A stretch of DNA of 40,602 nt from Candidatus Sumerlaeota bacterium (GTDB lineage: Bacteria; Sumerlaeota; Sumerlaeia; SLMS01; JAHLLQ01). The position numbers and the translations under genes were made by a program. Below, piece after piece: positions 1 to 40,602 of this stretch. Under the pieces are notes generated by a model. That model saw only the letters and a list, made by a program, of their open reading frames with translations, was not told where the DNA came from and did not search any database. The first letter of the stretch is position 1; each line of letters opens with the position of its first letter. Location of the stretch: assembly GCA_036751885.1 (NCBI GenBank), contig DAIOTT010000006.1:1-40602 (forward strand). Reading direction: 5' to 3'.

Positions 1-1
1 A

Positions 2-172
2 AGCCAATCCAGCGTGGATACACTGCAAGCGGGCAACGTTGTAACCGTTGAACCCGGGATTTACATTCCCGGAGTGGGCGGCGTAAGGATTGAAGATTTA
101 TTGGTTGTAACAGAGGGCGAGCCTTTGGTCTTGTCTCACTCGCCTAAAGCTTTCACTGTTTTGAATCATTAA
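2..172 (+). CDS. 3' end of an M24-family Xaa-Pro aminopeptidase/dipeptidase (5' end outside window)
   Basis: Frame 2 is open from the window edge to TAA at 170-172. It reads ...[36 protein letters not shown]..., which is the C-terminal EPG.Y....G.RIED block of creatinase/prolidase-fold M24B peptidases. It is absent from the ORF track because it has no start codon in the window. Confidence 0.75.
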
Positions 173-206
173 AGTCTAAAACGTCTTTTTGGGAGAATTG
201 TATACA

Positions 207-596
207 ATGCCGCACTTAGTTTTTGAGGGCCCGATTGAAATTGAAGATATTTTTTTAGGCTTTGCGCCGATTGATTTACGCGAAGGCGATTTGATAGCAA
301 AGGCGCAAGAATGCTACCTAAACAAAGAAAAATCAGTGTTGCTTATCCGAAGCTTGGTTGTTGAGCGGGGATTCTCCATGGGCTTTATGATGAAAATTGC
401 CCGCCATGCGGAAACTAATGATCCAAATAAAATTGAGTTCTCACTAGGGCTGGAACCCGTTGGTTCGCCAGAAAGAACGGACGGCGTTAAGCGTTATTTA
501 GGGTATTGTGCGTGGGTACTCATGCAATCGGATCCGGAAGTAAAACTTCTGCGCGGAAATATTATGGAACAAGTAAAGGGCCCCAAGGGTGCATAA
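207..596 (+). CDS. hypothetical protein (about 129 aa)
   Basis: The ORF track gives 189..596 from a TTG. An ATG at 207 is preceded by GGGAG 11 nt upstream. I recognise no family motif. It fills the gap between two conserved same-strand genes. Confidence 0.5.
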   Translation: MPHLVFEGPIEIEDIFLGFAPIDLREGDLIAKAQECYLNKEKSVLLIRSLVVERGFSMGFMMKIARHAETNDPNKIEFSLGLEPVGSPERTDGVKRYLGYCAWVLMQSDPEVKLLRGNIMEQVKGPKGA

Positions 597-1284
597 CGAA
601 GAAACCATTACAACACCGGCAAGCAGCCACGAAATGGAAGAGTACAGCATAGATCAGGCTGTTCCGGCGAACTCCTATTTGGCGAATTGGCTGCTTGATT
701 TACGCACGGTTGAAAAACCCTTAAACTGGAAAAAGATTTTTGGCAACACCAACAAAGTAGAACTTGAAGTTGGCTGCGGAACAGGGATGTTCATTAGTCA
801 ATATGCTGAGGATCATCCTAAAGTAAACCTCGTTGGGTTGGATAAATGCTCCGGTATTGTTGCCCGAAGCGCCCAAAAAACCCGCCGGTTTGAACTTGAA
901 AACGTCAAGCTTCTGCGGTTTGAAGCCCTTTACTTTGTTGATGAATATGTGGCACCCAAAAGCCTTCAGGCGATTCACTGTTACTATAGCGATCCTTGGC
1001 ACAAGCGCAGCCATTACAAGCGGCGCCTTTGGCAACGCCCCTTTCTTGAGGCCTGCCATAAGGCCTTGGAAGAAGGCGGCATGTTGTACATGAAAACAGA
1101 TGTTACGGACTATTACTCGGCGATCCAAAAGGTTTTTGCGGCTTCTGCGGATTTGTTTGAACAAGTGCTTTCCCAGCGGCTGGATGAAGTTCCCCTTGAA
1201 GGCGACTACGAAAGCAACTTTCAACTGAAGGCAAGAGCCAAAGGGCACCCGTTATATTACGAAGTTTGGCGGAAAAAACATTGA
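589..1284 (+). CDS. trmB: tRNA (guanine-N7)-methyltransferase
   Basis: Carries the SAM-binding block VELEVGCGTGMF and the TrmB signature YYSDPWHKRSHYKRRL. The start is uncertain: GTG at 589 overlaps the upstream stop, and ATG at 634 is an alternative. Confidence 0.85.
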   Translation: MHNEETITTPASSHEMEEYSIDQAVPANSYLANWLLDLRTVEKPLNWKKIFGNTNKVELEVGCGTGMFISQYAEDHPKVNLVGLDKCSGIVARSAQKTRRFELENVKLLRFEALYFVDEYVAPKSLQAIHCYYSDPWHKRSHYKRRLWQRPFLEACHKALEEGGMLYMKTDVTDYYSAIQKVFAASADLFEQVLSQRLDEVPLEGDYESNFQLKARAKGHPLYYEVWRKKH

Positions 1285-1382
1285 TTCCCTTATGGGAAAA
1301 GCCACTAATCGCACTTTCCTTAACGCTTTCTACCACCCTTTTGAATAATAGATCAACTTCCCTCTGAAAGGCCGTTCTACCT

Positions 1383-2531
1383 GTGCAGCTTACCCTTGAA
1401 CAACAAGACCTTACCCAGGCATCCATGATTGTTGCTGGACTTTTGAAAAAGTCGCAAACAACGCTTCCCGTTCTTTCCAACCTGTTGATTGAAGCCGAGG
1501 GTGACACAGCTTACTTCATCGGCACGGACCTGGAATCCTTTGTTCGGGTGCGCGTTCCCGTTGAAATTAGCGGCGGAACCTCAGTCAGAATGACATTACC
1601 CGCCGATAAACTCAGCGAACTGGTTTCCCTGCTCCCCGCCGGGCAAAAAGTAACCCTTTCAGACGAAGGCGGCCAAGTTGCCATTAAAACTGACCAAGCA
1701 ATCTACAACCTTGTAACCCTTCCCCCAGACGATTACCCCCAGTGGACGCCGGAAGAGGGGCTTACAACAATCACGCTTGCCCAAAAAGAATTGCGTCGCT
1801 TGTTGGATGCAATCCTCTACGCGTTGCCCTCCAAAGACCACCGCAGAATCCTGATGGGCGCGCTGTTCGAGATTAATGATCTGGAAATGAGCCTTACAGG
1901 GACGGACGGTAAAAAGCTTTCTCGGATTAAAACTAAACTCCAAAACATTGAAGGCGATTCCATTACGCAGTGCGTTGTTTACGGCAAACTGCTGAATGAC
2001 ATGAAGCGTATTCTTTCAGACGAAGGCCCCGTAAAGCTTGAAATTGGCACGCGCCAAGTTGCCTTTTTGGTAGATAATGTGGAATACCGGACGAATGTAA
2101 TTGAGGGGAAATACCCCGATGTTAACGCCGTAATTCCCAAAGATTTCCCGTTCTCGGTGAAGCTAAATCGCACCCAATTCCTACTGGCAGCACGCCGCGC
2201 TGGGGTTGTTTCCGAAGATAAGAACAAATCAATCATCCTTCGATTCAGCGAAAACAACTGTGAATTTACCTCCATGGCAGCAGATGTGGGCCGGTTCTCT
2301 GGCAACGTTGCCGTGAAGTACGACGGCAACCCCATTGAAATTGCCTTCAACTACCAGTTGATGATTGAAACCTTGAACAGCTTTAGCCATCCGGATATTA
2401 CGCTGAAAATTAAGAGCGAACAATCCCCAACGGTCATGAATTGCGACGCGGAACTGGATCATATTTGCGTTCTTATGCCAATCAAACTGGCAGAACTTCG
2501 GGCGCAAGGAATTGTTAGCTCGGCAGATTAA
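1383..2531 (+). CDS. dnaN: DNA polymerase III beta sliding clamp
   Basis: 382 aa from a GTG start. The N-terminus MQLTLEQQDL..PVLSNLLIEAEGD..GTDLE and the C-terminus ..CVLMPIKL match the beta-clamp pattern and length. Confidence 0.93.
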   Translation: MQLTLEQQDLTQASMIVAGLLKKSQTTLPVLSNLLIEAEGDTAYFIGTDLESFVRVRVPVEISGGTSVRMTLPADKLSELVSLLPAGQKVTLSDEGGQVAIKTDQAIYNLVTLPPDDYPQWTPEEGLTTITLAQKELRRLLDAILYALPSKDHRRILMGALFEINDLEMSLTGTDGKKLSRIKTKLQNIEGDSITQCVVYGKLLNDMKRILSDEGPVKLEIGTRQVAFLVDNVEYRTNVIEGKYPDVNAVIPKDFPFSVKLNRTQFLLAARRAGVVSEDKNKSIILRFSENNCEFTSMAADVGRFSGNVAVKYDGNPIEIAFNYQLMIETLNSFSHPDITLKIKSEQSPTVMNCDAELDHICVLMPIKLAELRAQGIVSSAD

Positions 2532-2619
2532 CATCTAAAACCCAGCACACCAATTGAGTTATTATCCCCAAACCGTTTTTCCGTTGCTGTTTTCCTACTA
2601 AGCCAAAGGCAAATGCCCC

Positions 2620-3645
2620 ATGAAAACGCCTTTGTACCCCATGCTTCACTTATGCGTTCACGAGCGCGGCGGGGGTGCAGAATCTTATTTGCGGTTTTTG
2701 GAGCAAGGTTGCAAACGCTGGAAAACGGCGGATGGCAGGCCCACGGTTTCCGTTGCATCGTTGGAAGGCTTAGGCGCGTTTCCCCTTCGGCCAAGTTCAC
2801 TCCCCCGGTTGCGGCGTTTTTTTACTGCACGGCACGAGCCCATTTTTTTTCTTTACGGCCTACGCGCACAACTGCTGGCGTCAATGCTTGCGCCTCGGGA
2901 TAAAATATTAGTGGGAATGATTCACGGGGAAATTGATTTTGAAGGGCGCAAGGCCAGCATTCGGCGGCTTTACGAGGGAAGAATCCGCACGTGGGTTGCA
3001 AACTCCGAGGCCGTGCTAGACCGTAAAAACGGCTGTGTGATTGAAAATGCGTTGTTTGATGCTTACAGCGTAAACAGTGGTTTGCCGAATGAACGTGAAC
3101 CGCAATTGAGGGAATTTGAAACACCCTTATGCGCGCAGCAAGTTGCATTTGACTTTGGCGTTCTTGCCAGTGGTTCACCGCTCAAGGGGCATGAATTTTT
3201 GATTGAGCTTTGGCGAAAAAATCCCCATTTGGGTAAGCTTTGTTTTGCCGGCAATCTGCCCAATCAACTGGTTGAAAAAGCCTCCCAGGTTGGAATCACA
3301 TGTTTGGGGTTCGTAAAACCTCAGGAATTTTTCAAAAAAATTAGAATGCTCATTCACCCCAGCGTAAGTGAAAGCATGCCGAACGCGATTATTGAATCCC
3401 TTGGTTACGGTGTTCCCGTATTGGCAAATCCGGCCGGGGGAATTCCCAGTATTCTTGGGGAATTGGCCCCGGAAATGGTTCTACCCCGTGCTTTATGGAA
3501 AAATGCCTTGGAACAATTTCCAAATCATGGGATGGAAACAAAAGCTCAAAAATTGGCGCCAATCATACAAAATCGTTTTGATTTGGAGCCCTGTTTTAAT
3601 GCACTACAAAATGTATGTAGAATACAACTGAATCAAAAAAAATAG
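2620..3645 (+). CDS. GT-B fold glycosyltransferase (family 4/group 1-like)
   Basis: The C-terminal half carries the group-1 motif HPSVSESMPNAIIESLGYGVPVLANPAGGIPSIL. Confidence 0.75.
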   Translation: MKTPLYPMLHLCVHERGGGAESYLRFLEQGCKRWKTADGRPTVSVASLEGLGAFPLRPSSLPRLRRFFTARHEPIFFLYGLRAQLLASMLAPRDKILVGMIHGEIDFEGRKASIRRLYEGRIRTWVANSEAVLDRKNGCVIENALFDAYSVNSGLPNEREPQLREFETPLCAQQVAFDFGVLASGSPLKGHEFLIELWRKNPHLGKLCFAGNLPNQLVEKASQVGITCLGFVKPQEFFKKIRMLIHPSVSESMPNAIIESLGYGVPVLANPAGGIPSILGELAPEMVLPRALWKNALEQFPNHGMETKAQKLAPIIQNRFDLEPCFNALQNVCRIQLNQKK

Positions 3646-3656
3646 GAGAAAGACGA

Positions 3657-4334
3657 ATGGCAACGTTTGAAATAATTGAAAAGCAAGGCCTCAAGATGAT
3701 CAAGGCGACGATTGCAAACGAAACAATCCGTGCGGAAGCTGGTGCCATGCACTATATGCGGGGGAACGTAGAACTGGAATCTAAAATGCCCAGCGCCGGC
3801 GGCTTCTTGAAGTCCATGGTTACGCAAGAATCAGTTTTTAAACCCACCTATTCAGGTTCCGGGGAAGTTTATTTTGGCCCACCCATTTTTGGCGAATACA
3901 CAATTTTAGATCTTCACAATGAAGAATGGATTTTAGATAAAGGAGCCTACGTTTGCTCTGATATGGGCGTTGAAATTGGCTCCTTCCGAAATAAAGCCTT
4001 TAGCGGTTTTATGAGCGGCGAAGGCATCTTTCAAACTAAAGCCAGCGGCACCGGCAAATTGATTATCCAATCACCGGGTCAACTGGAGATTATTGACCTT
4101 GTAAACGATCGGTTGGTTGTAGACGGCGATTTCGCAGTTGCACGTCAATCTTGTTTAAACTTCGGCGTTAAACGGGCCGCAAAAAGCCTGCTTGGCTCCA
4201 TGACTTCAGGGGAAGGCTTGGTGAATGTGATTGAAGGAACCGGCAGGGTGTACATTTCACCCGTTGCAAACTTACACGTAAACTTGGCGCAATACATCAG
4301 CCGCGAAATCATCGGCATTATGCCGAGCAAGTAA
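3657..4334 (+). CDS. AIM24 family protein (DUF124/TIGR00266-like)
   Basis: 225 aa with AGGAG 7 nt upstream of the ATG. The pattern ..AEAGAMHYM.GNVE...GEVYFGPP..GEI..L.L....W....GAY......VE.......F.SGEG.F.....G.G.......G......L......VD......A........V matches my recollection of the AIM24 beta-roll family. Confidence 0.75.
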   Translation: MATFEIIEKQGLKMIKATIANETIRAEAGAMHYMRGNVELESKMPSAGGFLKSMVTQESVFKPTYSGSGEVYFGPPIFGEYTILDLHNEEWILDKGAYVCSDMGVEIGSFRNKAFSGFMSGEGIFQTKASGTGKLIIQSPGQLEIIDLVNDRLVVDGDFAVARQSCLNFGVKRAAKSLLGSMTSGEGLVNVIEGTGRVYISPVANLHVNLAQYISREIIGIMPSK

Positions 4335-4361
4335 ATTCAGCCGCGAAGCAAGATTGGCAAT

Positions 4362-5306
4362 TCAACCGGGGCGTTTGAGCTTACTCATGCAGAGGGCCAA
4401 ATGCCCCCAGATTTCTTGAACGTCGGGATGATCTGAGGGGTAGATGTTTTGCAAAACATCCAAGGCAGAATCAAAGCATTCCTTGGCGGTTTCGTAATCT
4501 TGGTGCGATTCGGAGATGAGGCCCAAGGTTCTGTAGGCGCGGGCTGCTTGAACGCCTTTTTTCCCGTTGGGATTTTTGCTTACCTCGATTGCTTTTTGTG
4601 CAGCACGAATGGCTTTTTCTACCTTTTGCCGAGAAAAGTAGAACAACGCCAAATCGTTTAGGCCTTTGGCAATTTCAGGGCGTTTTGAATTTGTAGCGGA
4701 GCGCCAAATTTCAAACTCTAACATGAAGAAGTGTTCCGCCTCTTCAAGCTTGTTGTTCTTCATGCAAGCCAACGCAACGTCGTTATAGATGCGCGCAAGA
4801 TCCGGGTGCCCACTGGGAAAATCCCGCTCGTAAATGCCAAGCGCGCGGCGAATGTGAAACTCCCCTTCTTTTTCTTTTCCTAATTCCAACTCAAGTTTGC
4901 CGAGTTGATGAAAGCACCGGGCTGTATCGATGTGGTTGGAGCCAAAGACTTTTTCGCAAACGTGCTGGGCTTTTTTAAATGTTTCAAAGGCTTTTTGATC
5001 GTTCCCCATGACAAGGAAAAGCTGGGCTTGATCTGTAATGGATTTTGCAACCGAGGCGGAGTATTGGCCGTACAACTCAACCTCAATGCGGATAAGCCGG
5101 TCGATTGAGCGTTCAGCATCGTTATAGCGGGCAAGGCGGATGTAGAGTCGGAAAAGCGAATCCAACACGATAACATGATTATCGTTGGTGTGATTAGATT
5201 TTTCCAGCTCGCCAAACGCTTGAATCCAAAAGGATTCCGCCTGTTTGTACTCCCCTTGGCGGGAAGCTTTAATTGCTGCTTGGTGGAAGTCTTGCCAGCC
5301 TGCCAT
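4362..5306 (-). CDS. tetratricopeptide (TPR_12 / kinesin-light-chain-like) repeat protein
   Basis: Contains repeated roughly 42-residue helical-hairpin units, for example ALGIYERDFPSGHPDLARIYNDVALACMKNNKLEEAEHFF. I place the start at ATG 5306 (MAGWQDF). The track's TTG at 5351 would overlap the upstream gene's stop at 5326. Confidence 0.75.
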   Translation of the reverse strand: MAGWQDFHQAAIKASRQGEYKQAESFWIQAFGELEKSNHTNDNHVIVLDSLFRLYIRLARYNDAERSIDRLIRIEVELYGQYSASVAKSITDQAQLFLVMGNDQKAFETFKKAQHVCEKVFGSNHIDTARCFHQLGKLELELGKEKEGEFHIRRALGIYERDFPSGHPDLARIYNDVALACMKNNKLEEAEHFFMLEFEIWRSATNSKRPEIAKGLNDLALFYFSRQKVEKAIRAAQKAIEVSKNPNGKKGVQAARAYRTLGLISESHQDYETAKECFDSALDVLQNIYPSDHPDVQEIWGHLALCMSKLKRPG

Positions 5307-5325
5307 CTTAATGCATTCAATCCCG

Positions 5326-6831
5326 TTAGTCTTGCTTCTCAGTTTGTGCAATCAACGAGCATACTTTTTCAAAGAGCAATCTTTTATCCCCTTGTGTAGA
5401 CAAAAACAACGTGAATGCTCGGCTGCCTTTAAGGCTTTTTATCAACTCCACAACTTCCGGCAAAGCCGCGTACTGCTGGTGCGATAAACGAAGGGCGTTT
5501 TGATCGCTGCCAGCAGGCGTAGAATTCAGATCTGGGGCAATCTGCGGATCGGCAGCCCACTCCAAAAGCCCGGCGTAGCAGTTGCTGGTTGAGCACACGG
5601 CCTGCAGGCGTTGCTGGCGTTCTGTGGTTTCTGCTGCTGAGTACCGGCCTTGTCGTGTTTCTTGTAGAATAATGTGGGCAATTGCCTCGGCGTTTTTCAT
5701 GGGCAACGGAACCACGAAACCGTTGGGAACAAGCACCTCGCGGGTGGATTCCGAGAGATCCGTTGCTAGGGCACGCATGCCCGCCCAAATCCAGCTGAAC
5801 AAGCGATTCCGGCAGCCGTATACCCCTTCAAGCGTGGGCTGATCCACAATAATCCCTGCATCTGCTTCAAGGCACAGGGAAAGATATTCATCATGCTGCA
5901 ACCAGCCCAGAAAGTGAAATCGATCGCGGAAAGGTGAAGCTTCAACTCTTGCCATGAAGCGGGCAAAAACATCCGTTACATGCCCGTCAATACCGCCGCC
6001 GGTGCTAACATACTGCAACCGGGGTTCTTGTGCTAAGGCCCGCTCCACGGCTTTGAACAGCGTTTCTTCATCCAACCAAGTATTGTAGCCGCCGCTAAAA
6101 AGGAGAAGCAATGCATCCGCTGGTATTCGGGTTCCTTTGCAGGAATATGGGGTGCTTTGGAAGGGCTGGTTGAAGGGATTTGCTGGAGCAAGCACGTGGG
6201 CGAAATTGTGAACGGAGGTTTCAAACCCCAACCGACCAACTGCGCCCAGTTCGCCGAATAAAGCGTGTTGTTGAGCCTGAGAGCAAACACCAAAGCAATC
6301 TGCCCGCAGTAAAATAGGAAGCACCATTTGCCATTGTGAAAGAAGCCCCCCGTTGTTTTTAGCCACAGCGGCTTGCATTTGCCGTTCTGCCATCGGGTGC
6401 CCAAAAAAATCACAGAACAACGGGCCAGCAAAAGCAGAGCGCGCCGCCAAATTGCCCATTACATCAGTTGAGGTCACAATTGCCTGCGGGTTGATTTGTT
6501 GAATCAATTGCTCAAGCTGGGCTTCACGAAGGTGTTCATCAGCGGCGAAAAATGTTTCACTGGCAATCATTCCACCGGGTGTTACTGAGGGGGTTTCAGC
6601 TAGTGCGTTGGGTGAATCTTCAGGGCTTTCTGATTCGTTCAAGGCAGTTGCAGCGAGTTTAACAGGTGCAGTGTTTTGTTCAGCGCCAAAGGCAAGTTCG
6701 CCAAGGTGCACTTCATGACCTTCGCCTGCAAGGGATTCGGCAAAGCTTTGCAGGCGCAACCCCGGTGCATAAACTTTTTTAGCCTTGGCAGAAGGCCTGG
6801 GCCCAACACCAAGAAGAAGAATTCGCGTCAT
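5326..6831 (-). CDS. putative GT-B fold glycosyltransferase-like protein (divergent)
   Basis: 501 aa. The N-terminus RILLLGVGP..GL..........GHEV and the C-terminal block HFLGWLQHDEYLSLCLEADAGIIVDQPTLEGVYGCRNRLFSWIWAGMRAL resemble a degenerate group-1 glycosyltransferase. Its ATG overlaps the mutase stop in TAATG at 6829-6833. Confidence 0.5.
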   Translation of the reverse strand: MTRILLLGVGPRPSAKAKKVYAPGLRLQSFAESLAGEGHEVHLGELAFGAEQNTAPVKLAATALNESESPEDSPNALAETPSVTPGGMIASETFFAADEHLREAQLEQLIQQINPQAIVTSTDVMGNLAARSAFAGPLFCDFFGHPMAERQMQAAVAKNNGGLLSQWQMVLPILLRADCFGVCSQAQQHALFGELGAVGRLGFETSVHNFAHVLAPANPFNQPFQSTPYSCKGTRIPADALLLLFSGGYNTWLDEETLFKAVERALAQEPRLQYVSTGGGIDGHVTDVFARFMARVEASPFRDRFHFLGWLQHDEYLSLCLEADAGIIVDQPTLEGVYGCRNRLFSWIWAGMRALATDLSESTREVLVPNGFVVPLPMKNAEAIAHIILQETRQGRYSAAETTERQQRLQAVCSTSNCYAGLLEWAADPQIAPDLNSTPAGSDQNALRLSHQQYAALPEVVELIKSLKGSRAFTLFLSTQGDKRLLFEKVCSLIAQTEKQD

Positions 6832-8180
6832 TAAAAAATCGCTTGGATTTCTTTGATGAGTTGCTTGGCTTTTTGCTTGTCTGTTGCTTCCACAAAAATA
6901 CGCAAAATGGGTTCAGTGCCGCTGGGGCGAATGTGGAGAAACGAATCTGGGAATAGGAACTTTAACCCATCGGTTTCATCAATATAATCTGCGTGCTTCA
7001 GGGCTTCCTTTGCACGCTTCAGTGTTTCGCTGACGGATAAATTGCCGAGTTCAACTTTTGTTTTTACCATGATAAATTGCGGAACAAGCGTATTCCACTC
7101 GGAGATTTTTTTGCGGGTTGATTGCATCCCCAAAATCAGCAGGGCAAAGGCGGTTGCTGCGTCGCGACCCGGGTGTATGGCAGGTATAATCACCCCGCCG
7201 TTTCCTTCACCGCCAACAATAGAATGGTGTTCCTCCATCATGGCTGTAACGTGGGCTTCACCGATTTTAGACCGGAACAATTCCACCCCGTGCTTTTTGG
7301 CCAAATGATCCATTGCCATGGAGGAGGAAAGGTTTGCAACAAGGGGCGATTTTTTGCCCACGATGTTCAAGTAAGCATCGGCACACAATACAAGCGTGCG
7401 CTCTTCGCCTAAGGGAACGCCGTTTTCATCCACAACAGCAAGGCGGTCCGCATCGGGATCAATCGCAACGCCGAAGTCTGCATTACAGCGTTTAACTTCC
7501 CGGCAAAGCACCTTAATATTTTCAGGCAAAGGTTCTGCTCCGCGGGGAAAGGGCCTTCCCGGATTATTGAAAATTACTTCCGGCGTGCAGCCATACTCCA
7601 TGCCAATCAGCGGAGCAAGAGTGCTGGAGGCAGCGTTGCAGCAATCAACAACAACGCGTAGTTTGCGCCTGCCCTTTGCGGGTTTGGGGGGAAGATGAGC
7701 AACCAATTTTGCCAGATGGATTTTTTCGGCGTCGGCGTTTTTTTCATATTCGCCGACCTGTAAACTTCCCTTGTAGGCCGCAGGTTTCTCCATCAATGCG
7801 TGGAGTTTTTCATGGTGCTTGGGCGTAAGAAAGCCGCCCTCTTCGTGAAAGAATTTTAGCCCGTTCCACTCAATGGGGTTGTGGCTGGCGGTGATGCAAA
7901 TACCGCCGCCGGCGTTGAATTCCCGCACCAGCATGCCGATTGTTGGCGTAGGAGCCAAGCCCACGGAAATCACCTTTACCCCCCGAGAACGAAGCGCCGC
8001 TTCAACACACGGTTGAGCCCACTCGCGAGAGGGCCGGCTGTCACCACCCACAACAACGACTTTTGTTTTAATCAAATCGGCGAACGCGCAAATGTAAGGG
8101 ACAATGATTTCTGCGGTAAAAGATTGACCGACGATTCCACGTAATCCGGCGACTGAAACGATTGGCTGATTTGATTGCAT
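6831..8180 (-). CDS. alpha-D-phosphohexomutase (phosphomannomutase/phosphoglucomutase/GlmM family)
   Basis: All four family loops are present: ITASHNPIEWNGLKF (phosphoserine), AIDPDADRL (Mg2+), GGEGNGG (sugar) and IRPSGTEPILRIFVEA (phosphate). Confidence 0.9.
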   Translation of the reverse strand: MQSNQPIVSVAGLRGIVGQSFTAEIIVPYICAFADLIKTKVVVVGGDSRPSREWAQPCVEAALRSRGVKVISVGLAPTPTIGMLVREFNAGGGICITASHNPIEWNGLKFFHEEGGFLTPKHHEKLHALMEKPAAYKGSLQVGEYEKNADAEKIHLAKLVAHLPPKPAKGRRKLRVVVDCCNAASSTLAPLIGMEYGCTPEVIFNNPGRPFPRGAEPLPENIKVLCREVKRCNADFGVAIDPDADRLAVVDENGVPLGEERTLVLCADAYLNIVGKKSPLVANLSSSMAMDHLAKKHGVELFRSKIGEAHVTAMMEEHHSIVGGEGNGGVIIPAIHPGRDAATAFALLILGMQSTRKKISEWNTLVPQFIMVKTKVELGNLSVSETLKRAKEALKHADYIDETDGLKFLFPDSFLHIRPSGTEPILRIFVEATDKQKAKQLIKEIQAIF

Positions 8181-8291
8181 CAGGAAAGTACCCCTTGGCT
8201 TGATCTACGGTTGCGCGAATCAGAATTTCTATTCCGCGCAAATTGCACACAATTTATAACGACGTGTTTTCAACTGGGGGCAAGGATCGAA

Positions 8292-9176
8292 TTAAGGCAT
8301 TCTTGAATAACTGCCCAGATCCCGAAGCTGGATAAAGTTGGAAGGTTCAGCCTTTGGCGGATTGATCAACGGTGAATCACTTGTGTTGGGGTGCTTGTGA
8401 TTCGGGTGATTGCAACGCACACCACAACCGGCACCGTAGAGAAATGGATCGTAGTAATAAAAATCACGGTTTCGTTCTTCTCGCCGTTGATTCAGAAATC
8501 GATTTTCCTGATTCCCCGTTGCAGAACGAAGACCACCCACTGCGCCGCGGCGGCTGTAATTGCTTTCCCCCTCTAATGCTTCCTGCTCTAGCAAAAGTTC
8601 CAGCTGCTTTTGCTTCAGCTTATCCATCTCAAGCTGTTTTTCCAACTGCGCAAGCTCTTGGCTGCGGGCGTGCTCCTCAGCCAAGCGAACCTGCTGGTAG
8701 TAATCTTTCAGGGCATTCAGTGTGGGCTCTGGTGGGGCCGGGGCAATTTGCTTTTCCAGCTTGGGCCCGTACTGGCTACTTTGCTCTAGGTGTTTGCGCG
8801 CTTGCTCCCAAGCAAGCCATTTGCCTGCATAAGTTTTAGTGGCAATAACGGCTTCATCTTCTGCATCAAGTTTTAATGCTTGGGCTAAAGCATTCAGCTG
8901 GTTCAGATCTTTTTCCGCAGATTGCGCTTCTAAGGATTGCAGGTCGTCCATTGTCAGCGTAAGCGGTTCTACTGAAAGCATATTGGGTGAAGCGGTTTGC
9001 GTTTGAGCAGAGGGCGCTGTGCCGGTTTGCGTTTGCGCAGTTTGCGTTTGAGCGGAAAACTCAACGCTTCTTTCGGCATGGGCGGGCGCAAGTATTCCAC
9101 TCACGGCGGCACACAACAGGATATAATTTAAGCTTGAAAATTGTGGTAGACGAGTAATAGGGGAACGACGTTTCAT
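8292..9176 (-). CDS. secreted hypothetical protein with QTQT repeat, coiled-coil centre and Cys/His-rich tail
   Basis: It has an N-terminal signal-like segment (LNYILLCAAVSGILAPAHA), then AQTQTAQTQTGTAPSAQTQTA. A Glu/Leu/Gln/Lys-rich heptad-like centre follows. The tail reads GCGVRCNHPNHKHPN. Confidence 0.55.
   Translation of the reverse strand: MKRRSPITRLPQFSSLNYILLCAAVSGILAPAHAERSVEFSAQTQTAQTQTGTAPSAQTQTASPNMLSVEPLTLTMDDLQSLEAQSAEKDLNQLNALAQALKLDAEDEAVIATKTYAGKWLAWEQARKHLEQSSQYGPKLEKQIAPAPPEPTLNALKDYYQQVRLAEEHARSQELAQLEKQLEMDKLKQKQLELLLEQEALEGESNYSRRGAVGGLRSATGNQENRFLNQRREERNRDFYYYDPFLYGAGCGVRCNHPNHKHPNTSDSPLINPPKAEPSNFIQLRDLGSYSRMP
8993..9053. repeat. three copies of GTTTGCGTTTG (encode the QTQT repeat on the minus strand)
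   Basis: Copies read directly at 8995-9005, 9025-9035 and 9040-9050. Confidence 0.7.
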
Positions 9177-9242
9177 TGCACACCTCGTTTGCTTTCCCTG
9201 TTATAAATGCATTAAGAGGACTTTCCATACAAGCAGAAATCC

Positions 9243-10436
9243 ATGACTGATCCACTCAAGGCCGAGGCAGATCCCGGTTTTATTCTACGCCCCGCACAAC
9301 CTGCTGATGTTGCTGCAATTGTGAAGATGATTTACGAGCTGGCAATTTATGAGCGGGCAGAAGATGAATGCCACGCCAGCGACGAAAAAATGCACGAGCA
9401 GCTTTTCGGCATTAGGCCCCATGCGGAAGCCTATGTGGCGGAGGTTGAAGGGAAAGTTGGGGGAATGGCGATTTTCTTTCACAATTTTTCCACCTGGGAT
9501 GCAGCACCGGGGCTTTATCTGGAGGATTTGTACGTGCGCCCAACCTACCGGCGCCTGGGCATTGGGCGGGCAATGCTTGAAAGATTAGCCTTTCTAGCGC
9601 GCCAACGAGGGTGCACGCGGTTTGAATGGTCTGTTCTGGATTGGAATAAACCCGCCCGTGAGATGTATGAGTTGATGGGTGCAAAGCCCCAAGGGGAATG
9701 GGTTCGCTACAGAACTGAAGGGGACGTATTGGCAGATTTGGCGAACAAGGGGGAACAAGCCCGCAAGCGTGAGCAAGAGTTAGCCGTGCAACAAGCAAAA
9801 GAAAAAGCCCGCGCCAAGGCAGAAGAGCTTGGCACCACACAACCTCAAGGGCCCGATACACCCCGCCCAACTTCAAAAAGCGGATCGGCAAAACAAGTAA
9901 AGCCGGGAAGTTTTGATCCCGAAGGTAAGCTTGTTACAATCTACACTGATGGTGGGGCTTCACCCAACCCGGGTGTTGGGGCTTGGGCGGCGATTATTCA
10001 AGCGGGCAATAAACGAATTGAGCTTACAGGCGGCGAGCTTGCCACCACGAATAACCGGATGGAAATGCTTGCGGCAATCAGTGCTTTGGAAGCCCTGGAG
10101 CCCGGTCAGCAGGTTCTCATCTACACAGATTCCCAATACCTGAAAAACGGCATTACCACCTGGATTAAGAATTGGAAAAAAAACAACTGGATGCGCGGAA
10201 AGGGTCGGGATTTGGCCCCAGTTAAAAACGCTGAACTATGGAAGCAGCTTGATTCAGCCGTGCAAAAACACCGATTGGGTTGGGAATGGGTGAAAGGGCA
10301 CGCAGGCAACGAACTGAATGAACGGTGCGATGTATTGTGTAGCGAAATGATGAATCAACTAGAAGCAAGCAGCACAAAGGCGGAGCGAGCTGCAGCCATG
10401 GAGGCATTGAAAACGCTGCAAGGCGCGAACAGTTAG
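9243..10436 (+). CDS. rnhA: fusion protein: N-terminal GNAT acetyltransferase (spermidine/spermine N1-acetyltransferase-like) plus C-terminal ribonuclease HI
   Basis: Residues about 10-165 align by eye with SSAT-type GNATs ([24 protein letters not shown]...[23 protein letters not shown]...[16 protein letters not shown]). A Lys/Glu/Pro-rich linker follows. Residues about 225-380 form RNase HI with an intact DEDD set ([37 protein letters not shown]). Confidence 0.85.
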
Positions 10437-10569
10437 AGTGTTTGGTTTGTTTGCCTGCGGTTCTGTTGCCCGCAAAGTTTCTGCAGAATCTGAATAGCCC
10501 TAGAACATCGGCCTAATTGAAAATCATCAACAGCCGGATCTTCGCATGGCAGCATCCTGAATCAACGCC

Positions 10570-11796
10570 TCAAGGAGCGGCGATGATCATCAGCCCGGCG
10601 TCGTCCTTCAAATCATTCCCGTTGAGCACGTCAACCAAGTGTTTCTTTATCGATTCAATGCGTTCCTCGGGCGTTGTGTAATCAGCGGAAGATAGGAGCT
10701 GGCATATTCCCTTTAGGTTCAAGATGCTGGAATCTTTGAGTTTTTGATCCCACACACCATTAGTCATCAGAATCAACTCTTCCCCTGCGCCCAACTGCAC
10801 TTCCGCGGTTGCGTACACAAGATCCGCCTCAACACCCATGGGAGGGCCGGAGCTGTGCGTTTCAAGCTGAGCAATTGAATGGGTGGTTGTATTCAACATC
10901 CAACCGTTTGCTTGCCCTGCTCCAGCGAACTGCACTTTTTTTGTTTGAGTATTGATGTGGTAAAGGCTCAACATACAAAGGCTTTTGCCTTGGTGGCTGG
11001 TGGTATAAATGGCGTTCAGATGGGTCAAAATCTGATCCAGACGAACCCCTTCCGCCGATTGAGCAACCTCCGCCTCAAGCAAGCCCAGAACGTAGAAGTT
11101 TGTGGCAATTGCGCGGTCAGCGGATTCTTGGGCATCAATCAAAACCACAAGCAGTTCATTTTCACTGAGGGTGAAAACTTTGAATAAGTCCCCAGCATAG
11201 TTTTTTGCATGGTGCAAAAAACCGTGTATGCTTATGCCGTAAACGCCAGAAAGTTGCTTATAGTCGGGCTTTTGTTCGTTGAGTATTTGCTGAAGGCAAT
11301 CCGCCTGATCCTGCACCTGAAGTTGCAGCTCCGCCGCTAAATTATGTCGGCCCTTTGTGTACAAGCATTTTTTTATGGTGTTAACTTGTTCATCAACCGC
11401 TTGGTTTGAGCGTAAAATTCCGTGAATACCGAGTTGGAAGAACAGGGGGATCTGCGGCTCATAAAGCTCAAAATCTTCTGGGTGAAGAAGAATCAAAATC
11501 GGGAAGAATTGCCGGGGATCTAAGTTCGATGTAATGCGCTCTATCAGTGCAGGGAGTTCACCCATATCCTCTGCAGCCGGGTGAATCACCGCAAGATCAA
11601 AGGATTCCCGGTGAAGTCGATGCTTGAAATCATCAACACCAAAAGCCAATTCAATCTTTACGGCCGAGGCAGAGGAGCGAAGCGGCTCTTGAATGTTGTT
11701 GAAAAATACCGGGTTCTTGAGGTTTTCAAGAACCAAAATCGCATCATTGCTTGTAGAAAAAATAATGTTTTGAACCATTTCGGCTGTAAATCCCAT
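10570..11796 (-). CDS. receiver-like domain fused to SpoIIE/PP2C-type (RsbU-like) phosphatase domain, both divergent
   Basis: The C-terminal half shows SpoIIE-domain landmarks (AGDLFKVF, VVLIDA, GEELILMTNGVWD, KDDAGLMIIA). The N-terminal roughly 130 aa has a CheY-like alternating pattern with FDLAVIHP at the acceptor position. It lies 16 nt downstream of a STAS gene. Confidence 0.7.
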   Translation of the reverse strand: MGFTAEMVQNIIFSTSNDAILVLENLKNPVFFNNIQEPLRSSASAVKIELAFGVDDFKHRLHRESFDLAVIHPAAEDMGELPALIERITSNLDPRQFFPILILLHPEDFELYEPQIPLFFQLGIHGILRSNQAVDEQVNTIKKCLYTKGRHNLAAELQLQVQDQADCLQQILNEQKPDYKQLSGVYGISIHGFLHHAKNYAGDLFKVFTLSENELLVVLIDAQESADRAIATNFYVLGLLEAEVAQSAEGVRLDQILTHLNAIYTTSHQGKSLCMLSLYHINTQTKKVQFAGAGQANGWMLNTTTHSIAQLETHSSGPPMGVEADLVYATAEVQLGAGEELILMTNGVWDQKLKDSSILNLKGICQLLSSADYTTPEERIESIKKHLVDVLNGNDLKDDAGLMIIAAP

Positions 11797-11812
11797 CCCT
11801 GTATGCTTGCAT

Positions 11813-12115
11813 TTATTCTAATCCAAAAACCAAATCCAACCGCGTTAGCCGGAAGTTTTGCATTACACGCTCCGTTGGGTGTTCAATTTTCAAGATAATA
11901 TCGCGACTTTTCAACGTTGCACGAATTCCAACAAGCGTGCCCAACCCTGATGTATCAATAAACGGAACGTCCGCTAAATTGATGATGATTTTCTTAGGGC
12001 TTTTTTGGGAGAGCTCGTTGACCAACTCCCGTAAACTGTGGCTGCTTTCAGCAATCAGTTCACCTGAAATATGGATCAGTTGAGTTTCAGAATTAGACTC
12101 AAGCTTAAATTCCAC
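11813..12115 (-). CDS. STAS-domain anti-sigma-factor antagonist (RsbV/SpoIIAA family)
   Basis: 100 aa containing ..IINLADVPFIDTSGLGTLVG.. with the conserved phosphorylatable Ser in DTSGLG. The GTG start is preceded by AGGAG 7 nt upstream. Confidence 0.88.
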   Translation of the reverse strand: MEFKLESNSETQLIHISGELIAESSHSLRELVNELSQKSPKKIIINLADVPFIDTSGLGTLVGIRATLKSRDIILKIEHPTERVMQNFRLTRLDLVFGLE

Positions 12116-12153
12116 AGTGCGACTCCTAAATGTTATTCTTGGTGAATGAGAAG

Positions 12154-12182
12154 ATATTCAGCATTCATTTAGAACAGGTCAA
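12154..12182 (-). promoter_or_regulatory. candidate sigma70-type promoter for the STAS/phosphatase operon
   Basis: On the minus strand this reads TTGACC (12182-12177), a 17-nt spacer, then GAATAT (12159-12154). It sits about 35 nt upstream of the GTG at 12115. This is a pattern match only. Confidence 0.3.
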
Positions 12183-12461
12183 TCATTAGAAACTATTTTC
12201 TGATGATATTCTTGTGAATTATGAGCCAAAATAAACTCGTTTTACGGGACAATCTGGATTATAAATAAAACGCCCTTTTCACGTTTATGGCATATAAGTT
12301 TGGGTATTGAACCATAAAATAGTGCATCTTTTTGCTGAATCCTGAAAAACACCACGGGAAAATGTGATTTTTTTTCCAAGAAAGCGTTTTTTCTCTCGAC
12401 TCCAAAAAAAAAGTCCCTATTGCTTTCTCTTGTTCATTACCTTAAATAAGGATTCTCAATT

Positions 12462-15125
12462 ATGGCACCAAAAGCAAAAGAAAAGTCACGTCGAAGCAGC
12501 CGCCCAACAAGCCTTTCTTCAACGGCAAAAACGACGAAGACCCCCCCCGCAACTGCGAGCGCGGCAAAGCCTGCGGCAGCGCAAAAATCCGCCGCGAAAT
12601 CCGCAACACCTGCAACCGCCGCCTCAACCCCTGCAGCAAAGCCCGTCGCAAAAAAAGCTACCCCTCGTGCTGCGGCGGCTAAGGCTACACCAACGGCCAC
12701 TTCCCGCCGTAAGCCCGCTGCAAGCAAGGCAAAATCCCCCGTTGCTCCTGCTGCACCTGCCAAAAAAGCCCCAAACGCCCCAGCTGAACAACTAGGCTCT
12801 GCCGTTGAGCAATTCTACTACAAAAAATCTGGGCGCCAGTTGTCCTACAAGCCTGCCGAGCGTGTACCCATTGTTGAAGTCCCAAACTTCCCCTCCTTGG
12901 GCCGCCTCACCGCCCTGCGCTTTATTGAGTGGGTGCTTGAAAACCCAAACGGTGTCATTAGTCTTCCTACGGGGAAAACTCCTGAGTATTTCATCAAGTG
13001 GACTCAACACTTCCTCAGCGGGTGGGATGAAAAATCTGTTCAAGCAGAGCTTGCCGAAGTTGGCTTAGCTGGTAAACCCAAGCCGAGTTTTGAGAACCTT
13101 CGCTTTGTGCAGATCGATGAGTTCTACCCCATTGATCCCGCCCAGCAAAACAGCTTCTACTACTACGTAAACAAACAATACCTTAAACGCTTTGGCATCA
13201 ACCCAGAGAACGCCTTGCTGATGAACACAGCAAAAATGGGCGTTACTAAAAGCAGCGACTTGCTTGAGATTTTCCCGGACGGCAAAGTGGACTTAATGCT
13301 TCGCCACCGCGAACCCAAAACACCGTTGGAAAAACGCCAGTTGCAAACCATTCAAGCAGTGGATGAGTTCTGCTCTGAGTACGAGCAGAAAATTCGCGAC
13401 ATGGGGGGCATTGGCTTCTTCCTTGGCGGCATTGGGCCGGATGGACATATTGGCTTTAACGTGCGCGGCAGCGACCTTGCTTCACCCACACGGTTGACTT
13501 ACACAAACTACGAAACCGAAGCCGCCGCCGCAGGCGATTTGGGCGGCATTGAAGTTAGCCGCAATAAGCCTGTTATTACGATTGGCTTAGGCACCATTTC
13601 CTACAAAAAAGACGCCGTTGTTATTATTTTCGCCGCCGGTGAAGCAAAGTCAAAAACAATCGCAAACGCCATTACAAGCCCCAAAAGCGTGATGTACCCC
13701 GCCTCCATTCTGCAGGACATGCCAAACGCCCGCTTCTACCTTACCTACGGCGCCACCATTAAACTTGAAGACCGGTTGATTGAAGACATTCAAAATTCCG
13801 CGGGCTTATCCACGGAAGAGGTTGATAAGCGAGTTATCAATTGTGCGCTTGCTGCCAAAAAACGCCTGAGCTTGCTTACAGATAAAGACGCCGCAAACGA
13901 CCCGCTAGTGAAGGCCGTGCTCGGCAAAACGGGTAAATCCCTCAGCGAGCTTGCAAAAGCATGCGAAGCTCGCCTAAAAGAGCGCATCGAAAAAGGCATT
14001 ACACCCAAAACCAATGAAATAATTCTACACACCGGCCCCCACCACGATGACATTAGCTTAGCCTACATGCCCTACGTGATGCACCTGGTGCGTATTGCCA
14101 GCACAAAAAACTATTTCTCCGTTCTAACCTCAGGCTTTACCGCCGTAACAAACAACTTCCTGTGCGAGTTGTTTGAAAAACTGAAGTCCTATTTGGATTC
14201 CGGTGTGTTTGACGCCGATATTGAGAACAACGTTTTTAACGCCAACAACATGCAAGCCCGCCGCGAAGAGGTTTTCCGCTTCTTGGATGGTATTGCCAGC
14301 TTTGACGAAGAAACCCAAGACTTTGCCCAAGCGCGCCGCACCCTGTACAATTTGATTGCCGTGTACGAGGATGAAGACATCAACAACCTGAAGGCACGCC
14401 TAACGGAAAACATCCACTACTTGAAGTCCACATACCCCGGCAAAAAGGATGTGAAAATCATTCAACTGCTCAAGGGCATGCAGCGCGAGTTTGAAGAAGA
14501 ACTGATTTGGGGTTACGTAGGCACAGGCCCCGAAGATGTATTCCACGCACGCCTTGGATTCTACACTGGCGACATCTTCACAAAGGCCCCCACGGCCGAT
14601 CGCGACGTTGCCCCCGTGTTGAAGATGTACGAGGAGTTGAAACCCACAATCGTTTCCTTAGCCTTTGATCCCGAAGGGACAGGCCCCGATACGCACTACA
14701 AAGTTCTGCAAGTTCTGCATGAAGCCCTGATTCAATACCGCGACAAAACCGGTAAGGAGCCCATGGTTTGGGGTTACAGGAACGTATGGCATAAGTTCCA
14801 CCCAGCCGATGCAAACCTCTACGTTCCTGCAACATTGAACACCATGAGCGTAATGCACCACAGCTTCATTAATTGCTTTGGCTCGCAAAAAAATGCCAGC
14901 TTCCCAAGCTTTGAGTTTGATGGGCCGTTCAGCATTCAAGCACAACGCATGATGGTAGAACAATTCCAAATGCTGCGCACCTTGTTGGGGCACGAGTTCT
15001 TTGAACAAAATGAAAACCCACGACTTCGTGCAGCCCGCGGTTTCATCTTTATCAAGGAAATGCCTCTTGCTGAATTCTCAGGCCAAGCACGCGCTTTGGC
15101 TGAAGTGACAGAGGCAGCGAACTAA
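12462..15125 (+). CDS. nagB: long-form glucosamine-6-phosphate deaminase/isomerase (NagB domain plus LmbE/PIG-L-like C-terminal domain) with a basic Ala/Lys/Pro-rich N-terminal tail
   Basis: NagB motifs are present: ISLPTGKTPEYF, VQIDEFYP and GGIGPDGHIGFNVRGS. The C-terminal region begins ILHTGPHHDDISLAY, resembling the (A/P)HPDD motif of LmbE-like deacetylases. The first 110 aa are low-complexity. An ATG at 12462 has AAGGA 9 nt upstream. Confidence 0.8.
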   Translation: MAPKAKEKSRRSSRPTSLSSTAKTTKTPPATASAAKPAAAQKSAAKSATPATAASTPAAKPVAKKATPRAAAAKATPTATSRRKPAASKAKSPVAPAAPAKKAPNAPAEQLGSAVEQFYYKKSGRQLSYKPAERVPIVEVPNFPSLGRLTALRFIEWVLENPNGVISLPTGKTPEYFIKWTQHFLSGWDEKSVQAELAEVGLAGKPKPSFENLRFVQIDEFYPIDPAQQNSFYYYVNKQYLKRFGINPENALLMNTAKMGVTKSSDLLEIFPDGKVDLMLRHREPKTPLEKRQLQTIQAVDEFCSEYEQKIRDMGGIGFFLGGIGPDGHIGFNVRGSDLASPTRLTYTNYETEAAAAGDLGGIEVSRNKPVITIGLGTISYKKDAVVIIFAAGEAKSKTIANAITSPKSVMYPASILQDMPNARFYLTYGATIKLEDRLIEDIQNSAGLSTEEVDKRVINCALAAKKRLSLLTDKDAANDPLVKAVLGKTGKSLSELAKACEARLKERIEKGITPKTNEIILHTGPHHDDISLAYMPYVMHLVRIASTKNYFSVLTSGFTAVTNNFLCELFEKLKSYLDSGVFDADIENNVFNANNMQARREEVFRFLDGIASFDEETQDFAQARRTLYNLIAVYEDEDINNLKARLTENIHYLKSTYPGKKDVKIIQLLKGMQREFEEELIWGYVGTGPEDVFHARLGFYTGDIFTKAPTADRDVAPVLKMYEELKPTIVSLAFDPEGTGPDTHYKVLQVLHEALIQYRDKTGKEPMVWGYRNVWHKFHPADANLYVPATLNTMSVMHHSFINCFGSQKNASFPSFEFDGPFSIQAQRMMVEQFQMLRTLLGHEFFEQNENPRLRAARGFIFIKEMPLAEFSGQARALAEVTEAAN

Positions 15126-15206
15126 ATTCTACCCATTACAACCACACCAAACAGGAATACCCTGCTTGTAAAGGTTTACCACAAACGATCAACAAAAAAC
15201 CCATGG

Positions 15207-15238
15207 AACCGCCTTCACCACGAGGGCGGTTTTTATTA
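15207..15238 (+). terminator. rho-independent terminator after the nagB-like gene
   Basis: AACCGCC (15207-15213) pairs with GGCGGTT (15225-15231) across an 11-nt loop. The stem runs into TTTTTATTATT. Confidence 0.6.
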
Positions 15239-15476
15239 TTCTCCTCGCTATTGATCGAGACTTACCCTACTGATCATTGTTGTTAGAGTGATTGCCAAAA
15301 ATGATGGCCGATGAGATGTTGAGCGAGAGGGGTGAATGTTGACTTCTGAAAACGCAGGAATAGTGGGGCAATTTTGAGGCTTTCATAAGGCAAAAGTTAC
15401 TTCTCACAGCCAACAGATTACGGTCATAAATTTTGGCATTCACTCTGGTTGTTGGTCTATAAAATTGGTTGTTACA

Positions 15477-16940
15477 ATGTATTTCAGAATTCAAATCACC
15501 GGTGTACTCTGCATATTAATAGTCTCAACACTGGGCTGTGAAACACTCAACATATTCAAACGTCAGCAAATTGCCTCAGCATCAAACCCTGCACCCTCCA
15601 CGGCTCAGGTTGATGTTGAGGAATTAGAAAACGACCTCGGTGCGTTTGAAGATTACTTTGAGTTGCTTATTACCGATGCGGCTTCACGCTACCGGCAGAA
15701 CACAGAGAATGCAGCCTCGCGGAAGCAAATCACCATTTTGAAAAATCAATCCGTTAAGCGTGTTCGTGATTTTATCTTTCAAGAAAACCCTTTGGATGCA
15801 CTTTTAGATACGTGGATTTATTGCGAACGCTTAAACCTGTATGTAAACTCTCAGGAAGCAAACCAGTATTTTGGTCGTGATCCTGTGAACGCAAAATCCG
15901 CATTCAACCTTGCCTTACAACGCATCCGCAATATTGCGGCAAAACATTTGGTTGAAGAAGATTTTAAAAGAATTGAGAGCTATATACTTCAAGAAGCTGA
16001 AGCAAACCCCATCTTGCTTGCGGGGGACACAGGCAACATAGCATCGCAAACGCCTTCTGCGGCCTCGCAAAATCTAAAAGCCGTGCGGGATCTTGTTACC
16101 CTTCCCTTTGCTCCGCTGTTCACCTTTCAAAAGGTAAACGAAACCTCCAATTCATTTCAAGAGTTCAACCAAATTGCCGAGCGGTTTACCGATGTTGTTG
16201 AAAGCCTGCCAAGGGAAATACAATTTGAAGGGGAAGGCTTAATTCTTACCGTATTAGAACACCCCAACACTGTGAATATTATGAAAAGCCTTGAGCAAAC
16301 AAGTAGTGCTGCGGAGGAGTTGACGAAGGCAGCGGACCAAATTACCCTTGTTGCCCAGAATTGGCCGAACGATGTGGGCGAGGCAACACGCCTTGCACTG
16401 AGCGAAATGAACAATGCGCAGCCGGAGATTAAAAACCTGTTAGCTGAAGTACAGAAAACCACCGACGGCTTTAGAGGGACACTGGCGGAAGCCCAAACCA
16501 CCTCGCAGGATATTTCCTCTCTTATTACAGGCATTGATGCAGCAGCACTCTCATTGAAAAGCACCGCTGTTGAATTACAAACCGTGTTAACTTCCGTAGA
16601 AAGAATTACAGCACCAAAAGTAAAAGACGATTCAACACCCAGCAAACCCTTTGACCCGGCAGATTACGAGAATGCATCGGACTCATTACGCAAAACGGTT
16701 CTTGAGCTTCAGGAATTGCTGAATCAATTAGAACAAACAAACACCCCACCCATTGTGGGCGAGGTTGAAACGCGGTTAGAGAATCTTTCACAGCAAACCG
16801 TTTCAGAGGGCAGAAGCCTGATAGACTTCGCCTTCAAGCGAGCGGTGCAACTGCTCATCGTCGCCTTCGTACTTGCTTCGTTGTTAGTCCTTCTGTGGGG
16901 CTTATTGAAAAAACGAGGGGTAAATTCCAAGACTGTCTAA
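15477..16940 (+). CDS. hypothetical lipoprotein with helical ectodomain and C-terminal transmembrane anchor
   Basis: ATG at 15477 gives MYFRIQITGVLCILIVSTLGC, a signal peptide with a lipobox Cys. The body is long and Ala/Glu/Leu/Gln/Thr-rich. The C-terminus LLIVAFVLASLLVLLWGLLKKRG is a transmembrane helix. Confidence 0.55.
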   Translation: MYFRIQITGVLCILIVSTLGCETLNIFKRQQIASASNPAPSTAQVDVEELENDLGAFEDYFELLITDAASRYRQNTENAASRKQITILKNQSVKRVRDFIFQENPLDALLDTWIYCERLNLYVNSQEANQYFGRDPVNAKSAFNLALQRIRNIAAKHLVEEDFKRIESYILQEAEANPILLAGDTGNIASQTPSAASQNLKAVRDLVTLPFAPLFTFQKVNETSNSFQEFNQIAERFTDVVESLPREIQFEGEGLILTVLEHPNTVNIMKSLEQTSSAAEELTKAADQITLVAQNWPNDVGEATRLALSEMNNAQPEIKNLLAEVQKTTDGFRGTLAEAQTTSQDISSLITGIDAAALSLKSTAVELQTVLTSVERITAPKVKDDSTPSKPFDPADYENASDSLRKTVLELQELLNQLEQTNTPPIVGEVETRLENLSQQTVSEGRSLIDFAFKRAVQLLIVAFVLASLLVLLWGLLKKRGVNSKTV

Positions 16941-16971
16941 GCTTTGGGAATTACCACTAGAAAATTTGTGC

Positions 16972-17895
16972 TTAGTTTATTTCTTGAGGGACAGGCACCA
17001 TTTCAACAGCCTTTAGTTGTTCAGGCTTAGGCTGCGCCACTTCTACTTGAATGGTAATTCCCTCAATATTTTTCTCAAGAGCATCAGCAGCCTCAATCAA
17101 CTCAGGGACAGGGAGATGTTCACTGGAGGCAATGGATTCAATCAGCTCTCGATCGCGAATGGAGATTCCCGCGAATGTTGCGTCCCCATCAATCAAGCGA
17201 TAAATTTCGCCAAACTCTTCGGAGAAATAATGGGTTTGTTTGAACTTGAGTCCGAACTTGAAGGGGAAATCAATGTTCATTTGGGATTCAATTTTGTGCA
17301 CATGATCAAAGCGTTTTAGGGGTGTATCGATTGAGGCTAAGCCTTTGTAGATTGCACTCCACTCAACTTTTCCGCTTCGGCCTTTTTTGTCTTTATTGTA
17401 TAAATCAAACGGTATGGTTGCCGAAATCTGTTCCCCAATTTTCATTTCTCGCGGAAACATCAACCACGGTTTGCTCAGCACAATGGTGGTTTCAAATTCG
17501 CTGTTGCGCAGTAAATCAACGTACACACCCTCATCGGTAAGGCGGTACCCAACCCAACTTCCGTCGTTGCTGATCGTGTAAATTGTGCCCTTGGCGCTCT
17601 CAATTGTTGTTCGCTGAATAGGTGTAATACGTTCGCCGTTATCGCGACGGTTAAAAACTTGGTTTTGCCCGAAAAGCGTTTTGTAAATTTCCACCGAGTT
17701 GAAAATGGGCTTCGGCTTTGGAACAGATTCTGCCGCCGGCGAGATCGTGGGATTTGCTTCGGATGCTTCACCATTCAACGATTGTACAGTAGGCAATTGC
17801 TGCTGTGGTGAATCAGCGGCAACCGGGTGCGAAGCGAAGACCATGGTTATACCAAGGGCGAACAAAAACGGGGAAACTTTGCTTGCACGAATCAT
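16972..17895 (-). CDS. secreted hypothetical protein
   Basis: 307 aa with the signal peptide MIRASKVSPFLFALGITMVFASHPVAA. I recognise no family. It is last in a same-strand run of exported proteins. Confidence 0.55.
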   Translation of the reverse strand: MIRASKVSPFLFALGITMVFASHPVAADSPQQQLPTVQSLNGEASEANPTISPAAESVPKPKPIFNSVEIYKTLFGQNQVFNRRDNGERITPIQRTTIESAKGTIYTISNDGSWVGYRLTDEGVYVDLLRNSEFETTIVLSKPWLMFPREMKIGEQISATIPFDLYNKDKKGRSGKVEWSAIYKGLASIDTPLKRFDHVHKIESQMNIDFPFKFGLKFKQTHYFSEEFGEIYRLIDGDATFAGISIRDRELIESIASSEHLPVPELIEAADALEKNIEGITIQVEVAQPKPEQLKAVEMVPVPQEIN

Positions 17896-17976
17896 GATTG
17901 AGACAACTCCTCACAGTGTTAAACAACGCAACGGCAATATTGGTTCCCGTTTATTTGCTTTGCCGATTGAATTGAT

Positions 17977-19056
17977 CTACTTAGTCAACTGTGTTTCAAA
18001 CGGGTATTCTATGCTCATAAGAACAGGGCGAATGGTATTTGCCCAAAGCTTGTAACCAACTTGATTCAGGTGAAGTTGATCCTCCACAAAATACACCGCT
18101 TTGGCTTTGCCCGCATCATCCAACAAGGGCGTTGTTACATCGATAAACGCAAGCAACGAATTTTCACTGCACTCCTCACGGAGTAGGTTGTTCAGATGAT
18201 CCGTGCGTGCACGAAACTCCTCGCGGCTGGGGCTAGGGATTGGGCCTAAAACGTAAACACGGCATTCAGGCAAATGCTGATGTATCAGGCTGATGAACTC
18301 CTTGAATCTTTCCACCACCGTTTCAGGAAAAACCCCGTGAGCAAGATCATTACTGCCGCCGTATAAAAGAATTGCACGGGGTTTGTATGGGAGAACAATG
18401 GAAGGGAAAAAGTAAACGTAATCGTTCATCATGCTTCCGCCAAAAGCACGGGGAACGATGTGTAGCGGGGCCAAATCCTGCTGGATTGTAGCTTGCCAAT
18501 TGAGCATGTTAGAGGAGCCAATTGCCAAAATTCCCCCAGCAGTGGGCATTTCAACTTGGTCTTGCTTGAGGTAAAGATCTATGTCAGGCTGATAACGAGC
18601 AGGATCCGGATAAGGAACATCCAGCAGAGCACTTCGGAATTGATTTACAACCACGTCAACCTCCGTGGATTCATTCACCGTAATGATTGTATTCTCAGGC
18701 GCGGTGAAGTCCGCATTCAGCGCTTCCGTATTCCAGCTTCCCTGCGTGAGTTTAAACTCCACTGCAAACCCCTGAGGGACACTGATCACCGCCGAACGCT
18801 TGTTTTGTTCGCCCTGTAGTAGCAAACCGTTGGGCTTCCAGTTCCCCAAAGCTTCCGTGTTTCCTGTGAGATAAACCTTGCCGGAATCTTGAGGGACAGT
18901 GACATTAATTCGAAGCTCCACCATGAGTTCTAATCCTTCTTCCGGCGAATCATCGGCTGAGTGCTCTTGGCTATCAGACCGAGTAAAATCCGCTTCAACC
19001 CATAATGGATGCGCGAGAATTGCAGCGAACAGAATTATCCTGAACAGTGAATTCAT
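17977..19056 (-). CDS. secreted CBM20-like carbohydrate-binding module fused to SGNH/GDSL-type esterase
   Basis: I place the start at ATG 19056, giving the signal peptide MNSLFRIILFAAILAHPLWVEA. The track's extension to 19314 overlaps the upstream lipoprotein gene. The CBM20-like block is KVYLTGNTEALGNWKPNG...EFKLTQGSWNTE. SGNH blocks are IGSSNM (I), GGSNDL (III) and DQLHLN (V, DxxH). Confidence 0.65.
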   Translation of the reverse strand: MNSLFRIILFAAILAHPLWVEADFTRSDSQEHSADDSPEEGLELMVELRINVTVPQDSGKVYLTGNTEALGNWKPNGLLLQGEQNKRSAVISVPQGFAVEFKLTQGSWNTEALNADFTAPENTIITVNESTEVDVVVNQFRSALLDVPYPDPARYQPDIDLYLKQDQVEMPTAGGILAIGSSNMLNWQATIQQDLAPLHIVPRAFGGSMMNDYVYFFPSIVLPYKPRAILLYGGSNDLAHGVFPETVVERFKEFISLIHQHLPECRVYVLGPIPSPSREEFRARTDHLNNLLREECSENSLLAFIDVTTPLLDDAGKAKAVYFVEDQLHLNQVGYKLWANTIRPVLMSIEYPFETQLTK

Positions 19057-19093
19057 TGATTCAAGCCGGTAATATTTAGGTGATTGCTGAAGT

Positions 19094-19786
19094 TCAAAAT
19101 TGCTGTGCTGCCAGGCTTTTATCGATTTCTTTCTCAATCGTGCTAAAGGCATTTGCAAAGGCACTGGAGACCGCTTCGTTGATTTGGATTTTATAATTAT
19201 AGGCTGAGTCAGCACCGCGCATCGGCTTTCCGCTTCCTCGGAAAATGCCTTGAAAAATCTCTTTGTTGGTCGATCGGTCTCGGAAGGAAACATCCATAAT
19301 GTATTGTCCCGCACCAGCGATAAAAGCGAACTGAACCTTGTGGATGATCAGCATGTACCCTTCATCTTGCGTTAGAACCTCAGGAACAAAGGAAATGCTT
19401 TCTTTCAATTGTTCAGGAGTAATGGGCCTAAACTCCTTTTGCTCCTGAACATGAACAAACTCCAAACCTTCGGGCTCAACCCCGCGTAAGAACGAATACT
19501 CTGAGTCAGACATAATGAACAACCGCTCAACCTTTCGATCCAGCCGTGCTGAGGCCTGAATCTTCATCGCTTGGCCGTAGTAAATATGGTATTTATTGAA
19601 GTAATACAGTTTGCTTTGTTTGGACGTGTAGCGAACTTGCTCCGCATGATCTGGCGTAATAATCAAAAGCGGCGCGTTGATTTTGTTGGATGTTGAATAG
19701 GGTGCATGCGGGGCAAACCGAACGTAATGACTACACCCCGAGAGTAGGAAAACAAAGCACAGAGCAAGCGAGAAAAATACCTTCAT
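19094..19786 (-). CDS. hypothetical lipoprotein
   Basis: MKVFFSLALCFVFLLSGCSHY is a classic signal peptide with an L-S-G-C lipobox. I recognise no family. Confidence 0.6.
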   Translation of the reverse strand: MKVFFSLALCFVFLLSGCSHYVRFAPHAPYSTSNKINAPLLIITPDHAEQVRYTSKQSKLYYFNKYHIYYGQAMKIQASARLDRKVERLFIMSDSEYSFLRGVEPEGLEFVHVQEQKEFRPITPEQLKESISFVPEVLTQDEGYMLIIHKVQFAFIAGAGQYIMDVSFRDRSTNKEIFQGIFRGSGKPMRGADSAYNYKIQINEAVSSAFANAFSTIEKEIDKSLAAQQF

Positions 19787-19850
19787 AACTAAACCGTATT
19801 ACAAACCTTTGAGAATTGAGGAGTAGGTGTTATGTCCTAAAAAATTGGTG

Positions 19851-20558
19851 TTAACGAGATAGCAACTTTAGTACGCCACCATCATCACCGGTGGGGCGCA
19901 CCTTCAATTGCATGATAACATCCGTGTGTTCCGGTAAGCCTTCGTTCATGCTCAGGATTCTATTCTCCTTTGCCAAAAGGGCATACCAAGTATGCTCAAG
20001 CCGTGGGGTGCTTCTTGAGGGCAAAACACCGAACACGCGAGAACTATAGCTGGCGGGATCATGAAGCAGGGCAACACCCAACGCCTCCCTGCGGGAAATC
20101 TCCGCATTACGCTCCACTGAATCCGGCGTAATGATCAGAATTTCAACCATGTTGGAAAGTCGAGTTTTGTTTTTCATTACCCACTGGTAAAGTGCCCGCG
20201 CCTCAGGGGAATCATCCCCCGGCGAAAACAACAGCAACGCATCACCGCCAAGCACAATCTCGCGAGTGGAAACCTCGCGACCTGCTTGATCCAACAACCA
20301 CAACGGCGGAACCGCATTGCCCACAACTAAAGGGGAACGCCGCGGAGAGTTCTCCAAGTTGCGGGGATCAACCCCGGAGGTAAGCTCCACGTTTGGCGAT
20401 GCACCATCCTCCAAAACGATGGGTCGGCAGCTAAATAAGCCGATGCTCAAACCTACGGCAGCAACAATGAGCAGCACACTGCGCGCAAAGCCCTTGCGGG
20501 TGTTTTGCAATGCAGCAAAGAATGAAGAGAATTGAACGGACAATTGAACGGAAAACAT
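19851..20558 (-). CDS. peroxiredoxin/AhpC-TSA-fold lipoprotein lacking the peroxidatic cysteine
   Basis: ATG at 20558 has AGGAG 12 nt upstream. The signal and lipobox read ..RSVLLIVAAVGLSIGLFSC. The body follows the BCP/AhpC-TSA pattern (LLDQAGREVSTREIVLGGDALLLFSPGDDSPEA...ILIITPDS...LGVALLHDP). SPEA replaces the usual TPxC, and the mature protein has no other Cys. Confidence 0.5.
   Translation of the reverse strand: MFSVQLSVQFSSFFAALQNTRKGFARSVLLIVAAVGLSIGLFSCRPIVLEDGASPNVELTSGVDPRNLENSPRRSPLVVGNAVPPLWLLDQAGREVSTREIVLGGDALLLFSPGDDSPEARALYQWVMKNKTRLSNMVEILIITPDSVERNAEISRREALGVALLHDPASYSSRVFGVLPSRSTPRLEHTWYALLAKENRILSMNEGLPEHTDVIMQLKVRPTGDDGGVLKLLSR
20530..20553. repeat. 12-bp tandem direct repeat (AATTGAACGGAC / AATTGAACGGAA)
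   Basis: Read directly. It sits 4 nt upstream of the plus-strand ATG at 20557. It also lies inside the first 10 codons of the minus-strand gene, where it encodes SVQLSVQF. Confidence 0.7.
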
Positions 20559-22404
20559 GAGTAAAGTAAACTCCTTGAACGAACTTTCAACTGAACGCCC
20601 AGCCAACGCAAGCGGGGAGTTCAATGCTGGTGGCAATCCGCGCCCCGTTGCGCAGGATTTTGAACGCCTTGCTCCCCTGCAATCCGTTCAAAATGCCCTG
20701 CGCAAATTTGGCTGGCCGCGCTTTGCAACAACAGCGTTGGCCCTGATGTTCTATGCCTTTTGGTTTGCTGCCACCGGATTGCTGAACGATCCCGAGCAAT
20801 TTGATCTTGTGATTGATGAATCCTTGCGGATTGCTGTAAACGACCCCCACAGCCCGTTGATCATTGCTGACCTGCAAAATCCCAACGCAGGCATTACAGT
20901 TCATTACCCGGATTTCCCAATCAATTTTGTGCAAGTACGGGTCGACGCAAACCCCGGGAGTTCCCTTCAGATAGAAGATTCCGCGGCAACTGAGCCCTTC
21001 ACAGCCCGCTCAGAAGAACAGCAGACCCGCCTGCTTGAACAAAACACCCAGCCCACCCAGCAAGCCCACAAGCTTACAATCCGTGCAGCCGCAGATAATC
21101 ACATCCGCCGTGTAGAAGTGATTTTCGGTGTTCGGCCAAACGGCAAACTGCACCGACCGCAAGCCTTGGTTGCGTTGGGGGGAGTGACAATTCTGCTAAG
21201 CTTTTTCCTGCTTCTTACGAGCAGGGAAATTCAGCAAAACAGAAACCGCACCCTAAACATCTACATTCTTTTCACCGCTCTAATCATCTTCACAGGGCTG
21301 GTGCTCCGCAGCATTCAAGCGGAAAACGCCTATTACCAAGAGCTTGGGTATGATGCCACTGGGTATGTGGAGATTGCCAAACTTGGCGGCGGACTGTACG
21401 AAACGGCCATGAGCAAACCCCCTTGGGTACGCGAGCCCCTTTGGCCGTGGATTTTGCGGGCGTGGTTCCTTATTTTTCCCGGGACAAATGCCGGTGCCAT
21501 GCACTGCTCGCTGTTTGTCTCCGTTGCTGCCATGGGCCTAGCGGCCGTTGTAGGGCGCCGAGTTTTCGGGGATTTCCCCGGCCTAATCGGCGTGGCCGCA
21601 TTGGCAATCACACCGGAATGGATTGGCATGAGCGCCCGCGTGTTGCGCCATGATTTAGTGCTGCTGCTGATTCTGTTGGGTCTTGGGCTAAAAACCTGGA
21701 AAACCCTTGAGCGCGCCCCATATTTTAGGTCTTCGGCATGGGGCCTTTGGGGTGCTGCCATCATGCTGACCCAGTTTAGCTTTTTGCTCTTCGTCTTCCC
21801 CATGCTCGCTTGGGAAGCCGTTCGCACACGGTGGAAGCCAACCGAATACGCTTTAGCCGCTGGAATTCTGGCCCTTCTGATTACGCCCCACCTCATGTTT
21901 AACGCACGGTTTCAAGATTCCGGCGATCCACTCTTCTCAAGCTCCATTCACACGCTATATTATTTCAACAAAGAAAACATAGGGAAACCCGGCTTTCCAT
22001 CGGCCCTAGAGTTCCGGGAGAACCCCTACGTGGGTGAACCCATGAGCACGGCGGAATTCTTTTTCAAACATCACACGTTTTTAGAGGTCGTAAAGATTCA
22101 CCTGAAAGGCTACTGGAACCTGTTCGTATGGGTTCAGCCGAGGATTTATCTCTTCAGAGGCGTAGAATGGCTGATGCTGCCGGGCCTTTTAGGCGGCATT
22201 GAACTGCTGCGACGCAGAAAGGAGTGGGCTGCCCTGGTGTTTGCTTTTGCCGTGTTGCCGTTTGCCTTCATCGCCGGCTTAGGGGCCGATTTGCGCTTAG
22301 GAATGGAAGCAACGGTGTTTGTAGCCTGGGTATGGGGAATAGGGATTGTGGCAATGACTAACGGCGCTTTATGGCTTATAAAACAACGCGAGGCTAAGAA
22401 ATAA
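20557..22404 (+). CDS. GT-C fold integral-membrane glycosyltransferase (ArnT / PMT_2 family 39-like)
   Basis: 615 aa with more than 10 predicted hydrophobic helices. A loop reading QELGYDATGYVEIAK...YETAMSKPPWVREPLWPW is followed by helix-rich segments, as in ArnT/PMT_2-like enzymes. A roughly 130-aa non-membrane insert lies between helix 1 and helix 2. Confidence 0.55.
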   Translation: MSKVNSLNELSTERPANASGEFNAGGNPRPVAQDFERLAPLQSVQNALRKFGWPRFATTALALMFYAFWFAATGLLNDPEQFDLVIDESLRIAVNDPHSPLIIADLQNPNAGITVHYPDFPINFVQVRVDANPGSSLQIEDSAATEPFTARSEEQQTRLLEQNTQPTQQAHKLTIRAAADNHIRRVEVIFGVRPNGKLHRPQALVALGGVTILLSFFLLLTSREIQQNRNRTLNIYILFTALIIFTGLVLRSIQAENAYYQELGYDATGYVEIAKLGGGLYETAMSKPPWVREPLWPWILRAWFLIFPGTNAGAMHCSLFVSVAAMGLAAVVGRRVFGDFPGLIGVAALAITPEWIGMSARVLRHDLVLLLILLGLGLKTWKTLERAPYFRSSAWGLWGAAIMLTQFSFLLFVFPMLAWEAVRTRWKPTEYALAAGILALLITPHLMFNARFQDSGDPLFSSSIHTLYYFNKENIGKPGFPSALEFRENPYVGEPMSTAEFFFKHHTFLEVVKIHLKGYWNLFVWVQPRIYLFRGVEWLMLPGLLGGIELLRRRKEWAALVFAFAVLPFAFIAGLGADLRLGMEATVFVAWVWGIGIVAMTNGALWLIKQREAKK

Positions 22405-22409
22405 GGCGT

Positions 22410-23462
22410 TTAGGCTTTGGGGTTGATAATCTTTTCGTAGTAATGAGGGCTGAGTTTATATTCAACGCAGAGAGACTTTATCAGTTCTTCCTGCCCGCGA
22501 TACCAATCGTCATCCTTGAGGATATTTTTCCGGCTATACAAATCAAATAATATTTCCAAATCATCAATTTGCCCCAATATTATTCTTTCATTATAATAAA
22601 CAAGATATTGGTAGTAATTTTTCACCCATTTCACATAATACAACACAAACAAAAAAATAACAATCTGATACTTTACTTCAAAAAATAATACAATCCCAAT
22701 AACTATGGCCAATATAATTGTTATTAAGATGAACACACTTGCACTAATAATTGATCGAGTTCCTGATTCCACAATACGTTTTTCTCTTCTATAACCAACC
22801 AATTCAAACAGGATTGCTTTGCGATTTGCCTCCATCATCTTCATAATAGCATCATGAGGAAATTGATTTACAAGATAAATCGCAGCACCTAATATGGTCA
22901 AAAAAGCAGCGCAGTATACAAAATAAAAAAACAAATCACTCAATTCGCCCCAGAAGTTATAAGTAAAAAATGAAAATAATACAATTACCAACAAAGCAAA
23001 GATTACTTGAAAAAATAAATTCCTCTTTTCAATTTCACGATGAATACTCAATTCCAATAAATCTGTTACAGTAGTGCGTGTTTCCAAAAACACTGAAATA
23101 CGACGCCAATCAATAAACTCTAGAATAAATTCTTTTTTACAAATGGGGATAATAAAATCAAAAGGAAGTATTTTTTTATCACCAAAACGTCTTGTATAAT
23201 ATTGATTTAAGGCAAAGATCAGCAGTAAGGAAAAAGCAAAAAAAACAAAAAAACTATAGTTAATTCTAAACATCACAAAGGCAAAAGAGAGTATCGCCAA
23301 CACGCGAAAAATACTGCTCAGCAAATCAAGGGAACTCATAAAATTCCCCAAAATTCTTTTTCTCAATGGCAAAGATGAATACCATTCATGAAGAGGAATT
23401 TCAGCTAATAAATGGTTCATTGGGTTAGGCTTGAATATTTTTTGATAAATTGAACACAACAC
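22410..23462 (-). CDS. low-GC multi-pass membrane protein, paralog 1 (unknown family)
   Basis: 350 aa. The GTG at 23462 has a perfect GGAGG 7 nt upstream. It has about six hydrophobic helices in three pairs, each pair preceded by an (R/K)K.(I)L..(E/F) segment. The C-terminal soluble domain reads ..DLYSRKNILKDDDWYRGQEELIKSLCVEYKLSPHYYEKIINPKA. Confidence 0.65.
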   Translation of the reverse strand: MLCSIYQKIFKPNPMNHLLAEIPLHEWYSSLPLRKRILGNFMSSLDLLSSIFRVLAILSFAFVMFRINYSFFVFFAFSLLLIFALNQYYTRRFGDKKILPFDFIIPICKKEFILEFIDWRRISVFLETRTTVTDLLELSIHREIEKRNLFFQVIFALLVIVLFSFFTYNFWGELSDLFFYFVYCAAFLTILGAAIYLVNQFPHDAIMKMMEANRKAILFELVGYRREKRIVESGTRSIISASVFILITIILAIVIGIVLFFEVKYQIVIFLFVLYYVKWVKNYYQYLVYYNERIILGQIDDLEILFDLYSRKNILKDDDWYRGQEELIKSLCVEYKLSPHYYEKIINPKA

Positions 23463-23539
23463 TTTTTTACCTCCATCACAAATCGCTTACTAAGACTTGC
23501 AGTTCTCGCTAAATTAGGCAACCCAAGAGACTAAGGCGT

Positions 23540-23986
23540 TTAGGCTTTTTGATTGATAAGTTTTTCGTAATAAGCCTCACTTAGTTCATATTGTTCGCAC
23601 AAGGCTTTGATCGACTTTTCTTGCCCCCTGAACCAATCATCATCCTTGAGGATATATCGTCGATGATACAAATCTAGAAGTACGCTTATTTCCGAAATGA
23701 TTACAAGCATACCCTTTGCCTGCCTAAACCATAAATACTTACATTTCCTAACAAACAAGAAACACAAATAAAAATACACAATTACTGCCAAAACACCAAA
23801 CAGAACGGTTAGCTTCGGCCATAATATTAAATGATAAGCCCCGTAAAAGACCAAAATAACTATTGCGAAAAATAACAGTACTTTAAATAGAGAAACAGAA
23901 AAAGACCTTAAGTTCACTTTGTATTTATTCGCACCAAGCAATTCAATTGCCGCTGATTTTTTACATGAATCCAGTATGCTCTTCAC
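23540..23986 (-). CDS. low-GC membrane protein, paralog 2 (single-module copy; start uncertain, possibly degenerate)
   Basis: The ORF track extends this to 24202. The extension has native GC content and contains a strong terminator at 24041-24078. The homologous low-GC part begins near 23990, and the only in-frame start there is GTG at 23986 with no SD. The last 44 aa are 30/44 identical to paralog 1. Confidence 0.4.
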   Translation of the reverse strand: MKSILDSCKKSAAIELLGANKYKVNLRSFSVSLFKVLLFFAIVILVFYGAYHLILWPKLTVLFGVLAVIVYFYLCFLFVRKCKYLWFRQAKGMLVIISEISVLLDLYHRRYILKDDDWFRGQEKSIKALCEQYELSEAYYEKLINQKA

Positions 23987-24034
23987 CCCACAAAGGATTA
24001 CGTACTTTTTGCGGCGGCTTGGCTGATGGTTTTG

Positions 24035-24078
24035 GGCAAAAAAACACCCGAATCGGCAGAAGTGCGTTCGGGTGTTTT
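24035..24078 (-). terminator. strong rho-independent terminator (minus strand)
   Basis: AAAACACCCGAA (24041-24052) and TTCGGGTGTTTT (24067-24078) are perfect reverse complements: a 12-bp stem with a 14-nt loop. On the minus strand the stem runs into a 7-T tract. Confidence 0.75.
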
Positions 24079-24140
24079 GCAATTGTGTGATGTAATCAAG
24101 TAAGCCAGACGGATGAATGCGCCTGAAGACTTCTTGAGCC

Positions 24141-24239
24141 TTACAGGGGTTCGTTGCTATCGTCAAAGCAGCCAAGTTGCCAGCACAGAAGAGTGCCAAC
24201 AATCATGAGGGGGATGAAAATTCCGGCAAAGTAGTACAT
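24141..24239 (-). CDS. candidate 32-aa hydrophobic small protein
   Basis: ATG at 24239 is preceded by GGAG (24250-24247) with a 7-nt spacer. The product is MYYFAGIFIPLMIVGTLLCWQLGCFDDSNEPL, one transmembrane helix with an acidic tail. The stop is at 24141, and the terminator follows 62 nt downstream. It is below the ORF-track cutoff as a stand-alone ORF, falling within the 84-aa track ORF 24141..24395. Confidence 0.35.
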   Translation of the reverse strand: MYYFAGIFIPLMIVGTLLCWQLGCFDDSNEPL

Positions 24240-24270
24240 ATTATGGCTCCATAGCTGTGTCAGGTGGAAA

Positions 24271-24299
24271 ATCCTTTGCCCCACAGCCTCAAATGTCAA
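24271..24299 (-). promoter_or_regulatory. candidate promoter for the small ORF
   Basis: The minus strand reads a perfect TTGACA (24299-24294), a 17-nt spacer, then a weak AAGGAT (24276-24271). This is a pattern match only. Confidence 0.2.
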
Positions 24300-24362
24300 G
24301 CCTAGCACAACGTTGGCTAATACCTTTTTTTGAGTGTTATTCCATTTTTTTAGACGGATGTT

Positions 24363-25781
24363 ATGATTATGCTGTATGCTATTCCCCCTTCGCACCGAAT
24401 TTCAGGGCTTTTTGCAAACCCGCCTCTGGGGCAAACGGTTACGCTTCAAGGGTGGGTGCGAACGCGTCGTGATTCCAAGGTGGGATTTTCCTTTCTGGAA
24501 GTGAACGATGGTTCCACGTTGAAGGGCATTCAAGTGGTGATTCCGGGGGATTTGGCGAATTACGCGAGCGAGGTGCTTCACCTTGGCACGGGGTGCAGCG
24601 TTCGGGTTCAGGGGACGCTTGTGGAATCGCAAGGGAAGGGGCAAAGCGTTGAAATTCAAGCGTCGACAGTGCAGGTGATTGGCTGGGTGGAGGATCCCGA
24701 GACGTACCCCATGGCGAAGAAGCGCCACTCGTTGGAGCATTTGCGCGAGGTTGCCCACTTGCGCCCGCGAAGCAATACAATCGGCGCGGTGGCTCGCTTG
24801 AGGAACCGCATGGCGTTTGCCACGCACGAGTTTTTTCAGGAGCAGGGCTTTCTGTATGTTCACACGCCGATTATTACGGCGAGCGATTGCGAGGGGGCGG
24901 GCGAGATGTTTACGGTGACAACGCTGAACCTAGAGGCGCTGGTAAAAGCTAAGGCTGAAGGGGTGGATTACGGTCAGGATTTTTTTGGCAAACGGGCGCA
25001 CCTAACGGTTTCGGGTCAGTTGAACGGTGAAACATATGCTTCTGCCTTGACGAATATCTACACGTTTGGGCCCACGTTTAGGGCTGAAAACTCCAACACG
25101 ACGCGACACCTTTCGGAGTTTTGGATGGTGGAACCTGAGATGGCGTTCTGCGATTTGCAGGGCGATGCCGCCGTGGCTGAGGCTTATATTAAAAGGCTTT
25201 TCACGACAGCCTTGGCTGATTGCGCTGAAGATATGGCCTTCTTTGATGAACACGTGGAGAAAGGCGTTGTGGCGCGTTTGGAGGGGATTGTGGGGGCAGA
25301 GTTCACCCGATTGACTTATACCGAAGCCATAGGCTTGCTAGAGGCCAGCAAGCAGACGTTTGAGTTCCCCGTAAGGTGGGGCATTGATTTGCAAACTGAA
25401 CACGAACGCTGGCTAACCGAGCAGCATGTAAATGGGCCAGTGATTCTGACGGACTACCCTAAAGAGATTAAGGCCTTTTATATGCGCCAAAACGAGGACG
25501 GCAAAACCGTGGCAGCGATGGATGTGTTGCTCCCCGGCATTGGGGAAATGATTGGCGGAAGCCAGCGCGAAGAACGGCGCGATGTTTTGGAAGCCCGCCT
25601 TGTAGAGCTTGGCCTGAACCTAGCGGACTACCACTGGTACTTGGATTTGCGCCGATACGGCACAGTTCCCCACGCGGGATTTGGCTTGGGCTTTGAACGG
25701 GCGATTCAGTTCATCAGCGGGTTGGGAAACATACGGGATGTAATCCCCTTCCCCCGAGCGCCTAAACATGCGGAATTCTAA
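24363..25781 (+). CDS. asnS: asparagine--tRNA ligase
   Basis: 472 aa with class IIb motifs: [32 protein letters not shown] and [15 protein letters not shown]. Confidence 0.93.
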
Positions 25782-25898
25782 CTCACGGTGATTTTATTAC
25801 ACCGCAACCAGCGCGCGAATTTCATCCCTTGCGCCCCCACGAACCGAAGTGTTTAGTACTTATAACATTTATTATTATTTTGAGGAGTAATAGCACCT

Positions 25899-26363
25899 AT
25901 GGCAAATTCAATTGCAACAATGGAAACAACAAAAGGAACAATGAAGATTGAGTTGTTTGAAGATAAAGTCCCTAAAACAGCGAAGAACTTTGTTGATTTA
26001 GTGAATAAAGGTTTTTACGACGGGCTAATTTTTCACCGCGTGATTAAAGATTTCATGATTCAAGGCGGCTGCCCTAAAGGAACCGGAACAGGGGATCCGG
26101 GTTACAAGTTTCAGGATGAATTTCACCCTACGCTTCGCCACACCGGAGCAGGGTTTCTTTCCATGGCAAACTCCGGCCCAAACACCAACGGCAGCCAGTT
26201 CTTTATCACCACCGTTGCCACGCCTTGGCTTGATAACAAGCACGCCATTTTTGGTAAAGTGATTGAGGGCTTGGATGTGTTAAAAACAATAGAAGGAACG
26301 CCAACGGGCCCGGGCGATCGGCCTAAAGAAGAAGTTAGAATTACAAAAATCACGATCGGCTAA
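25899..26363 (+). CDS. ppiB: cyclophilin-type peptidyl-prolyl cis-trans isomerase
   Basis: 154 aa containing [35 protein letters not shown] and HAIFGKV. GAGGAG precedes the ATG. Confidence 0.93.
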
Positions 26364-26384
26364 TTCGATCGTTCTATCAAAAAC

Positions 26385-26421
26385 AAAACAGGCTGCACCG
26401 ATTTCACGTGCAGCCTGTTTT
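26385..26421. terminator. bidirectional rho-independent terminator between convergent ppiB and asd
   Basis: AAAACAGGCTGCAC (26385-26398) and GTGCAGCCTGTTTT (26408-26421) are perfect complements. An A-tract lies 5' and a T-tract 3', so the element can terminate on both strands. Confidence 0.8.
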
Positions 26422-26489
26422 ATTTAATCCGCGGAACCGTTTTGCCACGATACACCGTGAACATAATGAATCGCAATTCAACCCAGACT

Positions 26490-27608
26490 TTACTTCGATT
26501 CAAGAAGAATTCGGAGCATGCGGCGAAGGGGTTCCGCTGCACCCCACAACAGCTGATCCCCCACGGTAAAGGCTGTGACGAATTCAGGGCCCATTTTCAT
26601 TTTTCTTAGCCTTCCGATTGGCACCTTCAACGTTCCGTTCACCGCCGCAGGGGTAAGCTGCGCAAGGGTTGCTTCTTTTGTGTTTTCAACCACGGTTGCC
26701 CATTCATTACCGTTGGCAATAAGCGCTTCAACATCCGCCAACGGCACATCCTGAGTCAGCTTAATTGTCAACGCCTGACTATGGCAACGCATAGCACCCA
26801 CGCGAACGCAAAGCCCGTCAATGGGGATCGACCTCTTGACGCCCAATATTTTATTGGTTTCAGCAAAGCCTTTCCACTCTTCACGGGTTTGGCCGTTTTC
26901 CACCAACCGATCAATCCACGGAATTAAACTGCCGGCCAGCGGGGCCCCGAAATTCTCCGTGGGGAAATCCGCACGCCTCAGCGTTTGATCAATCTGCTGA
27001 TCCAACTCTAAGATTGCTGAAGCCGGTTTTTCCAGCTCAGCGGCCCCCGCTTGGCCAATCACCTGCATTTGCTTGATGAGTTCGCGCATGTTTTTGGCGC
27101 CTGCACCTGAGGCGCTTTGGTAGGTCATTGTGCTAAGCCACTCAACCAAGCCTTCGCGGAAAAGCCCGCCGATTGCCATCAGCATTAAGCTTACAGTGCA
27201 GTTGCCGCCGATGTAGTTCTTAACTCCAGCGGCAAGGGATTCTTCAATTACCGAGCGGTTCACGGGATCAAGAATGATGGTGGCATCGTTTGCCATGCGC
27301 AGGGTGCTTGCAGCATCAATCCAATAACCCTTCCAGCCTGAACCCCGCAGGTTACCAATCACAGCTGAGGTGTAATCGCCGCCCTGGCAGGAGATTAGCA
27401 CGTCCTGAGCGGCAAGGTCTGTAAGATCCATGGCATCAAGCAAAGGCTGCGAACCGCCGCCAACATCAGGGCCTAATTGCCCCACTTGCGAGGTGGTGAA
27501 GAACGTAGACTCAAACCCTAATTTGAAGTCGTTTTCTTGAATCATGCGATCCATCAGCACCGAGCCTACCATGCCGCGCCAGCCAATAAATCCTACTTTG
27601 TTTATCAT
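26490..27608 (-). CDS. asd: aspartate-semialdehyde dehydrogenase (long, E. coli type)
   Basis: [22 protein letters not shown] closely matches the E. coli Asd N-terminus. The active-site block [12 protein letters not shown] is present. ATG at 27608 has AAGGA upstream; the track's TTG at 27614 adds two codons. Confidence 0.93.
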
Positions 27609-27686
27609 GCTCAATAATCCTTAGTAAAAAATAATCTCATACTTGCGGGAAGTTCTATATCATATACCACAAAAAATAACTCTGAA

Positions 27687-28814
27687 CTAATAACTAAACC
27701 AGAGTGTATTGAAGCGTATATTTTCATAAACAGCGACGGAATCGCCCGCGCTGTGGGCAACGATTAAATCAAGGAATCCATCGTTGTTATAATCGCCGTT
27801 GATGATTGAAATCGGCTCCGAAGCGGTTGGGGAGGTTTGGCGTATTGCAAACATTCCCCCGCCCAAACCGGAGAAAAAGTTGAGTGTATTTTCCGTTAAG
27901 TTTGTGGAAACCAAATCGGGAATCCCGTCGCGATTAAAATCTCCCGCTGTAATTGCATAACCCACAGGCCCACCCGTTAGGCTCACCGAATTCGTGAAAG
28001 CTCCCGAACCATTGTTCAAGAACACCGACGTTGTAGAATTACCGTTCGCGGTTGCTAAATCCAAAAAAGAATCATCGTTCAAATCAATGCTAATAATTCC
28101 CCGAGTTTGGCCGGATGCTGCAACCGTTTGCACGGGCTGAAAGGTTCCATCGCCATTTCCAAGGTGAATAAATATTCGGCTGCCAACTAGGCTTGTTACC
28201 GCAACATCCCAAGTATCGTTTGAATCAAACTTGCCGAGAGCTAAGTTAAACGATGCTGTTGCACCGGGAATGACTTGGGGAAATTCGTAGAAATCGAATC
28301 CCAAATTTTCAATGTAAGAAATACCGGTTTCATCGTTGGAGGCGACGATTAAATCCAAGTCCCCGTCTTGATCAAAATCCGCGGCAATTAAATCCCGGGG
28401 ATCTTCGCCCACTGAGATCGTCTGCGCCGGAAGAAATTGCCCGTTCCCAAGGCCGGCAAGAAAGGAAACCGTATCGCTGCCCGCATTTGCCACCAAAAGA
28501 TCAAGTGTGGAATCCTGGTTGAAATCAACACTGATCAGGGAAAAAGGGGAATTGCCCACCGCATACTTCACGGGGTTTTGAAAGCTTAGGTTGCCGTTGC
28601 CCAAAAATACCCAGACTTCGCGAGTGTTGATGCTTGTAACGGCAAAATCTAAATTTGAATCCTGATTGAAATCCCCTGCAACTAAATCGCCGCAATTATC
28701 ACAAGCAGGAAGTATCGTGGGCGCAGAGAAATTTGAAACCTGAGCATTAGAAACGGAGGCCAGTAACAAATACAATAAAGAGAGAAACGTTTTGAAACGG
28801 TTTAATAAAAACAT
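27687..28814 (-). CDS. secreted FG-GAP/VCBS repeat protein
   Basis: ATG at 28814 gives the signal peptide MFLLNRFKTFLSLLYLLLASVSNAQ. About seven repeats follow of the type GDFNQDSNLDFAV, VDFNQDSTLDLLV, ADFDQDGDLDLIV, IDLNDDSFLDLAT, GDFNRDGIPDLVS and GDYNNDGFLDLIV. Confidence 0.8.
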   Translation of the reverse strand: MFLLNRFKTFLSLLYLLLASVSNAQVSNFSAPTILPACDNCGDLVAGDFNQDSNLDFAVTSINTREVWVFLGNGNLSFQNPVKYAVGNSPFSLISVDFNQDSTLDLLVANAGSDTVSFLAGLGNGQFLPAQTISVGEDPRDLIAADFDQDGDLDLIVASNDETGISYIENLGFDFYEFPQVIPGATASFNLALGKFDSNDTWDVAVTSLVGSRIFIHLGNGDGTFQPVQTVAASGQTRGIISIDLNDDSFLDLATANGNSTTSVFLNNGSGAFTNSVSLTGGPVGYAITAGDFNRDGIPDLVSTNLTENTLNFFSGLGGGMFAIRQTSPTASEPISIINGDYNNDGFLDLIVAHSAGDSVAVYENIRFNTLWFSY

Positions 28815-28965
28815 GCGAAACTTTTTCAACGTAAAGTATAGTGCGCTTACTGTAGTCTTAGTTTGACCCGGCGAGTCCAGCCAGAAGTTCTGTTTTGCCT
28901 TGTAATGACGAAAGCAAAGAATAAACAACGGGCATACACGTTTCGGATGGGTTGATAGCCGAGGG

Positions 28966-29009
28966 TGTAAAAAGCAAAACTTCCCCGACCAAAAAGAAGG
29001 GGAAGTTTT
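28966..29009 (-). terminator. rho-independent terminator ending the alpha operon after rplQ
   Basis: AAAACTTCCCC (28976-28986) and GGGGAAGTTTT (28999-29009) form a perfect 11-bp stem. On the minus strand GCTTTTT follows. Confidence 0.75.
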
Positions 29010-29090
29010 GTTACTTTAGCTACAATCCGTAGTAGATAAGATTAGTTGAGCAAGGCAAACAACCAACCCAACTAAACGTATCACTAAACC

Positions 29091-29489
29091 TTAAACAGTT
29101 TCCGCTTCTACTTCAACAGGAGCTTTATCTGTGGTTTTCGTTACGAACTCAATAAATGCCATCCATGCGCCGTCGCCTTGGCGTTGTGAGTCTTTCACAA
29201 TGCGCGTATAGCCGCCGGGGCGTTCTTTGAACAACGGACCAATTTCTTCAAACAATTTGTGCACCGTATGCTTTTTGCCGATTACAGAGAAGGCAAGGCG
29301 ACGGCTGTGTAATGAGCCTTCCGCAGCAAGTGTTACAAGTCTTTCAATCTTAGGACGCAGAACTTTGGCTTTGGCTTCAGTAGTACGAATTTTTTCATGT
29401 TCAATTAGGGCAATCATTAGATTGCGAAGAAGAGCCAGGCGGGCACCTGTTGGGCGGCTAAGTTTTCCACGTTGTTTACGGTGACGCAT
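29091..29489 (-). CDS. rplQ: 50S ribosomal protein L17
   Basis: MRHRKQRGKLSRPTGARLALLRNL... is the canonical L17 N-terminus, and the gene follows rpoA. Confidence 0.95.
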   Translation of the reverse strand: MRHRKQRGKLSRPTGARLALLRNLMIALIEHEKIRTTEAKAKVLRPKIERLVTLAAEGSLHSRRLAFSVIGKKHTVHKLFEEIGPLFKERPGGYTRIVKDSQRQGDGAWMAFIEFVTKTTDKAPVEVEAETV

Positions 29490-29569
29490 TTGTAAAAGTA
29501 CCTCTACTTGAAGGAGTAAAATCTAGGGATAAATCAGCTTCTCAATCAAAGAAACTGACGAATGAGTGT

Positions 29570-30592
29570 TTAGTCGTCGTTCATGTTCACGGGAAGCCCG
29601 CGATCATCTAGCTTCATGTTGAAGCTTAAGTTGAATGCCTTGAGTATTGCTTTGATCTCTGACAAGGATTTACGGCCGAAGTTGCGGTATTTCAACATTT
29701 CGCTCTCGGATTTTTGCACCAAATCGCGAATGGTTTTAATGCCAGCGGCTTCAAGGCAATTGAAAGAACGAACAGAGAGTTCAAGCTCCTCGATTGATTT
29801 ATCAAGGATTGTCATCATCGTCGTTGTTTTTTCGTCCGCTGCTTCAACAGAACCATCGAATACTTCTGCAGTGGAGACTTTACGATCTTCCAAGCGAATG
29901 AACAAATCAAGGTGGTCGCGAAGGATTTTCGCGGCGTAACTCATCGCTTCTTCCGGCTTAATTGCACCGTTTGTCGTAATTTCAAGGGCCAACTTATCGA
30001 AGTCAGTCCGTTGCCCGATACGAGCATCTGATACTTCAAAGCGGACTTTACGAATGGGTGAGAACACCGCATCAATCGGGAGAATGCCGATGTCGTCTTC
30101 ATCTTCCATTTCAGGGTAAATCGCAGAAGCATAACCCTCAGCCTGAGTAACCATAACATCCATCTGAATGGACTCGCCGTCTGAAAGCGTCAAAAGCGGG
30201 TGCTCAGGATTCAGGATTTCAACATCTTCGTTATCGGCAAAATCGCCGGCAGTGACAATGCAAGGGCCAGTTTTTTCAATTTCCAGAGTTGCGCTTTTCT
30301 CTTTAGAGAGCATGCGGAAAACAACTTGCTTCAGGTTGAGAATTACATCGTTTACATCTTCACGAGCACCGGGAATTGAGGCAAACTCGTGGCGAACATT
30401 CTCAAAACGCACGCTTGTAGCTGCTGCTCCGGGAATGGAGGAAAGCAAAACGCGACGCAATGAGTTGCCTAAAGTTGTACCGAAGCCCCGTTGAAGGGGT
30501 TCAATAGTGAAACGACCAAAAGAATCAGAAAGAGTTGTGTGGTCGGGAACAATGCTGGGTGAAAGGTTAAATGGCTTTGCTTGTAATTCCAT
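29570..30592 (-). CDS. rpoA: DNA-directed RNA polymerase alpha subunit
   Basis: 340 aa containing ..EPLQRGFGTTLGNSLRRVLLSSIPGAA.. and the C-terminal-domain block ELELSVRSFNCLEAAGIKTIRDLV. Confidence 0.95.
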   Translation of the reverse strand: MELQAKPFNLSPSIVPDHTTLSDSFGRFTIEPLQRGFGTTLGNSLRRVLLSSIPGAAATSVRFENVRHEFASIPGAREDVNDVILNLKQVVFRMLSKEKSATLEIEKTGPCIVTAGDFADNEDVEILNPEHPLLTLSDGESIQMDVMVTQAEGYASAIYPEMEDEDDIGILPIDAVFSPIRKVRFEVSDARIGQRTDFDKLALEITTNGAIKPEEAMSYAAKILRDHLDLFIRLEDRKVSTAEVFDGSVEAADEKTTTMMTILDKSIEELELSVRSFNCLEAAGIKTIRDLVQKSESEMLKYRNFGRKSLSEIKAILKAFNLSFNMKLDDRGLPVNMNDD

Positions 30593-30640
30593 GCCTTAGG
30601 TTCTCCAAAATCAAAATGCTACAATCTAAGTGTAGACACG

Positions 30641-30675
30641 AAAAATGCCAGAAAAGAAGAACATTCTTTTCTGGC
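30641..30675 (-). terminator. terminator-like hairpin between rpsD and rpoA (possible internal attenuator or processing site)
   Basis: GCCAGAAAAGAA (30647-30658) and TTCTTTTCTGGC (30664-30675) form a perfect 12-bp stem with a 5-nt loop. On the minus strand ATTTTTCG follows. Confidence 0.5.
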
Positions 30676-30691
30676 GGTGAAATAGTTGGTG

Positions 30692-31321
30692 TTACTTGGA
30701 GTAAAGTTCGATGATCAACTGTTCGCGAACTTCAATATCGTCCAACTGGTCGCGCTCAGGAACCTGAACAAACTTAGCAGTCAGCGCTTCATCAGACCAT
30801 TCTATCCAACCCTTGCGGCCTGTTGCTTTGGCGTACTCCAAGTTTTCTTGGATGTACTTAAGCCCAGCACCAGCGGAAGTAAGGCCGATGACATCGCCAG
30901 GCTTCACGTGGTATGAAGGGATGTTCACGCAGGCACCGTTCACTGTAATGTGCTTGTGGCCCACAAACTGGCGAGCCTGAGCACGTGTACACGCGTACCC
31001 TGCACGGTAAACAACGTTATCTAAACGGCTTTCAAGAAGCTGAAGCAACACGTGGCCAGAAACACCGCGCCAACGTTCACATTTTTCAATGTAACGACGG
31101 AACTGCCGTTCGATCACGCCGTAGATACGACGCAGAGATTGTTTTTCGCGAAGCTGAACACCGTAGGTTGAGAGCTTGCTGTTTGTTTTTCCGTGCTGCC
31201 CCGGTGGAGTGTTGATGTTCTCCATTGCCCGACGCTGTGCGGCGGAACGAGCAGACTTGAGGTGCAAATTTTTGCCTTCGCGACGGTACAACCGTACGAC
31301 TGGTCCTGTGTAACGAGCCAC
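30692..31321 (-). CDS. rpsD: 30S ribosomal protein S4
   Basis: MARYTGPVVRLYRREG...LESRLDNVVYRAG... contains the S4 domain, and the operon position fits. Confidence 0.95.
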   Translation of the reverse strand: MARYTGPVVRLYRREGKNLHLKSARSAAQRRAMENINTPPGQHGKTNSKLSTYGVQLREKQSLRRIYGVIERQFRRYIEKCERWRGVSGHVLLQLLESRLDNVVYRAGYACTRAQARQFVGHKHITVNGACVNIPSYHVKPGDVIGLTSAGAGLKYIQENLEYAKATGRKGWIEWSDEALTAKFVQVPERDQLDDIEVREQLIIELYSK

Positions 31322-31355
31322 TGCTATTGATCCTTCAAAAGAGATTTAGATGATG

Positions 31356-31757
31356 TCACACGCGGCGACGCTTCGGAGAGCGTACACCGTTGTGAGGGAT
31401 TGGGGTTAAGTCTTTAATCGTTTTTACAACGATGCCAGCTGCTTGAAGCGCGCGAACCGCAGATTCACGCCCTGCTCCGGGGCCGCGAATAATTACATCG
31501 CAGGAGTTTACGCCGTGCTCACGGGCTGCAATTGCCGCTGTTTCAGCTGCCTTACCCGCCGCAAAAGGAGTACTTTTACGAGAGTTTTTGAACCCGTTGC
31601 CACCTGAACTTGACCAAGAAATAGTGTTTCCGGCTGGGTCAGTCAGTGAAATAATGGTGTTGTTGAACGTTGCCTGAATACACGCGATTGCGTGGGAAAT
31701 GTTCTTTTTGACTTTTTTCTTTGCAGACTGATTAGCCTGGCCTTGCTTTTTAGCCAT
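31356..31757 (-). CDS. rpsK: 30S ribosomal protein S11
   Basis: ..[39 protein letters not shown]...[15 protein letters not shown]. Confidence 0.95.
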
Positions 31758-31794
31758 GTTGTCACACTACTCCAAGAATCATGTTAAGGGGTGA

Positions 31795-32160
31795 TTATTT
31801 TTTACCTTGAACGCCGCGGTTTTTCCCTTTACGGGTCCGCGCGTTCGTGGATGTACGTTGACCGCGAACGGGGAGCCCGCGGCGGTGGCGAATGCCTCGG
31901 TAGCAACCGATATCCATCAGGCGTTTGATGTTCGTACTAACTAAACGGCGAAGGTCGCCCTCCACTAGGATTTTCCCAATGATAAGAGCGGAAATTCGAG
32001 TTACTTCCTCTTCCGTCAGATCCTTTACACGGGTATTGTAATCAATCCCCGCAGCGGTAAGGATATCGCGAGAGGTTTTCAATCCAATACCATAAATGTA
32101 CGTCAAACCATACTCTACACGTTTATCGCGCGGAAGATCGACACCAGAAATACGAGCCAC
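31795..32160 (-). CDS. rpsM: 30S ribosomal protein S13
   Basis: [26 protein letters not shown]... from a GTG start. Confidence 0.95.
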
Positions 32161-32265
32161 GTTAACTTACTCCGATTCATCTTGTATAATACGTTCGCCT
32201 AATCGGCCGAAACGATTTTATTGATAGTGTATTGCTGTTAATTGTTCAAACTTACTTGGTGATAC

Positions 32266-32484
32266 TTACTTGTTTCGGTACGTTATACGGCCCTTGGTAA
32301 GGTCGTAAGGTGAGAGTTCAACCGTTACTTTATCGCCGGGTAAAATACGAATATAGTGCATCCGCATTTTTCCTGAGATGTGAGCCATAACAGTTAGTCC
32401 GTTTTCAAGCTCTACACGGAACACAGCATTCGGCAATGTCTCACTAACAACGCCTTCAACTTCGATACCCTTTTCCTTAGCCAT
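32266..32484 (-). CDS. infA: translation initiation factor IF-1
   Basis: 72 aa containing ..[58 protein letters not shown]. Confidence 0.95.
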
Positions 32485-32592
32485 ATAAACCTTTTTTCAA
32501 AGCCAATTATTGGCATCGACAGAGTGACTTGTCGAGCCAAGGGAGTGGGATGATGCGAATCCCTCCCCGCTTGTCAAGGAAAACAGATGCAT

Positions 32593-33393
32593 TTAATCGT
32601 TCAAAGAGAGTTTTGATTGATCAATTGCAGTTAAAACCTCGGCTTTTCCTTCCGTAATCAAAATTGTGTGCTCAAAATGGGCTGCCAAGCTGCCGTCTGC
32701 TGTGCGCACCGTCCACTCGTCGTACTTATCTAATTCGTTTTTCCCTGTGCCAACGGCAACCATGGGTTCAATGGCCAACGTCATTCCTGGGCGCAACCGG
32801 CCGTTCGAGCTTCCCGGTTTAGGACCAAAGTTTTCCACCCGCGGATCCTCGTGTAATTCTTGTCCAATTCCGTGACCGCCGTAATCTTGCACTAGGAAAC
32901 CCCCTCGGGATACAACGTAGTCCTCCACAGCGCGCCCAATCGCGCCAAGCCTGTTAGGTACCACTGCAGCATCAATAGCCTTGTATAGGGACTGCTCCGT
33001 TGTTTCCAGCAGTTTCTTAGCCTCGTCTGAGACTTTACCCACGGGAGCTGTCCATGCCATGTCAGCGTAGTATCCAGCCATCTCAACACCGCAATCGATT
33101 GAGATGATATCCCCTTCTTGCAGGGGGTTATTTTTCGGGATTCCGTGAACGATTTCTTCATTGATTGAAACGCACAGGGTGTTGGGGAACCCGTAAAGCC
33201 CCTTGAAGGCCGGGCGCCCCCCTCGCGAACGAATCATTTTCTCGGCAAATTGATCCAACTCTAACGGCGAAACACCAACATCCACCCGGCGAATCACTTC
33301 ATCCATTACGGAGCGCAACACGTGACCAGCTTTGCGCATCAGTTCAATCTGGCGCTTGCTTTTGATGGGGTATTGAAGGGCCTTAAGAGTCAC
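32593..33393 (-). CDS. map: type I methionine aminopeptidase
   Basis: The MAP metal-ligand context is present: ..VHGIP....L..GDIISIDCG......YYADMA, ..GHGIG..LHE.P, LAIEPM and FEHTILIT. The start is GTG. Confidence 0.93.
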   Translation of the reverse strand: MTLKALQYPIKSKRQIELMRKAGHVLRSVMDEVIRRVDVGVSPLELDQFAEKMIRSRGGRPAFKGLYGFPNTLCVSINEEIVHGIPKNNPLQEGDIISIDCGVEMAGYYADMAWTAPVGKVSDEAKKLLETTEQSLYKAIDAAVVPNRLGAIGRAVEDYVVSRGGFLVQDYGGHGIGQELHEDPRVENFGPKPGSSNGRLRPGMTLAIEPMVAVGTGKNELDKYDEWTVRTADGSLAAHFEHTILITEGKAEVLTAIDQSKLSLND

Positions 33394-33426
33394 AGTGCGT
33401 TGCCTTAGATTGGGTTGGGGGGTTAC

Positions 33427-34080
33427 TTAGTAGCATTCTTGAAGCACAGATAGGATGCGTTGAAACACTTCATCCGTTGTGCCGACGCCGTTTACGGAGC
33501 TCAGCAAGCCTTGCTGATCAAAATGGCGAATCACGGGTTCCGTTTGTTCACGGTAAACGCGCAGCCGCTCTTGAACGGAATCTTCGTTATCATCAGGGCG
33601 CTGCAGCAAGCGTTCCATACAGCCCTCGCAGCGGTTTGCATCAATATCTGGCATCAAATGTATGTTGAAGGACTTCCTACATTCAGGGCAAATCCGCCGC
33701 CCAGTAAGGCGTAATTTAAGTTCATCGAATGGCACCTCAAGGGTAACAACAGCGATGGATTCCAGATTGTACTTGGCGCAAAGTTTTTCTAGCTGGTGAA
33801 TTTGGTTCACCGTGCGCGGGTAGCCATCAAACAAAAAACTATCGGAGCTTGGCCGTGCCTGCTTGATAACTTCTTCGGCGATTCTTGTGACCATATCATC
33901 GCCTAAAAGCTTTCCTTTTGAGACGATTTTTTCGCATTCCTTCCCTAACTCACTGCCGGAGCGAATGACGTTGCGAATGGCGTCCCCCGTGGAAAGGTGG
34001 GTAAGTTTGAAGTTATCGCAAAGGAGTTGCGATTGTGTGCCTTTTCCAGCACCCGGAGGGCCAAACAATACCAAATTCAC
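33427..34080 (-). CDS. adk: adenylate kinase (4-Cys zinc-lid type)
   Basis: A P-loop (LVLFGPPGAGKGTQ) and a lid (CPECRKSF...CEGC) are present. I prefer GTG at 34080 (MNLVLFGPPG), which matches usual Adk N-termini. The track starts at TTG 34113, which has no SD. Confidence 0.9.
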   Translation of the reverse strand: MNLVLFGPPGAGKGTQSQLLCDNFKLTHLSTGDAIRNVIRSGSELGKECEKIVSKGKLLGDDMVTRIAEEVIKQARPSSDSFLFDGYPRTVNQIHQLEKLCAKYNLESIAVVTLEVPFDELKLRLTGRRICPECRKSFNIHLMPDIDANRCEGCMERLLQRPDDNEDSVQERLRVYREQTEPVIRHFDQQGLLSSVNGVGTTDEVFQRILSVLQECY

Positions 34081-34207
34081 GGTTGATTTACCTGCAAAAA
34101 ATTGAAGGGGCAAACGGCGCTTTTCGAAGTAGAAAGACCATTTGCCCTATCATAAATTGAACTAGTTTTGAGCGCAAAGAACGCAGAAAAACTCTTTCTC
34201 ATGCGCC

Positions 34208-35665
34208 TTATGTAATTGCCTTGCCACTACCTGTGCCTGAGTACCGCTTGCGCGCCCCCTCAGCTTGACGTCGGCTCCGGAAGCCGTCGTAGTTGTGCAT
34301 CAGCAATTCGCTTTCAACTTTCTTCATCGTGTCCAACACAACGCCTACAATAATGATCAGCCCTGTTCCCCCCGCAAACTGCGTGTAAGTGAAGTTCATA
34401 TCAAACGACACGTGCAAGGACAACGGAATCAGCGCGACAACCACAAGGAACACAGCCCCAACCGTGGTAATCCGCGTTAGAACGCGGTCAATGTAATTCG
34501 CCGTTTGTTGCCCTGGGCTAAACCCTGGAACGAACGCTCCGGCTTTTTTCAGGTTATCCGCAACATCGCTCGGGTTGAATGTAACAGCCGTGTAGAAAAA
34601 ACAGAAGAACGCGATAATCGTTGCTTCAAGGATAACGTACAGGTTCACCATTTTCAGCAAGTTGAAGATGCTGCCGCTCTCAATTCCAAGGAAAACATAC
34701 AAGTTCTTGGTGGAGTTGGGGATAAAGTAAGCAGCCCACGAACCTTGAAGGAAGTTGATTGCGCCACCGCCTTCACCAAGCCAGCTGGTAAGCTGGGAAA
34801 GAGCGGCGAGAATTGCAGAGGAGAAAATCACCGGGATAACACCGGCAGTGTTCACCTTAAGCGGCAGGTAGTTTGTTTGGCCTTGCTGTACTCTGCGGCC
34901 AACCGTTCGGCGAGCATGCTGAATGGGAATACGCCGAGCGCCTTCCTGCACCATAATGATAAGAACCGTTGTAACGATCCCTAAACCTAATATGATGGGC
35001 ACAAAGATTCGCGGTTGAATTCCGTTCGATGTATCAAGGTAGAACAAGTAGGCTGCGGAGGGATAACTAGCCAAAATCCCCAACGCGATGATCAGCGATA
35101 TACCGTTACCAACGCCGTTTGCGGTGATTTGCTCGCCAATCCACATGAGTATGGCCGTTCCGGTTACAATGGAAAGCACGCCAATCACGGCAAAGATAAA
35201 CCACCCCGGAATAAACAGAAAGGTTGCCTCGGCTAAACTGGGTATAACAAAACCTTGCACGATCATGAAGGCCACAACGCTGATTGCTTGTACCGTTGCT
35301 AGGCCCATGGCACCGTAACGGGTGTATTGTTCAATCCGCTTCTGGCCCGCCTCGCCTTCCTTGCGCATTTTCTCCAGCGCGGGAACCACAACCATCATCA
35401 GCTGCAAAATAATTTGAGCTGAAATGTAAGGCATAATGCCGATTACCATGATGGACATATTTTGAAAGCCGCCGCCGGTGAACATATCCACCATGCCAAA
35501 AATGCCGCTTTCGGTATTACTGAAGAAACCACGAACCTGTTCGCTATCAATGAACGGTGTGGGGATGTGAACCCCAATACGGGTAATCGCAATCATCAAT
35601 AAAGTATAAAAGACCTTCTTGCGAAGGTCGGGGATTGCGAAAATATTTTTTACTGACTCGAGCAT
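34208..35665 (-). CDS. secY: preprotein translocase subunit SecY
   Basis: 485 aa with 10 hydrophobic helices. Contains ..LRKKVFYTLLMIAITRIG..IP.P and ..GGTGLIIIVGVVLDT. The operon position also fits. Confidence 0.95.
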   Translation of the reverse strand: MLESVKNIFAIPDLRKKVFYTLLMIAITRIGVHIPTPFIDSEQVRGFFSNTESGIFGMVDMFTGGGFQNMSIMVIGIMPYISAQIILQLMMVVVPALEKMRKEGEAGQKRIEQYTRYGAMGLATVQAISVVAFMIVQGFVIPSLAEATFLFIPGWFIFAVIGVLSIVTGTAILMWIGEQITANGVGNGISLIIALGILASYPSAAYLFYLDTSNGIQPRIFVPIILGLGIVTTVLIIMVQEGARRIPIQHARRTVGRRVQQGQTNYLPLKVNTAGVIPVIFSSAILAALSQLTSWLGEGGGAINFLQGSWAAYFIPNSTKNLYVFLGIESGSIFNLLKMVNLYVILEATIIAFFCFFYTAVTFNPSDVADNLKKAGAFVPGFSPGQQTANYIDRVLTRITTVGAVFLVVVALIPLSLHVSFDMNFTYTQFAGGTGLIIIVGVVLDTMKKVESELLMHNYDGFRSRRQAEGARKRYSGTGSGKAIT

Positions 35666-35733
35666 AAAAACCTACCCCTGAGTAAACACTGTTTACTCAG
35701 GTATGGATACATAGAATTTAGAGGATATCAAAA

Positions 35734-36177
35734 TTAGCTTAGGAGCTCGACGCTGCCGCCAGCAGTTTCAATTTTTTCACGAGCGCTGCCTGAGAACTTG
35801 TGAGCATGAACTGTAAGCTTCTTCGTCATTGCGCCTTCGCCAAGAACCTTGACCGGCAATTTAGTGCGCACAAGGCGTGCCTTGCGAAGCGCATCGTAAT
35901 CTACCACGTCACCATCTTCAAAATGAAGATCCAGTGAGGTGATATTCACAACTTCGTAAGCTGTGCGGAAAGGGTTGGTGAAACCGAATTTTGGAATACG
36001 GCGAATAAGAGGCATTTGCCCCCCTTCAAAGTATGGGCCCGGCCCAGAGCCAGAACGAGCTTGTTTACCCTTGTGCCCTTTACCAGCAGTTTTACCCGTG
36101 CCAGAGCTTTCACCGCGGCCTAAACGTTTGCGCTTTTGTTGACGTCCGGGGTCTTTCGGGAGTGTATGGTATTTCAT
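35734..36177 (-). CDS. rplO: 50S ribosomal protein L15
   Basis: ..RLGRGESSGTGKTAGKGHKGKQARSG... I place the start at ATG 36177 (MKYHTL), which has AAGGA 9 nt upstream. The track's extension to 36210 is unnecessary. Confidence 0.93.
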   Translation of the reverse strand: MKYHTLPKDPGRQQKRKRLGRGESSGTGKTAGKGHKGKQARSGSGPGPYFEGGQMPLIRRIPKFGFTNPFRTAYEVVNITSLDLHFEDGDVVDYDALRKARLVRTKLPVKVLGEGAMTKKLTVHAHKFSGSAREKIETAGGSVELLS

Positions 36178-36229
36178 TTTACAAAATCCTTGTTGTAACG
36201 CTGGAACCACTTAAGTGGTTCATCTTGGC

Positions 36230-36430
36230 TCACGCCTTTACAGATGTGCCTTCTGCGGGAACAACTTCCACCAAGTAGTAAACTTGGTCTAGCATCCCCT
36301 TCAGTGAAGGAGTCATTTGCTTGGTGATTGTTTGGCCCCGCCGCTTCAAGCCAATTGCTTGAATGGTTTTCCGGTGCTGTTCACGGCAACCGATGGTGCT
36401 TTTTTTCCAGGTGATTTTTACTTCAATCAT
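36230..36430 (-). CDS. rpmD: 50S ribosomal protein L30
   Basis: 66 aa containing IKITWKKSTIGCREQHRKTIQAIGLKRRGQT, between rpsE and rplO. Confidence 0.9.
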   Translation of the reverse strand: MIEVKITWKKSTIGCREQHRKTIQAIGLKRRGQTITKQMTPSLKGMLDQVYYLVEVVPAEGTSVKA

Positions 36431-36491
36431 TGGTCGTAAATCCTTTTCTGAGTTATACGCTCAAGAAACAATCAGGAGAGTTCACCTGATA

Positions 36492-37274
36492 TTATTTATC
36501 GTTTGAATTGTTGTTACGCCCACCGTTTTCACCATCATCGCGGCGACCGCCAGCTGAGTAGGTGCCACGACGGCTTTGTTTTTCTTCGCGTTTTTGTTGG
36601 GCAATGGCTGATTTATTGTTCGCTGCATCTTCACGGCCTTGGCGGTAACGATCTGCTGTTTTCTTGCCCAGCATTTCATCCATCGTCATGCCACGAAGCG
36701 CGCTTGTGCGCTCTGCAGTTTGAAGGTTACGCAAAGCTTCAAAAGTAGCCTTTACAACGTTGATGTTGTTATCGCTGCCCAATACTTTAGTCAGGCAATC
36801 TTGAATGCCAGCGCTTTCAAGTACCGCACGCATTGCAGGGCCGGCGATCAAGCCAGTACCTTCAGAAGCGGGCTTTACTAGCACGCGGCCCGCGCCGAAT
36901 TCACCGATGATTTCATGGGGAACTGTGCGGCCAATGATGGGGACGTTGATGATGTTTTTCTTCGCAGCGCCAACAGCTTTTTGAATTGAGTCGGGAACTT
37001 CGTTTGCTTTACCGAAGCCAACGCCCACGTGGCCGTTTCCATCGCCAACAACGACGAGTGCAGCAAAACTAAAACGGCGCCCGCCCTTTACAACTTTAGC
37101 ACAGCGGTTGAGCTCAACAACTTCCTCGTGCAAATCCAACCCGTTGGGGTCAATACGGCCAGGGGGAGGGGGGATTTCAATTCCCTCGCCACTGCGAGAG
37201 AACTCACCGTTATCACCCTCTTGAGAATGATCGAGAACATCTGTTCCCATGTTGTTATTGTCGACTGAAGACAT
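36492..37274 (-). CDS. rpsE: 30S ribosomal protein S5 with N- and C-terminal extensions
   Basis: The core reads ..[57 protein letters not shown]. The total is 260 aa, against about 167 aa in E. coli. Confidence 0.93.
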
Positions 37275-37316
37275 GCGAAAAATCTTTCCTTATTGTGTCA
37301 GATATTGAGGGGAAAA

Positions 37317-37703
37317 TTAGAAGATCACGCCTGCTGAGCGAACGGCATCAGCAAACTCTTTAACAACACCATGGTACCGGAAGCCGCCACGATCGAAAAC
37401 GATTGTTTCAACGCCTGCATCCTTGATGCGTTTACCCATTTCAGCGCCAAGCTTTTTGGCGTTTTCAATGTTAGCAAAGTTTTTCTTTTGAACTTCGCCC
37501 TTAACATTTGTTGAAATGTAGAACAATGTGACGCTGCCCGCTTCCGGTGCATCGTTAATCAACTGCGCGTACAAATGGCGTGCTGTTTTACGCACAAGCA
37601 AGCGGGGGCGTTCTGCAACACCAGATATGCTTTTACGAATTCTCCAGCGACGTCGTTGGTGGCGTCCCCATTTGTCTTTTCTGTGTTTCCAATAGTGCTT
37701 CAT
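37317..37703 (-). CDS. rplR: 50S ribosomal protein L18
   Basis: ..RPRLLVRKTARHLYAQLI...IVFDRGGFRYHGVVKEFADAVR. ATG at 37703 is preceded by GGAGG 8 nt upstream, whereas the track's GTG at 37724 lacks an SD. Confidence 0.93.
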   Translation of the reverse strand: MKHYWKHRKDKWGRHQRRRWRIRKSISGVAERPRLLVRKTARHLYAQLINDAPEAGSVTLFYISTNVKGEVQKKNFANIENAKKLGAEMGKRIKDAGVETIVFDRGGFRYHGVVKEFADAVRSAGVIF

Positions 37704-37788
37704 TTTTTTGACCTCCATGGTCACGGAGCCGACGCTTTGTAGACGAGCTCACCACGGCAAATTTTGGGTTAGAGTGTTGACTGATTAA

Positions 37789-38334
37789 TTATTTTTTCTT
37801 GCCGCCGGATTTACCAGCTTTTCTTGGAACATATTCACCCACGTAGCGAACACCTTTACCCTTGTAAGGCTCTGGTGGGCGGTAGGAGCGAAGTTCCGCC
37901 GCTATTTGGCCAACGCGTTGTTTATCGTTGCCCTCAACTTTAATCAGCGTAGGGCTTGGCGTTGTAAACGTAATCCCCTCGGGGCTGGCAACTTCAACAG
38001 GGTGAGAGAAGCCTAAGTTCATGACAAGGGTTTTCCCTTTCATGGCAACTTTGTAACCAACACCTTGAACTTCAAGATCCTTTACAAAGCCTTCCGTAAC
38101 GCCTTTGAACAAGTTCGTGAGCAAACGGTGGTACAAGCCGTGGAAAGCTTTGCTTTCCCGCTCATCATTAAAGCGCGAAACGTAAATTTGATTTTCTTTT
38201 TCTTCAATTTTCACGTGCCCTTTGTAGTTCAATGAAAGCTCCCCTTTGGGGCCTTTCGCTACAACAGTGGTGGGTGTAATTGTAACACTCACGCCTTTGG
38301 GCAACTGGATGGGTACATTACCAATACGAGACAT
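37789..38334 (-). CDS. rplF: 50S ribosomal protein L6
   Basis: MSRIGNVPIQLPKGVSVTI..., 181 aa, in the expected operon position. Confidence 0.95.
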   Translation of the reverse strand: MSRIGNVPIQLPKGVSVTITPTTVVAKGPKGELSLNYKGHVKIEEKENQIYVSRFNDERESKAFHGLYHRLLTNLFKGVTEGFVKDLEVQGVGYKVAMKGKTLVMNLGFSHPVEVASPEGITFTTPSPTLIKVEGNDKQRVGQIAAELRSYRPPEPYKGKGVRYVGEYVPRKAGKSGGKKK

Positions 38335-38417
38335 AATTTTGATTAGCCTTTCTGCAGGGTGGGTAATTTGATTTGAAAGCGGCCTGCTTAATTCAGCGGC
38401 GCTCGTTCAACATCAGC

Positions 38418-38816
38418 TTACCAAATGCTGCAAAGCAACTCGCCTCCTACATTCAATTTACGGCAATCTTTACCGGTTAAAATTCCGTTTGACGTGGAGA
38501 GAATCATAATCCCCATACCGCCGCGCACGCGAGGAATCTCCGTTGCGGGGACGTAACGACGAAGGCCAGGCTTGCTGAGTTTCTCCAAGCCGTTGATGAC
38601 GTGCTCTTTGTTGGGCCCGTACTTTAGGAAAATACGAATGGAGCCTTGCTTGCTGTTTCTCATCACTTTGTAGTATTTGATGAAGCCCTCGTCCTTGAGG
38701 ATTTTGGCAATTGCCGTCTTCATCTGAGAATTCGGAATATCAACGTGATCCTTATTGATCACATTAGCATTACGAATTCGGGTCAGCATATCAGCGATGG
38801 GGTCTGAATGAACCAT
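38418..38816 (-). CDS. rpsH: 30S ribosomal protein S8
   Basis: [14 protein letters not shown]..., 132 aa. Confidence 0.95.
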
Positions 38817-38888
38817 GTTGTGGAGTGCCTCCGGCTTAGTCTCAACCGCGCATGGCGTGCGCGGCGGGTAAAGTTTCTTGTATAAGGG

Positions 38889-39452
38889 TTAGTTGCGGTA
38901 CATCATGCCGAACAAACGGAGAAGCTCTTTTGCTTCAGCGTCGGTTTTGGCAGTTGTGACGGTTGAAATATTCATCCCGCGGTTTTTGGAGATCATGTTG
39001 TATTCTAATTCCACGAAAATGTTGTGTTCACGAATGCCGAGTGAGTGATTGCCACGGCCATCAAAGGCATTAGCGGGAAGACCACGGAAGTCGCGAATAC
39101 GGGGTACGGCTACATTGATCAACCGGTCGTAGAATTCATACATCCGGTGCCCGCGCAGTGTAACGAAACAACCAACAGGCATTCCTTGGCGAATTTTAAA
39201 CTGAGCAACGGAAACTTTAGCGCGAGCTGTAACAGGTTTCTGCCCGGTGATGATTGTGAGCTCCGCTTCAGCGGCGTTCAACTCTTTAATGTCCTTGGAA
39301 GCTTCCCCTACACCCATGTTTACCACAACTTTTTCAAGGCGTGGAATCATCATTGGGTTCGCGTAATTGAATTTTTCCTGCATTGCAGGAGCAATTTCAT
39401 CCCGGTATTTTTGAAGCAAACGAGGTACGTATTGTTTATTTTGTACAGCCAT
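38889..39452 (-). CDS. rplE: 50S ribosomal protein L5
   Basis: 187 aa containing ..[20 protein letters not shown]...[22 protein letters not shown]. Confidence 0.95.
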
Positions 39453-39477
39453 GATGGCGAAATCCTTTCAGCAGCTC

Positions 39478-39834
39478 TTAATCAACGATAGACTTGGAAC
39501 TGTTGCGTCCCTTGGTGATGCGGACTTTTTTTCCGTCTTTGATGGTAATGCCCAAACGAACCGGTTGGCGCGTTTCGGGATCAACGTAAGCAACATTACT
39601 GATGTGAACAGGTTGTTCAATGTGTTCAACACCACCCTCTTGGCCGCCCTCTGTGGGGCGAACTTTATTGTGGTGTGTGGAGAGGTTTACCCCTTCAACA
39701 ATCACCAAATCTTTTTCAGGGAATACGCGAGTCACTACACCTTCGATGCCGACACGGTGGTTGCGTTTTTCGGTTTTCTTTTTGTTCCCGCCGCTGATGA
39801 TGATCACGGGATCGCCTTTGCGAATTAAGCTCAT
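39478..39834 (-). CDS. rplX: 50S ribosomal protein L24
   Basis: ..IRKGDPVIIISGGNK (KOW motif), between rplN and rplE. Confidence 0.92.
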   Translation of the reverse strand: MSLIRKGDPVIIISGGNKKKTEKRNHRVGIEGVVTRVFPEKDLVIVEGVNLSTHHNKVRPTEGGQEGGVEHIEQPVHISNVAYVDPETRQPVRLGITIKDGKKVRITKGRNSSKSIVD

Positions 39835-39855
39835 GGTCTTAGAATCCTTTTAGTA

Positions 39856-40224
39856 TCAATACACTTCAGGTGCGAGAGAAACAATTTTGAGAAAGTTTTT
39901 CGCACGAAGTTCCCGACCAACAGCACCGAAAATACGGGTACCAATTGGCTGGCTGTCTTTGTTGATGATGACGGCAGCGTTATCGTAGAAACGAATGTAG
40001 CTGCCGTCCTCGCGGCCTACTTCTTTAGCTGTACGAACCACAACGGCGCGAACAACTTGACCTTTTTTGACGTTTCCTTGGGGATCCGCCTCGCGAACAG
40101 AACAAACGATGATATCACCAATGGACGCATAGCGACGCTTGGAACCACCGATAACCTTGAAGCAGCGCACTTTTCTAGCGCCACTGTTGTCCGCCACATT
40201 GAGAACCGTATATTCTTGAATCAT
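39856..40224 (-). CDS. rplN: 50S ribosomal protein L14
   Basis: [37 protein letters not shown]..., 122 aa. Confidence 0.96.
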
Positions 40225-40312
40225 GTTACTCTAAACCTCAAAAAAACTTGCCTTTGGAATACTACTTCGAAAAACTGTGACCAGCCAACGAGATGGTTTT
40301 GTTAGCCTGCGA

Positions 40313-40602
40313 TTACTTGGCTCGCTCAATAACTTGAACCAACTCATAGCGCTTCAACTTGGAAAGCTTGCGCGTTACTTCGCGAACCTCAACAGTATCG
40401 CCAATTTGAGCATTGTTCTCTGCATCATGGCAATGAAGCTTGGAATCGCGGCGGATGAACTTCTTATACGTTGGGTGTTGCTTCTTAGTCGTGATATTAA
40501 CAACAATTGTTTTGTCGCCCTTATCACTAACAACCAACCCAATGTACGTACGCCGAACAACGTGACGTTCCTGTGAGCCGGATTGAACAACTAAATCCTG
40601 AT
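40313..40602 (-). CDS. rpsQ: 30S ribosomal protein S17 (5' end probably outside window)
   Basis: ..GLVVSDKGDKTIVVNITTKKQHPTYKKFIRRDSKLHCHD.. The frame stays open upstream to the window edge (..QERHVVRRTYIGLVVSDK). No in-frame ATG or GTG lies upstream of the track's TTG at 40537, so the true start is likely beyond 40602. Confidence 0.88.
   Translation of the reverse strand, partial: QDLVVQSGSQERHVVRRTYIGLVVSDKGDKTIVVNITTKKQHPTYKKFIRRDSKLHCHDAENNAQIGDTVEVREVTRKLSKLKRYELVQVIERAK

What the first reader, a model, noticed from the sequence alone, without database searches (positions are those of the whole stretch)
22405..24035. Abrupt low-GC insertion carrying two tandem paralogous membrane proteins with an unassignable shared C-terminal domain
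- **Composition shift.** My hand counts give 32/60 GC (53%) for 22261-22320, at the end of the GT-C gene. They give 30/120 (25%) for 22561-22680, 21/60 (35%) for 23701-23760 and 27/60 (45%) for 24061-24120. The drop starts within 5 nt of the GT-C stop codon.
- **Gene content.** The block holds only two minus-strand genes.
- **Paralog 1.** It spans 22410-23462 and starts at GTG behind a perfect GGAGG. It has three helix pairs, each preceded by a related amphipathic segment (RKRILGNF, KKEFILEF, RKAILFEL), so it looks internally triplicated.
- **Paralog 2.** It corresponds to one such module: KSAAIELLGANKYK, two helices and the C-terminal domain.
- **Shared tail.** Both end in the same roughly 45-aa soluble tail, 30/44 identical. 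The tails are DLYSRKNILKDDDWYRGQEELIKSLCVEYKLSPHYYEKIINPKA and DLYHRRYILKDDDWFRGQEKSIKALCEQYELSEAYYEKLINQKA. DNA similarity persists there, for example CCAATC(G/A)TCATCCTTGAGGATAT, and runs 7 nt past the stop codons (TAAGGCG).
- **Interpretation.** I cannot place the domain in any family I know. The setting is a foreign-composition insert between convergent native genes, made of paralog-expanded modular membrane proteins. That is typical of accessory functions such as immunity or phage-exclusion proteins, but this is inference only.
Basis: partly seen in the sequence, partly recalled or inferred. Interest (0 to 1): 0.78.

Follow-up and report, generated by a model that had tools for sequence, protein, structure and literature searches.

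The report
Old AT-rich orphan membrane-gene pair
The low-GC block is real, but it is not a fresh foreign insert: it is an old, fast-evolving pair of orphan membrane-protein genes, one of them a truncated relic, that a sister species carries at the same place beside asnS, and its function is unknown.

Summary
Block 22405-24035 has 33.5% GC against 48.5 ± 2.7% elsewhere. It carries two minus-strand paralogs that share a C-terminal tail (30/44 aa identical).

- **Origin.** The window comes from a Sumerlaeia (Sumerlaeota) MAG.
- **Family size.** A profile search of 1.84 billion representative proteins found the family in one other place only: two adjacent genes in a sister species (asnS 88% identical).
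- **Shared locus.** There the genes sit in the same order beside asnS and a 32-aa microprotein gene, and they are equally low in GC.
- **Empty site.** A more distant relative (asnS 80%) has asnS and the microprotein gene but no cassette.
- **Age.** The cassette was therefore gained, or lost in the outgroup, before the two species split. Synonymous sites in asnS are now near saturation, yet the cassette has not taken on host composition.
- **Mobility and defence.** No mobility genes, tRNA, phage, plasmid or defence-system match was found.
- **Architecture.** The full-length form is about 340 aa. I predict three transmembrane hairpins, with all long loops and the conserved tail in the cytoplasm.
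- **Paralog 2.** It is a 5'-truncated relic, not a one-module protein. The sister species' upstream copy carries an in-frame stop.
- **Triplication.** Sequence comparison does not support it.

Function is unknown. This is an AT-rich, lineage-restricted orphan family of modest interest.

The parts
22405..24035 (.). Low-GC block (33.5% GC against 48.5% in the rest of the window)
   Evidence: GC3 is 0.31 and 0.37 against 0.45-0.63 in native genes.
22410..23462 (-). par1: the intact full-length family member, 350 aa. Predicted three TM hairpins, with a cytoplasmic N-terminus, loops and conserved tail. GTG start; Shine-Dalgarno GGAGG at 23470-23474.
   Evidence: ORF. The N-terminal 'QKIFKPNP' upstream of the ATG used by one gene caller matches 'KRFQKPNP' of the sister-species copy A, which supports the GTG start. 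Hydropathy and K/R distribution. Chance-ORF probability 2e-12. Identical in three assemblies.
23540..23986 (-). par2: a 5'-truncated paralog (last TM hairpin plus tail, 148 codons from the first possible start GTG 23986, no Shine-Dalgarno). Probably a relic.
   Evidence: The upstream part of the 220-aa ORF overlaps the terminator and pep32. Gene callers disagree: 211 aa against 56 aa.
22402..22544 (-). Tail-coding repeat, copy 1. Encodes the motif [DE]LYxRxxILxDxDWxRGxE and includes 8 nt past the stop.
   Evidence: 143 nt, 72% identity to 23532-23674. Codon-by-codon view. The motif is present in all four family members.
23532..23674 (-). Tail-coding repeat, copy 2
24036..24080 (-). Intrinsic-terminator-like hairpin (AACACCCGAA...TTCGGGTGTT plus U7) between the 32-aa gene and par2
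   Evidence: -19.8 kcal/mol, z = -4.5, 0 of 200 shuffles fold as well. An analogous hairpin plus U-run sits at the same place in the sister species (L008 8984-9021; -20.7 kcal/mol, z = -4.0).
24141..24239 (-). pep32: conserved 32-aa single-TM microprotein gene (MYYFAGIFIPLMIVGTLLCWQLGCFDDSNEPL), upstream of the cassette and divergent from asnS. GGAG Shine-Dalgarno; conserved TTGACA upstream.
   Evidence: It is 100% aa identical in the sister species; my reading of the two DNA sequences gives 6 synonymous and 0 non-synonymous differences. Variants of at least 90% identity occur in two further contigs. It also occurs without the cassette.
24363..25781 (+). asnS (context): anchor of the conserved block asnS-pep32-cassette
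   Evidence: Pfam. Nucleotide homology to the sister species covers exactly 24141-25781.
20557..22404 (+). GT-C / PMT_2 glycosyltransferase (context): convergent neighbour of par1. The junction is specific to this species.
   Evidence: Pfam. Relatives at 51-66% identity have other genes downstream.

Best explanation
The block is an old, chromosomally resident pair of tandem paralogs from a protein family restricted to a small clade of Sumerlaeia.

**History.** The cassette entered, or arose, just downstream of a conserved 32-aa microprotein gene next to asnS, before the window species and its sister species split. It has been inherited vertically since. It evolves very fast (25-32% aa identity, against 88% for asnS). 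It has stayed AT-rich instead of converging on host composition. The likeliest reason is that it is weakly expressed and weakly constrained, so it sits near the AT-biased mutational equilibrium; its GC3 (0.31-0.37) is below even the pooled intergenic GC of 0.405.

**One copy is needed.** par1 here and copy B in the sister species are intact. par2 here has lost its 5' two-thirds. Copy A in the sister species has an in-frame TAG.

**The protein.** The functional protein is a roughly 340-aa inner-membrane protein. It has three tight TM hairpins with almost nothing exposed outside. A composite cytoplasmic face is formed by the N-terminus, two K/R-rich loops and the conserved helical tail ([DE]LYxRxxILxDxDWxRGxE).

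**Inferred mechanism.** The poorly conserved hairpins act mainly as membrane anchors. The conserved cytoplasmic loop and tail do the work, either self-association or binding of a cytoplasmic partner at the membrane. Expression is probably low and may come from read-through of the pep32 terminator, because only 30-50 nt separate the U-run from the first start codon.

**Shown:** composition, paralogy, distribution, synteny, the empty site, degeneration of one copy in each species, and the terminator hairpins.
**Inferred:** topology (hydropathy and positive-inside rule only), the cause of the low GC, the read-through, and the biochemical role.
For: **Restricted family**
- Word-indexed searches of 5.8 billion clusters found only the query proteins themselves.
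- The exhaustive profile search of 1.84 billion representatives found only P0009 (E = 8.8e-16) and P0010 (E = 1.8e-8), plus one repeat-driven hit.

**Same locus in the sister species**
- P0010 and P0009 are adjacent on Logan DRR438510_16389. The order there is asnS(-), 32-aa ORF(+), hairpin, copy A, copy B.
- asnS is 87.8% identical and pep32 100% identical, and nothing else on either flank is shared.
- The cassette is low-GC there too: 0.34 and 0.376, with GC3 of 0.34 and 0.38, against flanking genes of 0.52-0.56.
- asnS pS is 0.71 (dS about 2.2) between the two species, so there has been ample time for the cassette to converge on host composition.

**Empty site**
- L094 (asnS 80% identical to both species) has asnS and pep32, then a convergent RidA gene. 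It has no low-GC stretch and no cassette remnant.

**Full-length ancestry and decay**
- L008 9052-10053 is a 333-codon par1-like frame with a single in-frame TAG. Window par2 aligns only to the last 150 aa.

**Selection**
- The tail has pN 0.29 against pS 0.77 between par1 and par2.
- Long ORFs are maintained in DNA where stop codons are frequent.

**Topology**
- Three hydrophobic hairpins have turns of 0-4 residues. The long loops carry 5, 10, 7 and 11 K+R.
- Tail identity is 36-55%, against 15-27% in the TM module.

**No mobile or defence signature**
-.

**Terminators**
-.

**Background**
- Bacterial ORFans are generally AT-richer than native genes (PMC3514957, abstract listed). Their origin is still debated (PMC12315717, abstract listed).
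Against: - **Few genomes.** Only two ingroup species and one outgroup locus are available, so gain in the ancestor and loss in the outgroup cannot be told apart.
- **Quartet result.** A quartet analysis groups the paralogs within each genome (1792 of 2000 bootstraps) rather than by position. A single ancestral tandem pair then needs gene conversion or independent duplications. Independent acquisitions at the same site would give the same pattern.
- **Composition.** Cassette GC3 (0.31-0.37) is below the pooled intergenic GC of 0.405. Mutational equilibrium alone may therefore not explain the composition.
- **Possible assembly error.** The in-frame TAG of copy A is seen in one assembly only. The other two contigs start downstream of it.
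- **Weak structural basis.** No structure prediction reached usable confidence (pLDDT 55 and 52). The cytoplasmic-domain idea rests on hydropathy and charge alone.
- **No data on expression or function.**
Confidence: 0.55

Rival explanations
1. Recent horizontally acquired island carrying accessory immunity or phage-exclusion membrane proteins.
For: - Strong compositional contrast, including GC3.
- No homologs in most of the protein universe.
- Absent from the outgroup locus L094.
- Small polytopic inner-membrane proteins are a common form of superinfection-exclusion and immunity proteins (own knowledge).
Against: - The sister species has the cassette at the same site, although its asnS has near-saturated synonymous divergence from the window's.
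- There is no integrase, transposase, tRNA or credible flanking repeat.
- There are no PADLOC or PHROG matches and no phage, plasmid or IMG/VR relative.
- There are 0 SNPs but also no presence/absence variation among three 99.9%-identical assemblies.
- The predicted external loops are only 0-4 residues long.
Confidence: 0.1
2. The site downstream of pep32 is a hotspot where related cassettes from an unsampled AT-rich gene pool are repeatedly swapped in, as happens with wzx/wzy-type allele replacement. The low GC and the 25-30% identity between species would then reflect different donor alleles, not in-situ divergence.
For: - Low GC persists in both species despite deep divergence.
- Paralogs within a genome are closer to each other than to the copy at the same position in the other species.
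- Both outer flanks of the cassette differ between species.
Against: - No third allele or donor was found anywhere among 1.84 billion representative proteins, phage genomes, plasmids or viral contigs.
- No recombination or mobility machinery or repeats were found at the borders.
- This reading needs two insertions of the same rare family at the same site.
Confidence: 0.15
3. The cassette proteins are functional partners of the 32-aa microprotein, either as a membrane complex or as genes regulated through the pep32 terminator. The pep32-cassette unit would then be one system.
For: - The genes are co-oriented and adjacent in both ingroup species, in genomes that share no other synteny there.
- Only 30-50 nt separate the terminator U-run from the first cassette start codon, which leaves little room for a separate promoter.
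- All of these proteins are predicted membrane proteins.
Against: - pep32 occurs without the cassette in L094 and in the JGI contig.
- pep32 has its own conserved -35 box, Shine-Dalgarno sequence and terminator.
- pep32 is invariant while the cassette diverges to 25% identity, which argues against tight co-evolution.
Confidence: 0.12
4. The low GC is only a by-product of Ile/Phe/Leu/Lys/Tyr/Asn-rich membrane coding; nothing is compositionally foreign or unusual.
For: Amino-acid composition alone lowers the expected GC to 0.40-0.415 under native codon usage, about half of the drop.
Against: - GC3 is 0.31 and 0.37, against 0.45-0.63 in all 26 comparison genes.
- Those genes include native membrane proteins: SecY has GC3 0.58 and GT-C has 0.58.
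Confidence: 0.03

Closest known systems
AT-rich, lineage-restricted bacterial ORFan genes (for example the E. coli ORFans of PMC3514957; review PMC12315717)
   Same: - No homologs outside a very narrow clade.
- AT-richer than the host genome at all codon positions.
- Fast evolving and annotated as hypothetical.
- Origin unresolved between HGT, rapid divergence and de novo birth.
   Different: - These genes are long (about 340 aa) rather than short.
- They are demonstrably old: shared by species whose asnS has near-saturated synonymous divergence.
- They are tandemly duplicated and carry a clearly conserved motif under purifying selection.
Bacillus subtilis YdbS/YdbT-type pairs: a short and a long paralog built from TM hairpins plus a cytoplasmic bPH domain (recalled from memory)
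   Same: - Adjacent short and long paralogs.
- TM hairpins with cytoplasmic soluble parts.
   Different: - No bPH_2 (PF03703) or any other Pfam match.
- The tail is helical and occurs only once per protein.
- The short copy here is a truncation relic, not a designed one-module protein.
- The modules are not detectably homologous to each other.
Small polytopic inner-membrane superinfection-exclusion and immunity proteins (for example T4 Imm, P22 SieA; own knowledge)
   Same: Small, hydrophobic, AT-rich, poorly conserved inner-membrane proteins that do not match standard families.
   Different: - No prophage or defence-island context.
- No PHROG or PADLOC hit and no viral relatives.
- Stable chromosomal position across species.
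De novo membrane proteins arising from thymine-rich sequence (Vakirlis et al. 2020, Nat Commun; own knowledge)
   Same: The coding strand is T-rich (T 0.37, A 0.29, G 0.20, C 0.14). The products are dominated by TM helices. The family has no detectable ancestry.
   Different: These proteins are much longer than typical de novo products. They have conserved charged cytoplasmic motifs. No non-coding precursor was found at the empty site.

Membership tests
Any curated protein family (Pfam-A, NCBIfam) | Score above the family's curated cut-off | tested here: not met
   - par1: no hits.
- par2: DUF6320, 16.5 bits against a cut-off of 29.9.
- P0009: DUF2207_C, 15.5 bits against 33.
- P0010: CrgA, 13.8 bits against 389.
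- The 50-aa tail alone: nothing at E <= 10.

Known anti-phage defence system proteins (PADLOC-DB) | HMM match to a defence-system component | tested here: not met
   No hits at E <= 1 for either protein
Phage-encoded protein families (PHROGs), phage or plasmid carriage | HMM match, or a tblastn match in phage, plasmid or viral-contig collections | tested here: not met
   Only E = 0.3-0.6 noise in PHROGs. No tblastn match in 50,697 phage or 72,556 plasmid records. No confirmed relative in IMG/VR.
Recently acquired genomic island | Atypical composition | tested here: met
   33.5% GC against 48.5%; GC3 0.31 and 0.37 against 0.45-0.63
Recently acquired genomic island | Absent from close relatives at the same locus | tested here: not met
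   Present at the same locus in the sister species and in all three 99.9%-identical assemblies. Absent only from the more distant L094.
Recently acquired genomic island | Mobility signatures (integrase or transposase, tRNA target, flanking direct repeats) | tested here: not met
   No tRNA in the window. The block holds only the two genes. The only repeat spanning the borders is an 18-nt match at 78% identity, typical of chance.
Lineage-restricted ORFan gene family | No detectable homolog outside a narrow clade, despite an exhaustive search | tested here: met
   only two species carry it
Lineage-restricted ORFan gene family | Really protein-coding (selection on the product) | tested here: met
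   Chance probability of the ORF is 2e-12. A conserved motif is present in four copies from two species. Tail pN is 0.29 against pS 0.77.
SHOCT-like short C-terminal oligomerisation domain (a lead from memory) | Match to the Pfam SHOCT models | tested here: not met
   The tail scanned alone against Pfam-A at E <= 10 gave no family. The resemblance (hydrophobic-x-x-acidic-acidic-aromatic) is recalled, not demonstrated.
Internally triplicated (three homologous modules) membrane protein | Detectable sequence similarity between the three helix-pair modules | tested here: not met
   hhalign of the family sub-alignments m1/m2/m3 gives probabilities of 0.1-0.7%
Six-TM, N-in/C-in inner-membrane protein | Six hydrophobic helices, with the positively charged loops all on one side | tested here: inconclusive
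   A Kyte-Doolittle scan and K/R counts are consistent with this in par1, P0009 and copy A. No dedicated topology predictor was available, and the AlphaFold models have low confidence.
Rho-independent terminator (element between pep32 and par2) | Stable GC-rich hairpin followed directly by a U-run | tested here: met
   -19.8 kcal/mol, z = -4.5, followed by U7. An analogous element sits at the same place in the sister species. The simple scanner missed it because the loop exceeds 8 nt.

The most novel reading that the evidence does not exclude
The family was born within this Sumerlaeia lineage. It either arose de novo from T-rich DNA downstream of pep32 or has diverged beyond recognition. It then grew, duplicated and acquired a selectively maintained cytoplasmic motif, while keeping its birth-like AT-rich composition over a span in which synonymous sites of neighbouring genes became saturated. 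A second possibility is that it is a new kind of membrane-anchored accessory or defence effector that current catalogues do not contain.
Probability: 0.12. Interest if true: 0.6.

Novelty: new member of a known kind. Interest (0 to 1): 0.3.

Why it matters
- **Caution for island callers.** A sharp GC drop and orphan content look like recent horizontal transfer. Here they mark a cassette that predates a species split and has not converged on host composition. Composition alone would misdate it.
- **A small undescribed family.** The family has a clear motif ([DE]LYxRxxILxDxDWxRGxE) and reciprocal decay of one paralog per lineage. It could serve as a case study of how orphan membrane genes persist.
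- **A microprotein that NCBI's annotation overlaps.** The analysis exposes a perfectly conserved 32-aa membrane microprotein gene; NCBI's over-extended 211-aa ORF call overlaps it.
- **Limits.** No new mechanism is demonstrated, so the practical importance is modest.

Tried and rejected
**Family and structure searches**
- Pfam, NCBIfam, PADLOC and PHROG scans of both proteins, the sister-species proteins and the tail alone gave nothing above threshold.
- A PDB profile search gave 0 hits at E <= 10.
- AlphaFold2 on a single sequence and on the 4-sequence alignment gave pLDDT 55 and 52, which is unusable.

**Searches for relatives**
- The GT-C protein against the GTDB representative genomes found no relative.
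- A back-translated pep32 motif against the same collection gave two chance hits in Desulfobacteraceae, both containing a stop codon. pep32 was too short as a protein query.
- asnS against JGI metagenomes returned 80 loci, all 65% identical or less. None carries pep32 or the cassette.

**Hits set aside**
- P0011 is a 2186-aa repeat protein that matched tail positions 97-127 nine times. I judge the hit repeat-amplified and spurious. Its Pfam content (DUF3630, DUF7298, weak OTU) says nothing about the tail.

**Other checks**
- Rfam on 21800-24800 gave nothing.
- Internal triplication was rejected.
- I looked for a gene-conversion tract at the 3' end of the tails and found no clear gradient in synonymous identity.
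- I looked by eye for an attenuator or antiterminator alternative to the pep32 terminator and found no convincing competing pairing.
Full report

Yes. The block 22405-24035 has 33.5% GC, and its lowest 1-kb window has 30.3%. Every 1-kb window outside the block lies between 39.5% and about 60%, with mean 48.5% and sd 2.7.

The block holds two minus-strand ORFs. BLASTP between them gives E = 2e-23 (35% over 153 aa). The last 44 residues are 30/44 identical, as stated. A 143-nt direct repeat (22402-22544 / 23532-23674, 72% identity) covers the tail codons and continues 8 nt past both stop codons.

par1 starts at GTG 23462 behind GGAGG at 23470-23474. A 350-codon open frame in DNA of this composition has a chance probability of about 2e-12. 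Apart from the two gene frames, no frame in the block stays open for more than 59 codons.

**2. Is the low GC only an amino-acid effect?**

No. GC3 is 0.31 for par1 and 0.37 for par2. It is 0.45-0.63 in 26 other genes of the window, including native membrane proteins (SecY 0.58, GT-C 0.58). With native codon usage these amino-acid sequences would give GC of 0.40 and 0.415, against 0.313 and 0.353 observed. About half of the drop is therefore compositional bias at synonymous sites.

**3. Where does the window come from, and who else has these genes?**

par1 and par2 are encoded on MAG contigs labelled Sumerlaeia bacterium (GCA_050330275.1 and GCA_964605285.1). The window is 99.9% identical to both. 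There is no difference at all inside the block, against about 1 SNP per kb in the flanks.

Word-indexed searches of 5.8 billion protein clusters found only the query proteins themselves. An exhaustive HMMER profile search of 1.84 billion representatives, using the shared 153-aa module, returned:
- the window's own proteins;
- two real relatives, P0009 (343 aa, E = 8.8e-16) and P0010 (199 aa, E = 1.8e-8);
- one 2186-aa repeat protein whose nine weak matches I regard as repeat-amplified noise.

No match exists in Pfam, NCBIfam, PADLOC, PHROGs, PDB sequences, 50,697 phage records, 72,556 plasmids or IMG/VR contigs.

**4. The decisive context**

P0010 and P0009 are adjacent on one contig (Logan DRR438510_16389, locus L008). 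The order there is asnS(-), a 32-aa ORF(+), a hairpin with a U-run, P0010, P0009, then PhoD. This is the window's arrangement, mirrored: asnS(+), pep32(-), hairpin, par2, par1.

asnS is 87.8% identical between the two. Nucleotide homology covers exactly window 24141-25781, that is asnS plus pep32. Nothing else on either flank is shared. The two genomes are otherwise rearranged here. GT-C relatives at 51-66% identity have different genes downstream in every case, so the GT-C/par1 junction is specific to the window's species.

The sister-species cassette is just as AT-rich: GC is 0.34 and 0.376, with GC3 of 0.34 and 0.38, against flanking genes of 0.52-0.56. Synonymous sites of asnS are close to saturation between the two species (pS 0.71, dS about 2.2). 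The cassette is therefore not a recent arrival, and its composition has not converged on that of the host.

**5. An empty site**

The 90%-identity cluster of pep32 holds two variants. One lies on ENA contig k141_9198 (locus L094). There, asnS (80.4% and 80.8% identical to the window and L008, hence an outgroup) is again divergent from pep32. About 150 nt after pep32 comes a convergent RidA gene. There is no low-GC stretch (all 300-nt windows are at least 0.51) and no cassette remnant by tblastn. The other variant, on a 1.8-kb JGI contig, is also followed directly by a convergent gene.

The cassette was therefore gained between pep32 and its downstream neighbour in the common ancestor of the two ingroup species, or lost in the outgroup. 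Either way, pep32 does not need it.

**6. Anatomy of the family**

- **The short sister-species protein is a gene-calling artefact.** L008 9052-10053 is a 333-codon frame colinear with par1 and P0009 from the N-terminus ('KRFQKPNP...PLYEWY' against par1 'QKIFKPNP...PLHEWY'). One TAG at 9199 interrupts it. The ancestral state is thus two full-length tandem paralogs.
- **par2 is a remnant.** It aligns only with the last 150 residues. Upstream of it lie only about 50 nt and then the pep32 terminator. The 220-aa ORF, and NCBI's 211-aa call, run through that terminator into pep32 in another frame. The first usable start is GTG 23986, without a Shine-Dalgarno sequence. A second annotation calls only 56 aa. 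par2 is therefore best read as a 5'-truncated relic. Each species keeps one intact copy and one damaged copy.
- **Divergence.** Pairwise identity among the four copies is 25-32%. In the shared module the tail is 36-55% identical and the TM part 15-27%.
- **Conserved features.**
  - N-terminal PL-x-[ED]-[WY]-Y.
  - A loop motif, ILP[LI]...[LI][ND]W...TT..DL.
  - E-[LI]-[LIV]-G before the last hairpin.
  - The tail motif [DE]LYxRxxILxDxDWxRGxE.
- **Selection on the tail.** Between par1 and par2 the tail shows pN 0.29 against pS 0.77, which indicates purifying selection.
- **Topology.** Hydropathy gives three hairpins with turns of 0-4 residues. The long segments carry 5, 10, 7 and 11 K+R. This fits a topology with both termini, both loops and the tail in the cytoplasm and almost nothing exposed outside.
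- **Triplication.** Profile-profile comparison does not support it (probability below 1%).
- **Structure.** AlphaFold2 models are all-helical but of low confidence (pLDDT 55 and 52). Foldseek found nothing credible.

**7. Duplication history**

A quartet analysis on 132 shared columns groups the paralogs by genome (1792 of 2000 bootstraps), not by position. Three scenarios fit:
- independent duplications after a single-copy gain;
- an ancestral pair homogenised by gene conversion;
- independent acquisitions.

I cannot separate these with two species. No conversion tract is evident in the tails.

**8. Transcription signals**

pep32 has a conserved TTGACA box, a GGAG Shine-Dalgarno sequence and a strong hairpin followed by a U-run. 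The hairpin is at window 24036-24080 (-19.8 kcal/mol, z = -4.5). The sister species has a different sequence with the same design (-20.7 kcal/mol, z = -4.0). Only 30-50 nt separate the U-run from the first cassette start codon. I infer, without having shown it, that the cassette is transcribed at a low level by terminator read-through.

**9. Best explanation and rivals**

The block is an old, vertically inherited, fast-evolving orphan gene pair. The intact member is a six-TM membrane anchor that carries a conserved cytoplasmic face and tail. One copy is decaying in each lineage.

The low GC most likely persists because a weakly expressed, weakly constrained gene stays near the AT-biased mutational equilibrium. 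The general AT-richness of ORFans is documented (PMC3514957, PMC12315717). The explanation is not complete, because cassette GC3 lies below the intergenic GC of 0.405.

Rivals:
- a recent island with an immunity or exclusion function (contradicted by the synteny, with no positive evidence);
- recurrent allele replacement from an unsampled AT-rich pool (possible, but no donor was found);
- a functional partnership with pep32 (weakened by the empty site);
- a pure amino-acid effect (refuted by GC3).

Function remains unknown. My preferred mechanism is tail-mediated self-association or partner binding at the cytoplasmic face of the membrane. This is inference from conservation patterns only.

**10. 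Verdict**

The family is undescribed, but the phenomenon is ordinary: an AT-rich, lineage-restricted orphan membrane family. Its unusual aspects are its demonstrable age, its retained compositional contrast and the reciprocal decay of its paralogs. Interest is about 0.3.

Noticed in passing
window 24141-24239 (-): A 32-aa single-TM microprotein gene (MYYFAGIFIPLMIVGTLLCWQLGCFDDSNEPL) lies divergent from asnS. It is 100% identical at the protein level in a species whose asnS is 88% identical. My reading of the two DNA sequences gives 6 synonymous and 0 non-synonymous differences. Variants of at least 90% identity occur in two more contigs. NCBI's over-extended 211-aa par2 call overlaps it. It has no Pfam or NCBIfam match. 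Its C-terminus (G-x-F-D-D-x-x-E-P) faintly recalls CcoS/FixS peptides, but that resemblance is from memory only.
   Followed up: partly
window 22402-22409 and 23532-23539; L094 3178-3188: The 8 nt after both stop codons are identical (minus strand ACGCCTTA). The 11-mer ACGCCTTAGTC after par2 also occurs in the pep32-downstream spacer of the cassette-free outgroup locus (shuffle p = 0.007 for that one of six comparisons). It could be a remnant of the ancestral spacer or insertion border, or chance.
   Followed up: partly
L008 9199-9201: A single in-frame TAG interrupts the upstream full-length paralog of the sister species, so the gene caller reports only a 199-aa protein (P0010). It could be a real nonsense mutation or an assembly error. 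The two other contigs of that species start downstream of it.
   Followed up: partly
window 24295-24300 (-), L008 ~8772-8777, L094 ~2948-2953: A perfect TTGACA box, with conserved surrounding sequence (GGCTTGACA), lies upstream of pep32 in all three species. It is probably the pep32 promoter -35 element, within the asnS-pep32 divergent control region.
   Followed up: no
window ~12410-12747: The ungapped register between the window and both near-identical public assemblies (L001, L002) breaks down upstream of about 12747. This implies an indel or a structural difference near the start of the 887-aa ORF (12462-15125).
   Followed up: no
window 20557-20636: The longest ORF of the AhpC/TSA-family gene (19851-20636, -) overlaps the start of the GT-C gene (20557, +) by 80 nt. 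Public annotations use shorter starts for both (235 aa and 609 aa), so the real starts are uncertain.
   Followed up: no
L005 (Logan SRR9205266_13399) 3419-7739: In another relative (GT-C 66% identical), GT-C and the PPIase gene are about 2 kb apart, with DUF2805 and an Endonuclease_1 gene between them. The window has par1, par2, pep32 and asnS between the same two genes. The interval between GT-C and PPIase is thus a recurrent rearrangement point in this clade.
   Followed up: partly
P0011 (ENA, 263-kb contig): A 2186-aa protein has a weak OTU-like N-terminal region and nine copies of a long (~130-aa) repeat. Each repeat contains 'LNTLYDRVNVMKDDGFVDGERAKLL', which resembles the cassette tail motif. 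I judge this a repeat-amplified chance similarity.
   Followed up: partly
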